Origin: Microbotryum violaceum
Taxonomy: Eukaryota
Direction: 5' to 3'
Length of the DNA stretch: 64,000 nt
Assembly: GCA_001244265.2 (NCBI GenBank)
Contig: LN717261.1
Coordinates: 2,185,591-2,249,590, forward strand
The first letter of the stretch is position 1, and every line of letters begins with the position of its first letter. The position numbers and the translations under genes were made by a program. The notes under the pieces are model-generated. The model was not told where the DNA came from. It searched no databases and worked only from the letters and a program-made list of their open reading frames with translations. Shown one piece after another: positions 1 through 64,000 of the stretch.

Positions 1-738
1 CCAAGGGATAACTCACGCATGCAGTGTCACCACCTGATGTTGAAGAAACAACTCGAAAGTTGACATTCAAAGAGGTCATGTTGAAGGGAATCTCTGCTTG
101 GTAGTTCCCCATCAGCTTCTAACCAATCCCACACCAAGAGCACAGTTCATGAAGTTACTTACTCGAATTCGTAGCTATGTTGCATGCGGCAGGCATTTCT
201 GTATCCTGTATTCGTTGCAGAGCTTCCACGACGACCGCTTCGGATGTCGCAAGCTCGAGGTGGCGATGGGATGAGGTGCGGTAGGTAAGGTGTGAAGAGC
301 AGGAGGGAGAAAGATGGAGAAGTCTGCGCCTCAGTTCAAACCGGAGTCATAGAATGTCGCGGAAGGCCGCGGAATGTCGTGGAGTGAAGCCCGAAGCAGA
401 GGGTCATGTGCCAGGCTGCTTTGATGGGAAATGGAACCTCGGCGAACGTGGACGAAACGGTCTGTCGTCACGTGGTTTGTCTCCCGTTCTCTGACATTCT
501 TTGACATCGACGTGGTAGACACACGAAACAGTCTGCTTCGGGAGACAGAGAGTCACGTCACGTGCTATTCAATGGAACCTCGGCGAACGTAAGCGAAACG
601 GTCTGAAACAGCGTTATGTAGCTAGCTGGGACGCGCTGGACCGAGAGCTGGCTATGACGTCACGCCACGTGGTTTGTCTTTCGTTCTCTGACATTCTTTG
701 ACGTTCTTCGTCTCGACGGATCCATTTAGTAGTATATA
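1..738 (-). mobile_element. Non-autonomous Helitron (family HelA), 5' portion; continues beyond the window start
   Basis: 1-390 is the reverse complement of about 55875-56256, which lies in a copy ending in hairpin+CTAG. 560-730 carries the same 5'-terminal block (cgtcgagac...aaaccacgtggcgtgacgtcat...gctctcggtccagcg) seen at 4130-4370. Confidence 0.7.
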
Positions 739-835
739 CTAGTGCGGTGGCGCTTCGCGCGCCATGACGTCACGCCACGTGGTTTCTCTCGTTCTAGAAC
801 GTTCTTTGTCTCGACGTATCCATTTAGTAGTATAT
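739..835 (-). mobile_element. About 95-bp mini-Helitron: HelA 5' terminus fused directly to a hairpin and CTAG
   Basis: Minus strand reads tatactactaaatggatacgtcgagac...ccacgtggcgtgacgtca-TGGCGC gcgaa GCGCCA-ccgca-CTAG|T. Confidence 0.55.
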
Positions 836-1152
836 AATATATAATAATAATAATATATAGTATATAGTATATAGTATATAGTATATAGTATATAGTATAT
901 AGTATATAGTATATAGTATATAGTATATAGTATATTAGTAGTATAGTATATAGTATATAGTATATAGTATATAGTATATAGTATATAGTATATAGTATAT
1001 AGTATATAGTATATAGTATATAGTATATAGTATATAGTATATAATATATAATAATAATAATATATAGTATATAGTATATAGTATATAGTATATAGTATAT
1101 AGTATATAGTATATAGTATATAGTATATAGTATATAGTATATTAGTAGTATA
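828..1152. repeat. (TAGTATA)n heptamer microsatellite with short (AAT)n interruptions
   Basis: Directly visible tandem array. The YYILYTI stretch of ORF 726..1295 is its translation. Confidence 0.97.
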
Positions 1153-4226
<3,074 letters not shown>

Positions 4227-5844
4227 TAAAATAGGCCGTCGAGACAAAGAACATTCTAGAACGAGACAAACCACGTGGCGTGACGTCATAGGCAGCTCTC
4301 GGTCCAGCGTCTAGCTAGCGCTGTTTCAGACCGTTTCGCCTACGTTCGCCGAGGTTCCATTGAATAGCACGGTGGATGTCGCCGCACAGTCACCGATTGC
4401 ACTGCGTCCACTGCCGGAGGATCAACTTTGTCCAACGGATCCACCGCCGGTGAACGCTGCGATCTCTCAAAGGTTTCAAGGTCAGCAAAGACGTCGTCAA
4501 CGGGAAAGGCCTGAGGAATGAAGTTGATCCTCCGGCAGTGGACGCAGTGCCATCGGTGACTGTGTGGCGGCTGGACGTCGGCGTGCCCTAGATCTTCTGG
4601 AAGTAGACTGATTCGTCGATGTTGATGCGGTAGAGGCTGGACAATAGCATACTGATAATCGAATCACGCAAGAAAACAGGCTCCGGTTGCGTGAATTGCA
4701 GCTCACCATCCCGTGGCAGTCGTGCTGGCAAGTGTGTGCCATTCTTTCAAAAGCAAAGCGCAGGGCAGCATGACTAACCGACCGTTTGGACTGTAACATC
4801 ACAGAGGATCCGAAGCAATGCCTTCCCGTTGTTCTTCAAGTCATCGCCTACACAAATCGTCGACACTTGCATCATGAATGCTGACTTCTGGGTTGAAGTT
4901 GGGGTGCTGCTTGACTTCGTACGGTTGAGAATCCGGGTTAATGGGACACTAAATGTGAGTCTTCACTGCCATTGCTACAGATGGACAACAGCAAGAATAC
5001 TGACACTTGCCCGACGTCTCGGAGGTCGGAAGGACAGCAACGACATCGTCAACGGGAAAGGCTCGAGCGAGAGCGTTCCGGTCCGGACCCACACAGTTCT
5101 TCGCCGAACCCTGCCTCTACCGCATCAACATCGACGAATCATTCTACTTCCAGAAGATCTAGGGCACAATAATTGCGGAGACTCGGGGAAAGGCAGCAAA
5201 ATGAGTCTATCAATCAATCACCTCCACCCCAGCCAACGCCCGAAGTCCACTCTGTCCCGGTGGATGTCGCCGCACAGTCATCGATTGCCCTGCGTCCACT
5301 GCCGGAGGATCACCTTCGTCCAATGGATCCACCGCCTGTGAACGCTGCGATCTCTCGAAGGTCTCAAGGTCAGCAAAGACGTCGTCAACGGGAAAGGCTT
5401 GAGCGAGAGCGTTCCGTTCCGATCCCGCACAGTTTTCCGCCCGACCCTGCCTTTGCCAAATCACGACGAATCAGTCCGCCTCCAGGAGATCCCGAAATGA
5501 TTGCGTTGGACAATCCCCTCCACCCCAGCCAACGCCCGATGCCAACGCTATCCCGCAGCGACGACCTACAGTCCGGAACCTCCGGGAGCGCGTTCAGTTC
5601 GCGCACGGCGACATCCACCCGCCGCACAGACACCGATTGCACTGCGTCCACTGCCGGGAGCCTACCCTCGACATGACTTAGGTGCAATGAACCTTCTGTG
5701 TCGGAAGCTCGGAACTTCTGTCCAGTCCTGCAAGAATTCCCGAAAACAGATGAAGCCGCGTAGAACCGTAGCCATCTGCAATAATGTAACAGAACTGCTG
5801 ATTTTCAATGTGAGGTGGCGCGCGGAGCGCGCCGCCGAACCTAG
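4227..5844 (+). mobile_element. Non-autonomous Helitron HelA, head-to-head with the preceding copy
   Basis: HelA 5' block at 4235-4370, PIF1 motif-III remnant at 4805-4890 (DPKQCLPVVLQ..QIVDTCIMNADFW), and 3' hairpin GGCGCGCggaGCGCGCC followed by CTAG|T at 5841-5844. Confidence 0.8.
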
Positions 5845-6644
5845 TAATGAGATAATGATCGCGGCTAGTGACATTTGCGAGAACACTTGGTGTGCTATTA
5901 GCTTTGTTAGGACAGGTTCACGGATGGTTTGGAAAGGCAGTCAATGATCTTCCTTGTCCGAGTTGCTGAGGCAGGAAATACAGCGAGGAATGCTATACAA
6001 GGTGTCCCACCCCATAGGGACACATCCAGCAGCTTTGAGATGATTGATCGTTTTAGTCATTGTATTGCAGCCTAGGGTGTGGGGTGGGGGGGATTACTCG
6101 GTCCGGGGTCCGGACGATGGCCGCGGCTGGGACGAGAGCCGGAGGTGCAGGCACGATTTCCAACTACATGAGGTCCTGGTGAGAGTGCTTCTTACTGAAG
6201 GTGGACGTACTTGATGATCATGTAGGAGGGTTCGTCAAGCTTCAGTGTGATACATGGCATACTACACGAGATACAGCGGATTGCCCAGCTACGTCACGGT
6301 GGTAGATGCACCATCCTTAATTGGTAAACGCACCTTTCTTCCGGACCAAACGCACCAAACTTGCGCGAAGAATGCACCATTTGTAAATGAACTTTGCACC
6401 TTTCTACCGGGCTAGATGCGTCAAGCTTCGGGGGTAAACGCGCCCGCGTAATTGGTAATTGCACCATTTGCTCGCGGCATTAACCCATTTTCCTATATAT
6501 ATAGCCAGAGGTGAGGCCTCAGGATTTGGCCCTGCTTGCCACAGCTTGCCATTTGGCCTGGTGGGACGGTGGGCTGCAGGGTGCGCCATCCCAAAGTACA
6601 GTACAGTACGACGATACTCTCGATCAAACGCGTCCGAGTACGAG

Positions 6645-9600
6645 ATGGCCAAAGCCAAGCCGATGACGGACACGCCGACGGTGACGAGTGGTGGCGCGAC
6701 CGACGCCGGTCCAAGTGGGGAGCCGAGGAGCGCGAGGCCGTTGCCGCGATCACCGTCATCATCCTCGTCCTCGTCGTCGCCATCCTCGGCCGCATCGACC
6801 TCGACCTCGACCTCGACCATGACGACCCCAGCCCCGGTGGCCTCGACGTCCTCCTCGGGGCCAGCGAGTGCAGCAGCCGTGGTTGTCATGACTACACCGG
6901 TCCAACAGACTCGGACGACGACGCGAGGCGCTCCGTCGCACCAGCAGCACCAGCAGCACCAGCAGCAGCACCACCAGCGCCAGCAATACCACCAGCCTGC
7001 TCACCACGCTGCACTGCCAACACCACCTCCGTTACCACCCTCGTCAGCAGCAACACCGTCGCAACATCCGCAACAACATCCGCAACAGCAGCTCTCACCC
7101 CAGGCTCACGCTCACGCTCTCCATCACCATGCGTACCACTACCACCCTCAGCAGCAGCCACCCCAGCTACACCAGCTACACCAGCCACAGCCACGGCTAC
7201 AGCAGCAGCAACCTCAGCAACCGCATCAACCTCATCAACCTCATCAACCTCATCATCACCCTCACCACCCACAGCACCACGCCCCAACTTCGTATGTGCT
7301 CGCGCCCGAGCTCGCGCACTACCTCGAACACACGCTCGTGCCCTCGGTCGTACCCATGCCCGACGAGTACAACGCCAAGGAGCAGGCCAGAATCTACCTC
7401 GAGAAAATCGCCGGCGAGGTATCCCATGGTGCCAAGCTGTTGCCGTTCGGGTCAGTCACTCTTGCTGCAATGCCGTGCTTTCGAGTTTCGTGTGGCGCTG
7501 CTCGTTCCCTCGCGCGCGCCCTTGGCCTCGCACGACGCGCCCCATGCTTTCCGCGCAACCTTTCAAATCGCTCATTGGAAACTGTCTTCACCTTCTACGT
7601 GTACCACTTTTAGATCGATGGCCAATGGCTTTGCGCTCAAGAACTCGGGTCAGTCACGAGGCCGAGGCGAGCAGCCGCGTTGTCGGCGGTCGCAACTCAG
7701 GGGTCAGGAGCTCATGTCTTTCTCTTCTCTGCTTCCCTTTTTCCTCCAACCCCAACCCCAACCGACCCCGAACTCCTATCCTCGTCATGATATGTAACCC
7801 GATCGCCGGACACATTTAAATAAACACCCCCTACGCCGTCCTACACCACTCTTCCCCTTACAGACATGGACCTCTGCTGTGTCTTGGCCCCCGATGCGCC
7901 AGTGAGGAATGCGGCCGTATTGGTCGAAAAGCTAGGCACCCGGATAGAGAAGGGTGCGTCCAAACTGACCGAACGAACGAAACATTGGCTTTGGGTCGTT
8001 TTCTGTCGTAAGACCTACTGACTCCTGTGCCCCTGGCCGCGCCTTTCGCAGAGACCAACTTTCACGTCAAGATGTTGCCGCGCGCTCGAATACCCATCAT
8101 CAAATTGACAATACCGCCCTCGGCGACCTTGCCCTTTGGCATGGCCTGCGACATTGGCTTCGAAAATCGACTCGCATTGGAGAACACGCGACTGCTCTTG
8201 ACTTACGCTATGATCGACCCGCGATTACGCACAATCGTCTTGTTCCGTGAGTTCTGACTGCAGCCGGTGCGTGTGCTCACCTCGGCACCACGGCCACCCT
8301 GACACCCGTCCCACCCGTCCTGTTCCACGCATGCTTGTGCAGTCAAGGTATGGACCAAAAGAAGAAAGATCAACAACCCCTACCGAGGTACCCTCAGCTC
8401 TTATGGCTACGTTCTGCTGGTCATCCACTTCCTCACCCACGTCAAGTCGCCGCCGGTTCTTCCGTAGGTCACTAGGGCATCAAACGCTTCACTGCTACGC
8501 GAGCTTTGTGACTGACGCTCCACATTTTTTTTGCTCTGCACCAGGAATTTGCAACGCTTGCCCCCACCGAGGTGCATGCCGCCTGAAGAGCGCCAATTCC
8601 AAGGCCACGACGTCTACTTCTTCGATGATATGGAGTCACTACCTCGCGTGTGGCAGACCGCAAACGTCGAGACCGTCGGCGAACTCTTGATTGACTTTTT
8701 CAGATACTACGCCAAGGATTTCATGTACCATCACCACGTCTTGTCCTTCAGGAGCGAATATGGCATATTGACCAAGGAAGCCAAGGGATGGAATCCCGAT
8801 GTGAGTGTTGCCGAAGATATCATCAGCCACCAGACTAGTGGCAATCGCTAAGTGCCCGCTTTGGTCCAAAAAAAAAAAAAAGGTTGAATATGACCCTGAT
8901 GTCATTGTGCGGGATCTGCACAAACTGTGTATCGAAGTGCGTGCTCGTCGATGTGCGGCGGGATTAATACCCTGGGAGTTGTCGCTCACCTCGCTTTTGA
9001 ACCAGGACCCTTTCCAACTCAACTACAACGTGGCTCGTACAGTCACCAAGGACGGTTTATATACGGTATGTTTTTCCTACCCTGTCCAAATTGGCGTACT
9101 CAGCTGAGCTGTCGGGTTTTACCCCTCACCGCCGTCCCGTTCAGATCCGTGGCGAGTTCATGCGAGCTTATCGCATTGTCGCTCCTTCGCGAGCGACGGA
9201 CCGCATCACGGCCGTGATCAATGATCTCTGCGAAGAGCGCGAAGATTCGCTCGTGATTCAGCCTCCTTCGAGCGAAAGCCGAGGTTCGGGGCGGCGTCGC
9301 TCAGCCCCGTCACCTCGTATCGTCCCCACGCACTTCGGATCGAGTATGGCCCCTCAACCGGGCTATTTCGGGATGCCTGCACCGGCCGTGCCTCCCATGC
9401 CCCCGATGAGTGATTTCAGGATATGGTCCGCAGCGAACGGTGGGCCCGGCCCGGTGGCCAACAATCACGATTATGACGCTAGGGCCAATGGAAGCGCGCT
9501 CGTCGACGACTCGGCCCCAACCTCCCCCATTCTCGGTCTACCGGCGGCCGCGCAGCCGACTCCCTGGGTCAAGCCGTCTGAGCGACCGTTTGCCAGCGGG

Positions 9601-11145
9601 ACCAAACCAAGACGACCTTCCAGCCATTCAACGCTGCAATCGGCAAGCGTGAACGGCCGGCAGCGCCATGCTCTACACCCGACGTCGTCGACGCTGAATG
9701 GGGGAGAGGGTGCAACGATCGAGAGAAGAATGTCGTGGGATGGTTCGGCATCGACGTCGATCCCTTCCAACGAAGCTTATGACCTTCATCGTTTCTTCCA
9801 AAACCAACCCGAGGAAAGCTCATCATCGTCTAGCCACGAGCGCCGATCGGCAATGACAGCACCATCTAGTCCGGACCTGGGTGCTTCGGCACCGTACCAT
9901 TCGGCCACGTTCGGAGGCTACAGTAACAGTGGCCGTGCAAGTTTGTCGGCTCACGATGGCACTGCTTCGCACGTTGGGCCGCGATTCACCTCGCCGTCGC
10001 ACTCTCGTGTCCCGCCGCTGCGAGCTGCTCCGTACCACCCCGGAGGGTACCCTGCTGCTCCGCCGACATGGACCTGTGCTCACCCAATCGGCACGAGACC
10101 CAACCCGGGACCTATATTCCCCGAAGAGGATCGGGAACAAATTGCACTCGAAAACTCGATCACCTTCGGCAACTTCCCGCCGGCTGCGTTGTCGGCATCC
10201 GGCCCAAGCTCGTCTTCAGCGTGGACCGCAACCGAGGGCAACGCGACAGGGCCGGGTCCCCACGGATCGTACGCTTTGGCTTGGGGCAATCCTGGCTACG
10301 AGTATCCAATTTCCTCTTCGTCCCCTTCCACGGAAGTTACTCCTGCTCATTCCATGGCCACGTACGACGATGTTGCCGAACATGGCTCCGCCTCCCATAT
10401 CGCCCAAGATTCGGCCTCCGCGCAACGGGAACCAGGTCTGGGATCGACAAGGGGCAGAATACTGAATGGACTTCCGCCCTTGCTCCCTGCTCCCGCCGAT
10501 GAATGGGACCTGGCCAGTAGACCGAGACAGAGAGGGCGAAGCGTACCCCATGTTCGACTTGGGCCGGACGGTCGCGAGTCCATCTTATTTGGTGAGATCC
10601 AAGTCACCCTGCCCAACCCGGTCCCGAACGAGGTCGAGCCCGCCGATTCTTTGTCACGTAGCAGAGGACACACCGCGGTCACCAACAAGGTCCCTCGGCT
10701 GATCCCGAGCCTGACTATGTCCCCTCCAACGCCCCTGAAGGAACTTAGCGTCGCCCGCGTCTCTTCACCCGTGGCAACGCTTACTTCTTCAACGATCGCC
10801 GCCACATCGCAAGCACCCGGGAGCCCCTCCAACTCCGCACCCGTCAGCTTTGCGACCCCTTCGACGATTCTAAACCATGCTTTCCATTCGACGATGCATT
10901 CACGTGGGAGCTCTTCTTCAGCTTCGACGACGCCGACGCCGAGTCCCGGGCCGCCGAGGAGCGCGACGACGGCGTCAGCCCCAGTGCCGGTGGCGGCTGT
11001 ACCATCAAGAAAAGGCGTGACGATGAGGTCTCCGGATACCAGCGCAGGCGCGGGATACAGACTTGGCAATGACGCGGCTACGGGGCTGTCCGTGTCAAAG
11101 CTGACGATACGTGACGACCCACTGGAGAAAAGCGTCCGGAGATAG
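6645..11145 (+). CDS. Cid1/Cid13-family non-canonical poly(A)/poly(U) RNA polymerase (terminal nucleotidyltransferase), about 1205 aa, 9 exons
   Basis: GT-AG exons 6645-7450, 7614-7648, 7864-7953, 8052-8246, 8343-8463, 8545-8800, 8883-8936, 9006-9065 and 9145-11145 join in frame (3618 nt). Motifs: LLPFGSMANGFALKNSDMDLC (pol-beta NTase GS/DxD), RARIPIIK, CDIGFENRLALENTRLL, KVWTKRRKINNPYRGTLSSYGY, and PAP-associated GELLIDFFRYY...CIEDPFQLNYNVARTV. The N-terminus is Q/H/P-rich and the C-terminus S/P-rich. The start codon is inferred. Confidence 0.92.
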
Positions 11146-12053
11146 ATGCACACCGACGCAGAACGCGCTCGCGATCTTTTTTGATTCGATCTTTCTCACC
11201 TTGCATACACTATCCACTCGCAAGCAGGTCGCATCAATGCATTGCAGTTTTGTTGATTACATCCCTTCGCTGTCATACCCGCCCTGCGGTTCTGGTGCGA
11301 GTTACTATTGACGTAATATCTGATCCGAGGTATGGAGCATACCATTCCTTGTGCATTGGGTGTACATTGCGAGCGAAAATCCTTCGTTTCCACCGCTGGG
11401 GGACGAAGGCCTTACACAATGACCAATATCGGCATCCCTATCTGGTTCCCCTGCGACCCTCGTCCCTGTGTCGACACATGGAGCGACGGATGCTGCCCAG
11501 CATGTGGTCTTGCAAGACTGCGACTGATCTCCGTCGCCCTCATACGCATGGCTTCCGCCATGGCGGCATAATTGGAGTTGCGCAAATCATCGGAAGGAAG
11601 TGTTGTCGAACCATTCGTGCCAGAGGCGGGACTAGTCAGTTGTCCCATCCAAGGGAGATTTACGGACTCGGCCAGGTAACGTGGGCTAGGAATGAAGTTT
11701 GTTGCATCGCATTGACCGCGCGATCCACAGTAATGGAAGCCGGCCTGAAAGGGAGAAAAGGACGTCTGTGCACCACCATAATTGATCGAGGAACCTACTG
11801 CAAGGCCTGAGGCCTTTGCCCGAGGTACGATGGAAGGCGATAGAACTTTTGGCTTAGTTGAATAGCTTGCGCGCGCCTAGAACCTCCCTTGGCTTTCGCC
11901 AGCTCACTAACCCGAGGTTCTAGGTGGGTGCCCCTTTTCTCATATGTGTAGTATGTCAGCTCACTAACCCGAGGTTCTAGTGAATTACTATTGTTTGATC
12001 CTGTCTATCGTTCTGGAGCACCGCTGCACGCGGTGCTTCCAATTTTGTTTTGA

Positions 12054-13673
<1,620 letters not shown>

Positions 13674-15273
13674 TGATCGGAGAGTGCGGTTCAGGCGAGC
13701 ATTTGGGCCTGTCTTGCTCATCTCGAAGAGCAGCAAGCGGAAGAGTCGCAATTGCGAGCACTTGAAGTCGCATTTCGCAAGGAGTTCTCGGACCGATTTC
13801 GGGCAGACATCCCGCCGGTCTCACAGTACGAGTCAAAGGTCCGCCATCGTATCGCGCTGAAACCTGGTATGAAGACCCCGCGGCAACCAACCTACGGCAC
13901 TCCGATGCGCTGGCATGCGGCGTGGCAACGCTTACTGGATGAACACCTCGCGGCCGGTCGTCTTCGCCCATCATCGTCGGAATACTCCTTGCCGGCCTTC
14001 ATCATTCCCAAGAAGGGTATGGACACCGACCCGTCGATTATGCCGCGTTGGGTCAACGACTATCGGATCCTCAATGCAGCGACGGTACCAGATCGCACAC
14101 CGCTTCCCCTGCCGGACGAGATTTTGGCCGTCGCAGCTCGGGCGCGCTTCTGGTCCAAGATCGATATGACAAACAGCTTTTTCCAGACAAAGATGGCCGA
14201 GGAGGACATACCAAAGACCGCGGTGGCAACCCCCTGGGGGCTCTTCAAGTGGGTCGTCATGCCGATGGGCCTGTCGAACGCGCCGGCGATGCATCAACAC
14301 CGGGTCAACGAGGCCCTGTCTAGTCTCATAGGCAAGAGCTGCTTCGCCTACCTTGACAACATCACTATCTTCTCGGATACCATGGAGGATCATCAAACCC
14401 ACGTCAAGGAGGTACTCGAGGCGCTGCGGCGGGCCGATCTGTATTGTTCGCCAAAGAAGACCGAACTTTTTTGAACGTCTTGCGACTTTTTGGGGCATGT
14501 CATTTCGCGAAACGGGATTGCAGCAGATCAGTCGAAGGTGGAGCGAATCGTGGAGTGGCCGTGTCCGCGGACTGTCACAGAGCTGCGGGGGTTCCTGGGC
14601 CTCGTTCAATACTTGCGCAAGTTCATCAATGGTCTGGCCCAACATACCAAACCTCTGGCGGATTTAAAGTCGAAGAACGCCAATGTCCGACTCATGTGGG
14701 GTGCCAAGCAAGAGCGACACTTCAACGCCATGAAGACCATTGTCACCTCGCTGCCATGTCTCGAGCCGATCGACCACACGGATTCCACTGATCCCCTCTG
14801 GGTTATGACAGACGCAAGTAATGTTGGGATAGGCGCTGTGTTGCTTCAGGGGCAGGACTGGCACAAGGCACAGCCGGTGGCGTATTGGTCTCGTCAGTAC
14901 ATCAGTGCGGAGGTCAACTACCTGACCCATGAACAGGAGTTTTTGGCGGTCGTGGACGCGCTGCGTCAGTGGCGAGTCAACTTGATGGGTGTCCACTTCC
15001 ATTTCCTTTCTGACCACAAATTGCTGAAGTACCTCAAGACGCAGGAAAATCTATCAAAGCGTCAGGCCCGCTGGGTCGAACGTCTAGCCGACTACGATTT
15101 CGACATCACCTACATTCCGGGAGGCGAGAACACCATGGCAGACGCGATGAGCCGGTACTCTTTCCCCAGGGGGAGCCTGATTCCGTACAGGCGGTTTCGG
15201 AGATGGACGTCGACACACAGCTGCGGAGCCGCCTTGTGGAGGGCTATAACCCCGATCCCTTTTGCCAGCAGGT

Positions 15274-18200
15274 TGTAAGGCCCGTGCGCCTGGGCCTTAG
15301 GAAGAGGGGACGCGCGCCTGGGCACTCTTAGTCTCTCTCCAGCAACTGATACAAGTGTCCAGGTGAGCACAAGGTGGATCAGAAGGCATTGTCATACCAG
15401 CGACTGATACGAGTGTCCAGTGTCAATTCTACATACTTTGGTCCTGTGATCCTTGTCGTCGTCGCTCAGGTGTACACTCCAACGGGGTGTATTACACTTT
15501 TTTCACACCGGTCAAAGACGCACACTGCCACGTGCGCCAGCGACACACCCACGGAACGAACAAACAACAACGAACGGTAACAGACGAACATGGCGCGTGG
15601 CAAGAACTCCACCGCCCAACTAGCGCCACCATCGGCACCAGAGGAAAGGGAGGACAGCTCGGACGATGAACAGGAGGTTGCAAGGATGCCAAGGGGCATG
15701 AAGCTCAGCGCGCCCAAGCTTGCGAACGGCACGAAACTCACTCTCTCCTTGATCCGCGCATTCCTCAACGACATGGACAACATGTTCTTCCAGTACCAAG
15801 TGAAGAACATGCGACTAAAGATAATGTTCATCGCCAACCACATTGAACACGAGGCGCTCAAGGATTGGCTGGTGACGGCGACGGAGGAACGCACGTGGGA
15901 CGAGCTTAAGGTCGCCTTCATCCACAAGGCACTACCCTTGGATTTCGCCTTCACGACAGAGCAGCATATTCGCCACAGCCACCAAGGCAACCACGACTAC
16001 GCGACGTGGGCTTCGGGACTTCGGGCCTCACAGCTGCAGCTCGGCCAGACCGCCCTCAGCAACATCAAGTTCATCAAGATCCTACTGTTCAACATGGACC
16101 CTCAATTGAGCGTTGTTCTACGACAGAACGACCTTCTGTTGGGTACTGGCCTACACCAAGATGATTTAGACTACGTGGCGGCTTCAAAGGCGGCGCTCCC
16201 CAAGCTCAAGACATTATCTTACAAGGTGTTCGAGCGATTGGCACAATCCCAATGGAATGTGATCATAGCGTTTCGTCCTGTAGCAACTCCCCGAACGCAA
16301 ACCTCGACTACGAGCCCAAAGACCAGCTCTGGCCGACCTTTCGTGACCTCGGCGACCACTCGACGCAGGCCGACGAGACTCACGGACCCAATGAAGGATT
16401 ATCTCTCGGAGAAGGAGGGATGCTTTAGCTGCAGACGCATCAACACGGATCACCGCGCGAGCGACTGTACAGCCAACTGGCAGCAGGCACCGGATGTCCC
16501 GGAGGGGTGGGCCGAATTCGAAAAGAAGACGGCGAAAGCGGCTAAGAACGACACCCTCCATCAAATTGCGGAAAACTCAGAAGACGACATCTCAACGGAC
16601 GAAGAAAACGAGTACGCCCCTCAGTTCATCTCCACCATTCCCATCACTCTGCACAACAACACGAAGTCAAAGACGTTGCAGGCACTTGCTGACTCTGGGG
16701 CCTCTTCCTCCTTTATCGCAGATAAGGTGGTTGAGAAACTGGGGTTAGTCATGCATCGTCTCCCTGTTCCTACATTGGTCAAAACTGCAATCAAAGGCCA
16801 AGCACGCGCGTTTCATGTTACCTTGTTTGTAAAGATTCCGATCACGCTCGAGAATGGCGCATGGGAAGCGGGACACACGATTCTGAAGGTGGCTAAACTG
16901 CAGGAGCCCTTGGAAGTGGTACTGGGGTTCAACTTCCTTGTAAAACACAAGGTTACCATCGACTTTGCGGCACACAAGATCCTGGTGCCACATCCGACCA
17001 TGCCTGACGTAAAGATCGACCTTCTTGCGCCGGTCTTCGGACCCCACCCCCAGCGAGCCGCGGCGAGGAATGCCAAACGAAGCGATAAAGCTCGGATCAA
17101 CTGGCGTGCAGTGATTGCCTACATCGATGGGGTCCAGCAAAGGGAAACGGAGTTGACGGAGTTGCGACGGCAGGAGGCAAAGCTACGGGTCGAGTTTGCG
17201 GATCGGTTCCCAGGGGATATTCCTCCGGTTTCGACGTATGAATCACCGGTCCGACACCGAATCGAGCTGAAGGACGGAGCAACAAAACCGAACTTGAAGG
17301 GTTATCGAGCGGCACACCGTTACCGGGAAGCCTGGAAGCGCCTGATTGATCAGCACGTCGCCAATGGCCGCCTTCGAAAGTCGTCATCAGAGTTCGCGTC
17401 CCCGGCGTTTGTCATCCCAAAGAAAGGTATGGATAAGGACCCGTCAATCCAACCACGCATGGTCTGTGACTACCGAGTACTCAACAAAGGGACGGTCCGA
17501 GATCGCACACCTCTACCACTTCCGGACGAGATTCTGTCGGTCTGCTCAAACGCGCGATTCTGGGGGAAGATCGACATGACAAACTCCTTCTTCCAAACCA
17601 AGATGGCCGAGGAAGACATCCGGAAGACGGCGATTGTGACACCGTGGGGATTGTACGAGTGGACGGTAATGCCAATGGGACTCTGCAACGCCCCGGCAAC
17701 GCATCAGCGCCGAGTCAACGAGGCACTCGGAGACCTTATCGGGAGCGTGTGTTTTGTGTACCTCGATGACATCACAATCTTTGCCGACACCTTGGAGGAA
17801 CATGAACGACGGGTGCGACTAGTCCTGGAGGCGCTGAGACGGGCGGATCTGTACGTATCGCCGAAGAAGACGGAACTGTTTGCTGCCGAGTGCTTTTTCC
17901 TCGGCCACCAGATCACTCGGGAAGGCATCAAGGTCGATCCTGACAAGGTGGAGCGGATCCAACAGTGGCCGCGACCAAGGACGGTGAAGCAATTGCGGGG
18001 ATTCCTAGGTCTGGTGCAGTATCTGCGGAAGTTCATCGACAAGCTTGCGGATTTGACGGCGGTTTTAGTCCCGCTGACACGGAAAGGGGTGCATGTCGAC
18101 GAAGGCTGGACGGGAGAGCACGACAAGGCGTTTGAGGCAATCAAGTCCTTGGTGGGCAACCTTCCTTCTCTACATCCCATTGACCATTCCGACAAGGGCG

Positions 18201-20374
18201 ACCCATTATGGCTGATGACGGATGCGAGCAATCGGGGAATCGGGGCGGCACTCAGTCAAGGAAAGCAATGGCAGACGGCCATGCCGGCAGGCTATTGGTC
18301 ACGACAGTACAACCCAGCGGAAGGCAACTATGCAGCCCACGAGATGGAATTGCTTGCAATTGTGGACGCCCTTCATCACTGGCGGGCGGACCTTTTGGGT
18401 GTTCGATTCAAGATCCTCACAGACCACCACTCCTTGGCGGGCTTCATGAAGCAACCAAGCCTTTCACAACAACAAGCTCGATAGACCGAACGACTGGCCG
18501 ATTACAACTTCGAGATTGTATATGTACGAGGTCCAGAGAACACAGTGGCTGATGCATTGAGTCGTTACTCTTTCCCGGAGGAACCCACAGCCGGCCGCCA
18601 GGCGAGCGACAATGTCAACGTGCTGGCGGAGGCAACTCTCGATCCTGCCTTCCTTTGCAAACTCAGGGACGGTTACCGCAAGGACCCGCAATGTCAACAA
18701 GCTATCAAGAACATTGACTCAACACCAGGCTACTCAGTCGACAATGGAATCGCACGGTTCGAAGGACGGATCCTCCTGCCAAAGATGGGGAACTTTCGGG
18801 AGGACGCGCTACATGACGCGCATGATGCCGCAGGCCATTTTGGACTACACAAGACGTATGAACACCTACGCCGCAACTTTATCTGGTCGGGAATGAAGGA
18901 TGCATGCAAAGATTACGTTGAGTCCTGTGCTGCTTGTCAGACAATGAAGATGCATGGCACCGGTTTTGCCGGTCGGATCCACAATTTGAATGTGCCTGAC
19001 CGGCCAATGCGGGAAGTTGGCCTAGACTTTGTCGGGCCACTTGTACCTAGCAATGGTAATGACGCACTGCTTACGGTAACAGATCGCCTTTCAGGCTACG
19101 TTCGCCTCATCCCCTGCCGCACGACGGACGACGCGACTACCACGGCGGACCGGTTCTTGAGGGGTGGCATCGACACTTCGGCATGCCACGAGTGCTGGTC
19201 TCCGACCGCGACAAGCCGACCACAAGCGAGTTCTGGCGAGCGTACATGGGCCAGCTGGGAACGAAACTGGCAACATCGACGTCTTTCCACCCACAAACGG
19301 ATGGCCGAAGCGAGCGAACAAATCGGACCGTGATCCAAGTCCTGCAAACAATGGTCAACCGACGGCAAAATGACTGGTCAAAGCACTTGGCTACGGTGGA
19401 GTTTGTGATCAACTCCAGTATGAACAGGTCGACGGGGAAGACGCCATTTGAAGTGGTACTTGGGTTCACGCCGGAGCTGACACCGATCACCCCAGTGGAG
19501 GGCTCAACCACGTCACAGGCAGTCAAATCCATCGTGGAACAACGTGAAGCAGCGGTTGCGGAAGCCCGAGACAATTTGGCAATTGCAAAGATCCGACAGG
19601 CCAACCAAAGCAACAAGGCGAGGAAACCGGAGCCCGGGTTTGCAGTTGGCGACATGGTCTTAGTCGACTCGCGGGATTGACGACTGCGGTACAAGGCCGA
19701 TGGGGAAGCACGGTCAGCCAAACTCTTTCCCCGGTTTGACGGCCCCTACGAAGTCATAGCAGCACGACCCGAAACCTCAAATTACAAGCTGAAGCTCAAG
19801 GCGGGGGACAAGTCGCACAACGTCTTCCACGCCTCCAAGCTCCGACGCTGGGTAAAGAACAATGGGGTGGTGTTCCCAGGACGAGAGGCAACGGAACCAG
19901 CGGCCATTATCGTCCAAGGAAACGAGGAGTGGGAGGTAGAACGGATTGTGGACGAAAAGGGGAAGGGGTCAAGGAAGAGGTTCTTGGTGAAATGGAAGGG
20001 GTGGGCAGACAGCGACAACACATGGGAGCCATGCTCACACCTGGAAGACACCGCAGCGTTGGAAGAGTGGGAGAGTGGGAAGGCGGGGGAGGACAAGGCA
20101 AGGAGGGGAGGGTGTAAGGAGGGAGGGGAGTTTGGTTTAGGTGGTGGAGAGTGTAAGGCCCGTGCGCCTGGGCCTTAGGAAGAGGGGACGCGCGCCTGGG
20201 CACTCTTAGTCTCTCTCCAGCAACTGATACAAGTGTCCAGGTGAGCACAAGGTGGATCAGAAGGCATTGTCATACCAGCGACTGATACGAGTGTCCAGTG
20301 TCAATTCTACATACTTTGGTCCTGTGATCCTTGTCGTCGTCGCTCAGGTGTACACTCCAACGGGGTGTATTACA
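15274..20374 (+). mobile_element. Ty3/Gypsy chromovirus LTR retrotransposon (family B), full length, nested in element A
   Basis: 223-bp LTRs at 15274-15496 and 20152-20374 (TGTAAGGC...GTATTACA), TSD CAGGT. Gag-PR-RT-RH-IN-chromodomain order. Confidence 0.96.
15590..20151 (+). pseudogene. gag-pol polyprotein of element B (disrupted)
   Basis: 964-aa ORF with [12 protein letters not shown] and TDAS ends at a premature TAG (18482-18484, QAR* for QARW). Integrase HHCC (HDAAGH..CAAC), core domain and chromodomain ([22 protein letters not shown]) follow, with a frameshift near 19160 and TGA at 19678-19680. Confidence 0.92.
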
Positions 20375-21601
20375 CAGGTCAAGCGCAATCTCGACTCGTC
20401 GCCAGGGTTCTCTTGTGTGGATGGGGTGCTGTATTTCGAGGGTAGGATGGTTGTACCTGCGGTGCCACAGCTTCGGGAGGACATCTTACACGACGCTCAC
20501 GACGCGCTGGGTCACTTCAGCCCGCGCAAGACCTTCCATCAGGTGTCTCGGACTTTCTTCTGGCCGCGGCTGCGAACATCATGCGACGCCTATGTCTCAA
20601 CATGTGATGTATGTCAACGTACCAATGCAACAACCACGGGCGCATTGGGGGTATCGCATGCGTTGGCTGTGCCGGATGGGCTGATGCAGGAGGTGGCTCT
20701 CAATTTTGTGGGCCCCCTGCCCAAGAGCCAGGGGTTCGACATGCTCCTCACGATCACCGATCGTTTATCGGGCTACACGCGCTTGATACCTAGCCTGGCC
20801 GCGGACACCGCCAAGGACATAGCCGAACGTTTTCATGAGGGATGGCACCGCTTCTTCGGACCGCCAACAAGGATAGTCTGCCATCGGGATAAGCTATTTA
20901 CATCGCATTTCTGGCGCGCGTATCACAATCTGATGGGCACTCGACTCGCCATGTCTACATTGTTCCACCTGGAAACCAACGACCGTAGCGAACGGACCAA
21001 CAAAACCGCCATTCAAGCCTTGCGAGCCGTGGTCAACAAGCAGCAGAACAATTGGGTCCGACATCTGGTCAACATTGAGTTTGCGATCAACACAAGCGTC
21101 AACGCCTCAACGAACAAATCGCCGTTTGAGGTGGTCCTAGGTCGTTCACCAGCCTGTTGCCAACGTCTCTCAATTGACCTGACTTGCCCGATGTGCCTGC
21201 GGCAAAGGACCTGATCGCCGAGCGGAAGGCGGTGTTGGCGGAGGTCCGGGATGCATTGGCTGCAGCCAAGGTGCGGCAAGCGGAGCAGGTCAACCGACAT
21301 CGACGGCCAGAACCGGACATTGCGGTGGGCGATTTTGTCATGGTGGACACCCGTGACCGTCGTCTTCAATTTAAAACGGGACACCGCAAGTCGGCCAAGC
21401 TCTTCGATCGCTTTGAGGGACCCTACAAGGTTATTGCCGCGAATGTTGCCACCTCCAACTACACACTGCAGCTTAGCGAAGGCGACCGATCACATCCTAC
21501 GTTTCACGTAAGCAAGCTCCGTCCTTACCGAGCCAACGACCCAACCTCTTTCCGAATCGAGAACCCACCAGACCCAAACCAGTTATAGTCGATGGACATG
21601 A

Positions 21602-21832
<231 letters not shown>

Positions 21833-21945
21833 TAGTTGAATAGCTTGCGCGCGCCTAGAACCTCCCTTGGCTTTCGCCAGCTCACTAACCCGAGGTTCTA
21901 GGTGGGTGCCCCTTTTCTCATATGTGTAGTATGCCAGCTCACTAA

Positions 21946-22059
<114 letters not shown>

Positions 22060-22354
22060 TAGCTTCAACATGAGGGGAGTAGGCGTCCTGTACGGCAAGA
22101 GATAACGGGAATGAAGCCTGGTTGTATTGAAAACCGGTCCGTAGTCCAGGGGGCGGGGACTCGGTGCTGAAGGACTGTGTGGCATGGGCCAGACGACTGG
22201 CCTCTCTGCACAATTCTGGTTGCGGGGGAAGAACTTGATTAGACTCAATGACCGTGGTCGGGATGATCTTGGCGGTTCGCATTTCTCGGCCGGCACGGCG
22301 GCGCCGGTGTGTGGCAAAGGACTAGATTCTGAGTCCACGGACGAATGGCGTGGC

Positions 22355-26698
<4,344 letters not shown>

Positions 26699-28932
26699 GT
26701 GGCTTCCGCAAAAGTTGAGTCGCATTGCCCAATATGTCCAGATTCACCGGCTCTTTTGATACTTTTGGTGGTGAGACGACTCCAAGACCATTTGATGCTC
26801 GCATGGACGCAGGAATTCGCCTGGTCGACTGTATTGCCCGGAGCGCATCGGTACGCAGTGATTTCGCCCGTGGGAGCAGCATGGCGACCGGGGCGCCGGT
26901 GACTGCCGCTGTTTCGAAGATGTCGATGGCAGCTGTGATCTGGTATAGGGCGTGCTGCACAAGCTTTGAACGAGGGCATTTGACGACCAGACTTGACTGA
27001 ACGACCGTTGCGGCGAAAGTCTGTTCCAGAGATTGGTACCCGGTCAGCTAAAGCTGTTCCCAATCTTGGCTCCACTCGTGCTCACATGAAAGTATATATG
27101 CCACCACCTTAGAGCGAGCACAGGGTCAAGCTCGCTCCAGCTTTTGGCAATTTGGGTCATGTAAGGGCCAGCTTCTAGAATTATTGCCAAAACCGATGCC
27201 GACCAGGGAGCTTCGAGCGGCTCGTACGGGTAGTCGATGAGGGCTTGTGCGAACGGGGCTTTGTGCAAGTCTGCGCAATAGCACTGGAGCCGGTCAGAAA
27301 AGGTCTGTCTCCAAGACCGAGAGATTCGGTCAAGGTCTTTCTCTCACACAACATGCTCTCTGCAAAAAACATGGCCAATGTGTGAAGCTCCATCGCAGCT
27401 TTGAGAACGCCGGGCGCGCCCGGCGATGGCATCGCACTTGAGGTCGCGGGCGTGGAAGGCTTGGCAAGTTTGAGGGGCCTTTGAGAGAGTGGTAGCGCGA
27501 AGGCGTCGGTAGCCAAGGCAGAGCAACGCGTCGAGGGTGGTGAGGTCTGATACAGCGTACGTAGGTCCTGATCGAGCGCCGCCACCTCGCCGTGGGTCGG
27601 CGGCTTGGGCAAGGACACTTCGTCCGTCATTTGCGCCTCGACTCCTCGACTCGTCCCGACGGTGTTCGACTCCTCGTCCTCACCTTCGTCCTCCATCAAT
27701 CGGTCCGAAGAGGTGCCAGGCGTCGACTTGAGTCCAGGTGTCGGGCGAGGGATGAAATCCGAAAGTCAGTTTTCGCACATCAACTGTTCGAGAAGATCTA
27801 CCCTTTTGCTCAAGCTATTTCGTTCCTCGACCGTCTTGATTGTGCGTCCGCTGGGGGCGAGCGTGCCATTTGGACAAAGTTTCTTGCACCCTCGTTTAAC
27901 GCAGCTCGTGCATGGCCACAATACGCGGCTACATTTGAGCTTAAGGCGACGACACTCCGCGCCTAGTTGGGTCCGTGCCATTAGAAATTGACGCGGCCAA
28001 GTAAAGCAAGGGGGAAAGGGGATCAGAAACTTGTGTCCCATCGATGTCACCAATCCTCCGTGGGCCTGGCTTCGCGGACTCCGGTCGAAGGCCAATGCCT
28101 GATGGGGCGTTCACGCCGGCCCGATCAAGTTCGAGCCTCAAACCAGGAGCACATGTCAGGACCCTCACGATTGAGACTAAATATTCTACTCACATGACAG
28201 GGACACACGATTGCGCTTTTTGGCCCCCTCACTACCAGCCGCCCGGGGCGAGGGAGGCGAAGCTGGTACAGTTGGCTCAGCGTTGACTGAGGGCGCTTGG
28301 ACTGATCTTGACGGTGCACGGACTACGGCGCCCGTGCAGTCAGAGATTCTTGACCCTGTTGTGGAAGGACGATGATGCGACGTTGGATCCATCAGCTCCG
28401 ACCCTCACGTCGACATAAGCTGCTCGCTCAGGATCTGAGGTTGTGGCCGCGGGTAGGCGTCGCCGAACGATCGGCGATGATGACGCTGGGCTCGACTCTG
28501 CGCCTCTCAGCGACCGCGTCAACACACCTGCTTTGAGAAGGGGTCTACGGGATGAAGTGTGCGTGCCAATGATGTGCTGCCAAGGCAGATGCGTTGAGCC
28601 TGCGTCCCGAATGCCGGAAATTGCGTCCGACAAGGGGGAGGGCTCGAGGCTTAAGCGAAACCAGACTCACCAGCTCACGGGCTCGTGGCCGGTTGCCAAA
28701 GGCGACCAACGGGCGCGCCGCGCGAGTCGAAAGGCGAGTGCGGTGTGAATCACTCCCTCTTGCTAGAACCAACTATTCTCGCTCGCAACATCGCCTGTTG
28801 CTCGCTCGAAACTCCATAAAATTTTGTTTTCCACCCCTTTCCACGCTTTCCTCGCCAACAAACCTCTTCTCCCCACACTTTCGCTTCAACACGAGCAAGT
28901 GTCCCACCTGCAGTGCGGCGATCTCCATATCC

Positions 28933-29974
28933 ATGTCGGACATCAATCTCGGAGGCGGCGAGAACCTCCCCCCACCCCCGGTGGTGCTGGTGGTGCTAGT
29001 GGTGCTGGTGGTGCTGGGGGTGTTGGTGGTGCTGATGTGCTTGCGGAGCGGTGGGTGCTGGCGGTCCAGTTGGTGCTGGTACTGGCGGTCCTGGTGCTGG
29101 TGGCAGCGGTCTTGGTGCCGCTGATGCGGGTGCAAACGCGTTTGGTGGTGGGGCGGCCCCGCAGGACTTAGTAGCCTTATTCGGTCGCGAACTCTACAGG
29201 AGTTTCCAGGCGGGGCATCGGACTCCCACAAGAAGTCTTTCAGTTCCTACAACGTCACTACGTCCCACTCTCGTGCTAGTTTGGTTTCGGCCTACACGGA
29301 CTCGCCAATCACCGTCCCGTTGGAGTTGTTTGACATCGCGTCCAAGGCGGCCAGACCAGAAGCGATCCCGATGAGTCTGTTCACGCCTGGAGCCAGCATC
29401 AAGGTGAAGTTGGGTCAGACTATCTCTCTTGCCACAACCAAGGACCGCTCGGCGACTCTCCAACTAGGTCACCAGCTTGATCACTTGCTCACTTTCGACG
29501 AGTGGCAGCCGTCCTCTTTCCTGCACGCCGCCCTCATGGCTGACACCTTCAAAACGACCAACACGGGCGAAGCGTTCCTACAACACTTTTCCCGAGTCGC
29601 GATGCGCGCTACCTCGAAGAGCTGACTGGCCCCTGTGGCTTGAGTACGACATCATCGTAAAGGCGAACTTCTGGACTCACTTGGCAAGGTCTTGTAGCGA
29701 TACGGCATCAAACAGCATTACCATTATCGACGTTTCCGATTTCAACCCGGAAGCCATGATCACGGCTGAACACCGTTGCCATCGCCCCACCGGTGACCGC
29801 CTCAATTTCACAGCGAGTACCGGCTCCCTATCCACCAAGTTGTGGAGTCTCTCGAAGGTCGAAATTGAGGCGATGGTGGCCTCGATGGAACAAAGGAGGA
29901 AAGAAATGTTCTCCGCAGAGTCCCCCATTACCCTCACCGATGTCGTTCGTGACGCTTACTCCCAGGTCTCATCC
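28933..29974 (+). pseudogene. gag-like ORF1 remnant of a DIRS/Ngaro-like tyrosine-recombinase retrotransposon
   Basis: Gly/Ala-rich N-terminus and ...FLQHFSRV...[13 protein letters not shown], which resembles the YR-retroelement ORF1. The frame resumes after the Mutator-like TSD ([18 protein letters not shown] at 43788-43915) and a DIRS-type RT follows at 48113. Confidence 0.55.
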
Positions 29975-31249
29975 TCGGCTTGTATACGTGTAAGGATATA
30001 TCCTTACACATGAGTTAAGGTCAATACACAATCAAATCTGTTCATCTTGATATTGTAACATCAACATATAACTATTTCTGAATGGTGTCTGCAAGGACTA
30101 CATGATAGCATGTGTATTGCAAGACTTGTAGTGATTCAAGATTTCTGTGTCCTTACCGCACCCTCGTATCCTTACATGTGTCAACATGTGTAAGGATACG
30201 CCCGCGCGCGCACGTGCCATGTGGAACGACAGGAGGCGCACTCAGCTCGAAGCCTTTGTTCACATTTGTTCACCTAATTGTCCCCACACCGCCCATCGAC
30301 GTCAACACCGTGGCACTGTTTGACTTTTGCGAACCAGCCAATTGCGACCTCCAGCTTTGTGCCAGCAGGCACGGACTCAAATCTTTCATCAATGAGATTG
30401 CGGAACCGCCAACTTCCCGACCGTGGCGCCGGGCCCTGGGCTCGGACTCGTTCTGGAGCTGGAGACCGGCCCCAATGGCGGACTCCCAAGTCGAGATTCA
30501 AAGTCCCAAGCATCAAACGCCAATCAACTGTAGGAACCAATCGTCGAATCAGGAAAGGAAACGGCCAGTCGGTCCCCGAGTCGGCAAACTCAGCGCATCC
30601 TCAGGACGATTCTGGCGACCTTCAAGCTGAAGCATTGACCTGCATGGTGTCCGCACCGCGGCTATCGGAATCCCCGACTCCAACAAGCCTATCACCGATC
30701 GTACAAGCGACTTGCCTAATCGCATCAAGTCCGCAGAGGACTGCGAGGAGAACTGTGACAATTATGTGGACGATAAGCACAACGATCACAAGGACGACCG
30801 TGACAATGACTCACCTTGTTCCACTCGGCTCGCCCACGACACTCCCTTCCACCACACCATCAAGCAAGAGAAGTCAACAATGCCTCTCCTGTGCTCCCAG
30901 AACAGCGATCCCGGTTGGCCGTCGCTGCGCAGTCAAAGCAGTGTTGAGAGTGTGAATTCCGCTTCTACCCTCCAAGTCGGCTCGCTTTCACCAGCATTAG
31001 CTCCGAACCTCTCCTGTCTAAGCTTTTCACAACCCAAGGCTCTCCAAAGGACAGCTCCATTCTTCCCAAGCATCAACATACGACTCTTAAGCTTGAAGGT
31101 ACGCCACATGTGTTGTCTAGATGGTAGGCCCTCGGTAACGAGGCGAGGCGCGCGCCCGGAGGCTCGATTGGTTTTAAGGCAGTGGATAAGACTTAGTGTC
31201 TGAGTGGATTAGCCACTTGCCGAGCAAATACACGATCCCGACCCTCGGA

Positions 31250-32125
31250 AGCAACCCAGGAACGATGGGTCGCGGTCGAAGTCGAAGATCACCTCCAATT
31301 CGCTAACCGACTCTGAGACGTCATTTGGCATCCAGACTCCTCAGATGAAAGCGAGGCTCTCGGAAACGATTGACGACCGGCTAGTCGAAGGCAATTTGGG
31401 ATGGCCTACCGACGCTCACAACACCTACTTTCGCGACAATTGGGTGTTGCTCGCCACGGTCTGCTATTCGCCAAGCGCTCGTCGCTGGTTTCCGATCCTG
31501 TACTCCGTCGGCAACCACGAGCGATCGGGCTTCTGCCGCCGACATTTTGCGCACCTATTCCAGATTCTTGACGATGCCAATTATAGCGTGGAGGACATCG
31601 TCAACGGAGTCACATTTGTTGTCGATTATTCAAGCGCGCAGATTTCGGGTCTTCGCCAAGCCATTTCGGATTGGTACGTGGCACGCAAGACCGCAGATGT
31701 GGGACGCTTGAACGTCACACCCAATCAGGTGTCATAGTGGACTGCAGAGGCTATTCAGATTGGCGAGAAGGCGGCAAGCGGGTGCGCCTTTCACTTCATT
31801 GAGCAGGTCAGGAGGTTTGGGGTCCGACATCTCAGTACGTAAACGGAGCGCGAACGATTTGCAATGCTGGTCAACACCATGCGCAACGCGAAGTCCCATG
31901 CATCGATTGAGTCCATGGCAAAGCGCACAATCGACGAGCTTCCTGTGTCAGAGAATTGGATCAAATGGTGGACACGACCGGCGATTCCGAATGTGGTATT
32001 CAAGGAACTCAAGGGATCCGCAGAAAGATGCGTGGCTACCACAACAAATGCGGTGGAATGTTCCCACTGGCTCCTAATCCATGCATGTGGTGGCGAACGC
32101 TTTGGACCGGTGGAAGGGGTGATGC
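31250..32125 (+). pseudogene. MULE-type DDE transposase remnant
   Basis: GIQTPQM..GWPTDAHNTYF..WFPILYS..HFAHLF..VVDYSSAQISGLRQA, the CxxH motif SGCAFHF, NWIKWWTRP and TTTNAVECSH. TAG at 31735-31737 and a frameshift near 31830. Cut by the Copia insertion at 32126. Confidence 0.75.
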
Positions 32126-36990
<4,865 letters not shown>

Positions 36991-37148
36991 GCAATGCGGG
37001 ATTGAGAAGTACTCGTCGCCTCTGGCAAGTAGTGCGCAAAGAATTGTGAACGCGAGACTCGCCACCTCGACCCCTTTACTGGACCTTTGTCCTAGGTGTT
37101 CAAAAGTTCAATGTCAGTCTGTGCTTGCGCCTTAAACAGAATGGAACA

Positions 37149-38100
37149 TCAGAGAAAGAGCCGAAGACGCGTACGTTCGCCATCACCATCCTCTTCGTCC
37201 CCTTCCTTGCGGTCTTCATCCTCATCATCGCGGTCTTTGTCCTCCTCGTTCGTCATCCAGACCGAGACCGGAAGTACCTCGCGCAATTGGACACCATTGT
37301 CGATCTGCTCTCGGTTTCTGGCGATGGGCGGCCCGGTTTGGTGGAACCTGCAAAGAGGAGTGTTGAGGTGGGAGCTATTTTCCTCTGCGGCAAAGGGTGT
37401 TGGGTACCGGAGAGGCATTGCAGACGGATGGAGCGAGCTGACGACTTGGTACTTGGGTCGACCATCGGGACATCGATGACTGCGCACCTGGACAATAAGT
37501 TCTTGCGGTCCACGATCTCCCGTGTTGGTGTCGGAATCGCAGATAAGCATCGTCATTTCCGTGCTCGGCGGAGGAAGGTTGTGGGTGCGTCGGTCTCGGC
37601 CTGGTGGTAGACAGAGGCGCAGGACCCACTCTTTGGCCGTATCCCCAGCCTGCGCAAGCTTTGGCCGATGCAAACTCCTTCACAAAGCGGTTTCCGGTAC
37701 GCGGACTCGAGCTTGGTCAAAGTAGGCCTTTGTATGCGACTGCCTGCGCCGTTGAATCCAAGTCGAGTGTCGGTGGCGGCTGGGTCGATCAGCTACGTTT
37801 GAGCAAAGGCTGGAGCGTTGATTGACGACAGGGATCTGGACGCCGAGTCGAGGAGTAAAGCCGATCAAGCACGCGAAACACGCAGGGTCCTAGAATGCCC
37901 AGTCGAGTCTGGTCAAAGTGAACAGCGAGCAGAGTCAACGACAACGCGTTGTTGTACGACCGGGCGTTCTCGCGCAATGCTATAGCTTCTGTGTGCGTGG
38001 GAAGATTCTTGCACAGTTCAGCATGTGGGTCTACTGCAGACGACGGTTGTTGGACGGAGCAACTGACCGCTATCCGAGCCTTCACGTAGCTGTCGACACT
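37149..38100 (-). pseudogene. Helitron Rep/helicase N-terminal region remnant
   Basis: RENARSYNNALSLT..GPCVFRV..RLY and GRDRRTHNLP..EMTMLI..ELIVQ..SSLHPSAMPLRYP match the conserved pre-Rep blocks of Helitron RepHel proteins (RxYN..S; DxRxYNxP; HPxYxPLxYP). Frameshifted. Confidence 0.7.
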
Positions 38101-38749
38101 CGGGATTGTGCCGGAGAGGGGGAGGTAGCTGCACCTTGCCCTGCGAAAACGTGGGGCTTGAGGGGTTCGAGCGCGATTCGAGGCCTGCGCGCTCGCCTTT
38201 GCGCGCCTTTGCGCAGGAGGATGTAGTGGTGGGGTGAGCTCAACGTGCTGCCCATTCTACAAAGCTGTACGGGGGGCGCTCATTCGGGTCGCAACACCAA
38301 GATCGGTTGAGTTGTTGTTAATCACGCGCGGGGAGCTGATTCTGTTGATCGGAGCGGGACGAAGAGGAGAGTCGAGCAGCGGGGCGCGAGCGAGACTTAC
38401 TGACACAGACTCACACCGCCAGCGCGCCGCATCACGTGACAGACGACACAGACGTCAGACGTCAGATCGTCAGACGCCAGCCCTCGCGTCGCGCGTCAGG
38501 CGGAGCTCTGCTGTAGAAGCAATATCATGCAAAGCCACGCGCTTGCGGTTCATTAAATGCAATATGAGTGGAAGCATTGGTTTATGTCAGCGAAGAAAAG
38601 AAAGAAAGTACTGGGAGCGCTGTAGCTTCGTTGGAACGGCGCGGAAAATACAAAAGTCACCATAGGGCTTGTACATGACTTCTGATCGGAACCCCAACAC
38701 CACAGGCAGGTGCGGCAGACACAACAGTATGCTGGTACATCCACCGCAG

Positions 38750-38773
38750 GCGGCCCTCCGGGCCGCTACCTAG
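38750..38773 (+). mobile_element. Helitron-type 3' terminus (second family)
   Basis: GCGGCCC tcc GGGCCGC tac CTAG|T. The 5' end was not identified. Confidence 0.45.
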
Positions 38774-38845
38774 TTAAAAACAGCGATTTTAGGTACATTC
38801 CTTAACTCACACTTTTTTTTACTAGTTAGGGTAACTGGTTAGGGT

Positions 38846-41800
38846 AATCCGCCTAGCGCGCGTCTCTATTTGTATTAGCCGCGCGGGCCAATCGCGTCTT
38901 TCCTTCTTCTCCACTTGATTACGAACTCATTGGCTTGCCACTGCCAACGTAGCGGCCCAGCCAACTCGAGTCATCAAGTCATCATGCCCGGTGATACGGA
39001 CACTGTGGTACCAGGGGGAACAACCTCTATCGTCTATGTCAAGCCCCGCGATATCGACCCGTCATGCCACCTGCGCAACGCGGGAGGCTGGTCGCAATGG
39101 ATCAACGACGTCCGTGGAGCTCTCGGGGGCGACTATTGGAACTGCACGCTTGCGATGCCCATTCGACTCCTCCATAGTGCGCGCTGTTTGTGGCGTTTGT
39201 TTTAGGATGGAAGAAGAGTTTGTTTTAGGATGGAAGAAGAAACAGCGAGCCGCGATAGTGCGAGTCTCGAAAAGTTAGCCCTTGCTCTAAGCAGTGGGTG
39301 CGATACGACCTTGCAAAGCAGCCGGGTACGGCGGCTGCTTACAACGTAGTGGCAGGCTAGCTCATCAGCCCAACTGTCCAACAAGGGCAGAGGGCTTACG
39401 AGGGATGTTACCCACTTTGAGTGAGTAGAGACTGGCAGGGGGGGTGCCGGAACCACAACACGAAACGCTGAGGCGTGCGGGACAACGAGGGAGAGGGAGA
39501 GGAAGGGCCCGCGCGCGCCAGCAGGTGAGCAAGGCGGGAGGCCCAAGGGGGCCGGGAAGAGTGCGTGCTGGCACAGGGTCCAAAAAATGCGTGTTCGAAG
39601 AGTGGAGCGCGAGCGAGCCCCGTTAGGCCGAGACCAGCGCGCTTGAGCTGTCCGTGTCAAAATCTTGCAGCAAAGGCCGAAAAGACTATCAGAAACCCAA
39701 TGCGCGCACCGACCTGGAGCACGCCAACTTCCAAGCGATCACGCTCTTGAGGCACTCGGTCTCCCTCAACATCAAGAAGCAGATCAAAGATGGATTTGAT
39801 CACACTCCCACCGACGTCTTGAAGATGATCAAGAAAGCGGTCGCAGCAGGCACAGTCACCGACATCTTCATCAAGCTCCAAGCCCTGCTCGATGCGGGTC
39901 CACCTCCCTCCGGTGTCGACGCATTTGAGAAGTACCAAGCAAACACCATTGAGCTGTTCAACACTCTTTTGGGATACAACCTTACCTTTGACCAGGTCAT
40001 CTCGATACGCTTGATCCACTTTGGCAAGGACCTCTACAAGGAGTACTATACTCAAACGTTCCGTCAAGACCTCGACAAGCTCCCTGATCCGATCAAAGCG
40101 CTTCAAACGCTTCAGACTCAAGCTGAATCCACACCGGCACACAAGCCCGTGGTGATGGTAGCTAGCTTGACCGCGACGGACAGATCTTCATCGACTCTGT
40201 CAGCTCCGTGCCGACACTGTGGAGGTCCTCACTGGAATCAAAAATGCCCCTTCAAGGACAAGAAGTCCAAGGCCTCCTCCGCGCCGTCCGCATCACTCGT
40301 CGCTGCTCCCGACATCTCGACGTTGGTAGACAGCCCGGTCCGCGCATACCTCACCGCAGCGATGTCCACATTGGCCAAACCTTCCCTCATCCTCGACAGC
40401 GGCGCGACGCATCACATTGTCAACGATCGCGCTTGTTTCACCAACTTCCGCAAGTGTAAGCCTGCTCCGCTCGAGGGCATCACGGGCGAGGCGGTCAATT
40501 TGATCAAAGGTGTTGGTTCCGCTGTCGTTCGCTCCTTTGATGGCAGCATCGGCCAACTCCACCACGCGTTGTTCGTTCCCAGCGCGTCGGTCAGCCTCTT
40601 CTCCGCACCGACGCCCCGGGCTACGACATCAGCCTTTCCCGAGGCAAAGCAACAGTCTCAGTCGGCGGGTCAATTTGCCACACCGGGGAGATCACAAACG
40701 TTTTGTACCACATGCATGCTTCCCTTGTCGACGTCACTACTCTCATCGAGCAAACGGGTGCGTCCCCATGCGCGTTCGCGGCCGTTTCCGTCTCCATCAT
40801 GCACGGACTGTAATACCCCAGGCCCTTCACGACTAGGTTACACGGTCCAAAAGACTGATGATTTCAATAGATGCATAATGAAATCAGAAGGGTAGTTAAA
40901 TAGCGTAAGGCAACCAAGCCTTACCCCTGCCACCACCAGACTTAGAGATACTCTAAGCATGATTAGACGAATCTCTAATGGCCCCACCGTTCATTCATTG
41001 ATTCGTCACGGCCATAATTAATTAAAGATCAAAATAACTATTTCAATAGAGGTCGGCAACTCGGATCCCGGTGGGGCATTTTTGAAGGATGCTATTTTGC
41101 CAGCCGCGGAGAAAAGCCCGAGCAGGACCGGCGCAAGGCCCTTGGGCCGACCTAGTTATTTTGATCTCTAATGGCCGTGACGAATGAATGGTGGGGCCAT
41201 TAGAGATTCGTCTAATCATGCTTAGAGTATCTCTAAGTCGGTGGTGGCGGGTGTAAGGCTCGGTTGCCTTACGCTATTTAACTACCCTTCTGATTTCAAT
41301 ATGCATCTATTGAAATCGTCAGTCTTTTGGACTGTGTAACCTAGTCGTGAAGGGCCTGGGGTATTACACGGACATTTCGCTCACCTTCACCCACGCGCTC
41401 TACAACAGCTGATCTCAACTGAGGCTGTGCTGGGAGTCAACATGGAGGTAGCATCGAACGAAGACTTGAAATGTGATACATGCCAGGCTGGGAAGATCAC
41501 ACATCACCCTTTCCCCACCGTCGCGTCGAATCGTTCGGCCCAGCCTCTTGATCGAGTCCACATGGACCTTCTTGCGTTCGACGGCGCCGTGTCGTTAGGC
41601 GGCGCGAAATACGCCCTCGTCATTGTCGATGATTACACCCGATATCTCTGGGCAATTCCGATGTCGCGCAAGTCTGATACCTTTTCGGCCTTCAAGTCGT
41701 GGCTCGCAAAGGTCGAGCGCTCCTCGTCGAGAAAACTCCTGGCAGTCCGCTCCGACAACGGTGGTGAATTCTTGTCGAACGAGTTCTCGAGCTTCCTGGA

Positions 41801-43351
41801 AGAACAAGGCATCACTCGTCAGCTTTCGATTCCCGATACCCCTCAGCAAAACAGGGTTGCCGAACGCGCAAATCGCTCGATCACCGAGCGTGTCCGATCA
41901 ACTTAATGCTCCACCAGTCGGGTCTACCCCACGCTTTGTGGGCCGAGGCATTGGCGACATATGTCTACGTCAAGAATCGCTCACCACACTCGGCAAATTC
42001 AGGCGTCACACCACACACGCGTTGGCACGGATCGAAGCCGTCGGCCGGCCATCTCCGCAGTCGAAGGCTACGAAGGCAAATGCCTCCGCCTTCATCGATC
42101 GATCTACGGTCTCAAGCAGGCAGGTCGAGTGTGGAACGACACGATCAACGCCACGCTCGCAAGTCTCGGCTATCGTCGCCTCGCCTGCGACGAATGCACC
42201 TATCATCATGAGGACGCTGGGGGTGATCACTACATCGCACTCTACGTCGACGATCTACTCTTCTTTGGGCCGGATCTCGGGGAAATCGATCGAGTCCTTG
42301 ACCAACTCGACACCCTCTACGGAGTCAAACGCCTCGGCCCGACCGAATGGGTACTCGGGGTTCAGGTCGTACGACACGACGATGGCGGAATCTCCCTTCT
42401 CCAGCGTCAATACCTCCTTGACGTCTTGGCTCGCTTCAACATGTCCGACTGCAACCCCTGCAAGCCACCCATGGAAGCCAACCTACAGCTTTCGCCGGAA
42501 CCCGATCCAGACTCCGCCGTCAATGCCATCTACGTTCCATGATTGGCTCACTCATGTACGCTGTCGTTGCCACTCGCCCTGATCTAGCCCACTCCGTCGG
42601 ATATCTGTCACGTTTCATCGGCAAGGCGGGCGACACTCACCTCGAGGCGGCCAAGCGCGTCCTTCGTTACATCAAAGGATCGCTCGATCTTGGCATACAT
42701 TACACGCGCACCGGTGAGCCTCTGCTGGGGTACGAGGGGTACTCTGACTCGGACTGGGGATCGGACATACAGATGTCGAGGTCCACTATGGGTTACTTGT
42801 TCAAAATGGCAGGTGGGGCCATCTCATGGTCATCTTGTCTCCAACCTCGCGTAGCTTGTTCATCCACGGAAGCGGAGTACCTGGGGCTCTCGCATGCAGC
42901 CAAGGAGGCTGTCTTCCTTCGCTCGCTCCTCACCAAACTCGGTCTCGACACGTCGTCCCCTTTACGTCTTCTCGGGGATAACCAGGGAGCTATAGCGCTC
43001 ACCCAGCATCCGGTTTTCCACGCTCGCACCAAACATTTGCGCATGTTGGAGCACTTCGTTCGGGAGCACGTTCGGAACGGCGAGATCTCGGTCACCTACA
43101 TCCCAACCCACGATATGGTTGCCGACATTTTCACCAAGCCGCTGCCACTAGTAGTTTTCCAGCGTCATTGTGACGCCATCGGTCTGCGCCGCATTTCAGG
43201 CCAAGAGCAAGGGGGGGTGTTGAGGTAGATTACTCTTGCCTTAAATCCGCCTAGCGCGCGTCTCTATTTGTATTAGCCGCGCGGGCCAATCGCGTCTTTC
43301 CTTCTTCTTCTCCACTTGATTACGAACTCATTGGCTTGCCATTACCGCCAA
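38846..43351 (+). mobile_element. Ty1/Copia LTR retrotransposon (family C2), degenerate
   Basis: Direct repeats at 38846-38948 (5'-truncated) and 43218-43351 after PPT AAGGGGGGG. Knuckle CRHCGGPHWNQKC, protease LILDSGATHH, integrase RSDNGGEF, RT LYVDDL, RNase H YSDSDW. An internal deletion near 42060 joins integrase to mid-RT. Confidence 0.9.
40809..41368. mobile_element. 560-bp fold-back element made of two inverted copies of the 117-bp mini-LTR plus adjacent sequence
   Basis: Arms 40809-41057 and about 41146-41368 are imperfect reverse complements. Termini TGTAATACCCC / GGGGTATTACA, perfect TSD CGGAC. It interrupts the Copia C2 reading frame (MHG|HFAHLHP). Confidence 0.9.
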
Positions 43352-43784
43352 CTGGTTCAGCACATCGCTATTCGATTTCTACAAGTATGGGCTATGATAG
43401 CGGTCAGCAATAGTATGTATAACTAAACTTAGTGCAAAAATGGGCATGGCGATACTTTGACAACCACTGGTGTGCGGAAAGAGTCAATTATTCACCAGCA
43501 GCAGCCAGTGCTCTTTGCGCGCGAGCATATCCTTACGCATGTCACGTGCGCGCGCGGGCGTATCCTTACACATGTCGACACATGTAAGGATACGAGGGTG
43601 CGGTAAGGACACAGAAATTTTGAATCACTACAAGTCTTGCAATACACATGCTATCAGGTAGTTCTTGCAGACACCGTTCAGAAATAGTTATATGTTGATG
43701 TTACAAGATGAACAGGTTTGGTTGTGTATTGACCTTAACTCATGTGTAAGGATATATCCTTACATGTGTCATGGCCGGGTCTCA

Positions 43785-48112
<4,328 letters not shown>

Positions 48113-48727
48113 GGCCTCCGTCACCTTCCAAGGGAACTGTTTACTCCGAACGACCACATTTTGAACGATGATGACGCATCTCGTGAGGCAGCGGCCAAAG
48201 AACTTCTCCGTCTCCTACGCAACGGTCGCATTGCGGGACCCTTTGACTATGACTGGCTCCGCCTTCAAGTTGGCTCTTTCCGCTCTAATCCGCTGTCGGT
48301 GATCGAAAAACGACGCGAACCCGGTCAACCCCCAAAACACCGCGTGATCGAGAATATGTCGTACCGGCCGGCGTACGATGAGCTCACTGAGATCGAAAGC
48401 TGCAACGACTTGCTGGCTGCAAGTGATTTCCTGTGTAGATGGACAACGCTTGCCCAGCTTATCCTGCAGTTTCGTGCTTTACCGCCGTCAATGCAGTGTT
48501 TTGGTTTCGACTTTGCGGATGCTTTCTACCAAGTTCCTCTCCTCGCTGTCCCTCGACAACAGATTGAAGAAGCGATTTTGGACTTGGGTTGGAAGCTCGC
48601 GCCCGACAAAGGTTTTGACTGGACTCGCTGTTTCACTTTTGTTGGTATCGAGTGGGACTTGGTCCGATCCACCGCACGCATCCCCGAGGGTAGGAGAGTC
48701 AAGTACATTGCCAAGGTTGTCGAGGTC
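48113..48727 (+). pseudogene. DIRS/Ngaro-like reverse transcriptase remnant
   Basis: GRIAGPF..FRSNPLSVIEK..KHRVIENMSY..SCND..DFADAFYQVP, then LGWKLAPDK..FTFVGIEWDL..RIPEGRRVKY. The YxDD-containing centre is deleted. Confidence 0.8.
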
Positions 48728-51525
48728 TATGGTATAGCAAGCGGTCGACCAAAGATGAAATTGAGAAGAAAAGGGATAAGGACCCTAAGAGCTCCTAAGA
48801 GACCCAAGGCGAGAGAGACGAGAGGGGCGAGCTGAGCCGAGAGACAGGGGTACGAGAACCGAGAGACGAGACTGGAACGCTGAGGCCGGAGACGGGAGAA
48901 CGATGAGACACGAGACTTGAAACGCTGAGGCCGGAGACTGGAGAACGATGATAAACGAGACTTGAGACACCAGAAAGTGAGAACCAGTTAGGAGGCTGTA
49001 TTGGGTCCTAGAAGTGGTCTACCTAAGAACAAGAAGCAAAATCCCCTCAAACGTTCCGACCATTTAAACCGCTGCGCTCCTTTCATTCCCCTTCATCCTT
49101 TCGTCCGCGCATCCGGCCCAGTCTTCCATTCAAATCCCTCCACATGATTCGTTGCTGATAGTCAAGTCTTGAGTCACCGAGGTACTGAGTTTATCCGGAA
49201 CCGCCTAATCCGCTGAGAAATCTGCCGAAACCGGCGCCTTGACCCTTCCCGAACCGATGGAACTTGAAACGACTCCCGAACTCTACCCGACTTTGTCCGA
49301 AATGACTCCTGAACTCGAACCCGCTACGTCCGAAAGGACTCTAGAACCCGGCTCGAAATGACTCGACTCGACTCCTGAGCCCGAGATGGCTCGACTCGAC
49401 TCCTGAGTCCGAGATTCTACCGAAATGACTCCAACGGGATCCCGAGTACCACAGCTCCCCCCAGACAGGGAGGTCGTCCCGACCGACGAGGCGTGCCAAA
49501 TAAAGAAACAGGGGCATTCCCCCCCTCATCGCTCCATCAAATCGTGCATCTTCACTTCCTCGCGTCCCCTCAAAACCCTAAAATTATGTTCCTCTCCCTG
49601 TCACTCAGCGCTCTGTCCCCTCCAAGATCATTCTTTGCGACGTTCTCCTCGGTCAACCCGACCCAACCTTTTTACGCTGTCGTCGCCCTTGCTCCTTCTC
49701 CTTCCTTGAGCTCCCAACCCTCGTCTTGTCTCCTCCCCCCTGTTGTGACCGTCCAGGACACCTTGAAGACCGGCCCCTCTGACTCATCCGATTCCTCTTC
49801 TTGCGCCGCTTGAGCATCCCGCAGCCATTTCCAGAAATGCACACCCATATTGACCTCTCTTTGGAGTCGTAGGCTTTCGGCAAATTGAAGTGGTATAAAT
49901 CAATCCATGCCTCAGGTCTAAGGAGTCTGTTTTTGTCGCCAATTTGGGTGTTTTGACCGTGTCCGCCGGTTCCTCTGGTTCCTCCAATTCCCCCGCTCCT
50001 TCTTCCTCCTTGGTCTCCTCCGATTGTCCTTCCTCCTTGGTTCCTGAATCCACTCTCCCCCCAGACAAGGGTTTTGTTCCCCGTTCACTAAGATCTTCAG
50101 CCTTGATCTCCTTGCTCCCCTTCCCTCCGATCTTCTCCTGCGCCGCCGCTCCATAAACGTACAATTCCCGATGCCTGAAACTCGTAACGAAACTTGAGAA
50201 GTCGTAGCCGGAAACCGATGGAGAAAATTCGGCCTCGTTCGTATTGTACACGTCCCCTTCGATGATGTTGCAGTCTGGATTGGCTTGATGATAGAGGTTG
50301 AATGCGCCAATTCCAACCCCACCTAGTTTTCCGAAGAGTTGTCTTTGGCGTCGTCATGCTCCCAGACGTTCCCGCTTCCGACCCTGTCCTCCCTAATCGT
50401 ATTCATCGTCGATCCCACCGACAACAAATCCACCGTGATTGAAACTCCCTCAATCTCCATGCGCAAGGTAGAAGTTCCGTCCGCCGCCCACGCCTGGCTG
50501 GCACGAGCTGCCGCCATGAAAGGACTGCCGAGCAAAACCGCCGGCTGAGTCGCGCTTGATTCGGACACGAAGAACTTGCAAATGATCTCCGATCCTCCCA
50601 CGCCGACCGCCACATTCCTGCACACCTTTCCAAGATCTCTAACCCCATCGTTCTGCGAGCGCAGCGAGTGTCCGACCGTCGCAGTAGAAGGAACCCCAAG
50701 CTCGCGGCAAGTCGCCTCCTGAATGAGCGAAATCCGAGAACCACCATCGACAAGGGCAAGAATCGATTTGCCGTTGATGACAACCCTCATACAGCCGATG
50801 GGAGCGCAGTAGTAGGCCGAGATGTTTTCTGTCATTGTATGGTTGCATCGTCCTTCAGTTTACGTATAGTACCTGTTATGGTACTTCGTCTTGAGCCTCT
50901 AGCGACTTCATGAATCCCTTCAGCACCTCATTTGTCTTACCCTTTTAGTCCCTATTAGCTCTTTATTATCTCGCTTATCATCCCTTTCTAGTCCTTCTGG
51001 AGTTCGTCCCTTAGCCTCAGGCCACTCTGTTCTCGTCCCGTTCCATTGGACTGAGTCGTGGTCTTCATCAGTTACCACATGAGAACATTCTGCGACATTT
51101 TCCTTGAAACCCGAGTTTATGCGCACGATGAACTCGTCCTGAGCATCCTCCGTCATTTCGTTATAGACGCCCGAGGCAGCGGTTGTAGAGTTGATAGGAA
51201 CGCGACGACGTTGACACTGCTGCGCAACCCCCTTGGAAAGATCAGGAGAGGCCGCGAGAAGCATACCGAGCGAGAGTTCGACCTTGGTGTCGCTCAAAAC
51301 GTGGGAGAGAACGTTCTCGGTCGAAAAGCGCTGCGAGACAGGGGTACGAAGCACGCTTTGAGCAGCCCTGCGTCGTCGAGTGTTTGAAGTCGCGTTGGTC
51401 GTCGCTGAAGCCTCCGTCATCTCCTCATCCCTCAAGGGAATCTCCACCGGTCCTGTCATTTGATATGTGTCTGTGCCTGTGGTATCTGCGCGGATGCGCG
51501 TGCGTTTAGTCATTAGTCACTTTGG
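48728..51525 (-). mobile_element. Ty3/Gypsy relic (family D): gag C-terminus and protease, internal deletion, about 726-bp 3' LTR
   Basis: Protease ALVDGGS..LLGSPF (50835-50323) preceded by LSLGMLLAASPDL. PPT GGGGGAG, then LTR 49453-48728 with terminal inverted TGTGGTA/TACCATA and internal tandem repeats. Confidence 0.65.
50830..51097. mobile_element. 268-bp solo LTR
   Basis: TGTC...GACA with TSD TTTTC. Removing it restores the frame FKEN|ISAYYC. Confidence 0.8.
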
Positions 51526-54261
51526 TGTTGGAGTTTGATCTGTTTAAGTTAGGGAGCGCGCGGGGCTTTCTTCCCGCGCGGCTGTTTACTCTTGATAGCT
51601 TTCTCATCACTCGCTCTACATTGTGGTCCTGACTTCTCGGCGTCGTGCACCCTCACCTATCGGAAGGCTTTACTTCCGCGCTCGCATCTTTTCTGCAATA
51701 GGTTATGAGCCTAACGGGCAGTGCCGAAGCCCCCAGTCAGCAAAGCGATTCACATCGCACCGCCACCATCGGAATGGAACCCGAATCACGCTCCACTGAA
51801 ACGAGTGATCGTGGGCTACATGTCCCAATTCTTCGGGCATCCAACTATATGGATTGGCGTCGGCGTCTGGTTGGTCGTCTTGGGTCCAAGGATTTGCATC
51901 TTTGCGCCTCGACGCGGATGAGCCCGGCTGCGGAGGCTGTTCTCCAAGCCGCAATCGACGATCGATCGCGTGGCTTCCACTCGCCCCTCGAGCGGCTCGA
52001 CTTCGCAGCTATGGACGCGAAGATTGTCAAGGAGCTAAAGAAGAAGGTTCGAACTCAAGCTGAAATCATTCAGTTTCTCGATGAGGCCAACCTTCGCTTG
52101 GTCAGGGGTTGTTACACGTCTTACGACATACTCGACTCGCTGAACACGTTCTACCTAGGAACGATGAGCGCTCAGATTTCCGCCTTGACGACTGAGCTCT
52201 ATGCGCGCAAGTTCTCGTCTGGCGATCGTGGGCAGTTACTGCACCACTTGATCACCATTCAAGGAATTTTGCAAGATCTTGAGGCGTGTGGCTCTGGGAT
52301 GCCACCAGCTCAGCAGTCGACGCTGATGCTCGATTCCGTCTTCGACTCGCAACACGAGTCGTTCACAAGCTCACTGCGTCGACCTCTGGCTCTACCTTCA
52401 GAGATTGTTTCCGAGGCACGGTCTTACCAGTTCAAAGTCTCGCTGGCAAGTCGAATCAATGGACTATCTGCCGCGACTTCTGGACGCGCCATTGCTCAGT
52501 CGCCTGTTCCTGCGCTCGTTGCGCAAGGCGAATCGCAAAAGGGACCGCGTCGCAAAAGAGGTCACAAGAAAGGCAATCGCGACGGTCAAGGAAATCGCCG
52601 TCCTCCCGATTCTACCTGTCATGCGTGTGGAGCGAAGGGACACTGGTCTAGTGATGCTGTGTGCCCTGAAAACCGTTCAAAGTCATCTGCAGCCCCCGCG
52701 TTGGTTGCAATGAACTCCCATTCCATTCACCTTGCTGGTTCTTCCTCGAGAGCTCCCGATACCGACTTCGTTTGGATCGCGGATACCGGAGCTGGTCACC
52801 ACTTTGTTGGCGATCGCTCGCTACTCTCAAAGTTCAAAGAATCCCCGATTCAAGTCCAAATGGCCGACAATTCGCTTGGTCAAGCCACTGGATACGGGCG
52901 AAGGTCTGTTAAGACTTCGCAAGGTCACCTTCTCAATTTCAAGGAGATGTACTACCTCCCTGGATCGAAGTATGGTCTAATCTCAATGTCGGCGCTCCGC
53001 GCTGGAGGCGCGAAATTGGTTTATGGCCATGGGGGAGATACTCAACAGGTTTGGCTTGACGGCTCTCTCGTCGCCGAAACTGTCAAGACGAAGGCCAAAC
53101 AACCAAGTTACGTCTTCGATTTTGAAATTGTCTCTCCACCCTCGCCTGTGCTGTGGTACTCGGGATCCCGTCGCGTGCAGCAAAGTCGGAAATAAGACTC
53201 CTGATGTCGGAAATGAGATGGGACTCCTGATCGTTGTGGAACTCGGGATCCCGTCGCAGCTACCCGTGCTTTTGTTGGAGCTTCGCTCATGAAATGGCAT
53301 CGGAACTTCGGACACATGGCACCCTCTTCAATTCTTCAACTCGTCAAATCCAAGGCTATCGTTGGAATTTGTTTACTCGACAAGAAGATTGAAGACTGTG
53401 AGCCGTGCATCATCGCGAAGGCGCGCGCGGGCTCTCACAATCATGTCAGTCGAAAACCCGAACATGTTCTTCAACGGGTTTCGATCGATCTGGGATTCGT
53501 CAACGATGACGATACCAATGGACGATCCATCTACATGGTTATCGTCGACCAATTTTCAACCTATAAGTGGGCTTTTCCACTTGGTTCGAAGTCGGCATCC
53601 GAAGTCCTCGAGGTCTGGCGCGGCTTTCAAGCGCAGGTCGAGAGGCAGTCCGGTCAGAAGCTCTCAAGTTTGTTCGTTCTGACAATGGAGGCGAGTTCGT
53701 CAACCAACTCTTTGGCGACGAATTCAAGGCACTTGGGATCACCCATGAACTGGCTGCACGCTACACGCCGCAACAGAATGGTCAAGCGGAGCGCGCGAAC
53801 GGCTCTCTCTTCGCGCTCGTCCGTGCCATGCTCAAGGACTCTGGACTTCCCAAGAAGTATTGGTTCTACGCATTGGAAGCGGCTATTTTCGTTTCCAACC
53901 GCGGTCCTCACCCGCATCTCAAGGGTAAGACTGCGTTCGAGGTCTTCTTCGGCAAGCAACCCGACGTTTCGCATCTTCGCGCGTTCGGATCTACTGCCTA
54001 CGTTCTCGTTCCCAAGGCGATTCGTAAGAAGCTCGATGACCATACTGTCAAGGGTACTTTCCTCGGCTATTCGGGGGAGTACAACTACAAGGTTCGCGTC
54101 GAACATGGTCGGTCTTTCAAGATCGTCGTCTCTTCCGATGTCACCTTCTCCGACAAGGCTCCTTTGATCGCGGACTCGGCTGTCGAGCCTCGCATCTACG
54201 AAGTTGAACCTCTACAGGAACACGAGTTAGTACACCAACTGCCGTTTCCTGGCTTGGAGCT

Positions 54262-54460
54262 GATTCCGGCTTTACGGCCTGTTCCGGTGCAGATTCCGGC
54301 TTTACGGCCTGCTCCCCTACCTGAGGCAGGTTTGGCTTTTCAGCCTGCGCTCTTTCCGGAAGCAGATCCGGCTTTACGGCCTGCGCTCTTTCCCGAGGCA
54401 GAAGGTCCGGCTTTACGGCCTGCGCTCGTACCCGAGCTTGGTCCGGCTTTTCGGCCAGCT
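54262..54460 (+). repeat. In-frame minisatellite (CCGGCTTTACGGCCTG core, PALRPA) in the Copia IN-RT linker
   Basis: About six imperfect units are visible. Confidence 0.8.
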
Positions 54461-55155
54461 CCCGCTCCTCTTCCACGTTTCCAACATATGGACGATGACG
54501 ACGTTGCTCCTCCTCCTTTCCCGGCTGTCGGTCCATTGGCCGAAGACGCTGAAGTTGAAGAGGACCCGATCGATCATCGACGCGAGGAAGCTGTTGAGGC
54601 TATCGACAGTGACGACGACGACGGCCCTGCAGAACACGATCAACCATTACCTCCTGAGGATGGTTACGAGTATCGACCTTACCGTGTCGGCCGCAACCCT
54701 GGTGCGCTCGAGAACGTCGATGCAGGTAACATTTTACCGACTCGCTTGCGTGCTCAGCATCGTACAGGCGCCCTTCGTGTCGTGTCTACTCGCTCGGTCT
54801 ACCGTCGTCCACCAGAGCTCATTGCTATGGTTTCGTCTCGCCACCCCCCGCTTCCCAAGACTTTTGTGGAGGCGATGGCCTCTCCTGAGGCCAAACACTG
54901 GATGGCCGCTTCTGAAAAGGAGTTGGGCTCATTCAAATTGCACAAGGTCTTCAAGCTTACGAGGCTACCCACCGGGGCTCGCGCTCTGGGCTATCTTAGG
55001 GTGTTCACTCGCAAAGAAGACGCTGAAGGCAATATCATCAGCTACAAGGTTCGTCTCGTTATCCAAGGCTTCGCTCAACGACTTGGGATCGACTACAACG
55101 AGACGTTTGCTCCTGTCTTGTCGATCACGACAATCTTGTTCCTCATTGCCATGTC

Positions 55156-55441
55156 TGTCAGAGTGTATATTGCTGTTTCATCCCACTTCTATTACCGATC
55201 ATGACTAGCTACTAGTTGTTGATATTAGTCGCCTCGCGCGGCTATTGCTTGCCTCGCGCGCTCCTACTCTGCGCTTCTCTTCTTTCTCCAACTGTCTTTA
55301 CTATCATCCTCGGCTCTCGTACTAAACGTATCTCGTGCCTCGGCTTTAGGTTAGTTACGTTGCAATACCTGCAACTGTCTTTACTATCATCCTCGGCTCT
55401 CGTACTAAACGTATCTTGTGCCTCGGCTTTAGGTTCTAATA
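55156..55441. mobile_element. 286-bp solo LTR in the Copia C3 RT
   Basis: Starts TGTCAG, ends CTAATA, TSD ATGTC, internal direct repeat of about 63 bp. The RT frame resumes LIAMS|AALGL. Confidence 0.85.
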
Positions 55442-55616
55442 ATGTCTGCCGCTCTCGGACTCGTCCTCGAACAGTTCGACTATGATTCTGCGTGTCTCAA
55501 CGGGATCATGGAGGAGGATGTCTACATGAAGACTCCTGAAGGATGGACTGGTGGCTCTCAGCCCGGTCACGCTCTCAAGCTCCTCAAATCTATGTACGGC
55601 ACCAAGCAGGCTCCTC

Positions 55617-55870
55617 TGTTGTGGATTTGGACTTGGAGTACCAATGAATGAATGAAGATTCGCTGTAGCTACACGGCGTTGATAGATGACCTATTGTGAG
55701 ATAGAGTATCGCCAAGGTCAATCAACTTGTAGCAGGCGAATGGGCGAGATAGATATCGAGTGTGTGTTAAAGAAGAAGGAGAGAGTGAACGAGACCAGAG
55801 CCTTAGATAGTATCCGCGTGCAAGCCACCTCTGAGTCCAATCAAGCCAGCGTGTCACGGGCTTGCCGACA
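55617..55870 (-). mobile_element. Solo LTR related to the Copia C1 LTR, with non-matching flanks
   Basis: TGTTG...CGACA. Shares gatagatgacctattgtgagatag...aaggtcaatc...ggcgagat..gatatcgagtg with 47770-47860. Flanks are TCCTC and CTGGG. Confidence 0.7.
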
Positions 55871-58163
55871 CTGGGCTTCACTCCACGACATTTCGCGGTC
55901 TTCCGCGACATTCTATGAGCCCGGTTTGAACTGAGGCGCAGACTTCTCCATCTTTCTCCCTCCTGCTCTTCACACCTTACCCATCGCACCTCATCCCATC
56001 GCCACCTCAAGCTTCCGACATCCGAAGCGGTCGTCGTGGAAGCTCTGCAACGAATACGGGATCAAGAAGTGCTTGCCGCATGCAACATAGCTACGAATTC
56101 GAGTAAGTAACTTCATGAACTGTGCTCTTGGTGTAAGATTGTTCAGAAGCTAACTACCAAGCAGAAATTCCCTTCAACACGTCCTCTTTGAATGTCAACT
56201 CTCGAGTTGTTTCTTCACCGTCAGCTGGTGACACTGCATGCGTGAGTTATCCCTTGACATGACTGTGCAGTCTTAGATCTGACGGAAAAACTGATACGAA
56301 AAACAGACATTGGATGTCAGTGATACAGCGGAAGGATTGACTTCGTACGGTTGAGAATCCGGGTTCATGGGACACAAAATGTGAGTCTTCACTGCCATTG
56401 CTACAGATGGACAACAGGATAGTTCTAAAGGACGAATCGCAAAAACAAACAGGTTCCGTGAATTGCGGCTCACCATCCGTGGCAGATCCTCAACGGCTCG
56501 GTTCGGTGGAGTGATCGTTGTGGTGGCAGGTGTATGCCAATCTTTCAAAAGCAAAGCGCAGGGCAGCATGATTAACTGACCGGTTCGACTGTAACATCAC
56601 AGGGGATCCGAAGCGATGCCTTCCCGTTATTCCCAAGTCATCGTCTACACAAATCGTCGATTTCGTTGATGCTCCGGGAGGGACAGGCAAAACGTTCTTG
56701 GAAGAGACGGTCCTTGCTCAGATTCGGTCAGAGAAAACATACGCTCTTGCCGTTGCATCATCGGGTATTGCTGCACTGCTACTGCCAAAAGGCAGAACGG
56801 CACATTCACGGTTCAAGATCACGATCGACATCTTCGACGACTCTACATGCAATGTTCCGAAATAAGGACAGCTCGCCGAGCTCTGGGACGAGGCACCGAT
56901 GCAGCACCGTCGATGTTTCCAGCTGGTGGACAGGATGTTGCAACATGTGCGATCGTCAACGGCTCGGTTTGGTGGACTGACCGTTGTGATGGCAGGTGCG
57001 TGCCAATGTTTCAGCAGCACAGCGCAGGGCAGCATGACTAACTGACCGGTTGGACTGTAACATCACAGGGGACAAGTTTTCTCAAGATGCCTCCCCGTAT
57101 TCCAAAGTCATGGCCTGCACAAATCGTCGACGCTTGCATCATGGAATGCTGGCTCCTGGGGGGAAGTTGAGGGGCTACATCTCGTGGCGGATCCTCAATG
57201 GCTCGGTTCGGTGGAGAGACCGTCGTGTTGGCAAGTATGTGCCAATTTTTTGAAAGCAAAGCGCAGGGCAGCATGACTAACTGACCGGTAGGACTGTACC
57301 ATCACAGGGGATCCGAAGCAATGCCTTCCCGTTATTCCTAGGTCGCTTGCTTCATGGAATGCTGACTTCTGGGGGGAAGTTGAGGTGCGGCTTGACTTCG
57401 TACGGTGCAGAATCCGGGTCATGGGAACACTAAATGCGAGTCTTCACTGCCGTTGCTACAGATGGACAACAGCAAGAATACTGATACTTGCCCGACGTCT
57501 CGGAGGTCGGAAGGACAGCAACAAAATTGTCAATGGGAAAGGCCTGAGCGAGAGCGTTCCGGTCCGGTCCCCCACAGTTCTTCGCCGAACCCTGCCTCTA
57601 CCACATCAACATCGACGAATCATTCTACTTCCAGAGGATCTAGGGCACATCAAGTGCGGAGACTCAGGGAAAGGCAGCAAATGATTCTATCAATCAATCG
57701 CCTCTACCCCAGCCAACGCCCGACATCCACTCTGTCCCGGTGGATGTCGTCATCCAATGGATCCACCGCCTGTGAACGCTGCGATCTCTCGAAGGTCTCA
57801 AGGTCAGCAAAGATGTTGTCAACGGGAAAGGCTCGAGTGAGAGCGTTCCAGTCCGGTCCCACAGTTCTTCGCCGAACCCTGCGTCTACCGCATCAACATT
57901 GAAGAACCAGTCTACTTTCAGAAGATCTAGGGCACACCGACGTCCAGCCGCCACACAGTCACCGATGGCGCTGGCACTGCGTCCACTGCCGGAGGATCAA
58001 CTTCATCCAATGGATCCACCGGCTATGAACGCTGCAATCTCTTGGAGGTCTCAAGGTCAGCAAAGACGTCTTCAACGGGAACGGCTTGAGCGAGAGCGTT
58101 TCGTGTAACAGAACTGCTGATTTTCAGTGTGAGGTGGCGCGCGGAGCGCGCCGCCGAACCTAG
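55871..58163 (+). mobile_element. Non-autonomous Helitron HelA, 5'-truncated
   Basis: Homologous to 1-390 and 4700-5844. Ends GGCGCGCggaGCGCGCC gccgaac CTAG|T. Confidence 0.85.
56662..56995 (+). pseudogene. PIF1-type Helitron helicase exon remnant (motifs I to III); absent from the ORF track
   Basis: Manual translation: FVDAPGGTGKTF..AVASSGIAALLLPKGRTAHSRFKI..CNVPK*GQLAEL-WDEAPMQHRRCF..FGGLTVVMAG, followed by a GT..CTAAC..CAG intron. Confidence 0.92.
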
Positions 58164-59743
58164 TACCTTATAATTAATGGGTTTACAGGTCAAATTGTAA
58201 GATAAGAGAGAGCCGGAAATGAGTGATTGATCAGGAATTGGCCTCTCCTTTGGCGTTCTTGTTGATGAGCCGCCTGCTGGAAGAGTCCGAAATGCCCCAA
58301 AACAGCCGAGAAGCGAGCACAGCATAGCAAAGGCGGCGGTTGACACGATGACAGGCTAGTCGCGACGTGCTTCTCGCTCCTCTTCCGCCAACAACGACGC
58401 CGAAATGAACATCTTCACAATCGGAGAAGCCCTCATCAGAACTTCCTCTTCATATCATCATGGTCTCATTCCCTTCCCGGAATTCAACTGCTGGCGCCAC
58501 GCTCAAATCTTATCTGATCGCAAGAACAAAGGATCGACCGACCATCCACTTCTTCCCAACGGTCGCAGGCCTCTTGATGATGATTGCGGCATCATCAACG
58601 CGAAGAACGCTCTGAAGACGGCGAACGATGAGCTGTGAAAGGCACGAGATTGCTCTCGAGCCTCACTGGTTCCGAGTCCAAACTGAAAGGATCAAACGGT
58701 GTAATTCGCAAGCAAAGAAAGACTACTAAAAGGGCTAAGGTCAAGAGACGCGGCGGTGCCGCACGCGAGGGCAAGCGTGAGGCCGCAGAGGTCGGCTCGA
58801 GGTCGTCGTGAGGCGTAGGCGGAGCGGCGCCTTACAAGCTGGTCAAAAAGGGGATAGTTGCAAGCAACGAGAAGATGAGTATCCACTTTCCCGTCGATGT
58901 GGAGGAGGAGAACCTTGCTGGTGGGGCTGAAACGACCGATTAGGAGATTGTGGACCTGGTCATTGCCAAAGACTTGGAGGAGAGGAATCAGGAAGCGGAG
59001 ATAGAGCTCCGACCGGCGGAGCGAACGACGCTGGAGGAGGCAATCTCAGTGCTTGATGTTTTCTTTGGGTTTGCTATGAATGGGTACTCAGGTCCAACGG
59101 ATTTGATTTTTTTGAGGACAAGGCTAGGAGGATTTGCAGGACTCTTGTTGCCGAGCGGGATGCCGCAAGGATTCAGACAACAATGACCTCGTATTTCCAG
59201 TGTCAGTAGGTCAAGATATTTTTGCTTGGAGCTTGAAAGGCACGGTGTCTCGGACAGCGGAGCCTCACTGGTGACCGAAGATGACAGGTGTAAGTTAAAT
59301 GGATTACAAGTAGCTTCTGGTGTCAGCTCGATGAGATACAATAGTGCTGAGATAGGGAACATCAGTACTCACCTAGCTTCTGGTGTCAGCTCAATGAAGA
59401 GAGAGCTGAAGAAGCTAGGCGCGCGCAATCTCTATTTCTGATGCCTGTGGCCCGTCGTAAGGCCTTGCCTTACACTCTCCCCTCCTTGACACAAGGCTCC
59501 CCTCTGAAACAACACTCTTATTCCTCGTTCCGATGTTCCCAGAGATCCAATGCCTCAGCCGGCTCCCATGAATTGCTATCCGACGGCCATGAAACCCGCG
59601 AGACCAAATATTGAGTCTTCCCCGCTCGGATCCTTTCATCGACGATGTCCTCGATGACCCACTCGGGTTCTCCACTTACGTCCACCGGTCCCGGGCGCGC
59701 GGGTTCTTGGCTTGGGAATAATTCTGAATCATTTGAGCGGTAG

Positions 59744-59860
59744 TGTAAGGCTCGGTTGCCTTACACTATTTGACTACCCTTCTGATTTCAATATGCATCT
59801 ATTGAAATCGTCAGTCTTTTGGACCGTGTAACCTAGTCGTGAAGGGCCTGGGGTATTACA
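59744..59860 (+). mobile_element. 117-bp solo mini-LTR
   Basis: TGTAAGGC...GGGGTATTACA with a perfect TSD GGTAG. Confidence 0.9.
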
Positions 59861-60557
59861 GGTAGGCCTTGAGCTTGCCCGTGTGGAAGAACGGAACTGC
59901 AGAATCGTCCTTGTTGAGTTGCAAGGTGTACGTGGAGAGCCCTGGCTGCGCCGCAACAATGTGATAAGGGCCGTCAAAACAGTCCATGAGCTTGGCTGCG
60001 CGGCGCTTGCGGGTGTGAAGTTGCTTCCTACGGTCACTTGAGTCAAGCAGGACAAGGTCCCCGACGGCCCATGAAGGTTTGTCTGCGTGGTCCTTGTTGG
60101 CTTGGGTGGCTTGACGAACTTTGGACACAGCAAGTTGGTCTCGTGCCTCCTCGCATGACTGGAAGCGAAGTGCGAGCAGCTCCTCGTCACCATCAATAGG
60201 GGCCAGCGGGGCAAGGGTGGGTGTGTACCCCAGGACAAGCTCAAATGGAGGCTCTTCCTCGTCGAAATGTTGACCGACGAGTTGATGGCATACTCACAAG
60301 CGGTGAGACATTCAACCCAATTGGATTGTTCCCTGTTGACAAGCGAGCGGAGGATCTGGAATGCGGTTTTGTTTGTCTTGCTGCGCCCGTCAGTCTCGGG
60401 GTGGAACACCGAGGAAAGTTGCAGCTTGATGTTCAGACGCTTGTGCAGAGCGGACCAGAATTTGCTCGTGAACAATTTGTCACAATCCGAGACAATGCGT
60501 TGGGGCAGGCCAAAAAAACGATGCCACCCCTCATGAAAGCGGTTGGCAACATCTGCC

Positions 60558-60779
60558 TGTAATACACCCCGTAGGAGTGCACACCGGAGCGACAACGATA
60601 AGATCACAGGACCAAAGTATGTAGGATTGACACTGGACACTCTACGTTAGTCGCTGCTATGACAATGCCTTCTGATACACTTGGGCTCACCTGGACACTC
60701 TACGTTAGTTGCTGAGGAGAGACTAAGAGTGCCCAGGCGCGCATCTCTTCTCCTAAGGGTCAGGCGCACGGGCCTTACA
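60558..60779 (-). mobile_element. Solo LTR of a family-B subfamily inside the family-E integrase
   Basis: Diverged copy of the 223-bp B LTR. TSD CTGCC/CGGCC (one mismatch). Confidence 0.88.
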
Positions 60780-63700
60780 CGGCCGCTGTGTCGGCTTCGC
60801 GCGCAGGGAGGAGGCGGACATATCCCGACAGTCGATTGGTGATCGTCAAAACCCGGTCAAACCCCTTGTTTGTTGGCAACGGTCCGACAAAGTCCACGGC
60901 GATGTCCGCCATAGGGCGCACTGGAACGGGAAGGGTGTGAAGCTTGCCCGCGACGCGAGTGGTACGGGCCTTCGTTAGTTGACATGAGTCGCATTGTTGC
61001 ACGTATTGCTTGATTTGGCGGGACATGTTCGGCCAAAAGTACGTCTGTATAACAGTCTGGTACATTTTTACATCACCTAGGTGCCCCAGCGCGTCATGAG
61101 CATCGTGAAGGCTGGACTCATGGAGCGGGGCTAGTAGTGGAATGACAAGCCGGCCCCGTAAATACAGCAATGCGTCATAATCTTCAACTCCGATGCGACC
61201 AACGCAATGTTGTTCAGAGCTTGCTGGCAGAATGCGTCGGTTATGTACGCGTCGACAATTTCATGCTTGACGACATCCGAGAGCAAGAGTTGCGAAAGGT
61301 TGGTCACAATGATGGGAAGTGGCTCGGGAAAGGAGTACCTGCTCACTGCCTCGGCTACGATGTTCTCCCTGCCCGGGAGATACTGGAGGTCGTAATCGGA
61401 TTCGGCCAAGGTGTCAAGCCAGCGCACCTGGCGTCGCGAGATGACCGTGCGCTGCGTCTGAAAATGCTCAAGTGTGGAATGGTCGGTAAGGATGTGAAAA
61501 TGGCCACCCAGGAGATCAATGCGCCATTCCTTGAGAGCCTCAACAATAGCTAGGGGTTACTGCTCGTGCGTAGGGTAGTTGCGTTCAGCTGGAATGTATT
61601 GACGCGACCAGTGGGCAGTGGGGTGTGCGGTCTTCCAATGCGAGCCCTGCAGAAGCACACCTCCGATTCCTTGAAGACTGGTGTCGGTCATCACCCAGAA
61701 TGGCATGGCATCGGCAGAGTGGTCGGGCGGGCGTAGGCAATCAAGGGAGACAACAATGGACTTGATGGCTTCAAAGTGACGGACCGTTGGAGTTGTCCAG
61801 AGGTTGTCGATGGATGTTAGCCCTTTGATTGTTAACGGTGTCAGCGCAGCGGTATGCTCGGCAAGGCCCGGAATGAATTTGCGGAGGTACTGCACCAACC
61901 CAAGAAACCCCCTGAGTTCTGTGACGGTCGCTGGGAGATGCCAGTCATGGATGCGCTTGATCTTCTTGGGGTCGGCGTGTACGCCGGAGCGGTTGATGAT
62001 GTGGCCAAGAAACTCACACTCTGAGGCGGCGAGGTTGGTCTTTGATGGTGAGCAGTAGAGTTTGGCTCGGCGCAGGGCGTCCAGAACTTGGCAAACACGG
62101 GCCTCGTGCTCCTCCAGTGTATCGGCGAATATGGTGATGTCGTCAAGGTAGACGAAACAGATGGTGCTGATTAATCCGTGCAGGGCGTCGTTGACACGGC
62201 GCTGGTGGGTGGCGGGCGCATTGCAGAGTCCCATGGGCATGACCGTCCATTCGTACAAACCCTAAGGTGTCGCAACAGCGGTCTTTGCTATATCCTCTTC
62301 CGCCATCTTGGTCTGAAAGAAGGAGTTAGTCATGTCAATCTTGGCCCAGAAGTGCGCTTTGGAGCACGTCGACAGGATGTCATCGGCCAGGGGCAAGGGT
62401 GTGCGGTCCTTGATGGTGTGCCGATTGAGGTGGCGGTAGTCGTTCACCCATCGCGGTGCAATGGTGGGGTCCACATCCGAGCCCTTCTTGGGTATGATGA
62501 ACGCCGGCGACGCGTATGGCGAACGTGAGGGGCGAAGACGGCCACTTGCGAGGTGCTTTTGAAGCAGCAGGTACCATGCCTGGCGGTGGCGTTTGGCGAC
62601 CGGATAGCCGCGCAGGTTGATCACAGTACGCGGGTTGTCAAGCTCGATATGGTGTCGCACCGGGGATTGGTAGGTGGCAACCGGTGGAATGTCGTCAGGG
62701 AAGCGATCAGCGTAAACCGCGCGCAGGCGCCGGTCGAGCGCGGCAAGGCGGAGCTGTTCGTCCTCGTTGATGGGCGCAATGGCGGCCACGGGCGACGTGG
62801 CGCGCGGCTGGGACGATAGTTCAAGCAGGTCAATTGGCTCCTCCGGGTTATTCTTACACGTGAGGTGGGGGTGGGGGAAATGACCTAAGTCAATCTTGTG
62901 CGTGTAGATGAAGTTGCCTCCAAGAATAAGCTCGAGGTCCCTCCCAAGGGGCGCCAATTCGGTATCACGAAGGGGCAAAGAGATAGGAGAGGTGAGCCGG
63001 ACGTAGGGGCTCGAGGCGAGGGACGAGGGACGAGTCGGCGGTGAGCTGGGGACGGGGGTCCCCCCGAGGCTGGGGTGGTGGTGGGAGCGGGTCGCGTCGT
63101 CGAGCCCGTTGCGAAGGCCGTCGGTCGGGTGTGGGGCCTCTGTTGTAGTCTGTTGTTGGAGGGCGGCAACTTGGGTCGCGATGGCCGCTCGGCGTTGCAA
63201 TGACTCCCCACTCTTCGCGTCCGATCCGTTCGAATACTTGTTAGTCGAACTTCCCGGGTTGGTCCGCCGGTGCATCGCTGTAGACGTCGGTTTCCGACAT
63301 GACCACAGCGGGGGCGGGAGCATCGAGGACGAGTCTCTCGAGTGAGAGGTCGGACCATCCAGCTAGCGACGAGACAACATGCGTGCGGAGGAGTCGGCAC
63401 TACATTGGCTGCAATTCAGCAATTCGGGCCTTCTGAATTTCCTCCCCCTCAAAAGTCAATGTATCGACTCAAACGATGCACAAATTCTTGATTTGATGTA
63501 GGAAGCTCAAAAACGGAGTTTCAGGTCACGATGTAGTGATCTGAAGCCGAAGTCTCCAAACTTACACCTGTCTTACTTTATGGGAAAATCCGTCCACCGA
63601 AAATTTTCTCAGGTTTGACTGTACTGAAGACTCCACATGGAATTTGGGCGCCTTCTCGACTCCTGAGTACTGAACCTCGATCGCTGCGGGCTCTAACAGG

Positions 63701-64000
63701 CTCTCCTTTCATCGTCCAGCGCAGCAGCCGAGGAGACCCCTGACAACCTGCCAATTGCGGGGGCCCTTGCTACGCAGCATCGCGCTTGCGTAAACGATGC
63801 ATTTCCACCGCTTTGAAAGTCTGCCCCAGAGAGATATGTTGAACACCCTGACACCATTCCTTGCTTCGTACAAAGCGTACAGGCTGGCACGGAACAGTAC
63901 TAGCTTCTGCGTCTTCGTTCACCACCTGTAGGGCGTTCCTCACTCCTAAATTACCTCCCACTGCGCCGACGAAGTCGCTGACCAAGCGTTCGGCCTTGGA

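Follow-up and report, generated by a model that had tools for sequence, protein, structure and literature searches.

The window analysed here, the whole 64,000-nt stretch of Microbotryum DNA, contains on its forward strand a degenerate copia-type element (39627-43228) that hosts a 560-bp fold-back insertion (40809-41368), located just ahead of the GAG-pre-integrase/integrase part of the copia pol. The insertion has TG..CA termini (TGTAAT...ATTACA) and is bracketed as a whole by a perfect 5-bp duplication, CGGAC (40804-40808 and 41369-41373). It is non-coding: there is no ORF of at least 100 aa inside the 560 bp, blastx against the intact copia polyprotein of the window returns no match, and Rfam, searched up to E = 1, detects neither a tRNA-like sequence nor any other RNA family (0 matches). 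When compared with the 64-kb window by blastn, the element matches only itself and two solitary 117-bp units (2368-2484 and 59744-59860, both on the forward strand), the interior having no match in the rest of the window. A single fold-back is thus present, no further copy being found in the 64 kb.

The two arms of the fold-back differ at 7 of 223 aligned positions in a gapped alignment. Pairing is strongest in an outermost block of 129 nt (40809-40937 with 41240-41368, 95% complementary) and an inner block of 58 nt (40939-40996 with 41182-41239, 98%); inward of 40996 and 41182 it is weaker, reaching 41040 and 41153. Past a 10-nt bulge (TTTCAATAGA, 41041-41050, forward strand), 7 more bases pair in the gapped alignment (41051-41057 with 41146-41152), and an 88-nt spacer is left (41058-41145). 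Arm length is ~232-250 bp. Read from the outside inward, the left arm comprises, on the minus strand, a 117-bp LTR (40809-40925), the complement of a polypurine-like tract (40926-40937, GGTGGTGGCAGG on the minus strand) and an internal 3' tail (40938-41040). The right arm comprises, on the plus strand, an internal 3' tail (41153-41239), the tract GGTGGTGGCGGG (41240-41251), which the left arm mirrors with one mismatch, and the second LTR (41252-41368). This G-rich tract, which is not purely purine, lies beside the LTR on both arms. Between the arms, the central unique part (41051-41152, plus strand) consists of the 7-bp inverted repeat and the spacer that it surrounds. Folded as single-stranded DNA, the element reaches -261 kcal/mol, against -64 +/- 4 for 100 shuffled sequences (z = -46.5).

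The arms have diverged by 3%. Among the seven substitutions, five are transitions and four are at CpG, and each arm has private indels (five indel differences between the arms). Compared with the right arm, the left tail has extra bases at 40938, 40989-40992, 41000-41003 and 41016-41022; the right tail is without an 8-nt GAATGAAC and one T that are found in the left arm and in other copies.

The outer 117 bp of each arm matches the two solitary units at 92.6-97.5%. Both solitary units are flanked by 5-bp duplications of their own, GCAAG at 2368-2484 and GGTAG at 59744-59860, so that all three duplications of the family (CGGAC, GCAAG, GGTAG) are 5 bp long. For the unit at 2368, the window additionally provides two uninterrupted paralogous sites (~4866-4890 and ~57137), each with a single GCAAG. 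Three of the four units start with TG and all four end with CA, the exception being the left-arm copy, which reads GG at its inner end (a G replaces the T that opens the other three). The 117-bp unit is an LTR, present as a solo LTR at 2368 and 59744, and in the fold-back the LTRs are inverted, not direct. Since every difference among the four units is private to one copy, LTR phylogeny does not reveal whether the arms are more closely related to each other than to the solo copies. Relative to the junction contig, word depth is ~40-70 times as high over the LTR and ~1-5 times over the spacer, although depth is only a rough guide and not a copy number. Conserved LTR stretches, searched as exact patterns in metagenome contigs, gave 0 matches; the collection probably does not include this organism, and this result has no bearing on copy number. 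The LTR was also checked for small-RNA genes such as those of Cassandra or Helenus, and Rfam identified none with E values of 1 or less; Helenus was not found in Microbotryum, according to PMC10886601.

Three families with paired LTRs are present in the window, and only one of them, a Ty3/gypsy element, has in common with the 117-bp LTR a start TGTAAGGC, an LTR end TATTACA and a tract GGTGGTGG directly 5' of its 3' LTR. It occurs as one copy with 223-bp LTRs on the plus strand (15274-20374, duplication CAGGT) and a second one on the minus strand (22355-26698, duplication GTGGC), both duplications being 5 bp. Blastn aligns the fold-back with this element over 30 nt at 80% (E = 0.008), covering the polypurine tract and LTR start, and detects no similarity of the fold-back interior to it beyond the tract and LTR ends; GGTGGTGGAGAG stands in the gypsy element at the position of the fold-back tract. 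As the LTR ends and the preceding G-rich tract match those of the gypsy element, the orientation of the 117-bp LTR is fixed. Both arms are 3' halves, each made of internal tail, polypurine tract and 3' LTR, which diverged after the fold-back had formed, and both outer ends are consequently U5 ends. There is no primer-binding site: neither arm has a 5' side, and no TGG-type site follows either LTR. The gypsy element encodes a reverse transcriptase, RNase H, an integrase zinc domain and a chromodomain; the rve core has no match in the copies of the window. No tRNA-type primer site was found for it, nor any sign of Tf1-like self-priming: the 40 nt that follow its 5' LTR contain no complement of at least 7 nt to the LTR. 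Judging from sequence likeness at the family level, this chromodomain Ty3/gypsy element is the likely autonomous partner of the small LTR family.

These comparisons sustain most of what a first-pass annotation had proposed for the structure. Its observation that the arm ends correspond to a unit standing alone elsewhere with its own duplication holds at both 2368 and 59744, and its reading of this unit as an LTR agrees with the solo copies, the empty sites, the gypsy-like ends and the tract. The arm alignment likewise recovers the proposed passage inward through a polypurine-like tract to an 88-nt spacer, and the orientation given by the tract and by LTR likeness to the gypsy element confirms that the same U5 end lies on both outsides.

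How the fold-back entered its host element was examined with short-read contigs from four public runs (X1, X4, X8 and X9), contigs fitting both arms being placed on one arm. Within the window, the fold-back has no paralogous empty site, its flanks matching only themselves. In all four runs, however, contigs derived from further copies of the copia host skip 40802-41366, that is 565 nt (560 + 5, with 7 letters ambiguous). The left junction was also recovered in all four runs, at a depth far below that of the copia paralogs; the corresponding contig (40471-40838) shows 0-1 mismatches in X1, X4 and X8, and extends only up to 40819 in X9. Among the contig pieces listed, none covers the right junction or the central joint, and parts of the element without a contig among those listed (e.g. 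40932-40992 in X4, X8 and X9) were not used as evidence. The fold-back was inserted as one piece, in one integrase-type event accompanied by a 5-bp duplication. The first-pass annotation had placed a perfect CGGAC duplication around the whole, and the empty site indeed lacks exactly 560 + 5 nt; its suggestion that an integrase inserted a DNA with two identical ends is upheld by the 5-bp duplication, the U5 ends and the precise empty site.

Other copies also inform us on the interior. In all four runs, variant contigs (41046/41050-41180) run unbroken from the spacer into the right arm, across 41152/41153, which shows the spacer and right arm to be native sequence, arranged colinearly in other copies. 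Contigs of other copies also carry TTTCAATAG before the spacer, and they agree with the left arm at the 8-nt and 1-nt indels. In X1, a contig of another copy has the same spacer and right arm, and leftward of CTA(G), at ~41040, its sequence is unlike the inverted arm. Together with the arm alignment, this contig places the joint between inverted left arm and native internal sequence at 41040/41041, at CTA(G), a break point based on one 30-letter loose-end consensus in one contig of one run; in the window, CTAG lacks its expected G. The ratio of arm to spacer depth is equivocal, at ~1.0-1.2 by contig in X4 and X8, but 1.5-2.0 in X4 and 1.5 in X9 by bin; in X1, the left-arm bin 40932-40992 has a depth of 426, compared with ~100 over the spacer. 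No canonical direct-LTR member with a primer-binding site was seen in the window or among the contig pieces listed.

We know of no way for ordinary reverse transcription to yield a molecule with two U5 ends. The explanation that we favour, with a probability of roughly 0.55, is that reverse transcription of a small TRIM-like LTR retrotransposon without coding capacity produced an aberrant palindromic DNA, which a gypsy-type integrase inserted. The small family with 117-bp LTRs would borrow the enzymes of the chromodomain Ty3/gypsy element. Minus-strand synthesis would first proceed through the 3' LTR and the polypurine tract, then through ~90-100 nt of the internal tail and the spacer. At a CTAG, the nascent strand would quit its RNA template and anneal to another CTAG, the one with which the internal tail begins, offered either by the strand itself (snap-back self-priming) or by a second nascent cDNA. 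Synthesis would then run back out to the U5 end, and the double-stranded product would bear a correct U5 integrase site on both ends, so that a gypsy-type integrase could insert it into the copia element in one concerted step, generating the 5-bp duplication. Decay of the inserted fold-back would follow. In this scheme, we infer the template switch, the conversion to double strand, the enzyme that acted and the single-event status. Lacking a primer-binding site, and with LTR promoters that would face outward, the fold-back is probably unable to move again. Individual steps have parallels in HIV-1: self-priming of minus-strand DNA by reverse transcriptase is described in PMC6088434, and in vitro the HIV-1 integrase prefers pairing two U5 ends and makes 5-bp duplications, according to PMC8742673.

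Among known systems, TRIM-type elements and their solo LTRs share with our family very short LTRs (117 bp here), TG..CA ends, 5-bp duplications and an interior of a few hundred bp that encodes nothing, as well as a polypurine-like tract 5' of the 3' LTR, numerous solo LTRs, and ends mimicking those of an autonomous gypsy element of the same genome. The fold-back differs from them in having inverted LTRs, two polypurine-tract sides and no primer-binding side. DIRS retrotransposons are not known to make a target-site duplication, whereas the fold-back has one of 5 bp. They are, like it, retroelements with inverted terminal repeats, but they use a tyrosine recombinase, not a DDE integrase (PMC3950715), and the fold-back has TG..CA integrase-type ends; the 5-bp duplication and these ends speak against DIRS membership. 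Self-primed minus-strand products, as described in PMC6088434, similarly fold after RNase H has removed the template and are extended by reverse transcriptase into an inverted duplication with a loop. Those products arise from strong-stop DNA in vitro and are unintegrated dead ends, however, while the fold-back would reflect a later switch and is integrated. Head-to-head inverted LTR tandems created by double insertion also have two inverted copies in one place, but according to PMC5932611 each of the two is a full insertion, and a target-site motif forms the joint; the fold-back consists of two partial 3' halves with one outer duplication and no target sequence between them. Finally, the Ginger1 and Ginger2/TDD transposons resemble the fold-back in having terminal inverted repeats within 40-270 bp and the TGTNR termini of gypsy LTRs. 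They encode an integrase-like transposase and form families, whereas the fold-back has no ORF and was seen in one copy. Duplications are 4-bp CCGG/CCGT in Ginger1, 4 bp in Ginger2 and 5 bp in TDD-4/5, so that CGGAC fits the TDD subgroup only (all Ginger data from PMC2836005). Unlike Ginger terminal repeats, the arms of the fold-back are recognisable as retroelement polypurine tract and LTR.

Several other origins of the palindrome have to be weighed against an aberrant cDNA. Two truncated cDNAs, made separately and each with one good U5 end, may have been joined head to head at CTA(G) by host end-joining before integration, a scenario which we regard as possible but rather unlikely; it leads to an identical product and differs in the enzyme that made the joint. 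The duplication, U5 ends and precise insertion fit it equally well, the arms reach unequally and leave a one-sided spacer, and the joint, with its 3-4-nt microhomology and one missing base, is typical of end-joining. Two rare molecules would have to meet, however, and joining would have to precede integrase capture; moreover, the 7-bp inverted repeat that natively encloses the spacer would place the end of a single nascent strand by the CTAG, which favours an intramolecular switch. A palindrome arising after insertion, through inversion, replication template switching or gene conversion acting on a normal direct-LTR element or on two nested or adjacent elements, appears quite improbable. Microhomology-mediated fold-back inversions are known in genomes, and the region is a dense retroelement nest with several large inverted pairs. 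Yet recombination between LTRs has no means of replacing the U3 end on the outside of a 5' LTR by a U5 end and still leaving the duplication exact. Here an intact CGGAC abuts both outer ends, and exactly 560 + 5 nt are missing from the empty site; nor does the element contain host sequence, as judged by blastx against the copia polyprotein and blastn against the window. Palindromic chimeras do occur in long-read data, and the central joint and right junction are not among the contig pieces listed, but we consider an assembly or sequencing artefact over a plain solo LTR insertion to be very improbable. Such an artefact would give a perfect palindrome, and the arms differ by 7 substitutions and 5 indel differences. 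In addition, an X1 short-read contig exactly matches bases specific to the left arm (40886-40957), all four runs contain the left junction, and the empty-site gap has the full 560 + 5 nt.

The first-pass annotation had hesitated between a one-off cDNA dimer and an undescribed non-autonomous class resulting from an LTR-to-TIR (Ginger/MITE-like) conversion. In the latter case, the fold-back would belong to a propagating non-autonomous family, moved by a gypsy-type integrase reading its two identical U5 ends. Arms of ~250 bp, TGTAA termini and a short duplication recall Ginger terminal repeats, whose origin from two opposed LTRs is proposed in the Discussion of PMC2836005, and arm depth exceeds spacer depth in some runs. 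Against this, the window contains one fold-back for two solo LTRs, and it is direct LTRs, not inverted ones, that give solo LTRs. At least one other copy bearing internal sequence, that in X1, is not palindromic at the same joint and continues without an inverted arm. There is neither an ORF of at least 100 aa nor a transposase inside, the primer-binding site is absent and the LTR promoters would face outward. Retroelement integrases have no known excision mechanism, and excision of Ginger elements is itself unknown according to PMC2836005. Lastly, arms that are 3% diverged with private indels show no sign of recent activity. We therefore find a propagating family of this kind improbable, and even less probable that the fold-back represents a present or former mobile element, bounded by two U5 ends, which a gypsy-type integrase can insert repeatedly and which is intermediate between LTR and Ginger-like elements. 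The one-off cDNA dimer provides the best fit and is preferred to a new class.

As an aberrant palindromic cDNA, the fold-back would be a clean case, found in nature, in which a retroelement integrase has inserted in one concerted step a DNA with the same LTR end on both sides. In the literature searched, a limited set, we found no description of a natural LTR-retrotransposon insertion with two identical LTR ends. Inverted LTRs serving as functional ends indicate that one step of the route proposed from LTRs to integrase-type terminal inverted repeats (in the Discussion of PMC2836005) can occur in nature, although a single insertion does not demonstrate renewed movement of such a product. The locus further brings to light a Microbotryum LTR family of very small size, with LTRs of 117 bp, and its likely autonomous partner. 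Finally, it constitutes a long hairpin in a fungus reported to possess core RNAi genes: a Dicer, two Argonautes and an RdRP are reported for M. lychnidis-dioicae in PMC4469406. Read-through transcripts of the ~230-bp hairpin could conceivably feed the Microbotryum RNAi machinery and silence both the small LTR family and its gypsy partner.

The element at 40809-41368 of the window is a 560-bp fold-back. Its outer inverted arms (40809-40937 and 41240-41368; 129 nt, 95% complementary) are followed inward by a second pair (40939-40996 and 41182-41239; 58 nt, 98%), and a weaker pairing detected by the repeat search extends on to 41040 and 41153. A gapped alignment of the arms adds seven further paired bases (41051-41057 with 41146-41152) past a 10-nt bulge, and bears out the 88-nt unpaired centre (41058-41145) delimited by the first-pass annotation. 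When folded as DNA, the element reaches -261 kcal/mol, versus -64 +/- 4 for 100 shuffles. Its termini are TGTAAT...ATTACA, and CGGAC is found on both flanks. As the same annotation had noticed, the outer 117 bp of each arm (40809-40925 and 41252-41368) also occurs alone (blastn), at 2368-2484 and 59744-59860, with duplications of its own (GCAAG and GGTAG, respectively). In a blastn search of the whole window, the element matched only itself and these two solo units, and its interior had no second copy in the 64 kb. The observation is real, and the structure is unusual.

Copia and gypsy elements lie nested in the window. Among the latter, a chromodomain Ty3/gypsy element, candidate autonomous partner of the 117-bp LTR family, is present in two copies with 5-bp duplications (15274-20374, plus strand, CAGGT; 22355-26698, minus strand, GTGGC). 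It codes for protease, RT, RNase H, an integrase zinc domain, a Tf2-type SH3 domain and a chromodomain, and the best protein relatives of the window's gypsy pol are from Microbotryum silenes-dioicae (67-92% identity), which places the source in Microbotryum. Its 223-bp LTRs start with TGTAAGGCCCG and end with GGGGTGTATTACA, and GGTGGTGGAGAG lies immediately before the 3' LTR; the 117-bp unit starts with TGTAAGGCTCG, ends with GGGGTATTACA and is preceded by GGTGGTGGCGGG in the right arm. Blastn of the unit region against the gypsy element identified one 30-nt stretch over the PPT/LTR start (80%, E = 0.008), beyond which no similarity of the fold-back to this element was detected. The ends of the two other paired-LTR families in the window are unlike those of the unit. 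Having only integrase sites and the plus-strand primer in common would give the 117-bp family, judging from its sequence, the look of a non-autonomous parasite of the gypsy family. With direction set by the gypsy coding strand, the unit at 41252-41368 reads forward. Each arm is thus a 3' half (internal tail, PPT and 3' LTR) with its U5 end on the outside, as had been proposed. The two gypsy copies face each other tail to tail, with about 2 kb between them, and share 99.8% identity over 3858 bp. Some 757 bp of the first (15760-16516) are missing from the second, and the first copy is itself nested within another element with 243-bp LTRs (11799-22019). A solitary LTR at 60558-60780, about 87.5% like the 223-bp LTR, lies close to the solo unit at 59744.

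The fold-back interrupts a degenerate copia-type pol, directly before its GAG-pre-integrase/integrase part. Logan contigs from four public sequencing runs with three organism labels (X1, X4, X8 and X9) were compared with positions 40200-42000. In all four, 40801 is connected directly to 41367 by a contig with about 92-97% identity to the flanks, leaving out 565 nt (7 letters ambiguous). On sequence grounds, these contigs are other copia-family copies in which the site is empty, 565 being 560 + 5. The left junction (40471 to 40819-40838) is crossed with 0-1 mismatches in all four runs, by a contig whose depth is far below that of the paralogs (89.9 vs 597 in X1; 8.9 vs 85, 20.8 vs 202 and 5.6 vs 40 in the other three). 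An exact X1 contig covers 40886-40957, including four left-arm-specific differences; among the contig pieces listed, none spans the right or the central junction. For the solo unit at 2368, two paralogous sites in the window (~4866-4890 and ~57137) are uninterrupted, each with a single GCAAG. The fold-back is one precise insertion.

Between the host copia copy and the paralog contigs, the commonest change is window T to paralog C (13-15 per run), followed by window A to paralog G (10-11), versus 6-8 (C/T) and 7-8 (A/G) reverse changes. C-to-T type mutations seem to have accumulated more in the host copy than in its paralogs, in line with what the RIP-like process reported for Microbotryum would produce. 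Two further copia copies (32126-36991, plus strand; 43782-48112, minus strand, with an open 1325-aa gag-pol frame), which share 99.8% identity over 4210 bp, form an inverted pair of about 4.2 kb each, some 7 kb apart, which brackets the region containing the fold-back. The copia LTR at 47736-48112 contains an exact 83-bp direct repeat (47780-47862 and 47877-47959, spaced 97 nt). Elsewhere, the repeat search found a 14-bp tandem array of about 430 bp (764-1198, spacing mostly 14 nt), and two clusters (1-5550 and 55870-58100) have short repeat units in common (~120-550 bp, 80-92% similar, some of them inverted); the solo LTR at 2368 sits within one of these units.

The arms differ by seven substitutions in 223 aligned positions (gapped alignment). 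Of these, five are transitions, including four at CpG, and one of the substitutions is a TCG to TTG change, the RIP-like type described for Microbotryum (in a section of PMC10502011). At 41016-41022 the left arm is 7 nt longer, while the right arm lacks the 8-nt GAATGAAC and one T, which are present in the left arm and in the contigs of other copies. As the arms differ by these substitutions and by private indels, they were alike at formation and have decayed separately since, which counts against a sequencing palindrome. Given this divergence and the short-read support, an assembly or sequencing artefact is unlikely.

LTR words reach about 40-70 times the junction-contig depth in the four runs, and spacer contigs ~1.1 (X1), 4.9 (X4), 4.2 (X8) and 1.5 (X9) times; depth being a rough guide and not a copy number, this pattern suggests many solo LTRs and few interior-bearing elements. 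In all four runs, variant contigs with 3 mismatches and small indels start at ~41046-41050, cross the spacer and reach 41180 in the right arm, and further ones continue through the PPT into the LTR (X8, 41160-41281). Since these contigs cross them, spacer, right arm, PPT and LTR are the family's native colinear 3' part. Leftwards, variant contigs still carry TTTCAATAG; an X1 contig extends 57 nt beyond it, where the 30 letters shown differ from the inverted arm and finish ...CTAG ahead of TTTCAATAG. The window reads ...CTA followed by TTTCAATAG at 41038-41049, and the right arm starts right after CTAG at 41151-41154. This comparison places the fold-back joint at 41040/41041, which, from one contig of one run, would fall on a 4-nt palindrome native at both places, with one G missing. 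Arm-to-spacer depth, whether by contig (1.2 in X4, 1.0 in X8) or by bin (0.8 in X1, 1.5-2.0 in X4, 0.9-1.1 in X8, 1.5 in X9; depth 426 in the X1 left-arm bin 40932-40992), yields no clear count of arms per spacer.

The product of normal reverse transcription has one U3 and one U5 end. For a DNA to have two U5 ends, an inverted duplication must precede its integration; the simplest route to it would be a switch of the nascent minus strand at CTAG, with copy-back. After copying LTR, PPT, tail and spacer and reaching the upstream CTAG, this strand would anneal to the CTAG at the tail start, either its own or that of a second nascent strand, and copy back outwards as far as the U5 end. Its 3' end would be held beside the tail-start CTAG by the 7-bp inverted repeat native to the spacer's flanks, an arrangement that would explain why the palindrome resumes after the 10-nt bulge. 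We infer that the snap-back strand would then be made full duplex, possibly primed on its 3' U5 by another minus-strand strong-stop DNA. Individual steps have precedents in HIV-1, where minus-strand DNA is reported to self-prime after RNase H action (PMC6088434), and integrase to prefer, in vitro, pairing two U5 ends, yielding 5-bp duplications (PMC8742673). The first-pass annotation is sound in its core idea of an integrase having inserted a DNA whose two ends are identical. The same product would arise if host end-joining united two truncated cDNAs, which we regard as a minor but appreciable possibility. A chromosomal rearrangement into a palindrome after insertion is the most doubtful of these routes, as an outer U3 end is not easily made U5 beside an intact duplication.

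Known element types offer partial likenesses. The 117-bp LTR family resembles TRIM-type non-autonomous LTR elements, but the fold-back copy departs from them in its lack of direct LTRs and of a primer site. It has TIR length and TGTNR ends in common with Ginger transposons, but neither the transposase and family structure nor, for most Ginger elements, the 4-bp duplication given for them in the relevant sections of PMC2836005. DIRS elements, although they have inverted repeats, rely on a tyrosine recombinase (PMC3950715), and double-insertion inverted tandems comprise two whole elements (PMC5932611), whereas the fold-back comprises two 3' halves inside one duplication. A propagating family that converted LTRs into TIRs, one of the two options raised at first, is improbable, though slightly less so than the rearrangement: the 64-kb window contains a single fold-back copy and no coding relatives, the X1 copy is non-palindromic, and the solo LTRs imply parents with direct LTRs. 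The other option, a one-off product, is the one favoured by the single copy in the window and by the X1 copy.

Going by how LTRs generally function, the LTR promoters of the fold-back would point outwards. As the integrated element also lacks a primer-binding site, it should be unable to retrotranspose. The evidence points more to a single aberrant product of its family than to a new class.
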